This document shows positions 1 through 64,000 of a DNA stretch of 64,000 nt, piece after piece (within the stretch, counting starts at the first letter, position 1; every line of letters begins with the position of its first letter). The position numbers were made by a program, and so were the translations under genes. Location of the stretch: contig CBDFGO010000002.1 in the NCBI GenBank assembly GCA_965247125.1, positions 497,618 to 561,617 of the forward strand, given 5' to 3'. The notes under the pieces were generated by a model. The model had not been told where the DNA came from. It made no database searches and saw only the letters and a program-made list of their open reading frames with translations. This DNA comes from Rhodothermales bacterium (GTDB lineage: Bacteria; Bacteroidota; Rhodothermia; Rhodothermales; UBA10348).

Positions 1-1
1 C

Positions 2-637
2 AGCCAGGCCGATGCGGCGTATCCGGTGCTGATGCGAAACCTGCTTCCTGCCGGACTGCGAGGGATCATGTTCGCTGCATTATTCGGCGCGGTCATGAGC
101 AGCCTGGACTCCATGCTGAATTCGGCATCGACGATTTTGACAATGGATGTCGTGAAGCGGCACCTTCGCCCGACAGCTACGGCAAAGCAGCTCGTTCGAA
201 CGGGTCGGCAGGCGACCGCCTTCTTTGTAATTGCTGGATGCCTTTGGGCACCCTTTATTTCGAGTTTCGAAGGCGTATTCACGTACATCCAACTGGTTTG
301 GGGATTCATATCGCCGGGCATCGTGGCCGCGTTTGTGGTTGGAATGATTTCAAAACGGACGCCTCCACGTGCGGCTGTGGGTGCCATGATCATCGGCATC
401 CCGGTGTACGGAGTATTGCTTTGGGTATTGCCCGATGTAGCTTTCTTGCATCACATGATGATAACCGGCATAGTGATCGTCATTTATATGGGCTGGGAAC
501 GCTGGCAGAATCCGCTCGCAGCACCCGTCGTTATTCCGGATCGTGGGCTGGTGGATCTAAGAACGAGCCCGCTTTCTCATGTGTTCGGAAGCTGCATTAT
601 TGCCGCTACTGCAGCCCTTTACATCATTTTCTGGTGA
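2..637 (+). CDS. sodium:solute symporter family (SSF/SGLT-like) transporter, C-terminal part; 5' end outside window
   Basis: Frame is open from the window edge to the stop at 635-637. Translation is hydrophobic and multi-TM and includes the SSF-like segment GLRGIMFAALFGAVMSSLDSMLNSAST. An aldose epimerase gene follows. Confidence 0.7.
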   Translation, partial: SQADAAYPVLMRNLLPAGLRGIMFAALFGAVMSSLDSMLNSASTILTMDVVKRHLRPTATAKQLVRTGRQATAFFVIAGCLWAPFISSFEGVFTYIQLVWGFISPGIVAAFVVGMISKRTPPRAAVGAMIIGIPVYGVLLWVLPDVAFLHHMMITGIVIVIYMGWERWQNPLAAPVVIPDRGLVDLRTSPLSHVFGSCIIAATAALYIIFW

Positions 638-662
638 TTGCCACCACCCATCCAACGTATTG

Positions 663-1817
663 ATGGTCATGCAGAAATATTTCGTAATCCTTTTGTTGGG
701 CGGACTGGGTCTGGGCCTGGCGAGTTGTGGTCCAGAAAAAATCCAACATCACACCGAGATCACTGCTGTTCCGTTCGGGAGTTTACCGGATGGCCGAGAA
801 GCGACGCTGTACACCCTTAACAGCCCCGCCGGCATGATGATGGCCGTCACTGACTATGGTGGAATCATCACATCACTCACCGCACCGGACCGGGATGGAA
901 TATTGGAGGACATCGTCCTGGGCTACGACAATCTCAACGCTTATCTGGAGGAGACGCCCTATTTCGGAGCAATAATCGGGCGATATGGAAATCGAATTGC
1001 CGGGGGAAGTTTTTCGCTCGATGGCGAGACCTATGAGCTTGCCGTCAATAACGGCGAAAATCACCTGCATGGAGGGCTGAAGGGATTCGATAAAGTACTC
1101 TGGGACGCGGAGCCCTTCAGTGACGGAGAGGACCGCGGAATCGTATTCAGGTATGTGAGTCGAGACGATGAGGAAGGCTACCCGGGGAATCTGACTGTTG
1201 AAGTGACCTATCGGTTAACTTCAGATGACCGGGTGGTCTTCACGTATGAGGCCACGACGGACGCCGCAACTCCGGTAAATCTGACGCAGCACAGCTACTT
1301 CAATCTTGCGGGACCGTCGTCAAGCTCCATCCTTGATCACCAGCTCACGCTATCAGCCGATAGCTTCACACCAATCGATGTCGGCTTGATTCCGACGGGT
1401 GAAATACGTTCGGTAGCGGGCACGGCATTCGACTTCCGAACGCCGGTGGATATCGGAGCACGCATCGATTCGGGCGGTGAGCAGCTCGATTTTGGCCTGG
1501 GTTATGACCACAATTTCGTGCTTTCGGATACCACTGAAGGGTTGCGTTTGGCTGCGCGGGTTTTCGAACCCGAGAGCGGCCGGATCATGAAGGTATTTAC
1601 CACCGAGCCTGGGATACAATTCTATTCGGGAAACTTCCTGGATGGATCTCTGATGGGAAAAAATGGCAATCCGTATGAATATCGATCTGGATTCTGTCTC
1701 GAAACCCAGCATTTCCCCAATTCTCCCAACCAACCTGACTTTCCGTCAACGATTTTGCGACCGGGTGAGACGTACAGCACCCAGACGGTCTACGCGTTTA
1801 GCACGGACGGGGACTGA
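663..1817 (+). CDS. galM: aldose 1-epimerase (galactose mutarotase) with lipoprotein-type signal peptide
   Basis: Mutarotase-like segments NGENHLHGGLKGFDKVLW and YRSGFCLETQHFPNSPNQPDF. The Met at 663 is followed by LLLGGLGLGLASCG (lipobox). The ORF-track start at 579 overlaps the upstream gene and is unlikely. Confidence 0.85.
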   Translation: MVMQKYFVILLLGGLGLGLASCGPEKIQHHTEITAVPFGSLPDGREATLYTLNSPAGMMMAVTDYGGIITSLTAPDRDGILEDIVLGYDNLNAYLEETPYFGAIIGRYGNRIAGGSFSLDGETYELAVNNGENHLHGGLKGFDKVLWDAEPFSDGEDRGIVFRYVSRDDEEGYPGNLTVEVTYRLTSDDRVVFTYEATTDAATPVNLTQHSYFNLAGPSSSSILDHQLTLSADSFTPIDVGLIPTGEIRSVAGTAFDFRTPVDIGARIDSGGEQLDFGLGYDHNFVLSDTTEGLRLAARVFEPESGRIMKVFTTEPGIQFYSGNFLDGSLMGKNGNPYEYRSGFCLETQHFPNSPNQPDFPSTILRPGETYSTQTVYAFSTDGD

Positions 1818-1872
1818 CTGACAGAATCTGCCCTTGAAGGATTCAGCAATTGCCAGATCACCCATCTTCCGT

Positions 1873-3363
1873 TCAGTTAATTCGTTCGCTGGGAGTGCTG
1901 TGCCGCCAGACTCTCAACACTTTTCCATCTGGATCGGTCTCGAATACGATCTCTTCACCCAGTGAATCGTCATCCTTGATCCGTCGAAATCGATTTCCCT
2001 CGATGTGTTTCAATTTCATGAGGGCGTTGAGCGGATCGCTTGTCGGAAACGATACAGCAGCTATTCCTCCTTGCCATGGTATGACGACTGATTCGCCACG
2101 CCAGGGAAATGAATCATACACACCCAGAAAAGTCTCAAAATCCGCCGGCATCATTTTGCCTTCGTCGGTGCTATTTTTGGCCGCTTTCAGTGCGGGTGCA
2201 ATCAATTCGTAGGCGCGACGAGCGAATAATCCAGGATCGGTAGATCCGGCATTGATCATCACGACAGTTCCGATCTTGTCATCGGTCTGAAGAAGGAATT
2301 CGGTACTGAACCCCGGGCATCCACCGCCATGCCTGACAAAGGTCTTATTTCCTCGCCGTACGACACCAAAGCCCAATCCCCGGGTTGTCTCCCAATCTGG
2401 ATCAATCCAGTGAACCCGATGCATTTCACGAAGTGTGTTTGTATCGAGGATTCGATTTCCGCCGTTGGCAAGCAGTTCGAACTGCCATGAAGCAAACTTT
2501 GCGAGGTCCTTCACTGTGGACGCAAATCCCCTGGCTGGAGCGATCGCATTTCCTTCGAACTGGTGGACCAGCATTCGCTCGCCATCCCGCCCCTTGGGCC
2601 CATATCCGGCCGCCATGTTCGGAGTATTCCATGCCGTTCCTATCTCTGATACTGTGGACGTCATTTCGAGCGGATCAAGAATGTTCGCTCGCATGTATCT
2701 GGCAAACGACTGCCCTGATACCTCCGCTACAACTTCTCCCGCAAGGGAAAGGCCAAGATTGGAGTATTGGTAATATTTTCGCGCGGGATAAAGTGTTTCC
2801 TGGGACGATAGGCGGTCCACCATTTGGTCGTGAGAAGGAAATTCAAATGGGTCAGCCCAGTAAGGAAAGTCTGACTCACGAGGAAGCCCGGACGAGTGCG
2901 TCAGAATTCCTTCCAGAGTGATCGTCCCACTTTCTGGATATTTTCGTTCGAGGTCAAACCAAGGCAAAATGGTACCCAGATCGTCATCAAGCCTGAACTT
3001 TCCTTCATCGCGCAGCTGCATCACTCCGACACTCGTGAAAAGCTTTGAGATCGAGCAGATGGAATACATGGTTTCTGGCGTGGCCGGGATTTGGTTTTCA
3101 ACATCCGCCAGACCGTATCCGCTGCTCCAGATGAGTTCTTGATCGTAAATGATCGCGGCCGAAACTCCAGGCAAATCCTGATAGGCAGTCTGCGCATCCA
3201 GCCAGAGGTCCAAAAGATTTAACGCTTCAACGACCCGTGTATGCTCAGAAACATTCTGTGCACTGGCGAGGCCCGTACTAAGAAAAACAATGACCGATAT
3301 GAAAATAAATCGAGGGAAAGTAGAGGTCGGCATGGGGGTGTTGGTAAATAGTGACTGCAGCAT
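1873..3363 (-). CDS. serine hydrolase, beta-lactamase/penicillin-binding (class C-like) family, secreted
   Basis: SxxK motif in CSISKLF and Y-x-N motif in YQYSNLG. N-terminal signal peptide (FIFISVIVFLSTGLASAQ). 496 aa. Confidence 0.8.
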   Translation of the reverse strand: MLQSLFTNTPMPTSTFPRFIFISVIVFLSTGLASAQNVSEHTRVVEALNLLDLWLDAQTAYQDLPGVSAAIIYDQELIWSSGYGLADVENQIPATPETMYSICSISKLFTSVGVMQLRDEGKFRLDDDLGTILPWFDLERKYPESGTITLEGILTHSSGLPRESDFPYWADPFEFPSHDQMVDRLSSQETLYPARKYYQYSNLGLSLAGEVVAEVSGQSFARYMRANILDPLEMTSTVSEIGTAWNTPNMAAGYGPKGRDGERMLVHQFEGNAIAPARGFASTVKDLAKFASWQFELLANGGNRILDTNTLREMHRVHWIDPDWETTRGLGFGVVRRGNKTFVRHGGGCPGFSTEFLLQTDDKIGTVVMINAGSTDPGLFARRAYELIAPALKAAKNSTDEGKMMPADFETFLGVYDSFPWRGESVVIPWQGGIAAVSFPTSDPLNALMKLKHIEGNRFRRIKDDDSLGEEIVFETDPDGKVLRVWRHSTPSERIN

Positions 3364-3611
3364 GACAGCAGATGTTCACCGGTTGGCGTATCTGGCAATA
3401 ATCTGGGTCTTTGTTGAACATCGTTAGCGGCGATACGCGTGCTCCGCCCAATGTTCGTCTACCGATGGGCATGATCGGAATTTCTCCGCAGATACTCAAA
3501 ATAATCTGTCAGGCATCAGAAAGGACTTAATCAAATAGCCTGTAGTTCACGTTTGCGGGAGCGCCACGCTGGTACTATTCTTCGTCCAATAACACCAGTG
3601 AGAGTCAGACC

Positions 3612-4472
3612 TTGATCACCAAACGTATTTCTACCGACCAAATCCTTGCCAAGCTTCAGGCGAAATTAGATCAGCGCATTCCGATCATGATTTCTTCGGC
3701 AGGAAGCGGGTTGGTAGCCAAACTGCTTGAAAAATGCGGTACCGACTGCGTTAACACGTTCTCGGGTGCGCGGCTGCGAGCCAATGGTATGGGCACGATG
3801 GCTATGATGTGGCCCATTCTGGATTCGAACCGACAGACGCTCGATTACACCCGCGAGGACATTATGCCCGCAATGGAGGGCAAGGCATTCGTGTGCGCTT
3901 GCCTGAACGCGAATGACCCACTGAAAGACATGCGCATGGTGTTGCAGGAGTGCAAAGACATGGGCGTCCAGTCCGTCTCCAATATTGGACCCTCCATTTC
4001 TTATGTCGATCATGATTCGGAGATCTATAATGTGCTGACATCCGCCGGTATCACGCTGCAGAACGAAATTGACATGTTGAAGCTGGCCAGGGAAGAGATG
4101 GATATGGTTTCAATCGGACTGGGCTTCACGCTGGAAGACTCGATCGCTGTTTGCGAACAAGCTCTGCCGCACATCTTCTGTTACCACGCTGGCACCACGA
4201 AAGGGGGACTGAAGGGATATGACAGTGGTTTGACCATTGAGCAAACGGCCGAGCAGACCGAGCATGCCTATCAGAAGTGTCGGGAAGTCCACCCGGACGT
4301 GATTCTCATTGCTCATGGTGCGGCGATGGAGAATCCGGCTGATGCTCAATACATGTTGGACAATACGTCAGGCCATGGATTCTGGACCGGGTCCTCGACC
4401 GAACGTCTGCCCATCGAGCGGGCGGTCACCCAGGCTGCATCAGAGTTCGCCAGCCTGCGTTTCTCCAATTAA
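3612..4472 (+). CDS. phosphoenolpyruvate hydrolase-like (TIM-barrel) family protein, usual partner of UPF0261
   Basis: 286-aa ORF (TTG start in the track). Family assigned from recalled sequence pattern (IMISSAGSGLVAKLLEKCG...HAGTTKGG) and from adjacency to a UPF0261 gene 15 nt downstream. Confidence 0.55.
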   Translation: MITKRISTDQILAKLQAKLDQRIPIMISSAGSGLVAKLLEKCGTDCVNTFSGARLRANGMGTMAMMWPILDSNRQTLDYTREDIMPAMEGKAFVCACLNANDPLKDMRMVLQECKDMGVQSVSNIGPSISYVDHDSEIYNVLTSAGITLQNEIDMLKLAREEMDMVSIGLGFTLEDSIAVCEQALPHIFCYHAGTTKGGLKGYDSGLTIEQTAEQTEHAYQKCREVHPDVILIAHGAAMENPADAQYMLDNTSGHGFWTGSSTERLPIERAVTQAASEFASLRFSN

Positions 4473-4486
4473 TCCGTGCGCGAAGT

Positions 4487-5704
4487 ATGAAAACCATCGC
4501 GATTTTAGCCACGCTCGACACGAAAGCCGCAGAAGCCGACTTCATGCGGAAAGAAATCGAGGCTCTGGGTGGAGAAGCCATGCTCATCGACATCGGGGTC
4601 GTAGGCGAGCCGGGAGTTGAAGCGGATGTGTCCAGGGAAGAAATCATCGGGGCGGGGGGTGGTTCACTGGGGGAATTGCTCGATAATCCGAGCCGTGCGA
4701 AGGCCAGCCCATTTGTGACAGCCGGCGCGACGGAAAAAATGCTCAAGCTCCAGGAATCCGGTGCCATTGACGCTGTCGTAACCCTTGGTGGCACGCAGGG
4801 CACCTCAACCTGCGCGCCCGTCCTACAGGCGCTGCCGTACGGCTTTCCCAAAGTGATGCTCTCGACAGCAGCATCCGGAGATACGTCGCCATTTGTCGGA
4901 ATCAAGGACATCACCATGATGTTCGCCGTGAGCGATATTCTTGGTCTTAACGTGTTTTCCCGCAAGATCTTAGCGAATGCAGCGGCATGCGCATGGGGTA
5001 TGGCCCAGATCGACAGAAGCATAACCAGATCTACCGCCAAGGGGGTCATAGGAATGACCAATCTGGGTGTGCTCACCCAGGGAGCGATGCACGCCCTGAC
5101 CGTATTTGAGGCCGCTGGATACGAGGTGATCACCTTCCACGCCATTGGAGCGGGTGGAGAGGCAATGGAGCAGATGATGAAAGAGGGCATCATCACTGCA
5201 GTTTTTGATTATGCGATGGGTGAAATCGCTGATGGGGTGTATGGCGTACTCCGCGCCTCGGGACCCGAACGGCTTACGGTGGCTGGCAAACTGGGACTAC
5301 CCCAGGTGATTTGCCCCGGAGGCTCCGAACATCTCGGTATTCTTGTCGGCGAACCCAACAAGGTCCCCGACGGATGGGACGACCACCAAATAGTCTGGCA
5401 CTCACCATACGTTTTCGTTCCGCGATTGGACGCAGATCAGCAGGCCCGTGTCGCGGAGGCAATTAGCGAGCGGCTCGAACACACAACGGGGAATGCTGTT
5501 TTTCTGATGCCGTTGAAAGGAGTAAGCAGTTACTCGGCAAAGGGCGGTGCGCTCTATAATCCGGAACTGGACCGGATCTACTGGGAGTTACTTCAGCGTA
5601 CCCTTCCCGATTCGATAACGGTCGAAGCACTTGATAATAATGCTGAAGACCCGGCATTCGTCGAGTATGCAGCAGGGAAATTGATAGAGATGATCGAGGC
5701 TTGA
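4487..5704 (+). CDS. UPF0261 / Tm-1-like ATP-binding domain protein
   Basis: N-terminus MKTIAILATLDTKAAEADFMRKEIEALG is typical of the UPF0261 family. 405 aa. Paired with the PEP-hydrolase-like gene, as in the fused plant Tm-1 architecture. Confidence 0.65.
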   Translation: MKTIAILATLDTKAAEADFMRKEIEALGGEAMLIDIGVVGEPGVEADVSREEIIGAGGGSLGELLDNPSRAKASPFVTAGATEKMLKLQESGAIDAVVTLGGTQGTSTCAPVLQALPYGFPKVMLSTAASGDTSPFVGIKDITMMFAVSDILGLNVFSRKILANAAACAWGMAQIDRSITRSTAKGVIGMTNLGVLTQGAMHALTVFEAAGYEVITFHAIGAGGEAMEQMMKEGIITAVFDYAMGEIADGVYGVLRASGPERLTVAGKLGLPQVICPGGSEHLGILVGEPNKVPDGWDDHQIVWHSPYVFVPRLDADQQARVAEAISERLEHTTGNAVFLMPLKGVSSYSAKGGALYNPELDRIYWELLQRTLPDSITVEALDNNAEDPAFVEYAAGKLIEMIEA

Positions 5705-5713
5705 GGTGGCTGC

Positions 5714-6334
5714 TCAGGCTACCGACGGCCGAAACAGGCGATCGCAGCAGTTCAGAAGGATGGATGCAGCGTGCCCGAGGCTGTTTCCATAGGCCATTAC
5801 GCCGTCTTCGTGTCCACCCATGATGACGAGTTGTTTTGAGGGTCGTTCTTTTTCAGTAAGCAGTCGAATGATCTCGTACGCCATTTCGGGAGTTCCGTAC
5901 GTGACGTGTGGCGACGTGGTAGGCAACTCGTTGCAATACGTATTCCATAGGTACGCGTTGTGGATGTGAATCACGGCGCCAATTGATCTCGATGCGGTGT
6001 AAAAGGCCGCATGGCTCATCGTTTCGGAGGATGCCGTTATGGGACCGATACACGAAACGCGGTTTTCTTCAAAGTTGTAGTCCAGTATTCGGGTGAAGTG
6101 CTCCCGCCCGAGTTCCCTGACGTTCCCGGTCATGGCTCCAGTGATGAGGAATTCACGCGGAGGGTCGTCCCGCACACTGATATTCCCGTACCCAATACCG
6201 TCTGGGAGGGCGCCGATCAGTCCGACCTTGTACATCTGCTGCCGCCACTCACTGAGCGTGCGGATCTTGTGCCAACTCACGGGCGGACCCTCGGTCCAAT
6301 CGGTGTTGAATTTGATATATCCTTCGTCGTGCAT
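5714..6334 (-). CDS. class II aldolase/adducin N-terminal domain family protein
   Basis: Translation GYGNISVR...FLITGAMTG...SSETMSHAAFY...AVIHIHN matches the class II aldolase fold pattern. The start at 6334 (MHDEGYIKF) avoids the overlap with the Fic gene that the track start 6370 creates. Confidence 0.65.
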   Translation of the reverse strand: MHDEGYIKFNTDWTEGPPVSWHKIRTLSEWRQQMYKVGLIGALPDGIGYGNISVRDDPPREFLITGAMTGNVRELGREHFTRILDYNFEENRVSCIGPITASSETMSHAAFYTASRSIGAVIHIHNAYLWNTYCNELPTTSPHVTYGTPEMAYEIIRLLTEKERPSKQLVIMGGHEDGVMAYGNSLGHAASILLNCCDRLFRPSVA

Positions 6335-6341
6335 CAGACGC

Positions 6342-7484
6342 TCAATCTTTTTTTTCCGGAAGCGGTACATCCAGACTACGCATGATGGCAGTATTTATAA
6401 AGTACTTATCTCGATGTATTTGGATCGAAATCAGAATGCCAAGTTCTTCAAGCTGATTCAGGTAGCGGGAAGCCGTGACCCGCCCAGCAATTCCTGCGTT
6501 GACCAGATGGCCAATCTTGCAATACGGGTGTTTAAAGATGAGATCGATGAGTTCTCGAGAGTAGCCAGACTTCATCTTGGAGCGAGAGAGATCCGCGGTT
6601 TCATTGATCTTCTCGTTCAGCTGGATAATTGAGGCAAGTGCCCATTTCGAGGTTTCTCGAACCCCAGTTAACATAAACGAGACCCATCCGGCCCAATCTC
6701 CTCGTTCGGTCACGGCGCGTAACCGCGCGTAGTACTCAGGGCGATGAAGAAGAATGTATCGGCTCAGGTATAGTACTGGATGCTCCAGAAGTCCACGTTG
6801 AATCAGGTATAAAACATTTAAAATGCGGCCGGTTCGCCCGTTACCGTCATAAAATGGATGAATCGCTTCGAACTGGTAGTGTATCAGCGCCAGACAAATT
6901 ACCGGGTCCAATTCCTCGTTTTCATGGATAAAAACTTCGAGAGCAGCAAGTTTTTTACGAAGGAGAGCCTCGCCGGAGGGAGGGGTGTAAATAACGGTGC
7001 CACTCTCTGGGTTGGAAATGACTGTGCCCATTTGCTTGCGGATACCAGCCTCCGTATTACGAAGCTGTTGTTGGATGGATACCAACAAGTTTGTAGTGAT
7101 AAGGCCATTTATGTTCATCTCATCCATGCCCATCTTCATGGAGAGACGATAGCGGAGAACTTCTTTTGCTGGTCCTGATCCTTTCGATTTTGACAAAATG
7201 CCACTCAGGGCATCCGCTCTAAAAAGCTCATCCTGCGTGGTTACGATGTTCTCAATTTCGGAAGAGTCTTTGCTCTCTTGAAGAGAAATTGTTTCCAGAA
7301 GAATGTCTGGGTTCGGTAGCGTGCAGCACGTACCCTTCAACTCAGCCAGTGCAGTTCTGGCTTCAATGGTAAGCTGAATGATCTCGCGAGATTCAAAAAA
7401 CGTCGAATCGGGCGGTAGGTCAGGTAACTCATTAAAGGGTTTTTCCGGTGCGAAGGTCATGCGTGTTCCGTATACATGAGGCAT
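6342..7484 (-). CDS. Fic family protein (AMPylase-type), with intramolecular inhibitory helix motif
   Basis: Canonical Fic motif HPFYDGNGRTGR. An N-terminal SSEIEN segment fits the [ST]xxxE[GN] auto-inhibition motif. The C-terminal part looks like a winged helix. Confidence 0.9.
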   Translation of the reverse strand: MPHVYGTRMTFAPEKPFNELPDLPPDSTFFESREIIQLTIEARTALAELKGTCCTLPNPDILLETISLQESKDSSEIENIVTTQDELFRADALSGILSKSKGSGPAKEVLRYRLSMKMGMDEMNINGLITTNLLVSIQQQLRNTEAGIRKQMGTVISNPESGTVIYTPPSGEALLRKKLAALEVFIHENEELDPVICLALIHYQFEAIHPFYDGNGRTGRILNVLYLIQRGLLEHPVLYLSRYILLHRPEYYARLRAVTERGDWAGWVSFMLTGVRETSKWALASIIQLNEKINETADLSRSKMKSGYSRELIDLIFKHPYCKIGHLVNAGIAGRVTASRYLNQLEELGILISIQIHRDKYFINTAIMRSLDVPLPEKKD

Positions 7485-7738
7485 GTGTCATGTTCATGAT
7501 AACGAAAAAAATAGACATGACAAACAATTGGTCTTCAATTCGAGTCCCCCTTCTTCGGTGATCTCATCACACACATGAGTCGAAATGAAACGATAGCCTG
7601 CAATTCGATTCGATACGGTTCGATATGATTCGATCTCGATACGATTAAAAGGGCGCACATAGCAAACATCTCCACGCGGGTTAGACAGACTCTTCCTTGT
7701 CATGACTATCTGCTACATTGAAAACCTGATTACCCACC

Positions 7739-9232
7739 ATGACAACTATGCTCACTTTGATCATGCACTATTTCTCGGTCCGACGAATTCTGCCCATTGC
7801 GGTGTTATCGGTTCTCGCGCTGTCCGGCTGCCGCGGCACCCAATCGGTAGAACAACCCAACATTCTGTTTATTTTTTCGGATGACCAACGTGCAGATGCC
7901 GTCGGGACGTATGGCAATCAGTTCGTCAGCACACCTTCGATAGATGAACTTTCCCGCGGCGGATTCAATTTTCGTCAGGCGCACATCATGGGTTCCATTC
8001 ACGGCGCCGTGTGCGCACCGAGCCGAGCCATGTTGATGAGCGGCCGCAGCCTTTATCACGTGTATGACAGACTGGATACAGTCGCGACTTTTCCGGAACA
8101 GCTCAGAAAAAGAGGATACGTGACATTTGGAACGGGAAAATGGCATCAGAGTCGGGAATCATTCGCCCGGAGCTTTTCAGACGGCAAGGACATCTTTTTC
8201 GGGGGAATGAGTGACCACGACGCTGCTCCAGTTCAGGACCTGTTGGCAGATGGTCAGTTCACGGAGATTGAGCGCAAGGGATTTTCCACGGACGTGTTCG
8301 CGGACGCTGCCATCGACTTTATCAATCAACACGCGGACTCGGATACGACCGCGCCGTTCCTGGCCTACATCTCGTTCACCACACCGCATGATCCTCGGAC
8401 TCCGAAGCCCGAATTCATGACCATGAACCTGGACGACCGGCCGCCTCTTCCGCCCAATTACTTGCCCGTGCACCCGTTCCACAATGGTTGGATGACCGGA
8501 CGGGACGAACGACTGGCCGCGTGGCCGCGCCCGGTGGAAGACGTTCGTAGCCAGCTGGCGGAGTATTACGGTCTGATCACCCACATGGACGCCCGGATAG
8601 GGGACGTGCTCGATGCGCTCGGAAGAAACGGGCTCAGCGAGAACACCATCGTGATTTTTGCGGCCGACAACGGTCTGGCACTGGGAAGCCATGGGCTGTT
8701 GGGGAAACAGAGCCTTTATGAACACAGCACGCACGTACCGCTGATTATTGCGGGTCCCGGCATTCAGGCTGGTTCGTCAGGTGCTCTCGTCGTGCTCTAT
8801 GACCTGTTTCCGACCATTTCGACGATGACAGGTTTCGAGATGCCCATGGGAATTGATGGGCATGACCTCACTGATCTCATCCGAGGTGATTCTGATGGGC
8901 CGCGAGACGTTCTGTATACAACCTTTCAAAACATTCACCGCGCCGTGCGGGATGACCGGTGGAAACTGATCCGCTATCCACGAATCGATCGCATCCAATT
9001 ATTCGATTTGGCGAACGATCCATTCGAAATGAACGATCTCTCGGGCGATGCTGCCTACGCCGATCAGATATCTCGTCTCATGGCGATCATGGTAGTGGAA
9101 CACGAGGCCATGGACGACCCGCATCCGCTTTGGGTCGACTCCTTGGTTTCGCAGGAGTTCGATTATTCAGCGATCAACAGGCAACCTGACCGTCACCAAC
9201 CCCAGTGGGTGATCGACAAGTACTTTAATTAG
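7739..9232 (+). CDS. sulfatase (arylsulfatase A family), lipoprotein
   Basis: NILFIFSDDQRAD metal-binding N-terminus and CAPSR (C-x-P-x-R formylglycine) motif. Signal peptide ending LSGC. Confidence 0.9.
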   Translation: MTTMLTLIMHYFSVRRILPIAVLSVLALSGCRGTQSVEQPNILFIFSDDQRADAVGTYGNQFVSTPSIDELSRGGFNFRQAHIMGSIHGAVCAPSRAMLMSGRSLYHVYDRLDTVATFPEQLRKRGYVTFGTGKWHQSRESFARSFSDGKDIFFGGMSDHDAAPVQDLLADGQFTEIERKGFSTDVFADAAIDFINQHADSDTTAPFLAYISFTTPHDPRTPKPEFMTMNLDDRPPLPPNYLPVHPFHNGWMTGRDERLAAWPRPVEDVRSQLAEYYGLITHMDARIGDVLDALGRNGLSENTIVIFAADNGLALGSHGLLGKQSLYEHSTHVPLIIAGPGIQAGSSGALVVLYDLFPTISTMTGFEMPMGIDGHDLTDLIRGDSDGPRDVLYTTFQNIHRAVRDDRWKLIRYPRIDRIQLFDLANDPFEMNDLSGDAAYADQISRLMAIMVVEHEAMDDPHPLWVDSLVSQEFDYSAINRQPDRHQPQWVIDKYFN

Positions 9233-9359
9233 CAGTTTCCAGTGCCGAGGAAGTGAAAAGATCCACGCCATTCTGTCGGAGCTGACGGTTCTGGCGCCGT
9301 GAATTGCCTATTCAGGATGAATTCGCGATACTAGGTGCATCTAAATTTCCCCTAGTGAA

Positions 9360-9517
9360 ATGGTCGGCACCACTTTATCTCATTATCGCATCGAGGAAGA
9401 ACTCGGCCGCGGGGGTATGGGGGTCGTGTACAAGGCCGAGGACACGAAGCTCGACCGAACGGTGGCTATCAAAGTGCTGCCCTCTGCCGCACTCGCCTCC
9501 GAGGAAGACCGTACGCG
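9360..9517 (+). pseudogene. Ser/Thr protein kinase, N-terminal fragment cut off by IS3 insertion
   Basis: [40 protein letters not shown] carries the glycine loop and VAIK lysine. The reading frame runs into the IS end at 9518. Confidence 0.9.
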
Positions 9518-9570
9518 AGAGATGGTCCTACAAAACTGGACAGGGTCCTAGGTGGAGTCTTGCGGGTTGA

Positions 9571-10398
9571 TTATGCTGCTTCTTGAAGCGGCTGGTGATT
9601 AAAAAATACGTGATCAGGGGTCTTTCTTCCGTGTGAGCTGTGTCGCCTTTCGTTATTGAAGTAGTCGAAGTATACAGCAATGGATTTGCGGGCTTCAGCC
9701 ACACTGTCATAGGCTTTAAGGTACACCTCTTCATATTTCAGGCTACGCCACAGACGTTCAACGAACACGTTGTCCATCCAGCGTCCTTTGCCATCCATAG
9801 AGATTTTGATGTCATGATTCTTCAGCACATCAGTGAAGGCCATCGATGTGAACTGGCTGCCCTGATCCGTATTGAAGATCTCTGGCGCTCCATACACGGC
9901 GATTGCTTCTTCGAGCGCTTCCACACAGAAGTCGGTGTCCATCGTATTGGAGATCCGGCGTGAGAGTACTTTTCGGCTGTACCAGTCGATGACGGCGACC
10001 AGGTAAACGAATCCCCTTTTCATCGGAATGAATGTGATGTCGCTTGCGTAAACCTGCCGGGGCCGCGTCACGTTGAGCTTACGCAAGAGATACGGATAAA
10101 TCTTGTGACCTTTTCCCGGAATCGAGGTCCGTTTCTTAGGATAAATGGCAATAAGGCCCATCAGACGCATTAATCGCCGGATTCGATGGCGGCCCACAAA
10201 AATACCTCTGTCCTCGAGCGCATCCTTCATGGTGCGCGATCCTCGCGTGGGCCGCTCAAGGTAGAGCTCATCCAGTTTTTTCATCACGGCCAGGTTCTCT
10301 TTGCTCTCGCCCACCGGCTTGTAGTAGGCCGTTGAGCGATTCAGCTCCCGCAGATTGCACTGCCGTTTGATGGAGAGGTCGTGGATTGGGTCGATCAT
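9571..10398 (-). CDS. IS3-family transposase OrfB (DDE/integrase core), probably made as an OrfAB fusion by -1 frameshift
   Basis: rve-type core: YASDITFIP, FNTDQGSQFTS, ERLWRSLKYEEVY. It lies in the -1 frame relative to orfA. The -1 frame is open from the slippery site to the orfB ATG. Confidence 0.9.
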   Translation of the reverse strand: MIDPIHDLSIKRQCNLRELNRSTAYYKPVGESKENLAVMKKLDELYLERPTRGSRTMKDALEDRGIFVGRHRIRRLMRLMGLIAIYPKKRTSIPGKGHKIYPYLLRKLNVTRPRQVYASDITFIPMKRGFVYLVAVIDWYSRKVLSRRISNTMDTDFCVEALEEAIAVYGAPEIFNTDQGSQFTSMAFTDVLKNHDIKISMDGKGRWMDNVFVERLWRSLKYEEVYLKAYDSVAEARKSIAVYFDYFNNERRHSSHGRKTPDHVFFNHQPLQEAA

Positions 10399-10412
10399 TT
10401 GGCGGCGCTCAC

Positions 10413-10736
10413 CTACTGGGTGCGACCGAGCGCTTTGGATAAAAAATCCTTCTCCATCGAAAGCTCGCCAATCTTGGCGTGAAGCTCCTTGATCTGGCCC
10501 TCCTCGTTGTGCTTTCTGGAATACCCTTTTTCAAAGACCTCTTCAGCGTCCTGAATCAGCTTCTTTTTCCAGGTCTGAATCTGATTCGGATGAACCTGGA
10601 ACTGGTCTGCCAACTCAGCCATTGTGCGATCTCCTTTGATCGCCGCCACCGCTACGTTCGCTTTGAATGTGTTGCTGTGGTTTCTTCTTTTGCGACTCAT
10701 CGTTTGTAGCCTTTCTTGAGGGTGATAAGATCGCAA
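10413..10736 (-). CDS. IS3-family transposase OrfA (HTH)
   Basis: 107 aa with SRKRRNHSNTFKANVAVAAIKGDRTMAELADQFQVHPNQIQTWKKKL and a C-terminal leucine-zipper-like helix, as is typical of IS3 OrfA. Confidence 0.9.
   Translation of the reverse strand: MRSYHPQERLQTMSRKRRNHSNTFKANVAVAAIKGDRTMAELADQFQVHPNQIQTWKKKLIQDAEEVFEKGYSRKHNEEGQIKELHAKIGELSMEKDFLSKALGRTQ
10440..10446 (-). other. putative -1 programmed frameshift heptamer T TTT TTA (orfA/orfB overlap)
   Basis: On the minus strand the sequence reads GAT TTT TTA in the orfA zero frame (X XXY YYZ form). It lies 24 nt before the orfA stop. After a -1 slip the frame reads FFIQSARSHPVGERRQ-MIDP into orfB without a stop. Confidence 0.6.
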
Positions 10737-10787
10737 GATTCCACCTATAATCAGAGCCAGGCTGCCCAGTCAAACGGGACCATCTCT

Positions 10788-13281
10788 GCGTTTCTACCGG
10801 GAGGCGAAGGCTGCCGCGCAGCTTCACCATCCGCATATCGCGAGCGTCTTTGAGATAGACGAGGCCGTTCCCGAAGGCTCCAATACCGACGATGTGCGCC
10901 CGTTCATCGTGATGGAATACATCGATGGAGAGACGCTTTCGGAATTCATCAAGAAGAGCCCGCTAAAGCTTACGGAAGCGGTAAATATTGCTTCCCAGGT
11001 AGCGGAGGCGTTGAAAGCCGCGCACGCGAAGAACATCGTACACCGCGACATCAAGAGCGCCAACGTGATGTTGACGGCGGACGGTGTGGCGAAAGTGCTG
11101 GATTTCGGGTTGGCGAAGACCAATCAGTCCACGATGCTGACTCGCATGGGCTCGACGTTGGGAACGATTGCTTATATGAGCCCTGAGCAGGCTCGTGGAC
11201 AGGAGGTGGACGGTAGAACCGACCTGTATTCGCTCGGAACGATGCTCTACGAAATGGTATCAGGACGCCTGCCTTTTGGCGGTGACTACGAGCAGGCCAT
11301 CGTGTACGGCATCCTGAATGAAAATCCAGATCCACTCACGGCCGTTCGCACGGGCGTTCCCATGGGGCTCGAGTGGATCGTTAACAAGTTGCTACACAAA
11401 GACGCAGAATACCGCTACCAGACGGCCGCCGATCTCCTGACGGACCTCAAAAGTGTCGATCTCGGCGGAAGCGGACACTCCACTCGCTCGGCAACTGCGA
11501 TGAGCGCGGCGCAGATGTCTGTTGATCCCGTAACGGAGAAAAATCAGGCATTTCCGAATTGGATGTGGGGTGTCGTGGCGGTTGCGGTCATAGCGGGCGT
11601 GGTAATTGGGACGATCATGTCGGGCTCCGAGGCCGGTATTCTTCCCCCAACTCAATTTATTGTTGAACTTGAAGAGCGTACCGAGGCTCCGGATCTGTCA
11701 TGGTCTGCCGACAACCGATCCATCTTCTATACCGCCCAGGATTCTGCAGGACAAAACCATTATGTCAGGCGATACTCGCTGGACACGGGATTATCCGAAA
11801 TCGTGCCGGGTACAGAAGGTGCAGATCTGGTCCAAACGAGTCCTGACGGCCGCTGGTTGATTATTCGAGATGCTGATGAGGACCGGCTGGAGCGGTTGGC
11901 GATTTCAGGTGGACAGGCCACGCCCATTCCGGGCACGGAGGAGTCTGTGGCAACAGTTGCTGTGGGCGAAAATGGGGATGTCTATTTTTCAACGCCTGAC
12001 TTCTCACTCGCGGCCGTCTCCGAAGATGGTACATTTAGAATTGTGGCCGGCACAGATCTACTACAAGGGGGTGCCGTGGGCTTTTTCTTGCCGACAATTG
12101 TTCCCAACTCCAGTACCGTGTATTGGAGTTCACATGTTAGCACTACCTCAAGTGTTGAGTCCTGGGCGCACATCGGGGGAAAGAGTGCTGCTGTATTCCA
12201 GCAGTACATCATTCAACTAATTTTAGATAACGGCCTGGCGCTTGTCATACCGAGTGGGCTTGTCGGCGAATCAACATCGCTCATTTCTCTTGATCCGGAA
12301 ACCGGACAGACATCTGGCGCTCCCGTACCCATTGCGACCATGAACACCTGGGCCCGCTCGTCCAGTGGCCACTTGATATTTCAGGAGCCAGCAGTCTCGA
12401 GCACAATATCCTCCGGTGAAGCGATTTACGAGCTCAATGATGAGGGCTCGGTTCTCAGGCTGGGAAGTGTGCCGGGGATATCGAACGATTTTGCCATATC
12501 GAATGACGGGAAATCCATCATAATGGAGACGCGCCAGGAGGGTGATACCCGACGAGATCTGTATCGGCTTGATCTGGATTCCCAAACGGTCACGCGGCTT
12601 ACGCGGGTACGCCACAATCAGAATCCGTACTGGTCGAGTGACGACGAATTCGTCTATTTTGACCAGCGCGAGGATGGTGTGCCTGGTATTGCACGACGAC
12701 GTTCGGATGCATCCAGTCCGTTGGAGGTCATTCTGACGGATTCACTTGAATTTTCCAATCCAGCCATTTCGCCAGACGGGTCGATACTGGTATACGGTAG
12801 GATGCGGGAAAATAACCCCGATCTATTTCTGCTGGATCTTGAGAGTGGAGAAGAACGCTTGCTGGCGACCGGGAAAGGGTATCAAACCGACGCTGATTTT
12901 TCGCCGGACGGTGACTATATCGTATATCGATCTGGAGCAGCCTCCGAGGGGTCTATCGTAGTGATGTCCATTGATGGGACTACAGAAGTGGAAATCACAT
13001 CCTCGGGCGGCTACCCGGTATGGTCGGCGAAGGGTGATTTCATCTACTACATGAGGACTCTTCAATCGCTGTACCGGATCCCGGTAACGACGGACTCAGG
13101 ATTTCGGTTAGCTGGCACGGAAGAATTGATTTATCGGGCGAGAGACCACATGCATTTCAATCTCACGCCGGACGGCAGAGTTCTTCTGTCCCTGCCGAAT
13201 TTCGCGGCAAACACCTCTACACAAATGCGAGTCATACTCAACTTTGACGATTATGCCGAAGGATTGATGAGAGGGGATTAG
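10788..13281 (+). pseudogene. Ser/Thr protein kinase, remainder: catalytic core, TM segment and TolB-like (PD40/WD40-like) beta-propeller
   Basis: In-frame continuation RFYREAKAAAQLHHPHI..., then HRDIKSANVML, DFG, YMSPEQ. A TM helix (WMWGVVAVAVIAGVVIGTIM) is followed by recurring SPDG/SNDG propeller motifs (TSPDGRWLI, ISNDGKSII, ISPDGSILVY, FSPDGDYIVY). Confidence 0.85.
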
Positions 13282-13298
13282 CCCCTCCGCAGTCTCTT

Positions 13299-14174
13299 CT
13301 ACGACTGCAGCGTGCGGCTCAAGTAGGCTTTCAGCCTGCTCCAAGCGTCGAGCCCAGGTGCCGATCGCGTTTCCAGATCCTGATCGACGCGAAGCCAGAA
13401 TCCGTGGCCGACTTCGTCATAGATGTGAAGATCGTTTTCAATTCCAGCAGATTCGAGCGCAGCTTCGAAGGCTTCGACCTGCTCAGGCGCAGGGCCGCGG
13501 TCGAGTTGGGCGAAGGTGCCATAGACTTCGTGACTCATGGTAGCCAGAACTTCCGGGTCGTCGACCAAGCGGCCGTAAAAGATGGCGGTGGCCTCATGAT
13601 CCACACCGTCGAGACCGAATGAGAGCGCAATTCCACCTCCAAAACACCAACCCATCGCGCCGACACGTCCAGTCACGTCATCTCGGCCGCGCAATAGTGA
13701 GACGGCTGCATCTAGATTGGCGATGACGCCGGGCATGTCTTCTCCCGCAGCCGTCATGAGCGCGATGTTCTCATCGCGATTCGTTCCCAGTTCTCCTGAA
13801 TAGAGGTCAGCGGCCAGAGTGACGTAGCCCTCAGCAGCGAAGTCGTCTGCCAGTTGGCGAACACGGTCCGTCAGCCCATTCCACTCATGGATGATTACCA
13901 GAGAAGGGAAGGGGCCTTCGCCCTCCGGAACAGCGAGATAACCTGTCGTGGCCATGTCGTCATCGACGTAGTGCACATCGACGCCTTCGAGGTCTCCGCC
14001 GTTTCCGATGATAGCTGGAGGCATTTCGCCGTCCGTGGTCGCTGCGAGCGCGACGCGAGGAGCGTGGTCAGTTGAGGCCGCCTCATCAGACATTTCGGCG
14101 GGCTCAGCGCAGGCCGCAAAGAAGATCAGACTGAAAGACAATAAAAGGGCTCGGGCGATGGATAGGCGGCGCAT
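13299..14174 (-). CDS. dienelactone hydrolase family protein, secreted
   Basis: Signal peptide. Nucleophile elbow GWCFGG (G-x-C-x-G with Cys nucleophile) and C-terminal VGHGF. Confidence 0.8.
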   Translation of the reverse strand: MRRLSIARALLLSFSLIFFAACAEPAEMSDEAASTDHAPRVALAATTDGEMPPAIIGNGGDLEGVDVHYVDDDMATTGYLAVPEGEGPFPSLVIIHEWNGLTDRVRQLADDFAAEGYVTLAADLYSGELGTNRDENIALMTAAGEDMPGVIANLDAAVSLLRGRDDVTGRVGAMGWCFGGGIALSFGLDGVDHEATAIFYGRLVDDPEVLATMSHEVYGTFAQLDRGPAPEQVEAFEAALESAGIENDLHIYDEVGHGFWLRVDQDLETRSAPGLDAWSRLKAYLSRTLQS

Positions 14175-14378
14175 GGGATGCTCTTGAGAGAATGGTTGGG
14201 CGGGGATCCGAACTACTCGAAGTCCCGGGACCAGTTCCGATCGCTTCAGGGCAGATTCGCGGGCACCGACGAGTTATGAGCTAACCCAGCCGAACGCAAA
14301 AACCCCGATCCACAAGCGTGAATCGGGATTTAAAGCCATGGGCCGCAACAGGTACAGTCCCTTCTTCAATCAAAACGA

Positions 14379-15380
14379 CTACATCAGCCGCGTGATGTCT
14401 TCCACTACATCGTGCAGCGCATCCCAGATGTCGTCGTCGTAGTTATTTCGGTAATTGTATCGATTCCCGCTGCGGTCCCTGAGAAGGTCACGCATGTCAA
14501 TATCGTCGGCGTCCTCTCCACGAAGTTCATTGACGAATCTCTGATTGACCCTGAGAATCTTCATCGCAACCAGTCTTTCGGCCGTGAAATTGGAAAGGCC
14601 CAGCTTTTCCATCTTATCGCGGTATCGCACATCGATATCATAGATCCGTAGACGCAGCGCCTGATCTGGCGTCAGGGAATCGAAACCCAGATCGTCCATT
14701 TCCTCCATGAACCGGGCATTGATGCGATGGATGCGAAAGGAAATCAATTCGTCACTGGACAGATTGTCAAAGCCCAGATCTTCCATTTCATCGATGAATT
14801 TCCCATCTACGCCGTGGATACGAAACGAGACCAACTGATCGGCGTCCATGTCCGGAAATCCTATATCAGCCATGTCACTCATGAAGGCCGGCGTTACCCC
14901 GTGAATCCGGAAAGAGACGGCGTCATCAGCATCGAGATCGAACCCGAGCGATTCCATTTCCTTCAGGAAGTCTCCGTCCACTCCGTGGATTCGAAAAGAA
15001 ACGAGATCGTCGGCCGAGAGGTGTCCGAGGTCCAAGCCGCGCATATTCTTTACGTATCTCGGTGATACCCCGTGAATCCGAAACGTAATCAGATCATCAG
15101 CAGACAGGTGACCCAGATCCAACTCGTCCATGGCTTCAACGAAGGAAGCGGTTACACCATGGATGCGAAAGGAGATGAGTTCGTCGGCATCCAAATCGTT
15201 GTATCCGATGTCAGCCATCGAGCGGACAAATGAATCAGTTACACCATGAATCCGAAAGGAGCGACGCTCCGATCGTGACGACGCGATCGAATTGGCTGTC
15301 TGCGCAATCGAAGTCGCGGGAAAGAACAGAATCGCGACGAGCGCAAGTGTTTTCGAGAGGCCAGAGAGTTGAGATTTCAT
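14379..15380 (-). CDS. secreted repeat protein: nine tandem ~30-aa 'SFRIHGV' repeats
   Basis: Met at 15380 followed by a signal peptide (LALVAILFFPATSIAQ). Then nine units of the form (S/T)FRIHGV(T/D)xxF(V/M)xxMxxLG(F/L)xxLxxD(E/D)L(I/V). The last three units are degenerate. I recall similar repeats as C-terminal extensions of BlaR1/M56-type proteins. This is from memory, not verified. Confidence 0.7.
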   Translation of the reverse strand: MKSQLSGLSKTLALVAILFFPATSIAQTANSIASSRSERRSFRIHGVTDSFVRSMADIGYNDLDADELISFRIHGVTASFVEAMDELDLGHLSADDLITFRIHGVSPRYVKNMRGLDLGHLSADDLVSFRIHGVDGDFLKEMESLGFDLDADDAVSFRIHGVTPAFMSDMADIGFPDMDADQLVSFRIHGVDGKFIDEMEDLGFDNLSSDELISFRIHRINARFMEEMDDLGFDSLTPDQALRLRIYDIDVRYRDKMEKLGLSNFTAERLVAMKILRVNQRFVNELRGEDADDIDMRDLLRDRSGNRYNYRNNYDDDIWDALHDVVEDITRLM

Positions 15381-15506
15381 AGCGGACGATATCTGGGGGC
15401 AGTGATGCCAGTGCGCTGGCATTAGGAAGTATGCTTCCTAGACAATCCAAAAAACAGGAAGGTTGGCAGATGCAAACCTTCCTGTTTCTGGAAATTCAGT
15501 CAAATT

Positions 15507-17282
15507 TTAGTCTTCAAGTAGGAGTGTGACGCCCCATGACTCCGGATCGTCCGGAGGATCAGCATTCCAATCTTCGTAGGAATGCGAGCCGTCTGAACTG
15601 TAACGCAGTACATAGTCGCCCGCGTCCAGGTGGATCGTCCCGTCAAAGAGGCGATTTTTTCTGGCTCCGCCTGCATGATCGGATGATCGATACGTCATCT
15701 CCCAAACGGTCCGGCGAGTGTCCCGATCTTCGATCCACGCCTTATCGTACATCTCTCCGGAGTCTCCCTCACCGACTGCGATGATTCTGATTTTTGCGTC
15801 GCGATCGAGTTCAAAGCCGAAGCGTTCCCTGTCATCGTCACCAATTCGAACCAATTCTGCAAGGACCTTTCCTCCATTGCCAAGCTGCACTGGTCCGACG
15901 TTGTCCAGATCGGATTCGTTCGACGTCGACAGGCTGATGCCCCAGTATGAGTTTTCGGCTGGAGGGCTGGAATTCCAGTCGCCATAGGAATGAGAGCCGT
16001 CACTGCGGTAATAGACCATGTAGTTTCCGGCATCGAGGCTAAGTTTCTCACTCATTAGCCGATTCTTCCTTGCACCGCTAGTATGCTCGGTATCTCGATA
16101 ACGCATCGTCCAGACACGTTTGCGAGTGTTTCGGTCCACGACCCACGCATAATCGACCATGCCGCTGCTGGTACCTTCGCCGATCGCATAAATGCTTACA
16201 TCGGTTGTGCCACCGAGTGAAAATCCTTCGGCCAGCATCTCGTCGTCGTGAACGCCAGTCATTGAGATGAACGTTAGATTTGACGGAACAGGCTCGTACT
16301 CAAATATCCGCACACTATTGCGTGCGTCGTCGTCCTGTACCCAAAGTGTGAGTCCCCAGAACTCTGCATCGAATGGAGGCATCGTGTTCCAATCGTCTGG
16401 GTCGTGAGAGTCGTCCGCTACGAAGTAGGCGACGTAGCTCCCAGCCGGGAGACTGATACTTTCGTCAAGAATGCGGTTCTTGTTTGCACCGCCAGCGTGA
16501 TCAGAATCATAATATTCCATTTCCCACACTCGTTCACCGGTATCCACGTTCAATATCCATCCGTAGTCATACTGGCCGCCGCTATCCATTTCTCCGATGG
16601 CCAGAATATCGAGGTCGGCTCGTCGATCGAGTTCGAGTCCGTACCGATCTGATTCTGAAGTGTATGGGCGCAACGACAAGATTGCTGATCCTTCGAACGA
16701 TTCAGCCGCTACTCGAACGTCTTTGGCTCGAGCCTGGCTTCCTTCTCCGGTGACCGTGATTCGGAAATCTTCAAAAGCACCATCGTCGACGTAATGGCCG
16801 CTGTAGCGCGCCTTCTTCGAGTCGCCGAAGATTTTGCCAAACACATTCGACACTCCATTTCTCACAGAAAAGCTGAATGATGTGGCTACGTACGATCCAT
16901 AATGAACCTCATAGGTGCCGGCTGGAAGAGTCAGTGATCCTTTGAACTGTCGTAGGCCATGTCGGGCGCGATCGGTGTTCTCAGACTGAAGATCCCAAAC
17001 GAGTTCTCTTGTCTGAGCGTCGAGAATCCATGCATTGGCTGGCCATAGATCCCTGTCTTCGTCGTCATTGAAGCCCCAATTGTGCCGCTCACGGGCTGGT
17101 TCCGCGCCGATAGCGTCAATCTGAATGGTCTGCGTAGAGGCCAAAATGAACCCATCTTCGCGATGTTCACGCGGGGTCAGATCGTCGATTTCGGCGAGGA
17201 CTTTGGACTGGGCGGAAGCGAATTCGATACCGCAAAACGAGAGGAAAAAGATCAACAAATACAGCGCGGGTCGCATATGCAT
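15507..17282 (-). CDS. secreted protein built from four ~140-aa internal repeats; unknown function
   Basis: Signal peptide (LYLLIFFLSFCGIEFASAQ). Four modules each contain AWI.D..T...VW.M and H.GGA.KNR and end in L.AG.Y...Y..D.SHS...WN..PP.....WG(L/I/V)(T/S)L. Confidence 0.7.
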   Translation of the reverse strand: MHMRPALYLLIFFLSFCGIEFASAQSKVLAEIDDLTPREHREDGFILASTQTIQIDAIGAEPARERHNWGFNDDEDRDLWPANAWILDAQTRELVWDLQSENTDRARHGLRQFKGSLTLPAGTYEVHYGSYVATSFSFSVRNGVSNVFGKIFGDSKKARYSGHYVDDGAFEDFRITVTGEGSQARAKDVRVAAESFEGSAILSLRPYTSESDRYGLELDRRADLDILAIGEMDSGGQYDYGWILNVDTGERVWEMEYYDSDHAGGANKNRILDESISLPAGSYVAYFVADDSHDPDDWNTMPPFDAEFWGLTLWVQDDDARNSVRIFEYEPVPSNLTFISMTGVHDDEMLAEGFSLGGTTDVSIYAIGEGTSSGMVDYAWVVDRNTRKRVWTMRYRDTEHTSGARKNRLMSEKLSLDAGNYMVYYRSDGSHSYGDWNSSPPAENSYWGISLSTSNESDLDNVGPVQLGNGGKVLAELVRIGDDDRERFGFELDRDAKIRIIAVGEGDSGEMYDKAWIEDRDTRRTVWEMTYRSSDHAGGARKNRLFDGTIHLDAGDYVLRYSSDGSHSYEDWNADPPDDPESWGVTLLLED

Positions 17283-17406
17283 AGGGAGGTGCTTTCTGGT
17301 TAGTGGTTTGATGGATTTACGGCTAGCTGAGCATAGTTGTTACACCAGACTTCGTTGACGGGGATTCCAACATTGAAGAAGAGCAGTCACCGGTCGATAT
17401 AAGTTC

Positions 17407-19350
17407 ATGGAGCCCTTAAGCATTTCTGCTTTGGGACGATCCCGAGGACACGACGTCTACGCAATCAAGAGGCATGTTATGTTTGGTAATGAAGTTGTAT
17501 TCGTGTGGCCATATCTGCTCTCGGCCCTCGTATGTATCATACTGATTCTGCTAGCCTGGCATCAGCGTAAGAAGACCGTATCCTGGCCCTTCATGCTGCT
17601 CATGATTTTCGCTGCGGGTTGGTGCCTCATGGCCAGTATGCCGTTCCTATTCGGATCGGTGGTGGATGAATTGGTCTGGGCCAATGCAAAAATCGTATTT
17701 GTAGCAGTTCTGCCGGTCGCTTGGGTCCTTCTTGCCGCAACCTACTCCAGGAAGGGCAAGAAACTGTCGATGGTTCTTGCGTCGGGCCTACTCATTATTC
17801 CCTTCGTAACGATTGTTCTGCTCGCCATGAATCCTTCATTTGGATTCCAATTTGGATCGGTACAAGGATTATTTTCCGGTTCAGATCCAGATGGCGAAGG
17901 AGCGTTCGGTGCGTGGTACTGGGTGCAGACGATATATAGCTACGTACTCATTGCCCTGGGTGTCGGTTACTATATCCGCACGGCGTTCGCCAGTTCGAAG
18001 AACTACCGCAAACATTCACTCATGGTTGCAGCAGGTGCCATCCTGCCACTCGTAGCGAACGGGATCTTTCACTCTCAATTCAGTCAGTTCACAAATTTGG
18101 ACCTGACTCCGATCGGATTCGCCCTCAGTGGTGTGCTGTTCGCATGGGGACTCTTTCGCTACCGAATGCTAGATATGATCCCGTTTGCTCGCGCGGCCAT
18201 CATTACGACAATGGATGACGTTCTCATTGTGCTGGACTCGGAAGGTCTGATGATCGACATCAACCCGGCAGGTGAAGCGCTCCTGAAAATCGTGGGAGTT
18301 GAGATTACCGGTAAGCATCTATCAGATTTTTCGTCTGAGTTGGCGATCGAATGGAATTCCGTTCGCGGTGGACTCGAGCCAAAACATCCCGAGCTTTTCC
18401 TGGGATACGATAACGCTGGTAAGGAGGGACAAGAAGGTGCATGGTTCGATGTCAACATCAAGCCCATGCCGCGTCACCCGAATCATAAACTCGACTGGCT
18501 TCTGGTTCTTCGAGACATTACCGCGCATAAACAATCTGAACTGGAACTGATCCGGGCGAAAGAAGTGGCCGAAGAACATTCACGCCTGAAGATGGAATTT
18601 ATCGAAAATATGAGCCATGAGATCCGGACCCCGCTTTCGGGTATTATCGGTCTCGCTCAGGTGCTTGCAGAGGAGGTAAATGAACAACACCAGGAGTTTG
18701 TCGCGCTGATTGAGAAGGGAGGAAAGCGCCTTCTCAGAACGCTCGATTCGATTCTGGAAGTCTCACGCCTCTCGACCGAGCGGCTCGTGCTGCGCAATGA
18801 GCCAGTGGACGTTTCGGAACTGGTTCAGAAACTCGTATCAAAATTTGAACCGGAAGCGGAGGAAAAGGGACTATCAATCAGCCTGGACTTTGAAGAGTTA
18901 CGTGTAGGTGCAGTTCTTGACGCCGGTTTTTTCAAGAAATCGCTACAGCACCTTCTGGATAACGCAGTGAAGTATACCGACAAGGGATCGATAACCGTGC
19001 GCATCGATGCGACCGACAGGTCCTTTACCGTCCGTATCAAAGACACGGGCCGCGGAATGAGCCCAGAATTCTTACCCTACATTTTCGATGTCTTCCGTCA
19101 AGAATCGACCGGGACATCGCGTTCCTTCGAGGGCGCCGGATTGGGATTGACGGTTGCCCGAGGTTTGATTCAGCAGATGGGCGGCACCCTGGTAATCGAT
19201 ACAGAGCCAGAAAAGGGCACGTTGGTTACGGTCACTCTGCCTAAGGCAGAGATAAACCAGAAGGTGATTGGTCGTGAGCCCGTTGCGCATCAGCGCCCAA
19301 TCAAGATTGCCGCTCAAGAAAAACACAGCGATGGTTTGAGCGAGTCTTAG
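17407..19350 (+). CDS. sensor histidine kinase (N-terminal 6-7 TM sensor, PAS-like, HisKA, HATPase_c)
   Basis: H-box MSHEIRTPLSGIIGLAQ. ATPase boxes LLDNAVKYT, DTGRGMSPEFLPYIFDVFRQ and GAGLGLTVARG. Multiple N-terminal TM helices. An alternative start at 17479 (MFGNEVV) is plausible. Confidence 0.9.
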   Translation: MEPLSISALGRSRGHDVYAIKRHVMFGNEVVFVWPYLLSALVCIILILLAWHQRKKTVSWPFMLLMIFAAGWCLMASMPFLFGSVVDELVWANAKIVFVAVLPVAWVLLAATYSRKGKKLSMVLASGLLIIPFVTIVLLAMNPSFGFQFGSVQGLFSGSDPDGEGAFGAWYWVQTIYSYVLIALGVGYYIRTAFASSKNYRKHSLMVAAGAILPLVANGIFHSQFSQFTNLDLTPIGFALSGVLFAWGLFRYRMLDMIPFARAAIITTMDDVLIVLDSEGLMIDINPAGEALLKIVGVEITGKHLSDFSSELAIEWNSVRGGLEPKHPELFLGYDNAGKEGQEGAWFDVNIKPMPRHPNHKLDWLLVLRDITAHKQSELELIRAKEVAEEHSRLKMEFIENMSHEIRTPLSGIIGLAQVLAEEVNEQHQEFVALIEKGGKRLLRTLDSILEVSRLSTERLVLRNEPVDVSELVQKLVSKFEPEAEEKGLSISLDFEELRVGAVLDAGFFKKSLQHLLDNAVKYTDKGSITVRIDATDRSFTVRIKDTGRGMSPEFLPYIFDVFRQESTGTSRSFEGAGLGLTVARGLIQQMGGTLVIDTEPEKGTLVTVTLPKAEINQKVIGREPVAHQRPIKIAAQEKHSDGLSES

Positions 19351-19450
19351 GCGTACCCGAGCAGGTCACACCAGGTCAGTGAAAGTTGGCAGTACTCGAT
19401 GGCCCCGGACCATCACTGGATAGTGCCACTCACACTCAGCATTCTTCATA

Positions 19451-19966
19451 ATGGGACAGCAACAACTCTTACTTCTTGTGGCGGGCTTGATCGTTACGGT
19501 GCTTGCCGTCACGATCGGTCTCTCTGCATTTTCGGAGGGTACGAAAAAGAGTGAGTCTGACCAGATCGTGGGCCGAAATCTGGATATTGCCAGAGCCATC
19601 TTTGGCTGGAAAGCAAAAATGGATCCCTACAATGGAGGCAACATGCCGTTCACCAACCTTGAGGCGAACGGACTGATGAAGCTGTCGATGGACAGTTCTA
19701 CGGACACAGGCACGTTCGAGTTAGAGGTACCCTCGAGTTCCACATTGGAAATCACCGGCGTGAGTAATCGATATCCCGAAATTGGCGTTCGTACATATTT
19801 GACCGACCGCGGCATCGATTCCACCATCATCCGGTTCGACGGATCTATCACTCTGGGCGGCGAAGAAGGTGGCGGTGGAAAAGGCGGTGGTAAGGGCGGC
19901 GGAAAAGGCGGCGGAAAGGGCGGTGGAAAAGGCGGTGGTAAGGGCGGCGGAAAAGGCAAAGGTTAG
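19451..19966 (+). CDS. membrane-anchored small protein with C-terminal (GGGK)7 tail
   Basis: N-terminal hydrophobic helix QQQLLLLVAGLIVTVLAVTIGLSAF, a ~110-aa globular part, then GGEEGGGGKGGGKGGGKGGGKGGGKGGGKGGGKGKG-stop. Confidence 0.6.
   Translation: MGQQQLLLLVAGLIVTVLAVTIGLSAFSEGTKKSESDQIVGRNLDIARAIFGWKAKMDPYNGGNMPFTNLEANGLMKLSMDSSTDTGTFELEVPSSSTLEITGVSNRYPEIGVRTYLTDRGIDSTIIRFDGSITLGGEEGGGGKGGGKGGGKGGGKGGGKGGGKGGGKGKG
19868..19963 (+). repeat. 12-nt tandem repeat (GGY GGY GGW AAR) x ~7.5 encoding (GGGK)n
   Basis: Direct reading: ggtggcggtggaaaa ggcggtggtaag ggcggcggaaaa ggcggcggaaag ggcggtggaaaa ggcggtggtaag ggcggcggaaaa ggcaaaggt. Confidence 0.95.
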
Positions 19967-20187
19967 ATCGACCGCTTCGATGGGTCTGTTTTCAGGGCAT
20001 CGTCATTTCGACTCACCAATCATCCACCCTCCCACACGGAAGTAATGGGCGTTTCGCCGGAAATACCGTCTTAAACGGCGATTATTAAAATTCACCTGGT
20101 CAATTCCGGCGCCACCCCTTGCTTTTCTGGGCAAAAAGCGTCACCTATAGCGTCACCGTATCCATCACTCGCTGACGCCAAACCCCC

Positions 20188-21471
20188 GTGGCCAAAGTAA
20201 CACTGTCCAGGTGGGCCTCCAAAAAGGGCCCCGACGGCCTGGCTCCGATCTGCCTGATCATCCGCCATCAGAAGAAGCGTTCCATCCTCGAGCTCAAGAT
20301 CCGGGTTCTGGAAAAAGACTGGAATAAGAAGCAATCCCAGGTGCGCAAGGGCCACGCGATGGAGCGGGAGTTCAACGAGCACCTTTCTGTGTGGCGATCG
20401 CGTGCGCAGCGTATGCTAGACCTAGCGATCGTTTCGCGCGAGGGTGTTTCGGCGTCTAAAATTATCGGCGATCTGAGGGCCATACAGAGAGCCGAAATGG
20501 GCTCTACAGAAACCAAGCAAATCGGCGACGCCGACGATTTTCTGCTCTACTTCCGGCAGCAGCTCGAGCGCTACGAGGCGCGCCGGCAGTGGGCGACCTT
20601 CGAAGCCTACCGAGTCGCCTACAACAAGCTGGCTGCGTTTGTCGAGAGCCGCACTGGCCAGGCGCATCTTCACTTTGACGACGTTGATGTTCATCTCCTC
20701 GAGGACTTTCGCACCCACCTCATCAGCCACTATGGCAATGCAACGAATACGGTTCATAAAAACCTGACCAGCATCCGGACGATTCTGTACCAGGCAATCC
20801 GGGAGGATCGCTTTCCCCAGGAGAGGAATCCGTTCTTCAGGCTGCAACTCAAGAAGAAGAAAGGCAGTCGGCACTATCCGATATCGATCGAGAAGATTTG
20901 GGAGATCGAAGATCTCGACCTGGCCGAGCATCATGACGATGCTCGCAATGCGTTTCTGATAGCGTTCTATGAGGGCGGCGTCCGGATCGCAGACGTCATC
21001 CAGATGCAGAGCAGCGACATCATCCACGATGGAAACATGTGGGTGGTCGAGTACGACATGGAGAAAACGGGAAAGCCGTCCGAATCCTTCCCGCTCTGGC
21101 CACCGGCCGAGAAGGTGCTCCGCAAATATGGATGGCCAGAGCTCAATCCAGACGACTACATTTTTCCTTACTTCCCCAAAGGCATGGTCATCGGGGGCCG
21201 GCCGGCCTTTGATCAGCGCAAGAAAAAAACCTCTCTGATCAACAAGCATCTGAAGGCTATCCAGCGCATGGTCGGAATCGAAACGCCCCTTACGACGCAC
21301 GTGGCCAGGCATTCGTTTGGCAGCCGGCTTGACCAGGAAGGTTGGGAGATTCAGGCTATACAGCGACTGCTTCGCCACTCCGATCCTCAAACCACTCAGA
21401 TCTATATAGACTCGATGAGGTCGCGGAGATACGATGACCGGCTCAAGAAGGCGTTGTTACCTGAGCGATAG
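20188..21471 (+). CDS. tyrosine recombinase / site-specific integrase (Bacteroidota-type, N-terminal arm-binding and SAM-like domains)
   Basis: GTG start. N-terminus KVTLSRWASKKGPDGLAPICLIIRHQKKR...W resembles the Arm-DNA-binding type. Catalytic region HVARHSFGS (H-x-x-R) and LLRHSDPQTTQIYID (catalytic Tyr). Confidence 0.9.
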   Translation: MAKVTLSRWASKKGPDGLAPICLIIRHQKKRSILELKIRVLEKDWNKKQSQVRKGHAMEREFNEHLSVWRSRAQRMLDLAIVSREGVSASKIIGDLRAIQRAEMGSTETKQIGDADDFLLYFRQQLERYEARRQWATFEAYRVAYNKLAAFVESRTGQAHLHFDDVDVHLLEDFRTHLISHYGNATNTVHKNLTSIRTILYQAIREDRFPQERNPFFRLQLKKKKGSRHYPISIEKIWEIEDLDLAEHHDDARNAFLIAFYEGGVRIADVIQMQSSDIIHDGNMWVVEYDMEKTGKPSESFPLWPPAEKVLRKYGWPELNPDDYIFPYFPKGMVIGGRPAFDQRKKKTSLINKHLKAIQRMVGIETPLTTHVARHSFGSRLDQEGWEIQAIQRLLRHSDPQTTQIYIDSMRSRRYDDRLKKALLPER

Positions 21472-21774
21472 TTCCCTGAAACCATGTTGGACACCTGATC
21501 GTAGATAAGTCACTTCCTAGGAGTCTATCAGCCGTGCTCACAAAGTGCGCTGGTGCTACCAGGCTCTGCGATGCCTGTTGGTAGCAGGTGTCGAATCGTG
21601 GGATTCCCTTGTGGTGCCGATGAAAGACTCCGCCCCGCTTGGCAGATCATCGCGGTTAGGATGGCTCTGGAAACCAATGCATTGGTGAAAGGATAGTGTC
21701 AGGCATGGCACGAAAAATCGTTCTGCACCTATTAATGGTCCAGGGCCTTGGACATTTCATAAGAGGCAACTCAG

Positions 21775-21861
21775 ATGAAAGTGTCAAAGAATGCGCACAT
21801 GCTGTGTGATCTAGTGATGATCGCGTGGTTGATCATTCAGGTTCTCATCACGCTGCAATAA
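21775..21861 (+). CDS. 28-aa hydrophobic peptide ORF (MKVSKNAHMLCDLVMIAWLIIQVLITLQ)
   Basis: ATG at 21775 and TAA at 21859-21861. One TM-length hydrophobic stretch. An intrinsic-terminator hairpin follows 7 nt downstream. Too short for the ORF track. Coding status is unproven. Confidence 0.3.
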   Translation: MKVSKNAHMLCDLVMIAWLIIQVLITLQ

Positions 21862-21867
21862 CTAATG

Positions 21868-21904
21868 AGCCGAGTCGGCATTCGTTGACTCGGCTTATCT
21901 TTTT
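21868..21904 (+). terminator. rho-independent terminator
   Basis: 9-bp stem AGCCGAGTC (21868-21876) pairs with GACTCGGCT (21887-21895). The loop is 10 nt. A TTATCTTTTT tract follows. Confidence 0.7.
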
Positions 21905-22067
21905 CATTCGTGTCTACCCGGATCAGCGTAATGTGACCAGAGCTGTCAGCCCAAAATGCGGCCAACCCGCTACCTCTTCACTCGCTGCCGAATTGAGAGC
22001 GCCAATAGTCCAAGTAGACTCGGCCCGAGGATGGAATGAACACTCGCAGCGGTTTTCCGGAGGCTCC

Positions 22068-22109
22068 GTAAAATAAAGTGGGTCCCGGAGCTCATACTCC
22101 AGGACCCAC
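22068..22109 (-). terminator. rho-independent terminator downstream of the T9SS-CTD remnant
   Basis: Hairpin GTGGGTCC(CGGAG..CTCC)GGACCCAC at 22078-22109. On the minus strand it is followed by TTTATTTTAC. Confidence 0.6.
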
Positions 22110-22132
22110 CTTCTCCAATTATTCAGGTGAGC

Positions 22133-22393
22133 TTATTTTAACAGAGTGACTTTTTTGCTGAACACGTGCTTGTTCGTCATTATTCTGAAAAAATAAATTC
22201 CCGATGGTTGCCGCGATGCATCCCAGGAAAATTGGTGCTTGCCTGCGTCAAAGAATCCGCTACCAATCCTATCGAGGAGCCTTCCCTGTATATCAAACAC
22301 TTCTATCGAAATGTTTGAAGCGTCTTCCAGGGTCATGCCATCACCTCTTCGACGTTGGTCTGATTCATTTCGCACATTGTACAGACCACGCAA
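22133..22393 (-). pseudogene. remnant of a T9SS (Por) C-terminal sorting domain; the 5' body of the gene is missing
   Basis: The C-terminal ~60 aa IEVFDIQGRLLDRIGSGFFDAGKHQFSWDASRQPSGIYFFRIMTNKHVFSKKVTLLK fits the type A sorting-domain pattern. No long ORF lies upstream of it. Confidence 0.6.
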
Positions 22394-22886
22394 TAAATGA
22401 GGCTCCGAGCACCAAAAACAGGCTGCCAGCAGTTTGTTTTATGGAATTATTGCGCGGCCAAAAGACAAATGCGAAATGATGGTTGGGCAATAATTGTGCA
22501 TTAGTAGAGATCCTAGCTAAGCATTTCACCACTCTACACCGATACAAAGCGCGGAAAATCGGGTCGGATCTCTTCGACCAGAAGCGCAAATGTGACATTC
22601 GCTCTATTGCTACTTCTGCGAAATATTTGTACCTCCTTCGGTGGTAAAAGGTCAGGTTCCGGAGCCGGGTAAATCCCCAACAGAGGCGGCAGTGATTCAC
22701 GACAAACCGTCTGAAAAGCCTGTCTCTCCGACCACTACCTGATGATGCGCGAAAACGTGAAACCGGCCTTTTTAGACCTTCTCCTTCAACTAGGGTAGAA
22801 ACGAATACACGTTCCTAAAGGGATGCATTTTGAGCTCAACCTACCCTACTATTGCAGCTCTGTAGCTAACTAATACTTTACCGAAA

Positions 22887-24776
22887 ATGAGAAAGACGCA
22901 CACGACCTATCCATACGTTTTCTTCCTCTGCGCAATAAGCATGGCCCAATTCTCTTTGACGGACGCCTCGGCACAGAACGTACTATATGTTCACGACTCC
23001 GCCTCGGGAAGCGCGACAGGAGCTTCGTGGGATGACGCTTTCGTATACCTACAAAATGCTCTGGCCGTTGCCGTAAATGGAGATGAAATATGGGTAGCTA
23101 CGGGCAGATACACGCCGGATCTCGGACGTGATTTCACTGAAGGTGATCGCTCGGCGTGGTTTGAGATCAGTGCCGTGATCGGTCTCTATGGAGGCTTTCA
23201 AGGCGGAGAAACGGAGCGATCTCAAAGAGACCCCTCTCTTAACGAGACTGTGCTTTCGGGCGACCTCTTGAATAATGACTTGGAATCCGATTTTCCGAAC
23301 GGGCCTTCTAGAGCAGAAAACTCCGGAAAAGTAATTTTTGTGCCGGAGATATTTGGCCTCCCCGCCGAAGATATCACCACAATAGACGGTTTCACCATCG
23401 AGGGGAGCCAGATTTCTTCCTCTCCCAGCTCTCGATCTGGAGCTCTTACAATACCTGGCCGCCCCTTTCGTCTATCAAATCTTGTTGTTAGAAACAATGT
23501 ATCACGTAACGGAGGTGGCGCTGCTATCAATGTTGTGTACGAGAATGGCTCCATCAGTAATGTTCAGTTCAGAAACAATCATACTGAAGAGCGTGGAGGC
23601 GGACTCAAAGTTTCAGGATTTGGGTCGCTAATTATTTCAAATTGTCTGTTTGACGAAAATGTTGCAGAGGGATCTGGCGGAGCTATTTATAGTCAGTCCG
23701 TTCGAACAACGATTGTCCGAACTACGTTTTCTAACAACGAATCCCTGTGGTGGGGCGGCGCGGCGCTCTTCGATGAATCTGTCGTGACGATCTGGAATTC
23801 GAGCTTTTATTCAAATTCAGCTGATAAAGGAGCCGGAGCACTCGATGTGGGTGGAGATGATGATCCCGACAACTTTACGGCAATAATCGGTTCGATTTTC
23901 TACGGAAATCGAACCGACCGGGATGGAGGTGCCATCAACTCAAGTAATCATTCCAACCTCATTGTAAACACCACGTTTGCCGACAACAGCGCGGGTAGAA
24001 ATGGTGCTGCTATTTATCTCGCCTTCAATCATCCGAAGGATAGGGTTGCAATCCAAAATTCAATCTTCTGGGGAAATACTACAGACGACGTGTTAGATAC
24101 TGATCTGCAAGTAGATCGAGAGGTCGGAACGACAAATGGACTTATGTCCATATTCAATTCGATTTTTCAGGGCGAGCTTCATTCTACATTTTCTGTGATC
24201 GAGCAGGTCACGGGCTCTGACCCTCTTTTTGTTAGCCCGCTTGGTATTGACGGTCTGGCTGGTACAGAGGATGATGACTTTCGGTTGACAGCATTTTCTC
24301 CAGGGGTGGATGGGGGCAATAATGATTGGCTTCCGACGGATAGCCTCGATCTCGACCAGGACGGATTGTTCTGGGAGAATACACCAGTCGATTTGGACGA
24401 GCGGCACCGCGCTTTTAGCACAGGAGAGTGGATGGGAACGGTCGATATTGGAGCCTACGAATACGGCTCACCGGCCGTCAGCGTAGGGATTGACTCAGAA
24501 CCGTCGCACATTCCTGGATCTATTCTGCTTGAGCTCTATCCCTCACCTGCTTCGGAATTTGTAATCCTACGTATGTCTTCGGCGAGTACTAGAAACCACA
24601 TGGGCTCTTCCCTTCTGCTATACGATTTGATAGGACGAGAGGTGAAGCGATGGTCATTCTCGGCTCCTTCATTAGAGCGACGGCTGGATCTCTCGAACAT
24701 TTCTCCAGGAGTTTATTGGATGACGCTACTTCACTCGGAAGGATCGGAATCCGTGTCCATTGTAATAACAAACTAA
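22887..24776 (+). CDS. secreted right-handed beta-helix (Pmp-like repeat) protein with T9SS C-terminal sorting domain
   Basis: Signal peptide. Recurring GGA(I/L)-type turns (NGGGAAINV, RGGGLKV, GSGGAIYS, WWGGAALF, GAGALDV, DGGAINS, NGAAIYL). C-terminal LELYPSPASEFVILRM...LYDLIGREV...ISPGVYWMTL. Confidence 0.8.
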   Translation: MRKTHTTYPYVFFLCAISMAQFSLTDASAQNVLYVHDSASGSATGASWDDAFVYLQNALAVAVNGDEIWVATGRYTPDLGRDFTEGDRSAWFEISAVIGLYGGFQGGETERSQRDPSLNETVLSGDLLNNDLESDFPNGPSRAENSGKVIFVPEIFGLPAEDITTIDGFTIEGSQISSSPSSRSGALTIPGRPFRLSNLVVRNNVSRNGGGAAINVVYENGSISNVQFRNNHTEERGGGLKVSGFGSLIISNCLFDENVAEGSGGAIYSQSVRTTIVRTTFSNNESLWWGGAALFDESVVTIWNSSFYSNSADKGAGALDVGGDDDPDNFTAIIGSIFYGNRTDRDGGAINSSNHSNLIVNTTFADNSAGRNGAAIYLAFNHPKDRVAIQNSIFWGNTTDDVLDTDLQVDREVGTTNGLMSIFNSIFQGELHSTFSVIEQVTGSDPLFVSPLGIDGLAGTEDDDFRLTAFSPGVDGGNNDWLPTDSLDLDQDGLFWENTPVDLDERHRAFSTGEWMGTVDIGAYEYGSPAVSVGIDSEPSHIPGSILLELYPSPASEFVILRMSSASTRNHMGSSLLLYDLIGREVKRWSFSAPSLERRLDLSNISPGVYWMTLLHSEGSESVSIVITN

Positions 24777-24786
24777 CGGCCAGAAC

Positions 24787-27700
24787 ATGATCAATCTTTC
24801 GATGCCCAATCTGAATCCATGGCGCACCAATTTTTTTATACTGTCTCTATTTTTTAGCATGTGTTGCGTTTTTACCGTTCAGGCGCAGAACCTTTCCGTA
24901 TCTAAATCGGGGATGTCTCGCGCAGCCCTACCCACCCACGAACTTTTCTTTGAGATTCTTTCAGGTTCCACCGCTGATAGGGTGGACATCTACGCAAGCA
25001 CAGGACATACATCAAGTCCGAGTATTGCCGTGTCTCTCATAAAAGGACAATCCGGGTGGACGGATGTGTGCCTAGAATCTGTTAATGAATACCATTGGGT
25101 AGTCGAAGTAGGTGAAATCTATGGAGCAGGACCCAAGTGTGAAACTTATGATATTTGGGATCCCAATGAACTCTATTCTATCGAAATAAATGCTCTTGAG
25201 TCCGGGCAAGTCGAGCACACGATATCACTTTTGTATATGAATTGTGATCTTGACTGGGACGATACGACGCCGCATAAAGAAGCAAACGGTTTCTACTGCC
25301 TCTACGCGGATACTGCCAATAAGGCAGATTTGGCAATTGAACTTGATCCGGATGGTTTTGGAGTAGTACCTGTAGATTTGGGATCAGATGATTATGAATA
25401 TCTAGGCGCAAAGTTTACAAGCGATGATAAGTGGATATATCCTCACCACTTGATCGACTACTGCGCCAGTGCTGTAATTACCGGCGGGAATGGAAGCGTT
25501 GAGTCGTGTGAAGGTGAGTCAAAGAACACGAAGTATTTCGTCATGACCTTTCAGACGACGCTCGACGATTATACACTTACAGCAGACGCAGATCTGGAAT
25601 TGGTGGAAGAAGCACCGGCAGCAAATCCCATTGTCTACTGGGGTGATGTAAAACTGACCTTTGCGGACGATACAGAGTTGATTGTCGGAGACGATGTTAC
25701 GCTGATTCTGGACGGAACAGAAATAAATCTTGACGGCCAATACGGTGCTTTTACTGCCATAAGGGGCAGTTTTATAGAACTGACGGGTGGCGCAGAAATT
25801 GCTGGAGATGCGTCGGATTCATACGATCAGCAAATCGTTTTCGAGGGAAACGGATCCGGAACGACTGGATATGATCTGACTATTTCCGGCAATGCGACAT
25901 TTAAACATGTTTATGCGACGCTTGAGGACGGTAATGACGGAGTTGTCAAAAACGGAGCTACACTGTATATGGACGGATCGACATCGCGGCGGTCCAAATT
26001 CTCTATTGATGGATACCTACTAATAGAAAGCGGCGGACTAATTCAGTGTCTCGGAACCGGTACAGAACTTATTGGCGACGGCGTAAACTGGAATCAATCT
26101 GACAATATTGAGGATTTAAACCCTAACAGTGCCGGAATAGACATGAATTGTTCTGGAGCATGTATTGTCGCCGACAATGGGGGCTCTGTTAGGTTCAACA
26201 CCGGATCGACGCTTACTTTTGAAGATGGAGGGTTTCTCGCGCTTAAAAATGGAGGACAAATTGTTCTTGAAAGCAATGCTGAGATGATATTCAAATCGGA
26301 TGCGGGGGATTACGATATCGATGCAGGAGCTACGTTTAAATTGGGCGAAAACGCTCTGATTACCTTCGACAAGGCCCTTGACCTGACAGGTACTTCCTCA
26401 AATCCAATCGTTTTTGAACGGCTTGATCCGAACGAGAGCTGGGATTACCTCGACCTGAAAGCCGACGGAAATACTCTCGAATACGTCGTATTTGATGGAG
26501 GAACGAAGAATATTCATGTCAGGAGTACCAATAATACTTTTACGAATATTACTTCGAAAAACGGTGAAAATGGCCTGAGTGCTGCGGCTGATTTCGTAAG
26601 TGGTCGAAGCAGCTTTACGTTGGAGGATAGTTATCTGCGGGACAATTCAAATGACGGTCTTGTTGCAGTTAATTCTAATGTCACAATAACAGGAACAGAG
26701 ATCACCGGTTCTGGAGAGGCTGGAATGTCATTGACTAGCTCCACCATTATCAACTTGGATGATAATCTTATTGAGGACAACGCTTCGTCAGCCGCGTCTG
26801 CCGGAGGAGTTGAAGTACTCTCTGGAGCCTGGTTCTACATGGATGATGAGGCTAACAACACCATCCGTGACAATGGTGGCGATGAAATTCTGGCGACGTC
26901 ATCCGGCCAGATCCACGCCGGCAAATGGCTGGGTGAATGTGAAGGCGGCCCGCCCCCGTGCGGTGGAGGTGGTTTCAATGATATCTATGATTCTTCAGAT
27001 CCTGGGACAACTTACAAGTACATCGACAACGACTCATCCTATGGCGCGGATGCAGAAAAAAATTATTGGGGGGAAACTCCCACTTCGGCCCTGTTTGACG
27101 GATCGGTCGATTACACGCCTTACTCATCTGTGTCTGTAGGCGCCTACAAGGCTGGTTCGCTAACTCCGAGAATGACTCTTGGAAAAACGATTGCGGAATT
27201 ACGAGTTCGGCTGCAGGAAACAGGACTTGGTGTTGATGCTGAGTCGCTGGCAAGACTGTATTCCCTTCAAAAGGCAGATCAGAAAGATAGATTCGGAGAA
27301 AGTGAACGTACAATCGGATATTTCGAAAATCTTGTTTCCGCGTTTGCCGGCGTTGACTTATCTAGAAGCTCGGGATCGATCCAAGCCGCCTCTGATCGGG
27401 CGATCTTAATTGTATTCCAAGAATATATGGGCACGGAAGATTTCGAAAGTGCAGTTCATCTATTAGCCGACCATCACGCCAAAATGTCAGGCGTAAAAGA
27501 AAGAAGCGAGTTCATTCTTTCAGCTGTTTTGCTTGCAGATTATTTCGGTCAGACGGCAACAGCAAATTCCTATTTCACTGAACTCTCGAAATTGTCTGGA
27601 AATAGCGATCATGAGCAGAGGGAGCTGGATGTACTAGCACGAGAGCTCTCTTTTTCGGGCCGGATAGAGCATTCTGACCGAAACTCCCCTAGAGTATTTC

Positions 27701-28029
27701 CGAGTTTGAGTCGTTCAGCTGCATCGAAAACGGTGCAGAGCGATGTATCTGATACTTCGGAGCTGTCTCTTTATCCCAATCCTGCCAATCCGAATACGGT
27801 CGTAAGGTTCGTGCTCGCTGAAAAGAGTGCCGTTGAGATTGAGTTCGTCGATATATTGGGTCGCACGATTCAAAAAAAATCAATTCTCTCAGCTCAACCC
27901 GGAAGCCATACTGTTAATGTGGATTTGTCGCGTTTCGCGAGTGGTCAGTATCTGGTGAGGCTAGTGGTTGTTGGTGAAAATGGCGTTGGTCGCGCAACAG
28001 AAACTCGAAAACTGATCGTTATGAAGTAG
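24787..28029 (+). CDS. large secreted beta-helix protein (1080 aa) with T9SS C-terminal sorting domain
   Basis: Signal peptide (FFILSLFFSMCCVFTVQAQ). Long repetitive beta-rich middle part. C-terminal LSLYPNPANPNTVVRFVL...VDILGRTI...FASGQYLVRL. Confidence 0.8.
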   Translation: MINLSMPNLNPWRTNFFILSLFFSMCCVFTVQAQNLSVSKSGMSRAALPTHELFFEILSGSTADRVDIYASTGHTSSPSIAVSLIKGQSGWTDVCLESVNEYHWVVEVGEIYGAGPKCETYDIWDPNELYSIEINALESGQVEHTISLLYMNCDLDWDDTTPHKEANGFYCLYADTANKADLAIELDPDGFGVVPVDLGSDDYEYLGAKFTSDDKWIYPHHLIDYCASAVITGGNGSVESCEGESKNTKYFVMTFQTTLDDYTLTADADLELVEEAPAANPIVYWGDVKLTFADDTELIVGDDVTLILDGTEINLDGQYGAFTAIRGSFIELTGGAEIAGDASDSYDQQIVFEGNGSGTTGYDLTISGNATFKHVYATLEDGNDGVVKNGATLYMDGSTSRRSKFSIDGYLLIESGGLIQCLGTGTELIGDGVNWNQSDNIEDLNPNSAGIDMNCSGACIVADNGGSVRFNTGSTLTFEDGGFLALKNGGQIVLESNAEMIFKSDAGDYDIDAGATFKLGENALITFDKALDLTGTSSNPIVFERLDPNESWDYLDLKADGNTLEYVVFDGGTKNIHVRSTNNTFTNITSKNGENGLSAAADFVSGRSSFTLEDSYLRDNSNDGLVAVNSNVTITGTEITGSGEAGMSLTSSTIINLDDNLIEDNASSAASAGGVEVLSGAWFYMDDEANNTIRDNGGDEILATSSGQIHAGKWLGECEGGPPPCGGGGFNDIYDSSDPGTTYKYIDNDSSYGADAEKNYWGETPTSALFDGSVDYTPYSSVSVGAYKAGSLTPRMTLGKTIAELRVRLQETGLGVDAESLARLYSLQKADQKDRFGESERTIGYFENLVSAFAGVDLSRSSGSIQAASDRAILIVFQEYMGTEDFESAVHLLADHHAKMSGVKERSEFILSAVLLADYFGQTATANSYFTELSKLSGNSDHEQRELDVLARELSFSGRIEHSDRNSPRVFPSLSRSAASKTVQSDVSDTSELSLYPNPANPNTVVRFVLAEKSAVEIEFVDILGRTIQKKSILSAQPGSHTVNVDLSRFASGQYLVRLVVVGENGVGRATETRKLIVMK

Positions 28030-28059
28030 TGGCGGAATCCAAGATTCGGTGATATTTCA

Positions 28060-28305
28060 GAGCCGCAAGAGCTTCCTGTAAAATTTGTAGTCGCTCAGAA
28101 CTATCCGAACCCATTCAACCCAACAACCACAAATGAATACACCATTCCGGAAGAGCTTCATCTTAGGTTAAAGGTCTATGATTCTTCAGGAAGGCACGTG
28201 GATTCGCTTGTCGACGGCTACCAAAACGCCTGAATACACTCCGTGGTATTTGATGCTTCAAATCTTCCAAGCGGAGTTTGTAACTATCACTTTGGCATGA
28301 CCCCG
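28060..28305 (+). pseudogene. orphan T9SS C-terminal sorting-domain fragment with in-frame stop, truncated at its 3' end by an IS remnant
   Basis: Reads ...FVVAQNYPNPFNPTTTNEYTIPEELHLRLKVYDSSGRHVDSLVDGYQNA*IHSVVFDASNLPSGVCNYHFG. The TGA sits where Gly is expected. It follows the stop of the 1080-aa gene, which has its own CTD. Confidence 0.7.
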
Positions 28306-28771
28306 GTTTTTTGATCCAGTATGTATGTTAGGATGCATGGCCCTTAATCAACTGCATCAACATGAAAGGAAGTAAACACACCGCAGGCCAGATCATCGAG
28401 AAACTTCGCACGGTTGAATCGCTGAGTGCTCAGGGCCAATCGATAGCTGAAGCTGTCAAATCCATTGAAGTAACTGAACAGACTTACTAGCGATGGAAGA
28501 AGAAGTACGGCGGGATGCACAAGCAGGACATTCGTCGTCTCAAGGAACTCGAGAAGGAGAATACCCGGCTGAAAAAGCTGCTGGCAGATCAGGTTCTTGA
28601 TAATGCCATCTTGAAAGAGGCAATAACGGGAAAGTATTAAGCCCGTCGCGTCGCAGATTGGCCGTTCGTCATGTTCAGAAGAGTCTGAATGTGAGTGAGC
28701 GGCGGGCTTGCCTGGTACTTTCTAAAGCACGTTCAACTCAGCGATATCGGTCTACATTGGCTGATCGCGAC
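28306..28771 (+). mobile_element. truncated, decayed IS3-family element (left end, orfA' and first ~45 codons of orfB')
   Basis: Candidate end TGACCCCGG at 28306. orfA' (28362-28640) reads MKGSKHTAGQIIEKLRTVE...EQTY*RWKKKYGGM...LKKLLADQVLDNAILKEA, with a premature TAG at 28488-28490. The orfB' N-terminus RRLAVRHVQKSLNVSERRACLVLSKARSTQRYRSTLADRD stops abruptly where the phage exonuclease gene ends. Confidence 0.75.
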
Positions 28772-29584
28772 CTAGGCTTGGCGCGTGCCGCCGTAGACCT
28801 CTTCCATAGCGGCGTGGAATCCATCTCGATCGCCCTTCCAATGCAGGCGAGCCGAAACGATGTCTTTCACGTGCTGGGGGAAGGTGCCGCCCAGCATCCA
28901 ATTCATGTATCTGATGTCGTGGTAACCCAACAGTGGCCTCCCGTTGGACTTTCCGAACCCGAAGCTGAGGCCCCACGGCTCCCACACGAAGTGCTCGCTC
29001 GGCCCGCACCAGTGCTTCATGTCAGGGAAGCAGGCGTCGCAGAGCTCGTCTGTACTGAGGTCCTCGAGCCCAAACTCCCGGATCATCTCGTAGAGGACGG
29101 CCTCGGTCGCGGTGACATCCGAAAGAGCATCGTGCTGATCCGTCATTTCGGATCCGACGAATTCGCGATATGCGTCCTCGAGTTTTCTGGGACGCCGAGC
29201 GAGCCACAGCTTATACGGGTCGATCTTCGTCTTTCCGACGAAGGGGTCGGCCAGGCCGCAGCGCTTCAATTCAGCCGCTACGATAGCAATGTCAAAATCA
29301 ACATTGTAGCCGACGATGACGTCGGCGGCGAGGACCTGTTGATAGATGAACTCCGCGAAGTGCGAGAACGGCTTCTCGTTTTCGAGCATGGCCGCGGTGA
29401 TCTTGTGGACAGCCAGGGCCCCGGGAGATATCTCTATTGTGGGCTTCATGAGCCACTTGTAGGACAGGCGCCCCTCTCCCTTTTCGAGGATCATGGCCAG
29501 CTGTACCACCTGGTCTTTGTCGCGCTGGGTGCCTGTCGTTTCGACGTCCAGGAATAGCTTGGCGTTTGAATCATTCTTCTTCAT
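28772..29584 (-). CDS. DEDDh 3'-5' exonuclease (DnaQ-like) with extra C-terminal domain; last gene of the phage early operon
   Basis: Exo I LFLDVETTGT, Exo II GYNVDFDI, Exo III HDALSDVTAT. Confidence 0.8.
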   Translation of the reverse strand: MKKNDSNAKLFLDVETTGTQRDKDQVVQLAMILEKGEGRLSYKWLMKPTIEISPGALAVHKITAAMLENEKPFSHFAEFIYQQVLAADVIVGYNVDFDIAIVAAELKRCGLADPFVGKTKIDPYKLWLARRPRKLEDAYREFVGSEMTDQHDALSDVTATEAVLYEMIREFGLEDLSTDELCDACFPDMKHWCGPSEHFVWEPWGLSFGFGKSNGRPLLGYHDIRYMNWMLGGTFPQHVKDIVSARLHWKGDRDGFHAAMEEVYGGTRQA

Positions 29585-30252
29585 GATTGGCCTCGTGATG
29601 AGAGTCCCTGCAGGCGGGCCTCAGAGATGGTGTGATAGGTGTCGGCGCTGCCTCCAGGCACATCGGGGTGGTGTAGCTTGGCCAGGCGCTTGAAAGCCCG
29701 ATCGATCTCATCGGCTGAAGCCCCCATATCGATTTCGAGTACGTCCCACCAGGCGGCGCCCGAGCCTTCGCCGGCTGCCGGCAACATGCGCTCCTCGAGG
29801 CCGGAAAAAACGCCCTTCATGATGTCGGTACATTTGTAGCGATCGAGGCCGCGCAGATTCTTGATCGTTCTGGCAATGGCGCGAATATTATCCTGTATGT
29901 TGTTCCAGGCATCACACGCAATCACCTTCTGCTGGTCGCCCAGGACGAAATAGACAGCAATGGCCGGGTCATCAGGATTGCGCCGCTGCGAGTAGAACTC
30001 TCCGTCCTGCCGAAGCGGGATATCGGTCGAGACCACTACGTTTTTCGCCTTAAGCAGACGCAATTCCGTTCTGAGGAATGTGCGCTCGGCTTCGAGCGTG
30101 CGCCGCAAGGTCTTGCCGAGATCGTAGTCGTAGCGGGTCTTCTTGAACGGAGACAGCTTCGGGTACTTAGTTCGCGGATATCCGAGTGGCCAGCGCAGTG
30201 GATATGCTTCGATGTCCTGCATGCTTTCGTGCCAGGTGTTGGGGTTCAACAA
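29581..30252 (-). CDS. phage J-domain (DnaJ-like) protein with uncharacterised N-terminal domain
   Basis: C-terminal J domain WWDVLEIDMGASADEIDRAFKRLAKLHHPDVPGG (HPD). N-terminal YPLRWPLGYPRT motif. ATGA overlap with the exonuclease gene. The start may be Met-11 (30222). Confidence 0.7.
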   Translation of the reverse strand: MLNPNTWHESMQDIEAYPLRWPLGYPRTKYPKLSPFKKTRYDYDLGKTLRRTLEAERTFLRTELRLLKAKNVVVSTDIPLRQDGEFYSQRRNPDDPAIAVYFVLGDQQKVIACDAWNNIQDNIRAIARTIKNLRGLDRYKCTDIMKGVFSGLEERMLPAAGEGSGAAWWDVLEIDMGASADEIDRAFKRLAKLHHPDVPGGSADTYHTISEARLQGLSSRGQS

Positions 30253-30577
30253 TTGTGATGTGTGGGCTTCGTATGGAAAACCCGACCTCGCCGATGCGCC
30301 AGGCCATGAGGTCGACGAAGTACATATTCCACTGCTGGCCGCGCTTGAAGGCTGGCAGGCCCCAGTGCTTTATCCACTCATCGATCACGGTCTCTCGCTT
30401 GACAGCCGATAGGACGGCTGCGTCGGACGCCGAAATGACGGTCTTCATCCGGATGGCGTGCTGGCGCCAGAGCTCGAGCTCGCGCTGCACAGGGCTCACG
30501 GCCCGCTCGACAGCGCTCTCGACGATACTGGCGAGTTCGCTCCTCGAGAGCCGGTCGATTTGAAGGACTTCGTTCAT
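30167..30577 (-). CDS. small DNA-binding protein, excisionase/MerR-like HTH (putative)
   Basis: The segment VISASDAAVLSAVKRETVIDEWIKHWGLPAFKRGQQWNMYFVDLMAWR resembles Xis/AlpA-type HTH. The 3' end overlaps the J-domain gene by more than 50 nt, so the true stop or frame is uncertain. Confidence 0.4.
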   Translation of the reverse strand: MNEVLQIDRLSRSELASIVESAVERAVSPVQRELELWRQHAIRMKTVISASDAAVLSAVKRETVIDEWIKHWGLPAFKRGQQWNMYFVDLMAWRIGEVGFSIRSPHITIVEPQHLARKHAGHRSISTALATRISAN

Positions 30578-33500
30578 AGCGGCGCCTCCTCGAGCTCCAT
30601 TTCTTCGGGCTCGGCCTGTGCCGGCGCCGGCGTCTGTTTTCCGAGCTCAATGCGATCAGGAATGCGGGAGGCGAACGAGGGGTTGTGCGTCACGAGAATG
30701 ACACGCGAGAACCGATCCTTGAGCCGCTCGAACATTTCGATGACCACGATCGCGCGCTCCGTGTCGAGCGCATCGAAGGTCTCATCGATTCTAATGGCGC
30801 CGGCGCTGCGCCCGGTGAGGCGGGCAATCCACCTGGTCATCGCGATGCGCAGAGCGATCTGAAATAGTCGCTTCTCTCCTCCTGAGAACCGAGAGACGTC
30901 GCGGCGTCCGTGCTGGTCGATGGCCATGATCGCCAGGTCTTCTTTCATGGATCCGTCGGCATTCTGGGTCTGCGTCTTGATCTCGATTGCAAACCTTCCG
31001 TCGGTCGCCTCACTGACGATCTCGTGGGCGTCCTGTTCGAGATCTGCCATCGACGCATCGAGCAGAAGCGCTTGGGCGCCCTTCTTGCCGAAGGCCTCCT
31101 GGAGCACGCGCAGCAGCGCCACACGGGCTTTCTTTGCGGAGGTGCGCTGGGTGTTTTCCCACACCGTTTTGCGGCGGACATTCAGCGCCTCGAGAGCCTC
31201 GGCAGTGCGAGCTCGGTGCTCTTTCGCCTCCACAACCTGCCCGTCGATCGAATCCTTGCGCAGCACAGCCTCGGTGGCCTCGAGCGCTGCCGCGGTGATG
31301 GCGCTGCGAAGGACATACAGGTCTGGGAGCAATTTTATCTGCTGTTCAGCAGCGGCCAGAACCCTGTGCCTCTCGGTCGTTCTAGCCTCGAGCTCTTCTT
31401 TTTTTGAGGCGCGATCGCGAAGAACGGGAAGCTGTTCAACTTCCGGCCGCAGGACCTTGGCCGTGGTCGTCAGGTTCGCCGCCTGCAGCTCTGTCAGGTC
31501 AGAGGGCGTAGGCGGAAGTTTTCGATGCGACTGCAGTTGGTCTTCGTACCCCTTCAGCGCTTCTCGGGCAGGGGCCAAATGAACTGCAGCGCTGGCGATC
31601 TTCAGGCTTGCCGCTTTGCACAGTTCCAGTCTGTTTTCCTCGGCTTCGATGAGCGGCCCCAGCCGCGCCAGGCCTTTCTTATTAGATTCCAGGCCGAGCT
31701 CCGCATCACGACCACGGGCTTTCCACTCTTCAGTTGATCCAACCTGAGCCTTCAGAGACGCCAGGATTGGGCACGGCGCGCAGTCGGTGCCGAACAGCGG
31801 GGAGAGCTGGCGTGACTCCTCGAGGGCCTTTACCTGATCGGCTGCCGAGGCGATAGCGGCGTTGAGTTCTGCGTTTTTCTCAACAAGCTGGCCCGCCTCT
31901 GTGTTGAGTTGGTCCAGCTGCACCTTGACCGTTGGTTGAGCCGCCGCGTTTCCCCGATCCGCATCGGTGATATCATAGAGCGCGATTGTGTTTTCCTGCG
32001 TGGCTATCGAGGTCGTTAGGTTGTCGTCAATCGTTTTCCATGATGAATATTTCTGGTGGGCTGAGAGTTGACCATCCGCGTACTCGAGCCGCGACGCTTT
32101 CGCCTCGAACGACGGGAGACTGGCTGCCGCCTGGGCCGCAGCGTCCGAGTCAAGCCTTGCTAGTTGGTAGTCGGTTCTCAACCGCGGGATATCGGGAGCT
32201 CCTTTGTGGGCCTCCTCTCCGCGGGCGAGGATTTCTTTGCGCCCCACCAAGGTGTCGGTGAGATTCTTAAGAACTGTGTCCGCGCCAGTCTGCTCTTTAC
32301 CCAATTCGAGCAGCTGTCCATCGACCCGGATGAGTTCTTCGTCCTTCGCCCTTATCTCCTCCGGCAGGCCCGCTTCGGCCTCGATGCTGCGCTCGATTTC
32401 GCCGAGTTCGGCGGTCTCCTTTGCGGCCTCCTGTTTTGAGCGCTGTGACAGCTCCTCGAGTCCGTCCGAACCCATGAGCTCGCCGAAAACACGGCGCCGA
32501 TCGACAACGGGCAAAAGACAGATGTCGCCGGTACCGCCCTGGCCCGAGAACCACGACACTAGCGCGCTCTGCTTACTTCCCAGAAGGTGCTCGATCGCCT
32601 TATCGAAATCTCCCACCTTGGGGCCGGCCACGATCCGAGGGGCGCCTGCCTCCATGATTTCGAGTGTGGCCTCGTGAGATTTCGTCTTCGCCGTCTGGTG
32701 AAGCCGTCGGCTGGCCACATAGCGATCCTCCCCGTACTTAAAGACCGTTCTGAGCTCGGAGGTGCCGCTACCGTTCTGGGTCATCACGTCGTAGAGTGGC
32801 CCCGGGTAGGATGGGAATTCCCCGTGGAGGCACGCAAAATCAGCTTCTGCGAGAATAGTCTTGCCCGTCCCGTTCGCGGCGAGAATCGCAACCAGGCTTC
32901 CGAATTCTGACCAGTCAATTGACAGATCAAGGTGCGGTCCGATCTCCTTGATGTGGGTCTCAATGATATCGAGCGTGCCGCCCCGGGCCGATCGCTGAAG
33001 ACCTGACGCGGAGAGCGCGCCCATCTCGAGAAGCCTCGCCAGCTCGTCGTGCAGCTCCTTCGTGATCTCGATATCGTTGGCCTTCAGATAGAGATCCAGG
33101 ACGGCGTGCATGTCCGAGAGTATGCCCTCGGGGATGTCGTCGATTCGGCGCTGAATCGCCTGGCGCTCAATTACCGGATCAATCTTGTCGCGCGGCCCAA
33201 TATCACCGATTTCCGCCGCTGTCGGCGTCCATCCTTCCGTCCGAATTCGGGTCACCTCTGCCGGATTTGTCACGGGTTTTGGCTCGCCCTGCGTCCAGAT
33301 GAGTGTCCGATACTGAGGGGCCTCGCGGAGCTCTACCCACTCGACCTCGTTCGAATCAGTGTCGTAGATCTCGAAGCCCTGGGGGTTGCCTTCTTCTCCG
33401 TGATTCAGTTGGCGCAGCGCCCCCACGTAGAAGGGCTGGCGCCGGTGAAAATCGCCGAGCGCGATATGATCGAAGCCGTATGCCAGGAGTTCATTTGAGC

Positions 33501-34029
33501 CGATCGCAAAGTGGCCGTGCTCGCAGTACTGAGTCCCCGACATGTGGGCACCGCGCACCTGGCCGTGGCCGATCAGTACTCTCGTCTCTGCCCTGACATG
33601 CTCGTCCTGGAGGCGAAGTGCTTCCTCAATACGGGGAGCCATCTGCGCCTCGTAGTACCACGGCACACAGTAGAATTCGATTCCTTCTCCCATCGGAATG
33701 CGCGATGGTTCTGAAATGACGGTAACATTGTCGAGGGAGGCCAGTGACCAGTTGGCCGAACGCGTCGTGTCGTTGGGCTTGTCGTGATTTCCATCAACCA
33801 GGTACCAACGAATTCCAGAGTTAGCCAGGAGACGGGCGACGGTCCACGTGATGCGCCCTGTTGATGCAGATCGGTCGTGAATGTTATCTCTATCGAACGT
33901 ATCGCCGGCGACAAATGCCGTGAATACGTCCCGCTCTACCATCGCGCGAATGGCCGCGCTCATCTGTGCTTCGAATACGTCGAGATCTGAGCCTCTGACG
34001 TGCAGGTCTGCTAGGATGGCAATCTTCAT
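30574..34029 (-). CDS. fused SbcD/Mre11-like phosphoesterase and SbcC/Rad50-like ABC ATPase (single ~1150-aa polypeptide)
   Basis: N-terminal nuclease motifs DLH, GDTFD, GNHD, GHG, GDFH. Walker A AANGTGKT. Coiled coil of about 500 aa with a central CAPC (C-x-x-C zinc-hook-like, 31771-31782). Signature FSGGEKRLFQIALRIA and Walker B IRIDETFDALD. The start is taken at MKIAILADLHV (34029) rather than the track start 34107. Confidence 0.8.
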   Translation of the reverse strand: MKIAILADLHVRGSDLDVFEAQMSAAIRAMVERDVFTAFVAGDTFDRDNIHDRSASTGRITWTVARLLANSGIRWYLVDGNHDKPNDTTRSANWSLASLDNVTVISEPSRIPMGEGIEFYCVPWYYEAQMAPRIEEALRLQDEHVRAETRVLIGHGQVRGAHMSGTQYCEHGHFAIGSNELLAYGFDHIALGDFHRRQPFYVGALRQLNHGEEGNPQGFEIYDTDSNEVEWVELREAPQYRTLIWTQGEPKPVTNPAEVTRIRTEGWTPTAAEIGDIGPRDKIDPVIERQAIQRRIDDIPEGILSDMHAVLDLYLKANDIEITKELHDELARLLEMGALSASGLQRSARGGTLDIIETHIKEIGPHLDLSIDWSEFGSLVAILAANGTGKTILAEADFACLHGEFPSYPGPLYDVMTQNGSGTSELRTVFKYGEDRYVASRRLHQTAKTKSHEATLEIMEAGAPRIVAGPKVGDFDKAIEHLLGSKQSALVSWFSGQGGTGDICLLPVVDRRRVFGELMGSDGLEELSQRSKQEAAKETAELGEIERSIEAEAGLPEEIRAKDEELIRVDGQLLELGKEQTGADTVLKNLTDTLVGRKEILARGEEAHKGAPDIPRLRTDYQLARLDSDAAAQAAASLPSFEAKASRLEYADGQLSAHQKYSSWKTIDDNLTTSIATQENTIALYDITDADRGNAAAQPTVKVQLDQLNTEAGQLVEKNAELNAAIASAADQVKALEESRQLSPLFGTDCAPCPILASLKAQVGSTEEWKARGRDAELGLESNKKGLARLGPLIEAEENRLELCKAASLKIASAAVHLAPAREALKGYEDQLQSHRKLPPTPSDLTELQAANLTTTAKVLRPEVEQLPVLRDRASKKEELEARTTERHRVLAAAEQQIKLLPDLYVLRSAITAAALEATEAVLRKDSIDGQVVEAKEHRARTAEALEALNVRRKTVWENTQRTSAKKARVALLRVLQEAFGKKGAQALLLDASMADLEQDAHEIVSEATDGRFAIEIKTQTQNADGSMKEDLAIMAIDQHGRRDVSRFSGGEKRLFQIALRIAMTRWIARLTGRSAGAIRIDETFDALDTERAIVVIEMFERLKDRFSRVILVTHNPSFASRIPDRIELGKQTPAPAQAEPEEMELEEAPL

Positions 34030-34190
34030 TGGGGTCTGATTTATCGGTTCAAAGGGCCAGTTTCTCGTAAAAGGTGACAGAGTCCCGCCCGGCGGTGGTG
34101 AAGCCACCCGCGGCCAGCGCCGCCAGGCAGGATCTGTCTGTGACCCGCGCCTCTGGAAAAGCGCCGATCACGTGGAGGAAAGCTCTGGGA

Positions 34191-35552
34191 TTAGTCGGCC
34201 TCTACCACCTCCGAATCCTCGCGCGTTTCCTCCGGTTCATCCGATCCATCTTCGGACGAAGTTTCTATCAGGTCGCGGTAGTAGTCCAGCATGTTTTCGG
34301 CATCCGCATAGGTGATGTCGACGAGATCACATGCGTAGTTTTCCATGCAGATATCTTCCATCTGCGTCCCCTCGTCGCCAGCCTCAGCTGCAGCGCGTTT
34401 CAAATCCTCCATGAGATCTGGTGTGGCCTTGAGCTCGACGGGAGAGAACTCGCGGAAGGGATTGTCGGGCTCCTCGTCCTGCCTGTACACCTCATCCAGG
34501 TGCGCGCACACCTCGTCTTTCGTGAGCGCCGGATAGTCCGCGTTCTCGAACAAGAAGGCGGATGCGGTCGCGGCGTGATCGTGAGAGTATCCAGCTGCAA
34601 GTGCGCTGAAAACAAGCTTCTTGAAAACGCCGATTCCGATGGTGACCACACTTCCGAGCATCTTGATCAGGATCGCCGCCTCCTGGTGGGTCAGGTCCGA
34701 GAGCATCGTCTCTTCGGGAAGGCCAAAGCGCTGGATTGCAGCTTCGTGGGGAACGTCTTCCTTGAAGCCACACTCTTGGCAAAGTCGCTCGATCGTTTCG
34801 AGCTGGCCATCGGTGACCTGGGCCTCCTGGTTTCGGCGCGCATTTTCCTGTTCGGCCTCGAAGAGATCCTTCTCATAGTCCTCAGCCAGTAGATCTTCAG
34901 CCAAGATCTCGGTGTCAGTGGCCAGGTCGATCCACCGACGTTTGCCAGCTTCGAAATCCTTCACCAGGCGGCAGAGATAGCTTCGCGGGCGAGTACCCGT
35001 TCTGTGCTGATCACACAGCCGCTTCAGGTTCTTTTTCTCGCCCTCGATACCGGCTTTATCATCTCGAGCGTTTTCTTTTTTCTCCTCCTCGAGCTCATCG
35101 ATCCGGCGAACAGAGGTGACCATCTGATCGCCCACTGCATTGAGCTCCTCGGCCGTGAGCTTGTGCTGGCCCTTAATCGACTTATGGGTCTCGCCGCTCG
35201 GCAGTTTGCCCTCCTTGAAGACCTCGGCGGTCACGAGCTTGAGGCCGTTGACATCCCCGTTACTGACGACGGATCCGTTTTCGTCTGAATCGTGTTCTTC
35301 GACACCCTCAGAATCCGGGTGTGTCTCGTCGTCGTGGTCGTGCAGCTGGCCACCAACCTCTTTTTCGGGCGCGCTGCCGCCAGTTTTGTCAGCGGGCGAA
35401 CCACCCCCGACGTCCTTGCCGTCGACGATGTCGCCGCCCGGCATGACGCTGGATCCGGACGTCTCGTCAGGCCCCGCCTTGTCGATTGCTGGCGCTTCAC
35501 CGCCGTCCATTGAGGCTAAAAAATGTGGAAGTGGAAAAAGGTGTGTTTTCAT
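34191..35552 (-). CDS. phage early protein, unknown function; G/D/E-rich N-terminus, coiled-coil middle, acidic C-terminus
   Basis: 453-aa ORF in the early operon between the SbcCD fusion and the RuvC-like gene. I recognised no family motif. Confidence 0.55.
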   Translation of the reverse strand: MKTHLFPLPHFLASMDGGEAPAIDKAGPDETSGSSVMPGGDIVDGKDVGGGSPADKTGGSAPEKEVGGQLHDHDDETHPDSEGVEEHDSDENGSVVSNGDVNGLKLVTAEVFKEGKLPSGETHKSIKGQHKLTAEELNAVGDQMVTSVRRIDELEEEKKENARDDKAGIEGEKKNLKRLCDQHRTGTRPRSYLCRLVKDFEAGKRRWIDLATDTEILAEDLLAEDYEKDLFEAEQENARRNQEAQVTDGQLETIERLCQECGFKEDVPHEAAIQRFGLPEETMLSDLTHQEAAILIKMLGSVVTIGIGVFKKLVFSALAAGYSHDHAATASAFLFENADYPALTKDEVCAHLDEVYRQDEEPDNPFREFSPVELKATPDLMEDLKRAAAEAGDEGTQMEDICMENYACDLVDITYADAENMLDYYRDLIETSSEDGSDEPEETREDSEVVEAD

Positions 35553-35566
35553 GATTGTTTGTTCGG

Positions 35567-36034
35567 TTAGAAGTCGTACACGAGCCGGCCGGCGTCTCGC
35601 GTATGTTCGTTGGTGCGGCCTTCATATCGCGTAAAGCGGCGAAATAGGGCAGCATCCCATTTTTTCTTGGTCGGCTTGACGGCCACAAACCGGAGGTGGT
35701 GGCGCTCGCAGTACTGGATCATCAGGCGCGCGAAAGCCTTGTTGCTCCCCACATCCTGGGCCATTTTGAGTTTGATGGCCAGGTCATTACCGTCAATATT
35801 TTTGCCGAATACAGGGCGGTTCTGGCCCGGATCTTCTATCAGCACGACAAGGCTGGCGGCTCGTGATAGGCCGGAAATCAGGCCAATGCCGTCCCAGAAG
35901 TCAACTGTCTTCAGCCAGAGGAAGCGGTGGCCGCGGCGATCCCAGACGGCCGCGCCCGTGTGGACACCCGCATCGATGCCGAGAGCGACACTTCGCCCGG
36001 TGGATGCTTGTATGAGCTCTGGAAATCCTTTCAT
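35567..36034 (-). CDS. RuvC-like Holliday junction resolvase
   Basis: VALGIDAG (first Asp), VLIEDPG (Glu), NEHTRDAG (His/Asp). The start at 36034 (MKGFPEL) is preferred over 36145. Confidence 0.6.
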   Translation of the reverse strand: MKGFPELIQASTGRSVALGIDAGVHTGAAVWDRRGHRFLWLKTVDFWDGIGLISGLSRAASLVVLIEDPGQNRPVFGKNIDGNDLAIKLKMAQDVGSNKAFARLMIQYCERHHLRFVAVKPTKKKWDAALFRRFTRYEGRTNEHTRDAGRLVYDF

Positions 36035-36131
36035 CCGAGCCCCCCAAGAACTGCGACGATCATAGCCACAATCAGTAGCAACTGGATGCCGGCTGAAATC
36101 CGCCCCTCGCCCTCTGGAATAAATTGATATC

Positions 36132-36482
36132 TCATGCCGCGTCACTCCGTCTCCATTCTTCCTTCAGCTGCAAATGCTTGCGCTGCAGGCGAGCGAATTC
36201 GTTTTTGAAGTACTCCGCAGTCTCTTCTGCACCTTCCCTACGCTCACGCTCGAGCTCGAGGGCGCGGCGAGCGCTCTCCTCGAGGACGTCGTATTCGCGG
36301 GACCGGCTCTCGATGGCCACCCTGACCACCAACATCGCGGCGCGAAAGCCTCGCCAGAATGCCAGGAATTCACCCTCTGGCAATCCTCGCTGCGCCTTCT
36401 TTGCCGCTATCCATGCGGGCCGGATCCAATCCATGATGGCCGCGGAGAATGATTCGTAGACGTCGGTGGTCGGTTCAGACAT
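36132..36482 (-). CDS. phage early protein, unknown function
   Basis: 116-aa ORF with a GGAGG 8 nt upstream of its ATG. Coiled-coil C-terminus. It overlaps the DnaC-like gene's stop by 8 nt. Confidence 0.5.
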   Translation of the reverse strand: MSEPTTDVYESFSAAIMDWIRPAWIAAKKAQRGLPEGEFLAFWRGFRAAMLVVRVAIESRSREYDVLEESARRALELERERREGAEETAEYFKNEFARLQRKHLQLKEEWRRSDAA

Positions 36483-37284
36483 TTGTCGCCTCCGGAGGAT
36501 GAATTCGAAAATTGCGGCCGGCCATCGGGAGAAAGGCGCTCATCTCGTAGAGGCGGTTGAATGTGCGCTCTCCGAAGCGTTCTTTGAAGTGCGCCGGGGC
36601 GATCAGATTGCTGGTCATGATCGTCGGCAGCGACCAGGAATTGCGGTGGTCGATGATTTCAAAGAAGAGGCGCTGGCGGTCCTCGGTCTCCTTCTTGATT
36701 TCGAGATCGCCGACGTCGTCGAGAAGCAGCACTTTTGCCTGCGCATATTGATCAATGCGGCGCTTGGTCTCGCCACCGGAATACGCCTCCTGGATGTCTC
36801 GAATCATCGCGCTGAAGGTGGTCCACCTGCCCCCTTCGCCGATCTGGGCGAGCAGCTCCTTGAACACCGCCGTTCCCAACCAGGTTTTTCCCTGGCCGAA
36901 GCTGCCGGTCAGCATAATGCTGAAACGATTCTGGCTACGGCCGGGAATACATCCCTCGAGCGCCATCTCTGTGGCTCGCTGCAGCGCTACGGCCTTATCG
37001 GGCTCCTTGTTGAAAATCTGGCAGTTCGTCTCGATATCTGCACCGAAAAAGATCTTCGGCACGTGAGCGAGCTCCATCAAGTAGTTCAGCTTCTGAGCTG
37101 GCGTCTGTGGCGCGGCCAGGTGGCGCTCTTGCGCGCCGATCGGCTCGTTCGGATTCTCGCGCCCGCCTTCGAATTCGGCATCCATCCTCTTCTTCACCTC
37201 GTCGGACAGATAGCTGGAGTTGCTCCACGCATCGCGCATATTTCCCATCTGGTCGGAGATGGGTTTGGGGGCGTCAGTTCTCAT
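36475..37284 (-). CDS. DnaC/IstB-like AAA+ helicase loader
   Basis: Walker A LTGSFGQGKT and Walker B VLLLDDVG, followed by LPTIMTSNL. It sits immediately downstream of the initiator-like gene. Confidence 0.8.
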   Translation of the reverse strand: MRTDAPKPISDQMGNMRDAWSNSSYLSDEVKKRMDAEFEGGRENPNEPIGAQERHLAAPQTPAQKLNYLMELAHVPKIFFGADIETNCQIFNKEPDKAVALQRATEMALEGCIPGRSQNRFSIMLTGSFGQGKTWLGTAVFKELLAQIGEGGRWTTFSAMIRDIQEAYSGGETKRRIDQYAQAKVLLLDDVGDLEIKKETEDRQRLFFEIIDHRNSWSLPTIMTSNLIAPAHFKERFGERTFNRLYEMSAFLPMAGRNFRIHPPEATNV

Positions 37285-38140
37285 AGGTGTCCCCGAATTC
37301 GTCGTTGAAGGCGGTGTCGTCTTCGCGCCGTTCGATCCCGGATCCAGCCTGCGAAGCGAAAACGTCGAAGACGCGCTCCTTCTGCCTGTTGAGCGATCGC
37401 AGTTTTATCGCGGTGCGAATGTTGCGGTTGGCAATCCACCAGTTGTCAGGCTGGAAGAGCCACTCGAGAATGGTGGCCACCTGGTGTTCGCTGTATCCGT
37501 CGACGCGGATCAAGAGATCAAACTCCTTTGCCCAGATCTGCATCCGGTCTGCACGCTTGGAAGCGTTCAGGCGAGAGGTGGCCACATCCAGGCATCCGAG
37601 GCGGGCAAGGCTCTCTGCGAAATAGATAGCTGTTTGCAGAGGCCAGGAGTCTTCTTTAAAAGTTGGAGCCTCTTCTTCTTTATCTATATCTAAAGGTTCT
37701 TCTAAGGAAGTATGTTTTAAATCTATCGCGCGTGCCCGTGAAGCAAGACCTGTGCCATTCCCACCGGCGGGTATGGCTTTCCCGCCCGTGGGAATAGCCG
37801 CTCCTGATTCGTCGCCATTCCCACCCGTGGGTACAGCGTTCCCATCCGTGGGCATGGTATTCCCACCCGTGGGAACCTTGTGCCCATCTGCAGGCGGCAG
37901 AACGCACCGGAATCCGTCGTTCTCGGCGATCAAAATCGAGGCATCTACGAGCTGGTCGCGGCTGCGATAGAGCGTAGATCGGCCGAAGGGAACGACAGGC
38001 AGCAGGGCAAACAAATCTCCGAGCATGATGCCTTCGGCGTTCTGGTTATGTCGTATTGCGAGCCAGGTCACGATTGCGTTGGAAGAGACGTTTTTAAGGT
38101 GTTCGAAGGGTATCGGGTCACTGTGGAAGGAAGGAGTCAC
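37274..38140 (-). CDS. replication initiator (lambda O-like organisation: N-terminal wHTH, repeat linker, C-terminal domain)
   Basis: GTG start. The N-terminal ~85 aa are wHTH-like. The linker VPTGGNTMPTDGNAVPTGGNGDESGAAIPTGGKAIPAGGNG is encoded by the iteron array. The gene sits upstream of the DnaC-like loader. Confidence 0.6.
   Translation of the reverse strand: MTPSFHSDPIPFEHLKNVSSNAIVTWLAIRHNQNAEGIMLGDLFALLPVVPFGRSTLYRSRDQLVDASILIAENDGFRCVLPPADGHKVPTGGNTMPTDGNAVPTGGNGDESGAAIPTGGKAIPAGGNGTGLASRARAIDLKHTSLEEPLDIDKEEEAPTFKEDSWPLQTAIYFAESLARLGCLDVATSRLNASKRADRMQIWAKEFDLLIRVDGYSEHQVATILEWLFQPDNWWIANRNIRTAIKLRSLNRQKERVFDVFASQAGSGIERREDDTAFNDEFGDTYEN
37757..37876. repeat. five 18-bp iterons (consensus ATTCCCACCCGTGGGWAY), each an inverted repeat, on a 21-bp phase; putative phage ori
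   Basis: Copies at 37757 (attcccaccggcgggtat), 37778 (tttcccgcccgtgggaat), 37817 (attcccacccgtgggtac), 37838 (gttcccatccgtgggcat) and 37859 (attcccacccgtgggaac). Spacings are 21, 39, 21 and 21 bp. An AT-rich stretch lies at about 37650-37728. Confidence 0.75.
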
Positions 38141-38181
38141 ACGAGCACGTAGCTAAAGGGTGGCAAGGCCGAAGCATGTGA

Positions 38182-38982
38182 TTAGTAAGGGAGGTCGTCG
38201 TTGGGCCTGAATCCAGGATCCTCGGAAGGCGCGCCCACAACAGTATCGAGCGGCGTTCCACCCATGTCCCTGGTGATGGGAGTACCTGGCGGCAGCGCTG
38301 CGGCCGGCGCAGTTGTGTGAGGTTCATCAGACTCATAGAGGGCTCCTTGAGCTGGCACCTGCGTTGTGTGACCAGCAGGCGCCGGCGCGGGAGCATCCGG
38401 TGCGGGACGAGGGGCGGCGGGTGTGTCCTCTTGCCCGCCGTAGCGTTTGCGCGCCGCCTCCTCATCCGCTGCCTTATCCGCTGCACCGGTGTTCGCCGAT
38501 CCGTTCCGATCCAATGCATCACGGTCGTTCTGGCGAACATATCTTCCAGAAGGCTGCAAGGGCTGCATTCCCTCCATCAACGGCATCACGTTCCTGACGT
38601 TGATGTAGGGATCTTCTGGATCACTGGCGTTGTGGCCGTGCACGATCTGAACCATACAGGAGCGCCCGACGAACCACTCGAAGTCGACTAGAGCTCCCTT
38701 CGGTGGCGACTTGCCAGTCCAAGAAGTGACGAGGGCGTAGAGATTCGACTTCTCGGTCAGCACAAATGTGTAGAATTCCCTCACCACGAAGTGCCGGCCG
38801 TCTTCATAGTCCGGGTTTGGGACGTCAATTTCCCACCGGAAATGGATCTGATCCTTTAGCCCCCAGCGCGTTGAAACGTCGTTTTTTATGTACATGTCGA
38901 CGCACACCGCCCGGGTCACGCAGGGGTTGGGGTGCGCAAATTTTCGGTCGCCGTCGCCGACGGTAAGCGTAGTATCTGACAT
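38182..38982 (-). CDS. putative phage ssDNA-binding protein (globular N-domain, P/A-rich linker, acidic SSB-like tip DDLPY)
   Basis: The C-terminus ...GFRPNDDLPY resembles the SSB DDDIPF tip. A disordered Pro/Ala-rich linker precedes it. It lies in the replication/recombination operon. The fold assignment is inferred. Confidence 0.4.
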   Translation of the reverse strand: MSDTTLTVGDGDRKFAHPNPCVTRAVCVDMYIKNDVSTRWGLKDQIHFRWEIDVPNPDYEDGRHFVVREFYTFVLTEKSNLYALVTSWTGKSPPKGALVDFEWFVGRSCMVQIVHGHNASDPEDPYINVRNVMPLMEGMQPLQPSGRYVRQNDRDALDRNGSANTGAADKAADEEAARKRYGGQEDTPAAPRPAPDAPAPAPAGHTTQVPAQGALYESDEPHTTAPAAALPPGTPITRDMGGTPLDTVVGAPSEDPGFRPNDDLPY

Positions 38983-39044
38983 AGCTAAATCGATGGATTA
39001 GATGGAATGGATGTGATGCCGGCCTATACGAAATCAAGCTGCGG

Positions 39045-39491
39045 TTAGAGCGCGATCATCTTGCGCTCGCGAACACTCGTCAGCACACTCGCCTTGACCA
39101 GGCCCAAGCCCTTGCGCTCCTGGGCGCGGTGGTGCAGCTGAAGCAGCGAGAGATATTCGGGCCGGATGTAAGCCTCGGTCTCGAGCGCCTTTTCGGTGAT
39201 CTTCTCCTCTCGGATCACGTAGCCGCGGCGCAGGTCAGTGATGATCTCATACCGAAGCGATCGCCGGAGGTGTTCGAACAGGAGGCAGTCGGCCTCGGCC
39301 TTGGCAGCGATTTCGCCAGCCAGCAGAATTTCCAGATCAAGCTCTTCCAGTGAGCCAGAAAGAAGGGCCTGCAGCTGCTCGGGGCTCGGGAGCTCGAGCT
39401 CCGTTTCTGCCTTTGATATAGCCACGGCGCCCTGTAGGATTTTTACCGTTTCCAAGTGGTGGAGCGTCTGCTCCGGTTTCGTTGCTTCCAT
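39045..39491 (-). CDS. phage early protein, unknown function (helical)
   Basis: The start at 39491 (MEATKPEQ) is preferred over 39575. 148 aa, coiled-coil-like. Confidence 0.5.
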   Translation of the reverse strand: MEATKPEQTLHHLETVKILQGAVAISKAETELELPSPEQLQALLSGSLEELDLEILLAGEIAAKAEADCLLFEHLRRSLRYEIITDLRRGYVIREEKITEKALETEAYIRPEYLSLLQLHHRAQERKGLGLVKASVLTSVRERKMIAL

Positions 39492-39717
39492 GGGGGTCTG
39501 ATTGATTTGGTCGTGAAAGGACCGTGTATCCGAGCCGCTCGATAGCTTCGAGCAGATCGTAGTCGTAAGTGACAATGACTCGCCAGCCGGCGAGGTCAGA
39601 ATAGCTGGGTTCGTCCCGGGTGAGGACGGCCACGATCAGGCAGCAGGTGCCCCACCCGAGCAAAAAGAAGAAGACGGCGATCCAGATCGGGTCGATATGG
39701 TTGAGCAGCGCGGTCAT
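39337..39717 (-). CDS. possible small membrane protein (only the first ~70 codons look protein-like)
   Basis: ATGA overlap with the upstream gene. TM helix IWIAVFFFLLGWGTCCLIVAVL. The 3' half overlaps the next gene and translates to R/G/P-rich low-quality sequence. Confidence 0.3.
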   Translation of the reverse strand: MTALLNHIDPIWIAVFFFLLGWGTCCLIVAVLTRDEPSYSDLAGWRVIVTYDYDLLEAIERLGYTVLSRPNQSDPHGSNETGADAPPLGNGKNPTGRRGYIKGRNGARAPEPRAAAGPSFWLTGRA

Positions 39718-40160
39718 GGTGTCATGTCGCTGGCCAGCAGCGCGCGCTCGGCTTCCATATTTGGAAGCACTTCAGTTTTAATGATGTTGATTGATCGATC
39801 AACTCGAGAGAGGTCTCTGTCCTCAAGTCCGCGGGCAAAACCGGAGGCGGTGTGCACAATCTCGACGACCTCGTTGTCAGCTGATCCATCGGCAGATCCC
39901 ATGACACGCTTGACGGCGTCGCCAGAGGTAGGCATGAAGAGGCGCGAGTATCGCGGATCGTCCATACTGAATCGGTATTTACACCAGCGTATTGCCTGGC
40001 TGACCTCTATCTGGGCTTCACGCCTGATAATTTTGCGAACCTGCGATGCCGATACACCCATGACCTGGACGATCTCAGGGACATCGATGACCTCGGCGTA
40101 ATAATCCCGGATGAGCAGCTCGTGAAAGGGAGTAGAGAATCGTGTGATGGATGTAGGCAC
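39714..40160 (-). CDS. HTH DNA-binding protein (sigma-70 region-4-like), early regulator candidate
   Basis: GTG start. The segment VPEIVQVMGVSASQVRKIIRREAQ is a typical HTH. Confidence 0.45.
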   Translation of the reverse strand: MPTSITRFSTPFHELLIRDYYAEVIDVPEIVQVMGVSASQVRKIIRREAQIEVSQAIRWCKYRFSMDDPRYSRLFMPTSGDAVKRVMGSADGSADNEVVEIVHTASGFARGLEDRDLSRVDRSINIIKTEVLPNMEAERALLASDMTP

Positions 40161-40200
40161 AGTGTTACAGGATCAGCATGAAATGGTGAATAATCTCACC

Positions 40201-40401
40201 TTACGTTGATGCCAGTTCAGCGGAGGAGTTTTGAGCGGCCTCGCCGGCCTCTTCCAGCACCCTGTTAATTGCCTCGAGCGTGTGGTGCGCGATGAAATGA
40301 TTCTCAGTGCGGCGATCAGCATCAGCAGCTCGCTTTAGGCGTTCAATTGTGTCCTCGTCGTAGTCAAGTCGAGGGCGATAAAGACGTTTGTTTTCAGACA
40401 T
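40201..40401 (-). CDS. ribbon-helix-helix (CopG/Arc-like) protein; Cro-analogue, first gene of the leftward early operon
   Basis: 66 aa. MSENKRLYRPRLDYDEDTIERLKRAADADRRTENHFIAHHTLEAINRVL reads as strand-helix-helix. It is divergent from the repressor gene. The track ORF 40201-40635 has an implausible N-terminal extension. Confidence 0.5.
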   Translation of the reverse strand: MSENKRLYRPRLDYDEDTIERLKRAADADRRTENHFIAHHTLEAINRVLEEAGEAAQNSSAELAST

Positions 40402-40498
40402 GGCCGAAACGATATTGGATAATTCTGGAACAGATTGCGACCAAAAGTGGCCCGATCTGGTGATAAATATACGCTTTATACCTTCTCGATCAACTGAT
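40402..40498. promoter_or_regulatory. divergent intergenic region between the Cro-like and CI-like genes (putative genetic switch)
   Basis: A 97-bp AT-richer spacer between back-to-back starts at 40401 (minus) and 40499 (plus). I could not define operators confidently. Confidence 0.5.
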
Positions 40499-41299
40499 AT
40501 GACGGATAAGTATAACAAGTTCATCGATAGTTCACATTCGCCACAAACAGTCGGAGAAGCTATTGTAGACCTGTTTACGGGAGAAATTGACTTGGAATTA
40601 GGGACATCGGAGATTATCGAGAGAGTTATATCCACCTTCTACACCACCCCGCAGAATATTCGCAACGAACTGACAAAGCTGACAAAAGGAAAAGTTTTAC
40701 AGAAGCCGCGAAGAAGCGTATATCAGCTACGTAGATCTACCCAGCAAATAGTTGTGCCCCATAAGGGAAATGGTCGTTCTGCACCACTCGATACCGTTAC
40801 TTATTACGTATACAGCGGTTACTCATTAAGCGAAGACGGGTCTATCGGGAAAGATGCGGTCACAAGTGTGTCCATGCCGAGAGATATGATTCAGCGCCTG
40901 TCCGGCGGAGATGTCCCCGAACCAGACGATGCCTATTGGGATTACCTGGATGGCACCGACATGCTGCCCTGGTACCCGCACGGAAGAGCGGTCTTTGTTA
41001 TTAAATGCTCTGAAGTAACCGGCGCCGGACCATACATGGTTTTCCTCGGAAAATCGCCCGTATCGACGATGAGGCGGCTAGAGCGCCTAGGTGATGGCGG
41101 GCTCCGCGTTACCACGGACAACAAATCGTACAGTGATCAAACGCTAGACTACAAGGAGGGCGACCTCTGGATCGACCGAGCGACCGGCCGGGAAGTCTTT
41201 CTGCACATTCATGGTCGGGTTGGCAACCCGAACGAGGAGGGAAAGGCAATCCTGGACACATTGGTGCACGCGATGAAAGAAGTATTTGGAACCAAGTAG
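40499..41299 (+). CDS. CI-like phage repressor (N-terminal DNA-binding domain plus C-terminal S24/LexA-like fold)
   Basis: The C-terminal part VFVIKCSEVTGAGPYMVFLG...TMRRLERLGDGGLRVTTDNKSYSDQTL...GRV follows the S24-like beta pattern (VKRL...L.S.N..Y). It is divergent from the early operon. The start is taken at 40499 (MTDKYNKF). Confidence 0.55.
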   Translation: MTDKYNKFIDSSHSPQTVGEAIVDLFTGEIDLELGTSEIIERVISTFYTTPQNIRNELTKLTKGKVLQKPRRSVYQLRRSTQQIVVPHKGNGRSAPLDTVTYYVYSGYSLSEDGSIGKDAVTSVSMPRDMIQRLSGGDVPEPDDAYWDYLDGTDMLPWYPHGRAVFVIKCSEVTGAGPYMVFLGKSPVSTMRRLERLGDGGLRVTTDNKSYSDQTLDYKEGDLWIDRATGREVFLHIHGRVGNPNEEGKAILDTLVHAMKEVFGTK

Positions 41300-41314
41300 A
41301 ATCACTAAATCGAC

Positions 41315-41611
41315 ATGAGCTCTGAACCTCTATTCAAAGACCGGCACCAGCTCACAATCGGCAGCCTCGTTTTCATTGCGGTTGTTCTGATTGTTGGTGC
41401 CGTCGCGCTGGCCGGCAGGGTGCAGACCGGAAATCTTAGTCCTGGTTTTCTGTTCACAGCCGGATACTTGTTCGTCGCTGGGATCGCGATGTTTGCGATC
41501 AAGGCGATCATCACTCTCCTCCGCGATATCAGAGACATGCTCTATGATCAGCGTAAAGCAGATGATGAGCCGGAATTGCCCCTAAAGAACGTAATCGACG
41601 AATTTGACTAA
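41315..41611 (+). CDS. 98-aa two-TM membrane protein (accessory cassette gene 1)
   Basis: TM1 IGSLVFIAVVLIVGAVALAG and TM2 FLFTAGYLFVAGIAMFAIKAIITLL, with an acidic C-terminal tail. It starts 15 nt after the repressor stop. Confidence 0.6.
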   Translation: MSSEPLFKDRHQLTIGSLVFIAVVLIVGAVALAGRVQTGNLSPGFLFTAGYLFVAGIAMFAIKAIITLLRDIRDMLYDQRKADDEPELPLKNVIDEFD

Positions 41612-41654
41612 CTAAAAAAACAGCGTATCCACCCACTTTTACAGACCCCCAAGT

Positions 41655-42242
41655 ATGCCTGACACGAAGGGTGACATCCAGAAGTTCGGACTAACGTTCT
41701 TCTGGGAGTATGTGCTCACCGATCGGGACCGCGACTATGTCGAGGAGATCTTCGGATCGGTATCGACTGGAGAGGCGAAGTCGCAGGACCCCAACGACGC
41801 ACTTTTCCTGGCTAACCTGGCCAGCCGACTTCTCGATTTCGAGGAAGCGAGGCCCACGGCGCGCAAACTCTGCGAGTTCGCCATGGAGCGGCAGCAGTAT
41901 ATCGACGAGCAGCAACCGCTGACGCTGCACTTTCTGACCCAGACGCAGCTGCGCCTCTGGTGGGCCGATCGCCACTCTCGAGATGACGCGGTGGAGAAGC
42001 TGCGCACCTTCGCGAATCTGCAGATATCCCTCGAGGGATACATCCGCGGCGGGATTAAGCGCGACAACCCCGATCGGGTGTTCCTCCCGGGATTTCTGTC
42101 CTACCGCGTGCTTGCCGAGCTCGCTCTCGGACAGGGTGACATTGACGAGGCCATCGATCTGTGCCAGCGCGGAAAGCACGGTGGATGGATGGGCGACTGG
42201 GATCAGCAGATCCAGAAATTCATGTCAATGCGGGCGCTATGA
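41655..42242 (+). CDS. helical-repeat (TPR-like) protein, paralog A (accessory cassette gene 2)
   Basis: 195 aa. The C-terminus ...LPGFLSYRVLAELALGQGDIDEAIDLCQRGKHGGWMGDWDQQIQKF aligns with paralog B. Confidence 0.6.
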   Translation: MPDTKGDIQKFGLTFFWEYVLTDRDRDYVEEIFGSVSTGEAKSQDPNDALFLANLASRLLDFEEARPTARKLCEFAMERQQYIDEQQPLTLHFLTQTQLRLWWADRHSRDDAVEKLRTFANLQISLEGYIRGGIKRDNPDRVFLPGFLSYRVLAELALGQGDIDEAIDLCQRGKHGGWMGDWDQQIQKFMSMRAL

Positions 42243-42793
42243 TTGAAGAGACGGTCATTGCCGCCGGCCAAACCGACTGGTGGAGCACTCTGGACGAACG
42301 TGATCGCAGTATCGCTCACAACGCCTATCTACGCGCCGAGATGGATAACCACGGTTTTCTGAAGCGCGACGGGCTCACGTTCGCACTCCTGGCCACCGCG
42401 GCATACACGATATCTGAAGAGGGTGAGCGGCCGACGGGTGTCCGCATGGCCGAAAAAGCGCTGTCGCTGGCCAAGGATGGATCGAGCCGCACCGAGCTCC
42501 ACTACGCCTACAACGTGTTGCAGGATCTTTTGCACAAAGACGAGGGCGACGTCCAACGCAAGATTGACCTGGCGATCGAACACATCGAGCGGGCGACGGT
42601 GCTCAAAGATGGTCTGATCGCTGAGAATCCGGAAATCATGCTCCTGCCCAGCCATGCCGGGTACAGCTATCTCACGGCCATTTATGAGAAGCTCGAGCGA
42701 TACAAGGATGCCCTCATTATGGCCCGGGACGCTCGGATTTACGGGTGGCTCGGCGACTGGGATCGCACCATTGATCGGTTGCGTCAATACTGA
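42239..42793 (+). CDS. helical-repeat (TPR-like) protein, paralog B (accessory cassette gene 3)
   Basis: The ATG at 42239 overlaps the paralog A stop (ATGA). The C-terminus reads ...LPSHAGYSYLTAIYEKLERYKDALIMARDARIYGWLGDWDRTIDRLRQY. Confidence 0.6.
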   Translation: MIEETVIAAGQTDWWSTLDERDRSIAHNAYLRAEMDNHGFLKRDGLTFALLATAAYTISEEGERPTGVRMAEKALSLAKDGSSRTELHYAYNVLQDLLHKDEGDVQRKIDLAIEHIERATVLKDGLIAENPEIMLLPSHAGYSYLTAIYEKLERYKDALIMARDARIYGWLGDWDRTIDRLRQY

Positions 42794-42828
42794 CAGCGTC
42801 ATACATTAAAACATCCATCAGCCAGCCC

Positions 42829-43206
42829 ATGTCAGACCCCTCGTCCGCGCCCAGCTCCATCGCCGTTTTTGCTGGCAAGAAGCTTGAGGAATTGTTACGT
42901 CTGAACAACAGGGACGTGAAGTGGCTCGCGGACTGGCTCAAATCACAGGATGAGCGGACGGGACTGAACCGGAAGCGCGACAAAAACACCATCTACCGCT
43001 GGCAATCCGGGGTGAACTGCCTGCCGCCGGAATTCGCAGATCTCATCGGCCGCAGGTTCGGCCTGCCGGCGTCCTGGTTCTACGGCGACACCTCTCCGGT
43101 GCACTCAACTCTGGTTGTTTTCAAGGGCGACTCTGAACAGATTCGACTACGCTTTTCGGACGACGTGCGCGTCGTCATTGAAACCGAACGCATTAATTCA
43201 GGGTAA
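42829..43206 (+). CDS. XRE-type HTH DNA-binding protein (accessory cassette gene 4)
   Basis: KKLEELLRLNNRDVKWLADWL...NTIYRWQSGVNCLPPEFADLIGRRFGLPASWFYG follows the HTH_XRE pattern (isrwerG...P....l..la..l.v). Confidence 0.5.
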   Translation: MSDPSSAPSSIAVFAGKKLEELLRLNNRDVKWLADWLKSQDERTGLNRKRDKNTIYRWQSGVNCLPPEFADLIGRRFGLPASWFYGDTSPVHSTLVVFKGDSEQIRLRFSDDVRVVIETERINSG

Positions 43207-43506
43207 TACCATGGGTACCAAGACCATTCCTGCTGTACTAACGATAACCAAGCCACTTGGTGGCGGGGGAAAGAATTAATGTTTATCATCTGGGCCCCAC
43301 CGCGCAAGAATGCGCTAGTTAGGGCCATTGTGAAGCGAGTGTCGGAGGATAACAGGCGCTGCATAATGCTCGGCGCACACGATGCCTTGCCAACATCGTA
43401 GTGCGATACTACTATTCTGGTGGTCATTTCGGCTAAAACATGCCGTCCGGCGGAGGGCGAGCGGCAAAATCATCGAATGAAAAGACCACGAGCATCGTAA
43501 CAAATA

Positions 43507-43650
43507 ATGGCCGAACGACGAAAACAGACGACAAAAAAAGTAAAGTCACACAAAACGGGAGTTAAGAAGAGCAGGAAGAAGGCCAAAACCGATAAATATC
43601 GGTCAGAACCAGAAGGAACGATTGATGTCGTTCCCCCAACGAAAAAGTGA
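43507..43650 (+). CDS. 47-aa poly-basic peptide ORF (MAERRKQTTKKVKSHKTGVKKSRKKAKTDKYRSEPEGTIDVVPPTKK)
   Basis: ATG at 43507 and TGA at 43648-43650. 19 of the first 32 residues are K/R/H. Its stop overlaps the GTG at 43647 of the next ORF (GTGA). Too short for the ORF track. Confidence 0.35.
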   Translation: MAERRKQTTKKVKSHKTGVKKSRKKAKTDKYRSEPEGTIDVVPPTKK

Positions 43651-44303
43651 CACGAGACCAAATGGCAGCAACTGACAGACATAGACCTTACGACGACCTG
43701 CTACGCAGTGTCCGCACCTCGATTCGCTACAACACCGAGCGCCGACGCTTTTTCGATAAGTGGTATCGCGTGACGATGTTCATGGGGCTCATTTTTGCCT
43801 CTGCGACAACGGTTGCACTCGTTCAGAAAATAACACTCACATCGGGAATGAGCTCAATAGCGCTGGGTGTATCGATTGCGACCACACTTTTGTTTGCGTT
43901 TGAACGGACCGTGGGGTTTCAAGAAAAGGCCCGTGATTTTAACGACCTCGTGAAGTTGTTCAATCGCCTGGAGGCCAGTATGCGCCAAGTGGAGAGGGAT
44001 GAGGTTAAGCACGAGGATATTGCCCGTTGGACGGCCGAGAGGTTGTCGATCGAAGATGGGGAGCGGCCAGTTAAGAGGGTTTTGGCTGTCATTGCGCACA
44101 ACGATGAGGTGATGGCCACAGACGGCCTGGACAAGAATAACATATATTATATTGGTCCTTTTGCAAGGTTTTTCCGCCATTTTGCGCATGGTCGGCAGAC
44201 ATTCGACACCCTGGCAGAGCTCGAGGAGGCGCGCGAGGCAAAACGCCAGAAAGGACGACAAGAGAGGCCGAACAAAACGCTTCCCGAAGCGACCACCGTA
44301 TAA
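43647..44303 (+). CDS. two-TM protein, SLATT-like topology (accessory cassette gene 6)
   Basis: A charged N-terminal helix (YDDLLRSVRTSIRYNTERRRFFDKWYR) is followed by TM1 VTMFMGLIFASATTVALV, TM2 MSSIALGVSIATTLLFAF and a long charged helical C-terminus. The start is GTG 43647 or ATG 43662. The SLATT assignment is pattern memory only. Confidence 0.45.
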   Translation: MTRDQMAATDRHRPYDDLLRSVRTSIRYNTERRRFFDKWYRVTMFMGLIFASATTVALVQKITLTSGMSSIALGVSIATTLLFAFERTVGFQEKARDFNDLVKLFNRLEASMRQVERDEVKHEDIARWTAERLSIEDGERPVKRVLAVIAHNDEVMATDGLDKNNIYYIGPFARFFRHFAHGRQTFDTLAELEEAREAKRQKGRQERPNKTLPEATTV

Positions 44304-44327
44304 CAAGCGCATTTTGCAGTTCTCAAC

Positions 44328-44355
44328 CGGGCTCCACAACGGGGCCCGTTTTTTA
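44328..44355 (+). terminator. rho-independent terminator closing the accessory cassette
   Basis: CGGGCTCC-acaac-GGGGCCCG hairpin followed by TTTTTT, 25 nt after the stop at 44303. Confidence 0.75.
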
Positions 44356-44474
44356 TGTCCGTGTGTCGCGAATCTATCGTTTGACGGTGACGTTGATACG
44401 TCATTCGAGAATGTGTACCATTAGACGGGATAATCCTCATCACCTCTTGCATCAACAGATACCTCATGCACTAG

Positions 44475-45158
44475 ATGGCGGCAAGCGGAAAACGAAGATG
44501 TACGGCCAAAAGCAAGCGATCGGGTAAGCGCTGCGCGAACTGGGCGATCAAGGGTAGAAGGACGTGCCGAATGCACGGAGGCAAGTCGCCGCGCGGACGT
44601 GACCACCCTAGCTACAAACACGGACTTCACACCAAGAGCCTTCCCGAGCGGTATCGCGCTCGTTACGGCGAGCACCTCGTAGACGACAGGGTCTTCAGTC
44701 TCGATCCTGAAGTGGCCCTGATTCAAACTAGAATGGACGAGCTGTTGGCGGGACTGGACGTTGACGGCCACGTGGCTCTCTGGATAAAGCTGAAGGCTGC
44801 ATGCGACGAACTACAGCGCGCCACTAAATCCAAGGAGCACGACAGCGCCAGGAATGCGATCGGTGCGGTCTGTTCTCTTGTAGACAGGGGTCGAAGTGAA
44901 TCCAGGACCTGGGTGGACATTCACGCTCTTCAGATTCAAAAGACCAAAACACTTGAGGTCCGAAGCCGCATCGCGAAACAGGAGCAGGCATCCATTCCGG
45001 AAGCTCACCTATTTGTGATCATGGACCGGTTCGCCGAGGTGGTCCGCACCGAAATAACGAAAGCATTCAAACTCGAACTCAGTGAATCCGATACACTTCG
45101 GAACATATCGACCGCCCTTAAGGGACAGGTTTTTTCTGGATCTAGCGGAGAAGCTTGA
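44475..45158 (+). CDS. putative small terminase / DNA-recognition protein (N-terminal Cys/His basic motif ending HGG)
   Basis: KRRCTAKSKRSGKRCANWAIKGRRTCRMHGGKSPRG is a motif type seen in phage proteins preceding TerL. It sits directly upstream of the large terminase. Confidence 0.4.
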   Translation: MAASGKRRCTAKSKRSGKRCANWAIKGRRTCRMHGGKSPRGRDHPSYKHGLHTKSLPERYRARYGEHLVDDRVFSLDPEVALIQTRMDELLAGLDVDGHVALWIKLKAACDELQRATKSKEHDSARNAIGAVCSLVDRGRSESRTWVDIHALQIQKTKTLEVRSRIAKQEQASIPEAHLFVIMDRFAEVVRTEITKAFKLELSESDTLRNISTALKGQVFSGSSGEA

Positions 45159-46719
45159 GCCTCCCGACGACGATCCAAAAGCCGACGTCTCTGACTGGGA
45201 AGACTGGATAAGCACCATCTTCCCGGGGTTCGCTACGTACGACTTCGCCGATCACCACCGGCAGGTGTGGGATTGGGCCTGGTCGATCGAGGATCGCGTG
45301 CCGATCAATCCTATGGTAGCCGTCTGGGCGCGTGGTGGAGCCAAGTCAACGATCGCGGAGATGATCAGCGTGGCCGTCGGCGCCAAGAAGACGCGCCGCT
45401 ACATCCTCTACGTGTGTGAGACTCAGGAGCAAGCGAATGATCACCTCGAGGAGATCGGAACGATGCTCGAGTCGACAACCGTCGAGCATTATTACCCGTC
45501 GCTTGCGTCCCGTAAGGTCGGCAAATATGGATCCTCCAGGGGTTGGCGCCGGACTCGGCTGCGCACAGCATCCGGCCTGATCATTGACGCACTCGGCCTG
45601 GACAAGGCAAAGCGCGGGGTAAAGCTCGACGGCATGCGGCCGGATCTGTTCATCTTCGACGATATCGACGGCAAGCACGACAGTGAGTTCAAAACGCAGA
45701 AAAAGATCGAGAAGATCACGACGTCGATCCTGCCCTCCGGATCGGAATATTCGACATCTTTGTGGGTGCAGAACCTGATCCACTCCAATTCGATCTTCAA
45801 CCAGATCGTCAAGGGAGAGGCTGGCTTCCTCTACAATGCCACCATCTCGGGCCCCGTTCCGGCGCTCGAGAACTTCACCCACGACTCTACCGAGGACGAA
45901 CAGACCGGCCGGATCCGGTACCGCGTGCTTACGGGCGATCCGACGTGGGAAGGACAGGATGTGGCCACCTGCGAGAAGTTCATTAATGAGTATGGTCCCG
46001 CCGCCTTCAAGAAGGAGTGTCAACACGAGGTTGACGAGCTGATTGGTGGACTCTTTGAGGACATCGAGTTCCGACGGGTAGCCACGCTCGAGGCACCCAG
46101 GATCGACAGGTCTATCGTCTATGTCGACCCCGCTACGACGAATAAGAAGGCCTCGTCCTGCCAGGGCATCGCCGTTGCCGGTATCGACCATCACAAGATT
46201 GGTCACCTTCAGTACGCCTGGGAAGGGCGCATGCAGCCGCGCAGAGCGATTCGCAAGGCGATCCAGGTCGCGGTTCAGGTTGGAGCCATGACGGTGTGGA
46301 TCGAGGGAAACCAGGGCGGCGACACTTGGCTGGATCTAGCCGATCTCATCTGGGAGGAGCTCGTGAAGGAGGAGCTGCTCACCACGGACCGGCGCGGAGC
46401 CAACCGCATCTACCTGAACAAGCCCAAATTTGAGAAAGACACGGCCAGTAAATCCAAGCCCACGCGACATGAGGAGCTGCACACGGCGTATTCACTCGGC
46501 CAGATTGTCCACATCCTCGGGCCGCATGAAGCGGCAGAAACCGCCCTCAACCGCCTGACGACAGGTGGCACTCAGCCTATCGGCCCGCTCGACCTGGCCG
46601 ACGCCATCTACGGCGTGATGTCGAAGCTAATTCAGATGAGCAAGTCGGCCGGCTGGTCGAAGGCCAAGCGTTTTTCAGACCCCCGCAACAAGCCCTCACA
46701 ACCTCGCATACGCAGATAA
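45082..46719 (+). CDS. terL: terminase large subunit
   Basis: Walker A-like WARGGAKST and Walker B LFIFDDIDGKHD. C-terminal RNase H-like nuclease segment IVYVDPATTNKKASSCQGIAVAGID. The GTG start overlaps the upstream ORF, so the exact start is uncertain. Confidence 0.85.
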   Translation: MNPIHFGTYRPPLRDRFFLDLAEKLEPPDDDPKADVSDWEDWISTIFPGFATYDFADHHRQVWDWAWSIEDRVPINPMVAVWARGGAKSTIAEMISVAVGAKKTRRYILYVCETQEQANDHLEEIGTMLESTTVEHYYPSLASRKVGKYGSSRGWRRTRLRTASGLIIDALGLDKAKRGVKLDGMRPDLFIFDDIDGKHDSEFKTQKKIEKITTSILPSGSEYSTSLWVQNLIHSNSIFNQIVKGEAGFLYNATISGPVPALENFTHDSTEDEQTGRIRYRVLTGDPTWEGQDVATCEKFINEYGPAAFKKECQHEVDELIGGLFEDIEFRRVATLEAPRIDRSIVYVDPATTNKKASSCQGIAVAGIDHHKIGHLQYAWEGRMQPRRAIRKAIQVAVQVGAMTVWIEGNQGGDTWLDLADLIWEELVKEELLTTDRRGANRIYLNKPKFEKDTASKSKPTRHEELHTAYSLGQIVHILGPHEAAETALNRLTTGGTQPIGPLDLADAIYGVMSKLIQMSKSAGWSKAKRFSDPRNKPSQPRIRR

Positions 46720-46723
46720 AGTC

Positions 46724-48313
46724 ATGCCAATCAATGCGGTCCTGGTCAAAAAAATCATCAAGTCGGAGCATCCGACCTGGCAAAAGTATCACGAGATCTG
46801 GCAGCGCAACGAAGAGTATCTGCTCGGTGATCCGTCCGTCTACGACGACCTGAAGAAATACATCTGGGAGCTTGCGGGAGACACCGTCAGTCACGATGAG
46901 CGCAAAAAGGAAGCCATCTACATGAACTTCATGGGTATGGTGGCCGAGAAGATGACGGGCACGCTGCGCGAACAGCCTGGTGTATTTGATTATGGCACGC
47001 TCGGCGAGCTGGCTGATCCGGACTCGGTAGCGAGCATGTTGCACCGAAACTTCGATGGCGTCGGAGAAGATGCCCGCGGAGCTCACGCCTTCTGGATGGA
47101 CACACTGGCCCTGGCATGGGCGACGTCCTTCCGATGGGTCTTCACCGAATCGACAGTGCAGGGAGCGAAAACGAAGGCCGACGAGAGAGCAGGAATGCGG
47201 CCCTATGCTGTTGACTACTCTCCTGTGAGCTCGCCCAACTGGCACTTCGCCAACGGCGAGCTGCAGTGGGTTTACTTCAAGCTCAAGCGCCGCGACCTGC
47301 GCGTCGAGGGAAGCGAATTCAAGGACGAGTCAAAGGATGCCTACTACATCCTGGTGAAGGCGGGATACGAGGGCCTCGGAGATGATTTCGCCGGCGGTGG
47401 CTGGTGGATGGTCGACGAGAAGGGAAACGAGATCGAAAGCCCGACCGGACCGATGCAGGGCGACTGGACGAAAACGAATGGCCACATTCCGATCGCACGG
47501 CTCTTCTACGTTCGCAAGAAGGGCTCCGAAATCACGCCGCCAACGTCGGAAGACGCGCGCCGGCTGAGCCTGCAGCACATGAACCTGCTCTCGGATCTGC
47601 TAAACGATGCTCACACTTCGGGCAGCCGGCAGATATTCATGACCGTATCTTACGAACAGTGGGACTCGATGGTGAACCCGAAGACGGGGGAAGGCGTGGC
47701 GGAGCACGAGGAATCGAGCGAGGGTGGAGCCTCTACGAGCCCCATCTATGGAAAGATCGTTCCGGTTCCTGCCGAACCCGGTGTTCGAAACACCTTCTTC
47801 GATACAGGATCGGTCACGGCCTCCGGTGCGGTGACCGCAGCTCTTACGGCATGCCTCGAGCGCTTCACGCGCTTCATGCTCCGCGAGATATCATCAGCAC
47901 CCGGTGAGTCTGGTGAGGCCCGGCGCGTCATGTCGCTCGACGGCCTCAGTCCGAAGCTCGTCCATCTGGCTTCGAATCTCGAGGAGGCTCGGACGGCGAC
48001 CGTTCGCAACCTCGAGATGCGCTGGGGAAATCCGAAGCCGACGGGTGGCGTGACCTGGAATAAACGATTCGACCTTCGCGGCGCCGTCGCCAAACTTCGC
48101 GAGATCGTCGACCTGATGAATGCCGCCGGCTTCACCAGTAAGTCTGTTCTGCTCCGGATGTTCTTGCGTGGACTCGAGGAGATTGGTTTCGATCTGGACA
48201 AGGAAGACGGTGAGGGCAACATCACGGAAAAATCTATCCAGGCAGAGATCGAGGCGTCGCTGGCGAGTGAGGCGCAGCGCAGCGCCCTGGACAGCGAGTT
48301 CACGGGATTCTAA
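46724..48313 (+). CDS. portal protein
   Basis: 529 aa, immediately after TerL and before a MuF-like gene. Assigned by position and size. Confidence 0.6.
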   Translation: MPINAVLVKKIIKSEHPTWQKYHEIWQRNEEYLLGDPSVYDDLKKYIWELAGDTVSHDERKKEAIYMNFMGMVAEKMTGTLREQPGVFDYGTLGELADPDSVASMLHRNFDGVGEDARGAHAFWMDTLALAWATSFRWVFTESTVQGAKTKADERAGMRPYAVDYSPVSSPNWHFANGELQWVYFKLKRRDLRVEGSEFKDESKDAYYILVKAGYEGLGDDFAGGGWWMVDEKGNEIESPTGPMQGDWTKTNGHIPIARLFYVRKKGSEITPPTSEDARRLSLQHMNLLSDLLNDAHTSGSRQIFMTVSYEQWDSMVNPKTGEGVAEHEESSEGGASTSPIYGKIVPVPAEPGVRNTFFDTGSVTASGAVTAALTACLERFTRFMLREISSAPGESGEARRVMSLDGLSPKLVHLASNLEEARTATVRNLEMRWGNPKPTGGVTWNKRFDLRGAVAKLREIVDLMNAAGFTSKSVLLRMFLRGLEEIGFDLDKEDGEGNITEKSIQAEIEASLASEAQRSALDSEFTGF

Positions 48314-48316
48314 TCG

Positions 48317-49450
48317 ATGGCCCATTTCGCCCATGAATACCGACGCTTGATCGCCGAGGGCCGGCGTGCATTCCTGGCGCCCGATGGAGACGCCCAGCGT
48401 TTCCTTCGGCAGCTCTACGACGAGTATGCCCGGATGCTTGTCCGCCTGGTTGGTGACGGATCGTCTGGACTGATTACCGCAGCCCGCGCTGAGCAGCTCT
48501 CGAGGAGCCTGATCAATCGCATGCGATCGCTCGATACGACGCTTGCCAGTGCCTTCGATGCCGCCCGCGATTCGACGTTCGAGACCGTCGTATCCGCTCA
48601 CGAGGCGGCGATCGCTGCAGCCGGTGCAAGCGTGGGAATTCGTGTGGCCACTACGTTCGCCGACGTACCAGATCTGGCCGTCAAGCTCATGATGGTTCGG
48701 CGCGGCCTCGGCTTGGCGACTACCTTTCGTACGCTGGCCAACCGCAGGGTAACGCAGGCCGCGGCCGATGTGGATCGCTTGTTGATATCTGCCGTGGCCA
48801 GGGGAGAGAGTGAACGCGCCACCCGCCACGAGCTCGCCTTCATTCTCGGCGGCAACGATCCGCGCCTCTTGGAGACCCTTCGCCACCTGGGTCCCGGGGG
48901 CGGTCGGACCAGGCAGGCGATCCAGGCAGGCATCATTCTGCCGGACGTGGACGTGAAGGCGGCAAAGCGCCTGCTCTCCGACTCGAGGCGAATTGCGCAG
49001 ACGGAGATCAACACCGCCTATTCCGAGGCCGACACCGTGGCCTCGATGCGCAGCCAGGTGATCGCCTACTTGATCTGGCTACTCTCGGAGATCCATTCGT
49101 CTCTCTCGTCGGCTCCGGATGTTTGCGACGTCCTCGCCGAGCAGGACTGGTATGGGCTAGGCCCCGGGGGATTTCCACCGCCGGCCTTTCCCTCGCCTCC
49201 GCACCCATACGACCAGTGCGGCCGAAAACACATGCTCAAGGATCCGCGCGACTGGGGCAAACCGCGCGCGCCATATAGACGGCCCGATTACCAGGATGTG
49301 GAAAACAAGCATTCATCAAAGCGGATTCTGAATAGCCGGCAGCGACCGGGTGGGAGAACAGCGACAAACGACCACGTGGCGCGCCAGCGGGCTCTCGCTC
49401 GAGAGGTCGTCGATCGGTCCTACCAGGTGTCGCGCGATTTCGAGCTATGA
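48317..49450 (+). CDS. head morphogenesis protein (SPP1 gp7 / Mu F-like)
   Basis: QTEINTAYSEA and PPHPYDQCG segments match the MuF-domain pattern (...H.nCrC-like). It follows the portal gene. Confidence 0.65.
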   Translation: MAHFAHEYRRLIAEGRRAFLAPDGDAQRFLRQLYDEYARMLVRLVGDGSSGLITAARAEQLSRSLINRMRSLDTTLASAFDAARDSTFETVVSAHEAAIAAAGASVGIRVATTFADVPDLAVKLMMVRRGLGLATTFRTLANRRVTQAAADVDRLLISAVARGESERATRHELAFILGGNDPRLLETLRHLGPGGGRTRQAIQAGIILPDVDVKAAKRLLSDSRRIAQTEINTAYSEADTVASMRSQVIAYLIWLLSEIHSSLSSAPDVCDVLAEQDWYGLGPGGFPPPAFPSPPHPYDQCGRKHMLKDPRDWGKPRAPYRRPDYQDVENKHSSKRILNSRQRPGGRTATNDHVARQRALAREVVDRSYQVSRDFEL

Positions 49451-50262
49451 TCGTCGGTGTCCATCAGCCGAACGGCGGTCGGCAGGTCGGGGAGTACGGT
49501 GTTCTCGAATCCGAACAAACTACCGCAGGCGCCGGCGTTCAACCTCAGGGCCGACCGCCTGCAGCGCGAGACTGCGCTAAAATCCCTGTTCAAAGAAATG
49601 TACCTACGGGTATGCTGCGCAGCATCAATGACGGCCAGCTGGGAGACATCGGCAGAGCGGTCTCAGATGGCGCTGCGCGCTACGGAATGTCATTCGAAAC
49701 GCTCGAGCTCTCAAACACAGGACAGTACTTCGCGGCCGAGGGGTTTGCACTCACTGAAGGACGTCGTCTGAAGCTCGACATGGGCCTCATTATCGACGAG
49801 CACTTCATGCGAAACGCCACGAAGATTGCCGAGCAGATGAAGACCGAATTCGAGCAGAGGAAGCGAAGCCCCCTGTACTCGATGCGGCGCCGGCAGGCCG
49901 TGCTGTCTGGCGGAGACCCCGAATCGGAGCGGCTTCTGCGCCGGCTGAATGCCGCCCAACATGCCGATCATCAGCTGACGATGGAGGCCGATCCTGACAA
50001 TGCTCTTTACATGGCCGTCTTGCATGAGAGTGGCCACGGTGTTTATTTCTCCTATGCTCTCGTGGGGCAGTTCCTGCCCAACCTGCGTCGCTTTGGTGTA
50101 GGCCCGAACGACATCGCCAAGGTTTCGCTTTACGCTGGCTCGGATCCGAAGGAGTTGTGGGCCGAGGCGTTCGCCATGATCCATGCCGGCCACGAGTCGA
50201 TGATTCCCTCGAGAGTGGTCCGTGCCATCCTGGCAACGCTTCAGAAGATTCCGAAATCGTAG
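49447..50262 (+). CDS. zincin-like protein (HExxH) in the head module
   Basis: YMAVLHESGHGVYFSY (H-E-x-x-H) with downstream SLYAGSDPKELWAEAFAMIH. The first ~55 codons look non-protein-like. A start at 49612 (MLRSINDGQ) is more plausible. Confidence 0.5.
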   Translation: MIVGVHQPNGGRQVGEYGVLESEQTTAGAGVQPQGRPPAARDCAKIPVQRNVPTGMLRSINDGQLGDIGRAVSDGAARYGMSFETLELSNTGQYFAAEGFALTEGRRLKLDMGLIIDEHFMRNATKIAEQMKTEFEQRKRSPLYSMRRRQAVLSGGDPESERLLRRLNAAQHADHQLTMEADPDNALYMAVLHESGHGVYFSYALVGQFLPNLRRFGVGPNDIAKVSLYAGSDPKELWAEAFAMIHAGHESMIPSRVVRAILATLQKIPKS

Positions 50263-50300
50263 CTTTCGAAAACCGTTAAACTGACTCAAATGCTTAACTA

Positions 50301-50507
50301 ATGCTCAGACCTATCTACACACAGTGTCTCAGCTGCAAGCATTATCTCGGTGGCCACGAATGCCTGGCCTTTCCCAATCAGATCCCCGACGAGATCTGGA
50401 CTGGAGAATTTGTGCATAACAAGCCGTGGCCCGACGAAAAGGAACCAAAAGACCAGGGAATTCACCATACTCCCGCCGTTTCTCGAGGCGAAAAAGGCGG
50501 CAAGTAG
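50301..50507 (+). CDS. small Cys-containing phage protein, unknown function
   Basis: 68 aa, with CLSCKHYLGGHEC near the N-terminus. Confidence 0.4.
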   Translation: MLRPIYTQCLSCKHYLGGHECLAFPNQIPDEIWTGEFVHNKPWPDEKEPKDQGIHHTPAVSRGEKGGK

Positions 50508-50599
50508 TTTTTAATTCCCGTTTGGCGTTGAACAATTCTCTTTGAATGAGTATATATATCCCTCAACGGGGCCCTCGTAGAGCCCTGGCCTAGTGCCAA

Positions 50600-50674
50600 A
50601 TCTATGCTTTCGGTCCTCGTGGAACCGTGATCCATGCTTTCGGCCCTCGCAGAGCCGCGATCTGTGCTTTCGGA
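50600..50674. repeat. 30-bp tandem repeat, 2.5 copies, intergenic upstream of the scaffold gene
   Basis: atctatgctttcggtcctcgtggaaccgtg (50600-50629), atccatgctttcggccctcgcagagccgcg (50630-50659) and atctgtgctttcgg (50660-50674). A related half-unit ggggccctcgtagagccctg lies at about 50567-50586. Confidence 0.85.
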
Positions 50675-50699
50675 AAAACACATCCGCAACAGTGTACCT

Positions 50700-51482
50700 A
50701 TGAAGACTTGGGAAGAGCTACTCGAAGCGTTCAAGAAACTGGTCGACGAGGCCGTTGGCGATAAAAAGGGTGATGAAGCGAAGACGGCGAGAGCCGAATC
50801 CTACGCCAAGCTGCCCCGGGAAGTGCGACAGCATTTCAACGACGCCGGCCGAGCCGCAGCCGAAGGACCGCTCAACCAGGAGGTCACCGATCTCAAGGAA
50901 GAGAATGAGAAGCTCACTACCCAGGCCGAAACTGCAGAATCACGTGTCCAGGAGCTCGAGAAAGATCCGGAAGGCGCCACCAAACGCGAAGCGGAGCTGA
51001 AAGAGGAAAACGAAAGCCTCACGACGCAACTCGCTGACGAAAAGGCTGGTCGCAAGACGGATACCGAGAGCCACAAGGCGGAAAACGAAAAGGCCTCTTT
51101 AGAGGGCATGATCAAGGACCTGATAGCAACCGGAAGCAAACGTTTTGACTCAGCATGGTTTGAACTTGAAGTACGAAAAGCCCAGGATGAAAACCGCATC
51201 CGAGTGGTTGACGGCAAGATTCAAATCATTGCGAAGGGACTCAAGACGCCAATTGCGGAAGAGACTACCGAGGGCCTGATCACCGCTTTCATCGATGAGG
51301 TTGCCACTGACGCCCCCGATACTCGCGTCCTTTCCGACACCGATAACGGTGCTGGAACAGATGGGAAGGGAGGTAGCGGCAATGGTATCGTCGACCAAGC
51401 ACGTAAAGCTGCCGAACGCCTGAAAGCAGATCCAGCCGCGATCGACAAAGAGATCGAAGAGCGTCTGAGTTCGCTGGGGTAA
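50700..51482 (+). CDS. scaffolding protein (acidic coiled coil)
   Basis: The start at 50700 (MKTWEELLEAF) is preferred. E/K-rich heptad-like sequence, positioned before the capsid genes. Confidence 0.55.
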   Translation: MKTWEELLEAFKKLVDEAVGDKKGDEAKTARAESYAKLPREVRQHFNDAGRAAAEGPLNQEVTDLKEENEKLTTQAETAESRVQELEKDPEGATKREAELKEENESLTTQLADEKAGRKTDTESHKAENEKASLEGMIKDLIATGSKRFDSAWFELEVRKAQDENRIRVVDGKIQIIAKGLKTPIAEETTEGLITAFIDEVATDAPDTRVLSDTDNGAGTDGKGGSGNGIVDQARKAAERLKADPAAIDKEIEERLSSLG

Positions 51483-51570
51483 GATTCCGAAGTCCGTAGG
51501 TGAAAAAGTGAGCCGCTCGCCGGCTTATTGAACCATTGGGCCATCGTGGCTCACAAAAACGGACTGAATC

Positions 51571-52185
51571 ATGATTAAGCGGAAAACAATCCGGGCAGGT
51601 GGCGTGAGCCTCACCAATGCCCCGTTTGTCGGTCCTGTGGACCACACTTCGAGCATTCGTGTCGATCTGTCTGATCTGGGCACGGACGAAGTCGATACCG
51701 ACGGTGTCATCAAGCCAGGCGTGCCTCTGACCAAAAATGGCAAGCTCGTCACGCGTCGACCTGGAATGCATCAGATCATCGTCGCCGGCGGTGTTGCTGG
51801 TGCTCTCACAGCGACCGGCGTGAAAACGACTGATCGCCTCGTGACTGTCGCCAACCTGGTGGGCGGTGCCGATTTGATCGGTGAGACCACGATTACAGCT
51901 GACGATCAGATCACGACCACGACAACGGATACCTCTTCGGACTTTCTCCTCGTCACGTTCTTCGTCGAAGACCAGTACGTCTTTGGCGTAACGATCGGAG
52001 CCCAGGTCGTTGCCGATGGCAACACCTCGGCCCTGCTTGATGCTGCAGGAAACATCGACATCGCTCTTGCTCGCATCTGCCTCGCGCAGCGTGCGGTGAT
52101 CGAAGACAACCTTGGCCGTGCACTCACCGCGAACGAAGTACTTGGCTTCCGGGCCGAGGGTTCGCAGTGCGCCCTCGTCGAGTAA
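51571..52185 (+). CDS. capsid accessory / head decoration-like protein (putative)
   Basis: 204-aa beta-rich protein between the scaffold and major capsid genes, analogous to lambda D before E. Assigned by position only. Confidence 0.35.
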   Translation: MIKRKTIRAGGVSLTNAPFVGPVDHTSSIRVDLSDLGTDEVDTDGVIKPGVPLTKNGKLVTRRPGMHQIIVAGGVAGALTATGVKTTDRLVTVANLVGGADLIGETTITADDQITTTTTDTSSDFLLVTFFVEDQYVFGVTIGAQVVADGNTSALLDAAGNIDIALARICLAQRAVIEDNLGRALTANEVLGFRAEGSQCALVE

Positions 52186-52256
52186 TTCAGGAACCAGCGA
52201 ACAAGTGAATTGAGGGCATTCGTCCTCGTCATCGCATAGACATTTGGAGAAAAGTC

Positions 52257-53327
52257 ATGCATTGGATTAAAGAAATTGCACTGTTGAGCGCTGTGGCCCT
52301 GACGGCGCAGGCTCAGGTGTTCGGTGTCAACGATATTGACCCGGCCAAGCAGATGCTGTATCCGGCCCTCTATTCAGAGGCCAGTATCGACAGCATCGTT
52401 ATCAACGAGATCTTGAATCTCGATGAACGCTACGTATCGGATCGGCGCCCGTGGAATGCCCGCGGAAGGCGAATCCCGATGCAGGTCCCCAAAACAACCG
52501 AGACCACGATCGTTCCGATTGAGGCGTACGATACGCTCGATGAATTGGAACTGACCAAGCTTCGGGAAAAAGCGAATCACAATCTCGCTCTGTTTCGGGA
52601 CATCGTCGGAAACAGCATTCCTGCGCGCATCAAACGACTGGTCGCCGCGAATCATCGCCGCGTCGAAGTTGACGCGATTGAAGCGTGGGCCAAGGGGCAG
52701 ATCACCGTTCGAAACTCTGAAACAGGGCTGACCGAAGTCGTCAGTCTCGGATTTGGATCGAGCCGCTACCAGGTAGCTTCAACCGCCTGGGACGATGGTG
52801 GTGAAGATGCTTTTGTCGAGCTCGTAGCTTTCGTCAAGAACGCGAAGAACACGTTTGGCCAGGTGCGAGGCGTCATGCTGAGCCAGCAGGTGCTCGACGA
52901 GATCACCAAGGATGCTCCGAACAACATCCCGGGGATCAACCAGGCCGTCGAAGTGACGAAGGGGCAGCTCGAGGAGATGCTCACTAAGCAGTTCGGTCAC
53001 GGCTTCAAGTTCTTCGTCAACGAACGAACGGCGGACGTTTTCGACAATGCGGGCACAGCCTTCACGCGCACGCGCGTCTGGCCAGTGGGTGTTGTCGCTG
53101 CCATTCCGGCCGGCTCCGCTACGATCGGAACGCTCTACAAAGCACCCTCCACCCGCGCCATGCACATCATGGCCGAAGCCGGCGGAAAGTCGCTCGAGCA
53201 GCAGGGAATGATGGTCTTTCCAGAATCTACCGGTAACGGTCGTGGACTCACGATCGAATGCCAGTGCAACTGGATCCCGCTTCCCAATGAGAACTGGGTC
53301 TACGTGGTGGATACGCTAATTACGTAG
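52257..53327 (+). CDS. major capsid protein (lambda gpE-like family, putative)
   Basis: 356 aa in the capsid position, with a general resemblance to the Phage_cap_E layout. The hydrophobic N-terminus makes the exact start uncertain. Confidence 0.55.
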   Translation: MHWIKEIALLSAVALTAQAQVFGVNDIDPAKQMLYPALYSEASIDSIVINEILNLDERYVSDRRPWNARGRRIPMQVPKTTETTIVPIEAYDTLDELELTKLREKANHNLALFRDIVGNSIPARIKRLVAANHRRVEVDAIEAWAKGQITVRNSETGLTEVVSLGFGSSRYQVASTAWDDGGEDAFVELVAFVKNAKNTFGQVRGVMLSQQVLDEITKDAPNNIPGINQAVEVTKGQLEEMLTKQFGHGFKFFVNERTADVFDNAGTAFTRTRVWPVGVVAAIPAGSATIGTLYKAPSTRAMHIMAEAGGKSLEQQGMMVFPESTGNGRGLTIECQCNWIPLPNENWVYVVDTLIT

Positions 53328-53423
53328 TGACCCTACTCGCGGAGACGTGGCCGGGCCGGACGGGGGTCTGAGCCCGGTCACTGATCCGTTTTTACATCCC
53401 TAAAACATCATAGAGATATCACC

Positions 53424-53705
53424 ATGTCAAAATTAATCTCCACCATCCGACTCAAGGGCAAGCCGTTCTTCCCAGGCGATAAAGGCGCGGGCCAGAAGGA
53501 CATGTCGAACCAGTTTTTTGAAGCAGCGAAGACGACGAAGGTCGACATCGTTCGCCTGGTCGAAGGCAATCACGTCGAGCTCTCCGACTCTGAGTACGAC
53601 GAGCTGCTCGACGCACAAAATCGTCTGGCCAATCCTGATGCGGCTAAAACGGCAAAAGCCAAAGCTGCTGCTGCAAAGACGAAAACGGCCGCTTCCTCGA
53701 AGTAA
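53424..53705 (+). CDS. small phage protein with Lys/Ala-rich tail
   Basis: 93 aa, ending AKTAKAKAAAAKTKTAASSK. Confidence 0.45.
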   Translation: MSKLISTIRLKGKPFFPGDKGAGQKDMSNQFFEAAKTTKVDIVRLVEGNHVELSDSEYDELLDAQNRLANPDAAKTAKAKAAAAKTKTAASSK

Positions 53706-53711
53706 TTCGGC

Positions 53712-54074
53712 ATGGTCACCTTTGACATCACATCCCGCGGCGACCTCACGGTAGAGGCCAAGCAACTCCTGGCTGCAGACTCGGACGCGTTTGACAGTTA
53801 TGTCATTCGCGCCGAAAAGCAGCTCGGATTGCATGCGAAGACCTATACCGGTGATGATCTGCTGCAGGCGAAGCTGGCGCTCGTTCGCCAGGTGATCCTA
53901 CTGATTGCGATCGACACGGATACGCTCATAAAAGCGATGGCCGTGCTCGGAAGCGAGACCAATGTCTACAAGACAGGTTCGCCTCCGGAAATCGATCCAG
54001 TCGCTGCGGGAATCGTGAGGTCGCTGGGCCTCGCCAGTCCGAACAGATTTCAATCGGTGCGGAGGCTGAAATGA
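53712..54074 (+). CDS. head-tail connector protein (putative)
   Basis: 120 aa. First of four small overlapping genes between the capsid and major tail genes. Assigned by synteny. Confidence 0.35.
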   Translation: MVTFDITSRGDLTVEAKQLLAADSDAFDSYVIRAEKQLGLHAKTYTGDDLLQAKLALVRQVILLIAIDTDTLIKAMAVLGSETNVYKTGSPPEIDPVAAGIVRSLGLASPNRFQSVRRLK

Positions 54075-54412
54075 AGTGGCTCGACACACTTGTTCTGACC
54101 GTTCCGGTTGAGCCGGTAGATCCAGATCTCGACGACGAGTACGGCGACCAGGCTCTGCCATCTCCAACCGAGGAGTACAGCGGCGAGTGCAATGCGCAGC
54201 CGCAGTCGCACCGGATGAACCTGCAGCTCTCGGGCGACGACGAGGTGAAGGCTCATGATCGAATCTTCATACCGAGAGGGGGAAATGTCGAGGCGTTTTC
54301 GAGTGGGGCCGACGCCGTCCTGACCCGGGGGAAGACCTCACAGCAGCTGACGGGTGATCTCGTCGGCAAGGACGCACTTTCAAATTCAGTGATGATCAGA
54401 TGGCGCGTGTAA
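54071..54412 (+). CDS. head closure / head-tail adaptor protein (putative)
   Basis: 113 aa with a 4-nt overlap with the previous gene. Assigned by synteny. Confidence 0.35.
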   Translation: MKWLDTLVLTVPVEPVDPDLDDEYGDQALPSPTEEYSGECNAQPQSHRMNLQLSGDDEVKAHDRIFIPRGGNVEAFSSGADAVLTRGKTSQQLTGDLVGKDALSNSVMIRWRV

Positions 54413-54840
54413 CGGTAACAGACAATGCAGATTTCGTCTTTGCAAAGCTACGGGCTTTGTCAAAGCCGCAGGTGCATACGTTTACGCTCCTCAATAACAA
54501 GGAATATGCCGGCGCCGTTCATGACATCGAAGGGATATCCGTCTTCAACGTGGATGTCACCAAAGATTTCATCCGGCTCTCGATCGAGGAGATGATGTCC
54601 AAGGGCATCCCGCCCACAAAGCGCAATATCGAGCGGGCGCTCGAGGCCGCTGGTTGGGAGATCATGGACTGGCACCGCAGCTACATCGACGAGGTGGCGC
54701 CACCGCTCAGAGCTGGTGGCCCAGACCGGCCGAAGCACCCGACAGGATTCGCTGACGTCTCGCACAATCTCAAGAACGCATTTCGCTTCCGCGTGAACAA
54801 TCGCGCCGAAGACGGATCCAGCCTCGAGGGAGCGTTGTGA
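54400..54840 (+). CDS. HK97 gp10-like neck/tail component (putative)
   Basis: KHPTGFADVSHNLKNAFRFRV resembles the gp10-family G.AD.tGNL.ns motif. Supported by synteny. Confidence 0.4.
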   Translation: MARVTVTDNADFVFAKLRALSKPQVHTFTLLNNKEYAGAVHDIEGISVFNVDVTKDFIRLSIEEMMSKGIPPTKRNIERALEAAGWEIMDWHRSYIDEVAPPLRAGGPDRPKHPTGFADVSHNLKNAFRFRVNNRAEDGSSLEGAL

Positions 54841-55304
54841 GATACGAATATCCAACAAATGGAACGACCAGGTCTTTCGAGCTCGTGAAAGCGGTTGTCC
54901 TCGGGCTGCTCAGTGTGAGCGCTATCACCGACCGCGTCGACACCGTCTTTCGCAATCGTCTGGACGCAGACGTCGCCCTGGCGAAGGGGATCTATTTCAT
55001 CGTTCGTGAGCTGCGCCCGATCGGAGGACGCCGGATCCAGGCCAGCCAAGAGCAGCGCCTTGTCATTCAGGTACAACTTTACACGCCTCGAGACAAGCGT
55101 AACCCAGACGAATTTCACGCGGCCCTGCAGGACGACGTCACCGAATATCTGCTCTCGAGCAATTTCGATCCGACGCTCGAGTACATGGACGTCTCAAATC
55201 CAATTCACCAGGTGCGGGAAGCTGAGCAGCCTTTGGCGCACAGGGACCTGGACAAACTGTTCTCGACGAGTGAATACCAACTCGTCATCCTTCCAAAAGC
55301 ATAA
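54837..55304 (+). CDS. tail terminator / tail completion protein (putative)
   Basis: 155 aa, overlaps the previous gene by 4 nt, and immediately precedes the major tail gene. Confidence 0.35.
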   Translation: MRYEYPTNGTTRSFELVKAVVLGLLSVSAITDRVDTVFRNRLDADVALAKGIYFIVRELRPIGGRRIQASQEQRLVIQVQLYTPRDKRNPDEFHAALQDDVTEYLLSSNFDPTLEYMDVSNPIHQVREAEQPLAHRDLDKLFSTSEYQLVILPKA

Positions 55305-55322
55305 CCGGTTAGGGGGTTAACC

Positions 55323-55940
55323 ATGCAAACTTCAGCAACAAATACGTATTCCGAACCCGCTTGGGGCCTAATCGGAGATCCGACAACAGCTCTCGGCGCA
55401 GATTTGACGCAGCTTGGCCTTCTTCCAAATTTTGAGGTTCAGCCCCTGTTCAATCACCAGGGCTCTGGAAACGAAGGCGGACATGAGCTTCACGATAGCC
55501 AGCTGGGCTTCTGCGTCGGCGCCAATGTCAGTCTCACACTTCATAGCAATCAAGCGGCGATTCTAGCGAAGTTTTTCACTGAGATCACCGACCAGACTGG
55601 TGCTACGGGGTACTCGACTGTCCCGACGATCATTCAGGCGCCGACGTTGATCGGAATCCCGATAGGCTCGAAAGGCAATGGTATCACGGATGCGAAAATC
55701 CAAGTGGTTCCCTCTTTTCGCGCCGATGACTTATCGGCCTTCATGCGCAAATTCAACGCTGGAGCGGGCGCTACGGTGAACAGTAACCCGATCACCATTT
55801 CCGGGAAAGCGTTACTCAGAGCGTCAGATCAGGCCTCTCAGGCTCTGCAGGAGTGGGCCCAGGTCTACTTTGAGGGCGATTGCGACATAGCGCTCGGTGG
55901 CTCTCCCACAACCAGCTGGTCATTCCCAACAGGTTACTAA
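55323..55940 (+). CDS. major tail protein (putative)
   Basis: 205 aa, upstream of the chaperone and tape measure genes. Assigned by synteny. Confidence 0.5.
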   Translation: MQTSATNTYSEPAWGLIGDPTTALGADLTQLGLLPNFEVQPLFNHQGSGNEGGHELHDSQLGFCVGANVSLTLHSNQAAILAKFFTEITDQTGATGYSTVPTIIQAPTLIGIPIGSKGNGITDAKIQVVPSFRADDLSAFMRKFNAGAGATVNSNPITISGKALLRASDQASQALQEWAQVYFEGDCDIALGGSPTTSWSFPTGY

Positions 55941-55955
55941 TCCAGGTAGAACAGT

Positions 55956-56633
55956 ATGGGAGTGCGTGCAGTAATCGCGTCGCTCTCTGGCTCCTGGATC
56001 ACACTTGACGTCCGGGGTGAGGGTGGCAAACGGGTAATTGGTGAATATCACGTGAGACCACCAGACGTGCGAACTGCACTGACGGTGATCGCCACCCTCC
56101 CCGGGGCTTTGTCGGGTGAGGCGCGCGAGCAGGCACACTACCTGGGAGTCGTCAAAGAGTGGCTTCCGAAGGAGGTGTTTAGGGGTTGGTTCGAACTCGG
56201 CATCCCGTTCCTGGAGGCCTCGCGCTACGCTTCAAAGGCGCTCTCGTCTGGATACGAACGAAAGGAAGACTATGAATCAGATCTCGAGAAGGTCGAAGAC
56301 ATCGTCGAAAAGACTTCCTGGCACGCGGTTCTCGCCGAGTACAGGAATTTTTTCGGCTCTGATCCCCTCCTCGAGACGTGGGCATACTTCCTTCAGCAAC
56401 ACGCTCAAATACGCCGCGTCCGGGCTGTTGGTCAATACGCATGGATTGAGGCCTACCTGGCCTGTAAGCCAAGCGAGAAGGATCCACACGGGGGCATCAA
56501 CAACATCAGCGCGCGCGCCTATCCAGAGATGACAGCAGCCCGCAACCATACCGACGTGCCCGATGTGAGCGAGGAGTTCATGAACGAACAAATCGCTCTC
56601 ATTGAAGCGCGCAAACAGCAGGGTGAAGCATGA
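55956..56633 (+). CDS. tail assembly chaperone (putative)
   Basis: 225 aa directly upstream of the tape measure gene, overlapping it by 4 nt. Confidence 0.45.
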   Translation: MGVRAVIASLSGSWITLDVRGEGGKRVIGEYHVRPPDVRTALTVIATLPGALSGEAREQAHYLGVVKEWLPKEVFRGWFELGIPFLEASRYASKALSSGYERKEDYESDLEKVEDIVEKTSWHAVLAEYRNFFGSDPLLETWAYFLQQHAQIRRVRAVGQYAWIEAYLACKPSEKDPHGGINNISARAYPEMTAARNHTDVPDVSEEFMNEQIALIEARKQQGEA

Positions 56634-59600
56634 GCTTTATACCCCTTGAACAGGAATTCACTGTCCGATACGATGGTCGCAAGATTGATGTGGCCATCAA
56701 GGACATGGAACGTACTCGCAAGGGGAACGAGCGTTTTTTCAACACGGTCGATCGGCGCTTGAAGATGACCGAGGGAATAGCCCGGCGCGTGAAGCGGGCG
56801 ATTGCCGGCGCATTCTCGACAGTGGCTATCGGCCTATTCCTGCGCACCGTCGGGCGCCTCAACGGTGGACTCGAGCAGACCCGGATGACGTTCCGCGTGA
56901 TGCTGGGCGATGCCAAGCTGGCCGACCGCGTTTTGAAAGACGTTTTCACGTTCGGCGAAAAGACCCCGTTCGAATTCGAAGAGGTTGTGGCCACTGCCCG
57001 GATGCTCCTGGCCATGGGCGGCGACGTGCGCAACCTGCAGCAGGAGATGAAGATGGTCGGCGACGTCGCCTCGGGCATCAAGGCACCCATCACCGACGTG
57101 GCCCAGATCTTCGGCAAGATCAGGGCGAATCAGCGCGTGACGGCCGAGGAGATGAGGCAGCTCGCCGAGCGTGGCGTGCCAATTTACGAGGAGCTCGAGA
57201 AGGTCATCGGAAAGAGCGGAAACGAGCTCCGCAAGATGGTCGAGCAGGGCAAGATCGGATTCCCCGTTATCCTCAAGGTATTCGAGAACATGACCGGGGA
57301 AGGCGGTCGGTTCAACAACATGATGGGCCAGCTGTCAGCGACCTTTTTGGGCGTTGTGTCCAACCTCAAGGACATGGCCTCGCTCACCTTTATCGACGTC
57401 GCAGACGGGTTCTTTGGCGCCATGAAGCGCGATGCAACGGGTTTCCTGGAAACGCTCGAGGAAGCCAGGGAAAGCGGCGAGCTGGCGAGCGTCGTGGCCA
57501 CCATTCGCGCGCAGCTGGTGACCTTCTACCAGGTGATTCGAGGCGGACTCATCTTCATCTGGGAGAACAGAAAAGCGATTGTTGCGGTGACGAAAGCATA
57601 CATCGGTTTTCGGGTCTCACTCATGCTGTTCAGTGGTGGTGCCACTATCACCGAGGCTGTAATCAAGGGCCTGTCATTCGGACTCTGGGGTCTAAAAAAC
57701 GCGTTGTTTCTCGCTCGATACGCAATGTTGAGCCTCAACACAGCCGTAGCTGCCAATCCCTTGGGTGCGTTACTCGTGGTTCTGAGCACGGTAGCCACTG
57801 CCATGTGGATATTCCGTGACAGTACGGACGACGCCACAACTGCCGTGGAGCGTCACAGCATCGCCTTGGCTGAAGCCCAAGCCAGAGTAGCTGCACTGAA
57901 CGAGGAAGAGCGGAATCTTGAACGCGATCGCATTCGGCGTGAGCTGTTCGCTGTCCAAGCAAGGGCTCGAATTCTGAGAGCCGAAAAAAGAGACCTCGAG
58001 GCGCAGGCAGAACGCCTCAAGAAGCTGTCCACCGATAGATTGGTTACCTCAGTCTCAACTGGCGTAGGTCTCGGGCCTACTACCTACGGCAGCACAACGG
58101 GCCTTACCGCCTCACAGTTGGCGGATAACAGGAGGATAGGTGCTATAGATGAGCTTCTAAAGTCTCAAAAAAGTGAAATTATTGAACTCGTCGCCGCCTG
58201 GGAAGCCCTCTACGACGCCGAACAGAATGCACTCGAACTCCCGGGGAAAGTTGGCCCTACGAAGCGCGAGGATCCATTCAACCTGGTGCGCGGATTTGCT
58301 GGCTTTGACTCCGCGTCCGTCGGCATCATGCAAGACCTGGTCAAGCAGTTCGAACAGGAGATCAAGGCGGTGAAGGCTCGCGAGTCGCTGGGTGAGCTCT
58401 CGAGCTTTCGCTCCCAGGAAGAGCAAATCAACTTGTCGATCGAATACGGCGCCCGGATTAAAAACGTGTTCCAGGACCTGATCGAATCGGGCCGGATCTC
58501 GGCAGATACGATGGATGACCTTCTGATCGCTACAGGAGAAAGCTTTCAGAAGACCCAGGATGTAGCCGAGGGCGCAAAAGAGAATCTTGACGAGGCTAAC
58601 GAGCGGGCGAAGCGATTGAAAGTGTCGTTTCGGGACATTGCAGAGTCATTCAGGGCGGTCTCTCGCTTCGGCAGGGTATTCAGCCGCATGCCTCAAGATC
58701 TGGCGCTGGTCATCGACGGCCTGGCGGACACGCTCAGCAATCTCGACGCCCTAGAGCGCCAGGTTAAAAATATTGAACAGGCAGGTGGCTGGTCGACAGC
58801 CTCCGGAGCGGCTCGAGCCGGCACGATCGCATCAGGGATCGGTGCTGTCGCTGGAGTTGCCACCGCAATTAAGGGAGTGATCAACTTCCTCAGCAGCGAC
58901 GGCCCATCGACACAGCAGAGGCTTGGCGATCAAATGGAGCTCCTGCGAGAAGAGTACACGAGGGCGACGGATCGCCTGGTGAGCGCCCTAGATCGATTCG
59001 GAGAGGGCCAGATTGGATCCGACGTGGCTTCCGACCAGGTCGGAGACGCCGCGGCATTAATTAGAGACGTCATCGCCAATATCAACGCCCTCGAGAACAT
59101 CGACACGGAGCTCTCAAATGCGGATCAGCGCGCCCTCTCGAGCCAGCTGATGAGCGCGATACAAACAGGCCTCGCCGACCTCGAGGCTACCGACCTCGAG
59201 GAGCTCCAAGGACTGGTGGCCATCTTCCGCGGCCTCGGCCGGGATCCAGGCGCCCTGCTGAGTGGTGGAGAGGTTGATGGCACCGAGTTCAGTGGTCTGC
59301 AGCACATTCTGGGTCTATTCGGCCAGCAGGGGCAATTCGCGCAGTCTGTAGACGGTGTGATCGCTCATCTCGATTTGTTCAGGCGCGCGATCGACGATGA
59401 CGCCGTCGAGGGCTTCGACTTTCTCATTGGTCGCTTGCTGGGCCTTGGCGGCATTTCGGATCAGCTGCGAACCAAGCTGGGGGCGCTTCTTCTGCTCGAT
59501 CCTACGACGGCCGAAGGCGCGAGAGCTCTGGCGGAGATCATCGCAGAAATCGCTACACAGGGAATCGAGAGCTCCGACTTCCGCGGGAGCCTTTCGCCGA

Positions 59601-59986
59601 ACGAAATCAACAACCTCATCGGAGCCCTCCAGGGCTTTACCGGACTCGACTCGGGCACGGAATACACCCGTTCGGTTCAGTATCAGCGCAGTATCACCGA
59701 GATATCGGCCAACGAGCTAACGGCCATCGCCGAATCAGGTCTTTTCCTTCATCGGATTCGCAACGAGACCCTTTTCCAGATCCGAGACACGCTGCTATTG
59801 GCTCTCGCTCCTGCAGCCGGCATCGGGGCTTCTGTTCCCAGTGGATTCCCGGGAGCAGCTGGTGGTGGCAACAACTTCTATTTCCAGAACAACTTCGGAT
59901 CCGGGACGCTGACTGATCTGGATATCGCAGAAGTTCTGCAGAAGACTGAATCCAACCTGCGACGCGTAAAGAGGGGTGCCAACTAG
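56630..59986 (+). CDS. tail tape measure protein
   Basis: 1118 aa. TP901-type N-terminal region (FGEKTPFEFEEVVATARMLLAMGGD...AQIFGKIRANQRVTAEEMRQLAERGVPIYEEL), internal TM-like hydrophobic helices and long coiled coils. Confidence 0.9.
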   Translation: MSFIPLEQEFTVRYDGRKIDVAIKDMERTRKGNERFFNTVDRRLKMTEGIARRVKRAIAGAFSTVAIGLFLRTVGRLNGGLEQTRMTFRVMLGDAKLADRVLKDVFTFGEKTPFEFEEVVATARMLLAMGGDVRNLQQEMKMVGDVASGIKAPITDVAQIFGKIRANQRVTAEEMRQLAERGVPIYEELEKVIGKSGNELRKMVEQGKIGFPVILKVFENMTGEGGRFNNMMGQLSATFLGVVSNLKDMASLTFIDVADGFFGAMKRDATGFLETLEEARESGELASVVATIRAQLVTFYQVIRGGLIFIWENRKAIVAVTKAYIGFRVSLMLFSGGATITEAVIKGLSFGLWGLKNALFLARYAMLSLNTAVAANPLGALLVVLSTVATAMWIFRDSTDDATTAVERHSIALAEAQARVAALNEEERNLERDRIRRELFAVQARARILRAEKRDLEAQAERLKKLSTDRLVTSVSTGVGLGPTTYGSTTGLTASQLADNRRIGAIDELLKSQKSEIIELVAAWEALYDAEQNALELPGKVGPTKREDPFNLVRGFAGFDSASVGIMQDLVKQFEQEIKAVKARESLGELSSFRSQEEQINLSIEYGARIKNVFQDLIESGRISADTMDDLLIATGESFQKTQDVAEGAKENLDEANERAKRLKVSFRDIAESFRAVSRFGRVFSRMPQDLALVIDGLADTLSNLDALERQVKNIEQAGGWSTASGAARAGTIASGIGAVAGVATAIKGVINFLSSDGPSTQQRLGDQMELLREEYTRATDRLVSALDRFGEGQIGSDVASDQVGDAAALIRDVIANINALENIDTELSNADQRALSSQLMSAIQTGLADLEATDLEELQGLVAIFRGLGRDPGALLSGGEVDGTEFSGLQHILGLFGQQGQFAQSVDGVIAHLDLFRRAIDDDAVEGFDFLIGRLLGLGGISDQLRTKLGALLLLDPTTAEGARALAEIIAEIATQGIESSDFRGSLSPNEINNLIGALQGFTGLDSGTEYTRSVQYQRSITEISANELTAIAESGLFLHRIRNETLFQIRDTLLLALAPAAGIGASVPSGFPGAAGGGNNFYFQNNFGSGTLTDLDIAEVLQKTESNLRRVKRGAN

Positions 59987-62900
59987 TGGCCCAGGCAGCT
60001 ATAAATACCATTACGCTCCACGCTGACCCTTCGGCTGCAGCGCGCTCTGCAGGCGGCGAGACCGACGTCATGAAATCACTCGTGGCGGCAATCCACATCA
60101 AGGAGGTTCACCGCGGCGTCGACGTGACCACGCTCCGGCTCGGCGCCACGAGCGCCTTCGGACAGGCTGCGCTTCGAAGCAACTATTTCAAGCAGCGGGA
60201 AGTGCTTCAGGTCAATTTCAACGGCGGAGCCGTCGAGTACCTCAGGGTAGATGGCGCCAAGCCCCTGCCATCAGGCGGCGACGTCGTTGTTACGTGCTGG
60301 CCATTCTGGACCAATCTTGATCGGCGCAAGCTGCGCATCACGCGTGAGCCCTCTGGGTTCGTGGATCTAACACTGGCGCTCGTCGGACTCTCGCCGGCTG
60401 ACATGCTCTCTGAGATCTTCTCGCACAACATGGGGCCCCACTTCGCAGCTGGTACCGTCCACAGCTCACTGGCTGGCACCACGGTTTCTCTCGAGTCCAA
60501 TAACGAAGATCACCTGGCGCTGCTCTGGAAGCTGACCGAGGCGCTCTCAGAGGTTAATGGCGGCTATCCTGCCGAATTCGTTGAGCGCTGGGTCGCAAAT
60601 GTCTGCTACATCGACCTGGTGCCGTGGCGCGGAGCCTCTGCAGCCGAGATCGCAGCCGGCTACACGGCCGATCCGGATAGCCGTCTGATCAAGGGTCCGA
60701 CAGGAAGTGGAGCCTTCAAGAACCGGCTGACGTGTGAGCTCGATCACGGGGACCGAGACGAGTTCAACCGCATCGTTCCTGTAGCGGGGCCGGCAGATGG
60801 CCTGGTGACTATCGCGAAGGCTCTCTGGCCCGTCACGACGGCCTCCTATGACGGCGGTGGCGATCGCACGACGATCACGCTGGGCGACACGCCCTTTCAG
60901 GCGCCGATTGACCTGGCCACTGATACGCATTATTTCGGGAATGATTCTAGGGGATTCTTTCAAATTGAAACAGTGCTTGCCAATAACCAGGTGTTGGTGA
61001 TTGGTAATGCTGGCACCCTGGCAGGCGACCTGGCTCGTGTGGCCATGAACAGCGCAGGCGACGAGCTGGTGTACTTACAGACGAGTGAGGCCAGCAGCAC
61101 AGCGGCGAACGAGGAGTCGGTCAGTTTCGATGTCTCACCATTCGAAAATGAGCTCGTAGAAATCGATGTTTCTGAGAATATGTCCACGTGGGAGGTCGAC
61201 ATCACGCCCTCGAGTCCAAATGCAGAGAAGCCTCAAGGTGTCGGCTACGTCGGCTCCACGATTCCTACGCTCACGAAATACGATGCGGCGACGTATCCGG
61301 CCTATGTCAGGAATGGTCCGTTCTCGTGCCATGTAGAGGCGCAGGTAGCCTGTGGCGTCAGCATTGGAGAGGGCGTCCTTTCGCTCACGCCGTCAGTGGA
61401 CGAGCCATACCACTCCATTTCGGTTAACATTTCTGTGATATCCGGATCGGTACGAGTGGAGTTCGTCGACAGCGGCGGCGCCCGCCACCCACAGGGCACG
61501 AAGCGGGCAGATCCAAAGGGGAAGCAGCTGAGGGCTATCCAAATCGGTGGTCCAGAGGCCGACGCTGGCGCGGCGCACATCGAGATCTTCACCATTGGTG
61601 AAACCGCTGCGACCTTCGTTGTAGACGCGCTCACGGTCACGAATTCGCCGAGTGCCTACCAGTACGAGGCGGAGATGGGCCCGCGCGCCCTGTGGAAACT
61701 CGGAGCCAAGCATCTGCGTGAGCAGGGTGGCAGCCGGCCGACCTTTTCGACGAATTTCATCGATCCGACTACGTTCGATCCCGGCTCTGAGTCCGTGGAG
61801 ATTGGATCCTGGGTGCGTCTGCAGGACCTCTGGGACCGCAACGCCCTCCAGTACGATCTTGATGAAACGGCGCGTGTAGTACAGCTCGTCAAAAACTACT
61901 CCGCATCCGGGGCCCCTATCACCAAGCGGGTAAAGCTGGCCAATCCGCGGCCGGATATCTCGAGCAGGCTCATCGGGGGAAGCGTCACTTCTGCCGTCGA
62001 CGTATCGCCCTTTCAGGGATCCTTCTCAGATTCTTTCGAGTCCGTCTTCACGAGAATTGTCGCGGGCGACGCGGTCATGACCGTTCATTCGACCGTCCCT
62101 GCAGGAGACATCCTCGACATGAGCATATCGGCGTTTGCTGATCTCAAGTATGGTGAGCGCTTCGAGGTTCGAACCAATGACAGGGAAGCTCCGATACCGT
62201 TCTACCTACTGGAATCGGTGAACAAGGGCGACGTCGACCGCCTGGTGCAGATCTCGGTCAATGAGCCTGTCTACGGAGATGGTTTCGATGGCTTCCCGAA
62301 CGCGGTGAGCAACCACGAGGCGGTGACGCTTCCCAAAGACGTGATAGCGGGAACCGGGGTTTTCATGCCCGCCGTGACGCTGCAGAACCGCATCTTTCAA
62401 AACTTCAAGCTTTTCGAAGTTGTCCAGACGCTGGTCCAGTCGAACGAGGCCTTGCTACGAATTGGTGTCATCGGGACTGATGTGAGTGGCGAAGTCTCAT
62501 CCCTGGCCGGGCTCAGAGAACCCCCACGGCTGAACCTGCGCAAAGATTGGCCGATCTACATCGAATCCCAAGCTGGCCATACACAGCACGTCACAACCTC
62601 CGCCGGCGTTGACGCTGGCTCGCTCTCCATTCCGATCTACACGGAGACGATCGATGTCCGCGCTGGCGATGTCATCAAAATTGATCCTGTCTTCCTGCTC
62701 TCGCTCCTTCGCGTAGAGCCCGGAGAAGTTTTGGCGAGGGTGGAAAAGGGTGAATCAGCGGTCGCAATCTGTGATATCGAGGACCTGGCCTCTGGCTCGC
62801 ACCCAACACTACCTGTTCTGGGTGGCGCGCAAATCGGGACAGCCCTCACCGACGGCGACAACTATGTGATTGTCGATCGCCCAGGCAACAAACACGCCGT

Positions 62901-64000
62901 AACGGTCGACGGGGATCATCTTGCTACAGCTGTGACGGTCGATATTTCCCCTTCCCTCGTCCTTGCATCGGACATTACGAAGCTCTCGCTACGATATCCA
63001 GACACCTCAACCCGTGCCGAGCTCAAGATCCAGGAAGGCAACATCAACCATCGTGTCGAGAAAGACGATGTTATCCATCAGATCAACATTTCCACCGAAG
63101 GGATTCTCATACAGGGAGACAATCTTCTTGTTGACGCCTTGGTGACGTTCGCTTCGAGCTACGACCCATCCGACAAAACGGAGACATTTTCAGGCGTGAC
63201 CGCTCCTGTCTCGCCACTGCCTGGCTGGCTATGGAGGGACACCAGCTCCGCGCCCACAAGCATATACAAGTGGAGTGGCGTGGCATGGGAACGCTACGGG
63301 ACAGATGATTTTGACTGGCGACACGCAAGCGATCAGACGAAGATCGACGGCGGAGATGTTTACGCAAACTCGGTCACGGTAACGCAGCTCAACTTCACGC
63401 CTGCCGAATCGACAAATGTAATTGGAATGATCAACGCATCGCCCGAGGGGATCGACATCGATGCCGACAACCTCTCCATATCAGCGGCCACGACGTTTGC
63501 AGCCAGCTACGATCCTACGACCAAAGAAACACCTTCTGGTGCACAGACGAAGGCTGATACGGCAGAGACGGCTGCCAACACGTATACCGACGCCAATGCC
63601 CCGGATATCTACCGCCAGGCCACGGCTCCAACGACTCCGAAAACCGACGACCTGTGGGTTGATACAGGAGCGTCGGGAGCGGATCGCAAATCAGTCAAGC
63701 GATACAACGGTTCTTCGTGGGACGTGGTCGCGGTAGACGACTCAGACTGGCGACACGCTACGGATTTCACCAAGATCGACGGCGGAGATATTTACGCGAA
63801 CACTGTCACCACCACGACACTCAATTTCATTCCTGTCGAATCGACGAACGTAGTCGCAAAGATTAATGCGAGTGCTGAAGGGCTGGACATCACACTATCC
63901 AAGCTGTCTCTTAATGGGAATATGGCTTCCGGCGACGAACTGAAAAGCTCTGGTTACACGGCCGGCGTCGATGGCTGGTCCATGGACGGCGACGACTCGG
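59986..64000 (+). CDS. giant tail tip / tail fibre (host-specificity) protein, over 1330 aa, 3' end outside window
   Basis: Frame 1 has no stop from the GTG at 59986 (which overlaps the tape-measure TAG by 1 nt; alternative ATG at 60070) to the window end. It is absent from the ORF track only because it is unterminated. The C-terminal part contains repeated ~144-aa modules. Confidence 0.75.
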   Translation, partial: MAQAAINTITLHADPSAAARSAGGETDVMKSLVAAIHIKEVHRGVDVTTLRLGATSAFGQAALRSNYFKQREVLQVNFNGGAVEYLRVDGAKPLPSGGDVVVTCWPFWTNLDRRKLRITREPSGFVDLTLALVGLSPADMLSEIFSHNMGPHFAAGTVHSSLAGTTVSLESNNEDHLALLWKLTEALSEVNGGYPAEFVERWVANVCYIDLVPWRGASAAEIAAGYTADPDSRLIKGPTGSGAFKNRLTCELDHGDRDEFNRIVPVAGPADGLVTIAKALWPVTTASYDGGGDRTTITLGDTPFQAPIDLATDTHYFGNDSRGFFQIETVLANNQVLVIGNAGTLAGDLARVAMNSAGDELVYLQTSEASSTAANEESVSFDVSPFENELVEIDVSENMSTWEVDITPSSPNAEKPQGVGYVGSTIPTLTKYDAATYPAYVRNGPFSCHVEAQVACGVSIGEGVLSLTPSVDEPYHSISVNISVISGSVRVEFVDSGGARHPQGTKRADPKGKQLRAIQIGGPEADAGAAHIEIFTIGETAATFVVDALTVTNSPSAYQYEAEMGPRALWKLGAKHLREQGGSRPTFSTNFIDPTTFDPGSESVEIGSWVRLQDLWDRNALQYDLDETARVVQLVKNYSASGAPITKRVKLANPRPDISSRLIGGSVTSAVDVSPFQGSFSDSFESVFTRIVAGDAVMTVHSTVPAGDILDMSISAFADLKYGERFEVRTNDREAPIPFYLLESVNKGDVDRLVQISVNEPVYGDGFDGFPNAVSNHEAVTLPKDVIAGTGVFMPAVTLQNRIFQNFKLFEVVQTLVQSNEALLRIGVIGTDVSGEVSSLAGLREPPRLNLRKDWPIYIESQAGHTQHVTTSAGVDAGSLSIPIYTETIDVRAGDVIKIDPVFLLSLLRVEPGEVLARVEKGESAVAICDIEDLASGSHPTLPVLGGAQIGTALTDGDNYVIVDRPGNKHAVTVDGDHLATAVTVDISPSLVLASDITKLSLRYPDTSTRAELKIQEGNINHRVEKDDVIHQINISTEGILIQGDNLLVDALVTFASSYDPSDKTETFSGVTAPVSPLPGWLWRDTSSAPTSIYKWSGVAWERYGTDDFDWRHASDQTKIDGGDVYANSVTVTQLNFTPAESTNVIGMINASPEGIDIDADNLSISAATTFAASYDPTTKETPSGAQTKADTAETAANTYTDANAPDIYRQATAPTTPKTDDLWVDTGASGADRKSVKRYNGSSWDVVAVDDSDWRHATDFTKIDGGDIYANTVTTTTLNFIPVESTNVVAKINASAEGLDITLSKLSLNGNMASGDELKSSGYTAGVDGWSMDGDDS

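Follow-up and report, generated by a model that had tools for sequence, protein, structure and literature searches.

The question raised by the stretch of DNA analysed here (the window, 64,000 nucleotides) is what a temperate phage keeps between its repressor gene and its terminase genes, and whether those genes work together. The block concerned is flanked by a CI-like gene on one side and the terminase genes on the other, has the same orientation as the repressor, and would be the accessory arm on the repressor side of an integrated temperate phage, whose host uses a type IX secretion system (T9SS) and is probably Bacteroidota- or Rhodothermales-like. The first-pass annotation had placed it in the position of lambda rexAB and read its six genes as one sensor/effector defence system. 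Its description of the layout was borne out by an ORF check, which recovered every ORF where it had been called, along with the overlaps, the gaps and the terminator; no strong terminator interrupts the plus strand between 40499 and 44328, and a strong one closes the block. Also as claimed, profile searches (Pfam, NCBIfam, PHROG, PADLOC) with the six proteins matched no virion, replication or lysis family and no named defence system, PADLOC giving weak 2TM/SLATT effector matches only. The block is nevertheless very probably a mosaic of three units, the last of them an independent module. Unit 1 comprises a CI-like repressor, whose S24 domain is degenerate, and a 98-aa 2-TM protein, both of low GC; unit 2 is an orphan trio with the GC content of the phage, made of a pair of TPR-like paralogues and a protein weakly resembling XRE-type HTH proteins; and unit 3 is a 47-aa peptide with a SLATT-superfamily 2-TM protein, preceded by a 300-bp spacer and followed by a strong terminator.

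The last gene of the block (43662..44303, plus strand) encodes 213 aa, or 218 aa with a GTG start at 43647, and sequence, family and fold evidence agree with its earlier labelling as SLATT-like. The protein matches PHROG 11791 (E=9e-29) and, below threshold, SLATT_1 (E=2e-5), SLATT_4 and SLATT_5, its SLATT HMM scores lying under the curated cut-offs (24.7 bits vs 41). SLATT_4 is matched by 43 of the 64 family members, and the PADLOC 2TM effector by 10. The best BFVD matches of its AF2 model (pLDDT 89) are annotated SLATT proteins (E=4e-4); no solved structure was matched. By hydropathy the two TM segments span roughly residues 36-57 and 61-84, and the protein is predicted to be a membrane effector. 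Its family, with about 606 clusters at 50% identity, includes PHROG 11791, BcepMu gp19 and phiE255 gp49.

Just upstream, a short ORF (43507..43650, plus strand) encodes a basic, hydrophilic peptide of 47 aa (C-terminal end ...EGTIDVVPPTKK), in which 17 of 47 residues are K or R. The two genes had been described as overlapping, which is the case only with the GTG start at 43647; the ATG at 43662, favoured by the database gene call and by the family alignment, leaves an 11-nt gap. In the window the pair has the marks of an autonomous unit, with a 300-bp spacer before it, a terminator of -16 kcal/mol after it and a GC content of 44-53% versus 58% for the phage. The intrinsic terminator (44328..44355, plus strand) ends the block 120 nt upstream of a TerS-like gene (44475) and is as clean as claimed: an 8-bp stem with 7 GC pairs at 44328-44348 followed by a T-run (dG -16.1 kcal/mol, z=-3.1). 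The spacer, whose reported 300 bp correspond to 43207-43506, gave no Rfam match. It contains a sigma-70-like sequence (43387-43415, TTGCCA-17-TACTAT) that may be the pair's own promoter; the match is weak, at 9 of 12 consensus positions, and the consensus may not apply to this host, because the host is probably Bacteroidota-like.

The pair recurs at the repressor-side position in more than 60 other phage sequences, and it is a member of a widespread phage module, so far unannotated, that sits just downstream of the repressor. These loci are partly redundant, and the counts given here overstate the number of independent observations. A small hydrophilic ORF ends at or over the start of the SLATT-like gene in 63 of 67 related loci; a motif at the C-terminus of its product, [IV]x[DN]T-phi-x-P-P, is conserved. 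Scored in a loose form ([IVLMTF]x[DN][TV]x(1-2)P[PA]), the motif is found upstream of the SLATT gene in 63 of the 67 loci versus 1.5% of 1,248 control windows, and it keeps a similar distance to the conserved RYH anchor of that gene (median 91 nt, interquartile range 88-97). The codons for D/N-T and P-P vary at their wobble positions, which points to selection at the protein level, and the peptide/SLATT junction has no conserved RNA structure, a finding that speaks against an attenuator. Variability is high in the N-terminal part of the peptide, which is basic in the window and mixed or acidic elsewhere. With its C-terminus ...TIDVVPPTKK and 86 nt between the PP codons and the RYH anchor (family median 91), the window peptide is, judged by its sequence, a divergent member of this conserved family of SLATT partner peptides. 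Pseudomonas phage TC7 and a few other loci are devoid of the peptide, indicating that the SLATT-like effector can stand alone.

The genes around the pair follow a recurrent pattern. A co-oriented XRE/CI-type regulator precedes it by at most three genes in 37 of the 67 loci and adjoins it directly in 11; the XRE-type regulators upstream of it are related to BcepMu gp17, and none was found downstream of the pair or on the other strand in the 67 loci. In 28 of 60 loci the gene that follows is encoded on the opposite strand, making the pair the last in its direction, and a strict terminator follows the SLATT-like gene in 21 of 67, in some cases with a holin next.

The SLATT-like protein has true homologues, with about 30-32% identity (tblastn E 3e-10 to 6e-7), in phiE255 (gp49, of the gp48-gp49 pair), BcepMu (gp19, PHROG 11791) and TC7 (TC7_041), all of them uncharacterised 'hypothetical' proteins. 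As in the window, the SLATT-like gene of the Burkholderia phages and of TC7 follows the repressor in the same orientation. BcepMu and phiE255 have repressor, membrane protein, peptide and SLATT-like gene in this order, and TC7 has repressor, SLATT-like gene and terminator. The Burkholderia phages share the small motif-bearing upstream ORF (62 aa with a 20-nt overlap for phiE255 gp48), which is unannotated in BcepMu; the peptide is absent from TC7 but present in the window. The rexAB-like position proposed for the block is thus matched elsewhere for its last two genes, since their homologues are also found downstream of a repressor in BcepMu, phiE255 and dozens of IMG/VR contigs, and in TC7 for the SLATT-like gene only. 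Differences concern what follows the pair, a lysis cassette in the Burkholderia phages versus a terminator and then terminase genes in the window, and the hosts, which are Proteobacteria for BcepMu, phiE255 and TC7 and T9SS-bearing for the window phage.

We regard the pair as a candidate module of a new type, borne by prophages and serving exclusion or cell suicide. Like lambda RexA/RexB, it lies directly downstream of the maintenance repressor, is co-oriented with it and is closed by a terminator. In Rex, a soluble partner acts with a membrane protein thought to depolarise the cell, a two-component logic to which we liken the window pair. The two have no sequence or family relationship, however: RexB has four TM helices versus two in the SLATT-like protein, RexA is a folded protein of 279 aa versus a disordered partner peptide of 47-80 aa in the pair family, and RexA/RexB are transcribed with cI, whereas expression of the window pair in the lysogen is proposed. 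The predicted fold (N-terminal helix, TM hairpin, C-terminal helices) is shared with the SLATT 2-TM effectors of CBASS-type and reverse-transcriptase (DRT/UG) defence systems, to which the window protein shows weak but consistent matches (SLATT_1, SLATT_4, SLATT_5, PADLOC '2TM effector' and 'RTasSLATT'), with scores that stay under the curated cut-offs. The neighbouring genes included no cyclase (SMODS), SLOG or reverse-transcriptase partner; the partner in the window is instead a small proline-motif peptide, and the carrier a temperate phage. With type II toxin-antitoxin and Abi modules the pair shares a small upstream ORF abutting or overlapping a larger effector gene, an arrangement suggestive of translational coupling and of a labile inhibitor, but the window peptide has no recognisable DNA-binding domain, and toxicity of the SLATT-like protein and neutralisation by the peptide are putative.

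We propose that unit 3 is a self-contained, Rex-like prophage moron in which a membrane effector is gated by a small partner peptide. The SLATT-like protein would insert a helical hairpin into the inner membrane, which it could depolarise or make permeable. Translated at a constant ratio from the neighbouring or overlapping ORF, the peptide would bind the cytoplasmic part of the effector through its proline motif, a short linear motif, and either keep it inactive in the manner of an antitoxin or else license it. The pair would be expressed in the lysogen, and upon superinfection the balance might be lost, so that, as with RexAB in lambda, the effector would exclude the superinfecting phage or abort its infection. 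That the peptide is a trans-acting partner of the SLATT-like protein seems to us rather probable. We are more hesitant about the explanation as a whole (mosaic, module and function), which we place slightly short of an even chance, and an exclusion or abortive-infection function for the pair is a shade more tentative still.

The lysis genes next to many of these loci suggest another role, in which the SLATT-like protein would be a holin, antiholin or timing regulator modulated by the peptide, and the pair would be expressed late or in the middle phase and not in the lysogen. In 26 of 60 loci the four genes downstream include co-oriented homologues of endolysin, holin or Rz, the pair of BcepMu and phiE255 stands two genes ahead of the holin, a 2-TM hairpin is a holin-like topology, and the visible part of the window's prophage yielded no lysis cassette. 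However, the window pair adjoins neither endolysin nor spanin and is cut off from the late operon by its strong terminator, and terminators also separate pair and holin in loci L029-L034. Pair-carrying phages already have a holin of their own, the opposite-strand neighbours counted above do not fit, and with 175-215 aa and a conserved soluble C-terminal domain the proteins are larger than typical holins. Phage Mu also cautions against arguing from position and topology: its gp19/gp20, membrane proteins next to lys, were proposed on those grounds to be a holin-antiholin pair, but are middle genes dispensable for lysis (PMC9239132). They resemble the pair in being small membrane proteins whose genes, in a transposable phage, separate the regulatory region from the lysis genes; no similarity was seen at the sequence level, the phage homologue searches giving no Mu match. 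Overall, we regard a role in lysis as unlikely.

Some of the other genes could favour accessory functions apart from both lysis and defence. The CI/LexA-like repressor candidate (40499..41299, plus strand; 266 aa) has an S24-like C-terminal domain that falls just under the cut-off for Pfam Peptidase_S24 (E=1e-4; 22.5 versus 23.3 bits). The protein matches two PHROG families, 4 ('transcriptional repressor', E=1.4e-6) and 6201 ('CI-like repressor', E=7e-5), and searches of PDB and of phages found no relatives. It is separated by 97 bp of 42% GC (40402..40498), the presumed switch region, in which no operator repeats were detected, from a divergent ORF of 66 aa (40201..40401, minus strand; an ORF call with the start codon read from the sequence). 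This ORF, which has no Pfam or NCBIfam match, possibly encodes a Cro-like regulator (ribbon-helix-helix by eye) at the head of the leftward early operon, a role suggested by its position. The orphan 98-aa protein (41315..41611, plus strand) has hydrophobic segments at about residues 15-38 and 45-68 by hydropathy and gave noise-level matches only against family profiles; it is a candidate superinfection-exclusion or membrane moron. Its gene begins after the 15-nt gap reported from the repressor stop, and the two are probably co-transcribed.

Unit 2 begins with TPR-like helical-repeat proteins A (41655..42242, plus strand; 195 aa; an orphan) and B (42239..42793, plus strand; 184 aa), joined by the ATGA overlap noted earlier. 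Their paralogy was confirmed by BLASTP (24% identity over 144 aa, E=3e-9), and both carry a C-terminal GW[ML]GDWD. The helical-repeat assignment stands as a TPR-like fold: Pfam TPR matches are sub-threshold, the AF2 model of A is all helical (pLDDT 78), and the closest PDB matches are TPR domains (TM about 0.5). A word-index search of a 5.8-billion-protein collection with A returned itself alone, the TPR pair had no homologue there, in IMG/VR or in JGI metagenome contigs, and an A+B profile matched nothing else. The third gene (42829..43206, plus strand; 125 aa; orphan) had been called an XRE-type HTH protein, for which PHROG 8 (E=0.017) and an hhalign comparison with an XRE profile (E=8e-4, probability 24%) speak weakly; it may be XRE-like with an insertion, and had no Pfam, NCBIfam, PDB or phage match.

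These proteins could make the block a set of lysis-lysogeny switch regulators, or of lysogenic-conversion factors altering host membrane physiology. In a switch-regulator variant, the TPR/HTH proteins would serve as induction sensor or antirepressor and the small proteins would act on the repressor. By eye, the Ser/Lys dyad of S24 is apparently missing from the CI-like protein (GDSM to GTDM; K to R), so that an additional antirepressor or sensor may be required for induction; the TPR-like fold is a general scaffold for binding peptides, and the possible HTH protein adjoins the TPR-like pair. Repressor-proximal phage morons are also varied in function. On the other hand, the peptide travels with the SLATT-like gene and not with any one repressor type, SLATT domains are otherwise tied to conflict systems, the PADLOC 2TM effector is matched within the family as given above, and the TPR pair has no link to any known regulator family, so that we give such functions a low probability.

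Returning to the mosaic, the integrated six-gene system, co-transcribed with the repressor, could draw on the common orientation of all six genes, on the uninterrupted plus strand up to 44328 and on the plausible sensor/effector logic of TPR, HTH and membrane effector proteins. Yet the set was found nowhere else and four of the six genes are orphans, which makes this very unlikely. The other window genes are absent from 69 loci that carry the peptide/SLATT pair and from 10 loci with the nearest TerL relatives, and the CI-like, 98-aa and 125-aa proteins had no tblastn match in 50,697 phage records. GC and GC3 also divide the block into units of different history, and the pair is set off by its 300-bp spacer. 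At 53.8% GC, the block is lower than the early (58.4%) and late (57.6%) genes; its supposed AT-richness applies to the CI-like gene (50.4%), the 98-aa 2-TM gene (51.2%), the peptide (43.8%) and the SLATT-like gene (52.6%), but not to the TPR pair and HTH gene, which at 57-60% are like the phage. 

Lastly, it is highly improbable that the 47-codon ORF arose by chance, or is a leader that is not translated, beside a lone SLATT-like gene: its GC3 is very low (0.44) in A-rich, low-complexity sequence, no Shine-Dalgarno sequence is visible and only the loose motif is matched (V for T after D), but such a match arises by chance in about 1.5% of such windows, the junction has no conserved RNA structure, the motif lies at family-typical spacing in an ATG-started ORF ending 11 nt before the SLATT start, and similarly basic versions of the peptide occur in two other loci (L023 and L043).

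The block that starts with the CI-like repressor and ends in a terminator (40499-44355, + strand) contains all the ORFs listed in the first-pass annotation, which had taken the six genes after the repressor for one candidate exclusion or abortive-infection cassette. That the six genes form a single system is not supported: the set does not co-occur outside this phage, an outcome that the same annotation had named in advance as counting against its proposal. A tblastn search of the cassette proteins against 69 loci carrying SLATT-family genes and 10 loci carrying TerL relatives recovered the SLATT-like gene, TerL and TerS only. The AT-richness seen by eye applies to the genes for the CI-like protein (50.4% GC), the 98-aa protein (51.2%), the 47-aa peptide (43.8%) and the SLATT-like protein (52.6%), as compared to approximately 58% for the phage. 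It does not extend to the two paralogous TPR-like genes and the 125-aa gene, which at 57-60% GC and a GC3 of 0.71-0.76 resemble the phage. Based on this split in GC content and on the lack of co-occurrence, we regard the block as a mosaic of three units: the repressor with the 98-aa protein, an orphan TPR-TPR-HTH trio, and a moron encoding the peptide and the SLATT-like protein. Judged from sequence, this third unit combines a predicted effector of the SLATT type with a small-peptide partner that has no precedent, and it occupies the Rex position as a phage moron. It is the part of the block most worth following up, as the pair is widespread, overlooked by annotation and directly testable in the cultured phages BcepMu, phiE255 and TC7.

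SLATT (SMODS and SLOG-associating 2TM effector) domains are predicted from comparative genomics to permeabilise membranes in conflict systems, and to our knowledge they are known only as predicted pore-forming effectors of nucleotide-signalling or reverse-transcriptase defence systems. The SLATT-like protein of the window (43662-44303, +) has two hydrophobic segments (approximately residues 36-57 and 61-84) forming a transmembrane hairpin. It is homologous to PHROG 11791, a family of unknown function (E=8.6e-29), and shares its conserved blocks, an N-terminal S-x-R-Y-H and a C-terminal DEPP...HNE, with RYN instead of RYH. In the family alignment Y23 and N147 are invariant, and S20, R22, R127, L128, E131, E134, P136 and H146 nearly so. 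In an exhaustive phmmer search against 1.84 billion cluster representatives, we retrieved 606 proteins at E<=1e-3, mostly of 170-200 aa, of which 119 reached E<=1e-10, the family size of about 606 being a number of clusters at 50% identity. The curated SLATT cut-offs are not reached (NCBIfam SLATT_1, 24.7 bits versus 41; SLATT_4, 18.5 versus 55; Pfam SLATT_4, E=0.14), and the matches to NCBIfam SLATT_5 and to the PADLOC models "2TM effector" and "RTasSLATT" are likewise weak and below cut-off. Among 64 aligned members, SLATT_4 is matched by 43 and SLATT_1 by 29, all under threshold, and the PADLOC 2TM effector by 10 (best E=6e-7). An AF2 model built from the 64-member alignment (pLDDT 89.4, pTM 0.79) is all-helical (helices 8-58, 61-84, 86-108 and others), with a long N-terminal helix running into the first transmembrane segment, a tight turn, the second segment and further helices. 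Within BFVD, Foldseek matched it best to giant-virus proteins annotated with a SLATT domain (E 4e-4 to 1e-3, probability 1.0, TM 0.5-0.6); no relative of the model or of the family profile was found in the PDB. The weak profile matches, together with these fold matches, bear out the SLATT call of the first-pass annotation, and we accept the protein as a member of a divergent family of the SLATT superfamily. It shares with SLATT effectors the 2-TM hairpin and flanking helices, but their usual partners are missing. No SMODS, SLOG or reverse-transcriptase partner was detected in the window block (Pfam), nor among 121 upstream (Pfam) and 150 downstream (PHROGs) neighbour proteins of the 69 loci.

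What accompanies the SLATT-like gene instead is a very small ORF. The 69 loci comprise 67 IMG/VR loci with family members plus BcepMu and TC7, and some near-identical loci are included in the counts that follow. Nearly every locus has a small hydrophilic ORF (45-90 aa) whose end meets or overlaps the beginning of the SLATT-like gene; the overlap, in a different frame, is typically 4-23 nt. These ORFs share a conserved C-terminal motif, [IV]x[DN]T-phi-x-P-P, exemplified by VVDTLPPPRPRPG, VTDTLKPPSRRD, VTNTFSPPVRPG, ISNTFAPPDPLP and VVNTLPPPPPLP. Within 390 nt upstream, a loose form of the motif was found in 63 of 67 loci versus 1.5% of 1,248 control windows, and a strict form in 59 of the 67 versus 0.5% of controls. 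The third positions of the D/N-T and P-P codons vary among loci, which points to selection at the level of the peptide. Spacing between the PP codons and the conserved RYH codons of the SLATT-like gene is tightly kept, with a median of 91 nt (interquartile range 88-97).

In the window, the 300-bp gap and the basic 47-codon ORF (43507-43650, +) are present as described in the first-pass annotation. The overlap of this ORF with the SLATT-like gene, also reported there, exists only if the latter starts at the GTG at 43647; with the ATG at 43662, the start called in the database and favoured by the alignment of the family, the peptide ORF stops 11 nt before it. The peptide ends in ...EGTIDVVPPTKK (...TIDVVPPTKK), matches the loose motif and not the strict one (V for T), has a PP-RYH spacing of 86 nt, and is akin to equally basic versions in two of the other loci (L023 and L043). 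In phiE255 the ORF is annotated as gp48, whereas it is missing from the BcepMu record, where a conserved 62-aa ORF lies unannotated between gp18 and gp19 (5832-6020 of L001, our BcepMu locus; about 10494-10682 of NC_005882.1). The gene call of a metagenome locus (L081) also omits the equivalent ORF. TC7 carries a SLATT-like gene without the peptide.

Across the loci, the two genes nearest upstream recurrently encode HTH_3/HTH_31, Peptidase_S24 and Phage_CI_repr proteins or a divergent Dam methylase (Pfam). With a jackhmmer profile seeded by BcepMu gp17, 37 of 67 loci were found to have a co-oriented XRE-type regulator no more than three genes upstream, directly adjacent in 11; neither the downstream side nor the opposite strand yielded such a regulator in any locus. 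In 21/67 loci a strict intrinsic terminator comes after the SLATT-like gene, among them L029-L034, where a holin gene is next, and in 28 of 60 the next gene lies on the opposite strand. The order in TC7 is repressor, SLATT-like gene, terminator and an opposite-strand gene, which matches the way rexAB are arranged in a lambdoid phage, though the peptide is missing. In BcepMu and phiE255 the repressor is followed by a membrane protein (PHROG 6521, category "moron"), the peptide, the SLATT-like protein, gp20/gp50, holin, endolysin and Rz. In a large subgroup of IMG/VR prophages (L028-L037, L025 and L068) the pair is flanked on one side by a gene on the opposite strand for a divergent, 256-aa Dam-type N6-adenine methyltransferase and on the other by a holin-endolysin-spanin cassette, with a conserved terminator separating the SLATT-like gene from the holin. 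In these contexts the pair behaves like a self-contained unit placed where the immunity region meets the late genes, and its links to the repressor side are somewhat more frequent than those to lysis.

In the window the pair lies downstream of the repressor, co-oriented with it and closed by a terminator (8-bp stem with 7 GC, dG -16.1 kcal/mol, U-run), as the first-pass annotation had it; the relatives also show this position. The pair has the features of a moron, namely the terminator, a GC content of 44-53% versus 58% for the phage, and absence from the nearest TerL relatives. The window pair and its relatives share this position with lambda RexAB, which also lie directly after the repressor, co-oriented and terminator-closed, but homology to RexA or RexB is lacking in the six proteins, for which PADLOC returned weak 2TM/SLATT effector models only. 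The earlier remark that the block matches no named defence system is in line with this result.

If the likeness to RexAB extends to function, the SLATT-like protein would be a membrane-permeabilising effector, and the peptide, produced alongside it at a coupled level, would bind its cytoplasmic part through the proline motif and either keep the effector inactive or license it. Transcription of the pair in the lysogen would start at the promoter of the repressor or at one belonging to the pair. No strong terminator lies on the + strand between 40499 and 44328, and a promoter candidate at 43387-43415 is a weak, 9-of-12 sigma-70-like match, the host promoter type being probably different. On superinfection, the pair would then abort or exclude the infection as RexAB do. 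Such a defence or exclusion outcome is a possibility to which we give somewhat less than an even chance. We are more tentative in proposing that the pair founds a widespread class of prophage abortive-infection or exclusion modules in which a disordered [DN]T-phi-x-PP peptide would gate a SLATT pore without a nucleotide second messenger.

The main rival explanation is a role in lysis timing. Homologues of endolysins, holins or spanins are encoded within four genes downstream in 26 of 60 loci, often after a terminator, and no lysis cassette was found in the visible part of this prophage, as neither the block nor the visible late operon contains endolysin, holin or spanin families; both observations would suit such a role. 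Yet terminators separate the pair from the holin in several loci, the phages carrying the pair already have holins of their own, and in the window it is terminase and not lysis genes that follow the pair, again with a terminator in between. Position alone is also a poor guide, as illustrated by Mu gp19/gp20, which were wrongly assigned to lysis on this basis (PMC9239132). We therefore consider a function in lysis timing unlikely.

The small ORF could alternatively act in cis. A leader peptide causing polyproline stalling is unlikely, since P-A-P replaces P-P in several members. An attenuator or RNA-structure leader was rejected, as Rfam gave no match in 39500-45500 and RNAalifold detected no conserved structure at the peptide/SLATT junction of 40 loci. 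Given the absence of a conserved junction structure and the occurrence of P-A-P, we favour a putative trans-acting partner peptide with a short linear motif. The polybasic window peptide also brought to mind PANGU, which combines a YejK-like nucleoid protein with a TM or toxSAS effector (bioRxiv 10.64898/2026.04.06.716658), but this assignment was rejected because PANGU uses YejK-like sensors of full size and the partner peptides are mostly non-basic.

The pairing of a small peptide with a SLATT-like protein seems to be new. We found no paper on the function of BcepMu gp19, phiE255 gp48/49 or TC7_041, and none on SLATT proteins as holins or as repressor-linked phage genes; the SLATT-like family is also absent from PADLOC v2. 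In this family of approximately 606 clusters, a SLATT-like protein is coupled with a very small ORF, in most cases unannotated, at the site of lambda's rexAB, and the conserved small ORF has been missed by annotation in a phage record (BcepMu) as well as in metagenome gene calls. Should the pair prove to serve defence, it would be a common addition to the immunity or exclusion systems that prophages encode, and provide a minimal two-protein model for SLATT gating. If it is a lysis accessory, it would represent a new kind of lysis regulator, so that either outcome is informative.

For the other four of the six genes no relative was detected. The 98-aa protein (41315-41611, +) starts 15 nt past the repressor stop and has two clear hydrophobic segments, in agreement with the first-pass annotation; we consider it a separate superinfection-exclusion candidate. 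It takes the place that gp18 has in BcepMu, directly after the repressor, but there is no homology between the two. The ~190-aa proteins TPR-A and TPR-B (41655-42242 and 42239-42793, +) prove to be true paralogues, aligned by BLASTP at E=3e-9 and 24% identity; both end in GW[ML]GDWD, and their genes overlap by ATGA. Their description as helical-repeat proteins is supported by a TPR-like fold in an AF2 model (pLDDT 78, from 2 sequences) with modest statistics, the best matches being the TPR domains of KLC1, CTPR and Hop (E 0.07-0.3, TM about 0.5); against the TPR profile they gave a single sub-threshold repeat match (E about 2e-3). A word-index search of 5.8 billion proteins with TPR-A and with an A+B profile returned the window's own two proteins only, and no relatives were found with the TPR profile in IMG/VR and metagenomes or with the CI-like protein in metagenomes. 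An arbitrium/RRNPP-type receptor was rejected for the TPR pair, which shows no homology to such receptors, has no fused HTH and occurs in the wrong host group. The XRE-type HTH reported for the 125-aa protein (42829-43206, +) is weakly supported (PHROG 8, E=0.017). Its hhalign match to an XRE profile (E=8e-4, probability 24%) spans helices 3-5 only, and it has no Pfam, NCBIfam or PDB match. In the 50,697 phage records of INPHARED, tblastn with the 98-aa, 125-aa and CI-like proteins found nothing.

In the CI-like protein (266 aa; 40499-41299, +) the C-terminal region is S24-like, with matches to Pfam S24 (E=1e-4, 22.5 bits, just under the 23.3-bit cut-off), PHROG 4 "transcriptional repressor" (E=1.4e-6) and PHROG 6201 "CI-like repressor" (E=7e-5). 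The first 95 residues of the protein gave no sign of an HTH domain, and no PDB relatives were found. Read by eye, the S24 domain has GTDM for the protease GDSM, and D and R at the positions of the Ser/Lys dyad. The protein may thus be a non-cleaving repressor, in which case one can imagine that induction uses a separate sensor or antirepressor, although this is speculation. The switch region and the spacer that precedes the pair were found to share no repeated operator-like sequences.

On the other side of the switch, a divergent ORF of 66 aa (40201-40401, -) heads the leftward replication/recombination operon, which encodes, within 28772-37284 (-), an IstB/DnaC-like loader, a DnaJ-domain protein, an RNase_T-type exonuclease and an Mre11/SbcD-SbcC-like fusion (30574-34107; 1,177 aa). 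Such a single-chain SbcCD-like protein is unusual in a phage. The block is followed by a TerS-like gene (44475-45158), TerL (PHROG 38, E=8e-39), head-morphogenesis and major-head genes and a tape-measure-like ORF. This arrangement of repressor, divergent early operon and downstream terminase and head genes places the block at the immunity/late junction of a temperate phage. Further out, a tyrosine integrase with a Bacteroidetes-type arm-binding domain is encoded at 20188-21471 (region 20188-28029). Two large surface proteins with the Por_Secre_tail sorting domain of the type IX secretion system (T9SS), as found in proteins on the host side of the window, and with beta-helix and PMP repeats lie between this integrase and the early operon; they may be either host genes or prophage cargo. 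The T9SS sorting domains encoded on the host side suggest that the organism belongs to the Bacteroidota or is Rhodothermales-like.

The phage itself has only distant relatives. Searching with blastn for DNA similar to 40400-46800 gave zero matches, the nearest TerL relatives are 35-47% identical, one of them from a Rhodothermales MAG, and scanning genome contigs with TerL retrieved relatives at 35-40% identity only, from MAGs of Rhodothermales and Thermomicrobiales. Near its N-terminus the TerS-like protein carries a Cys/His-rich motif (C..C...C..HGG) that also occurs in the sole relative found (32% identity; positions 5380-6018 of locus L078). The annotated end of the TerS-like gene overlaps the GTG-called start of TerL by 77 nt, and the true TerL start is therefore probably further downstream. 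At the far end, the tape-measure-like ORF (56630-59986) is followed by a reading frame that stays open for 1,350 codons or more (59950-64000, +) and exits the window, so that the prophage extends past it.
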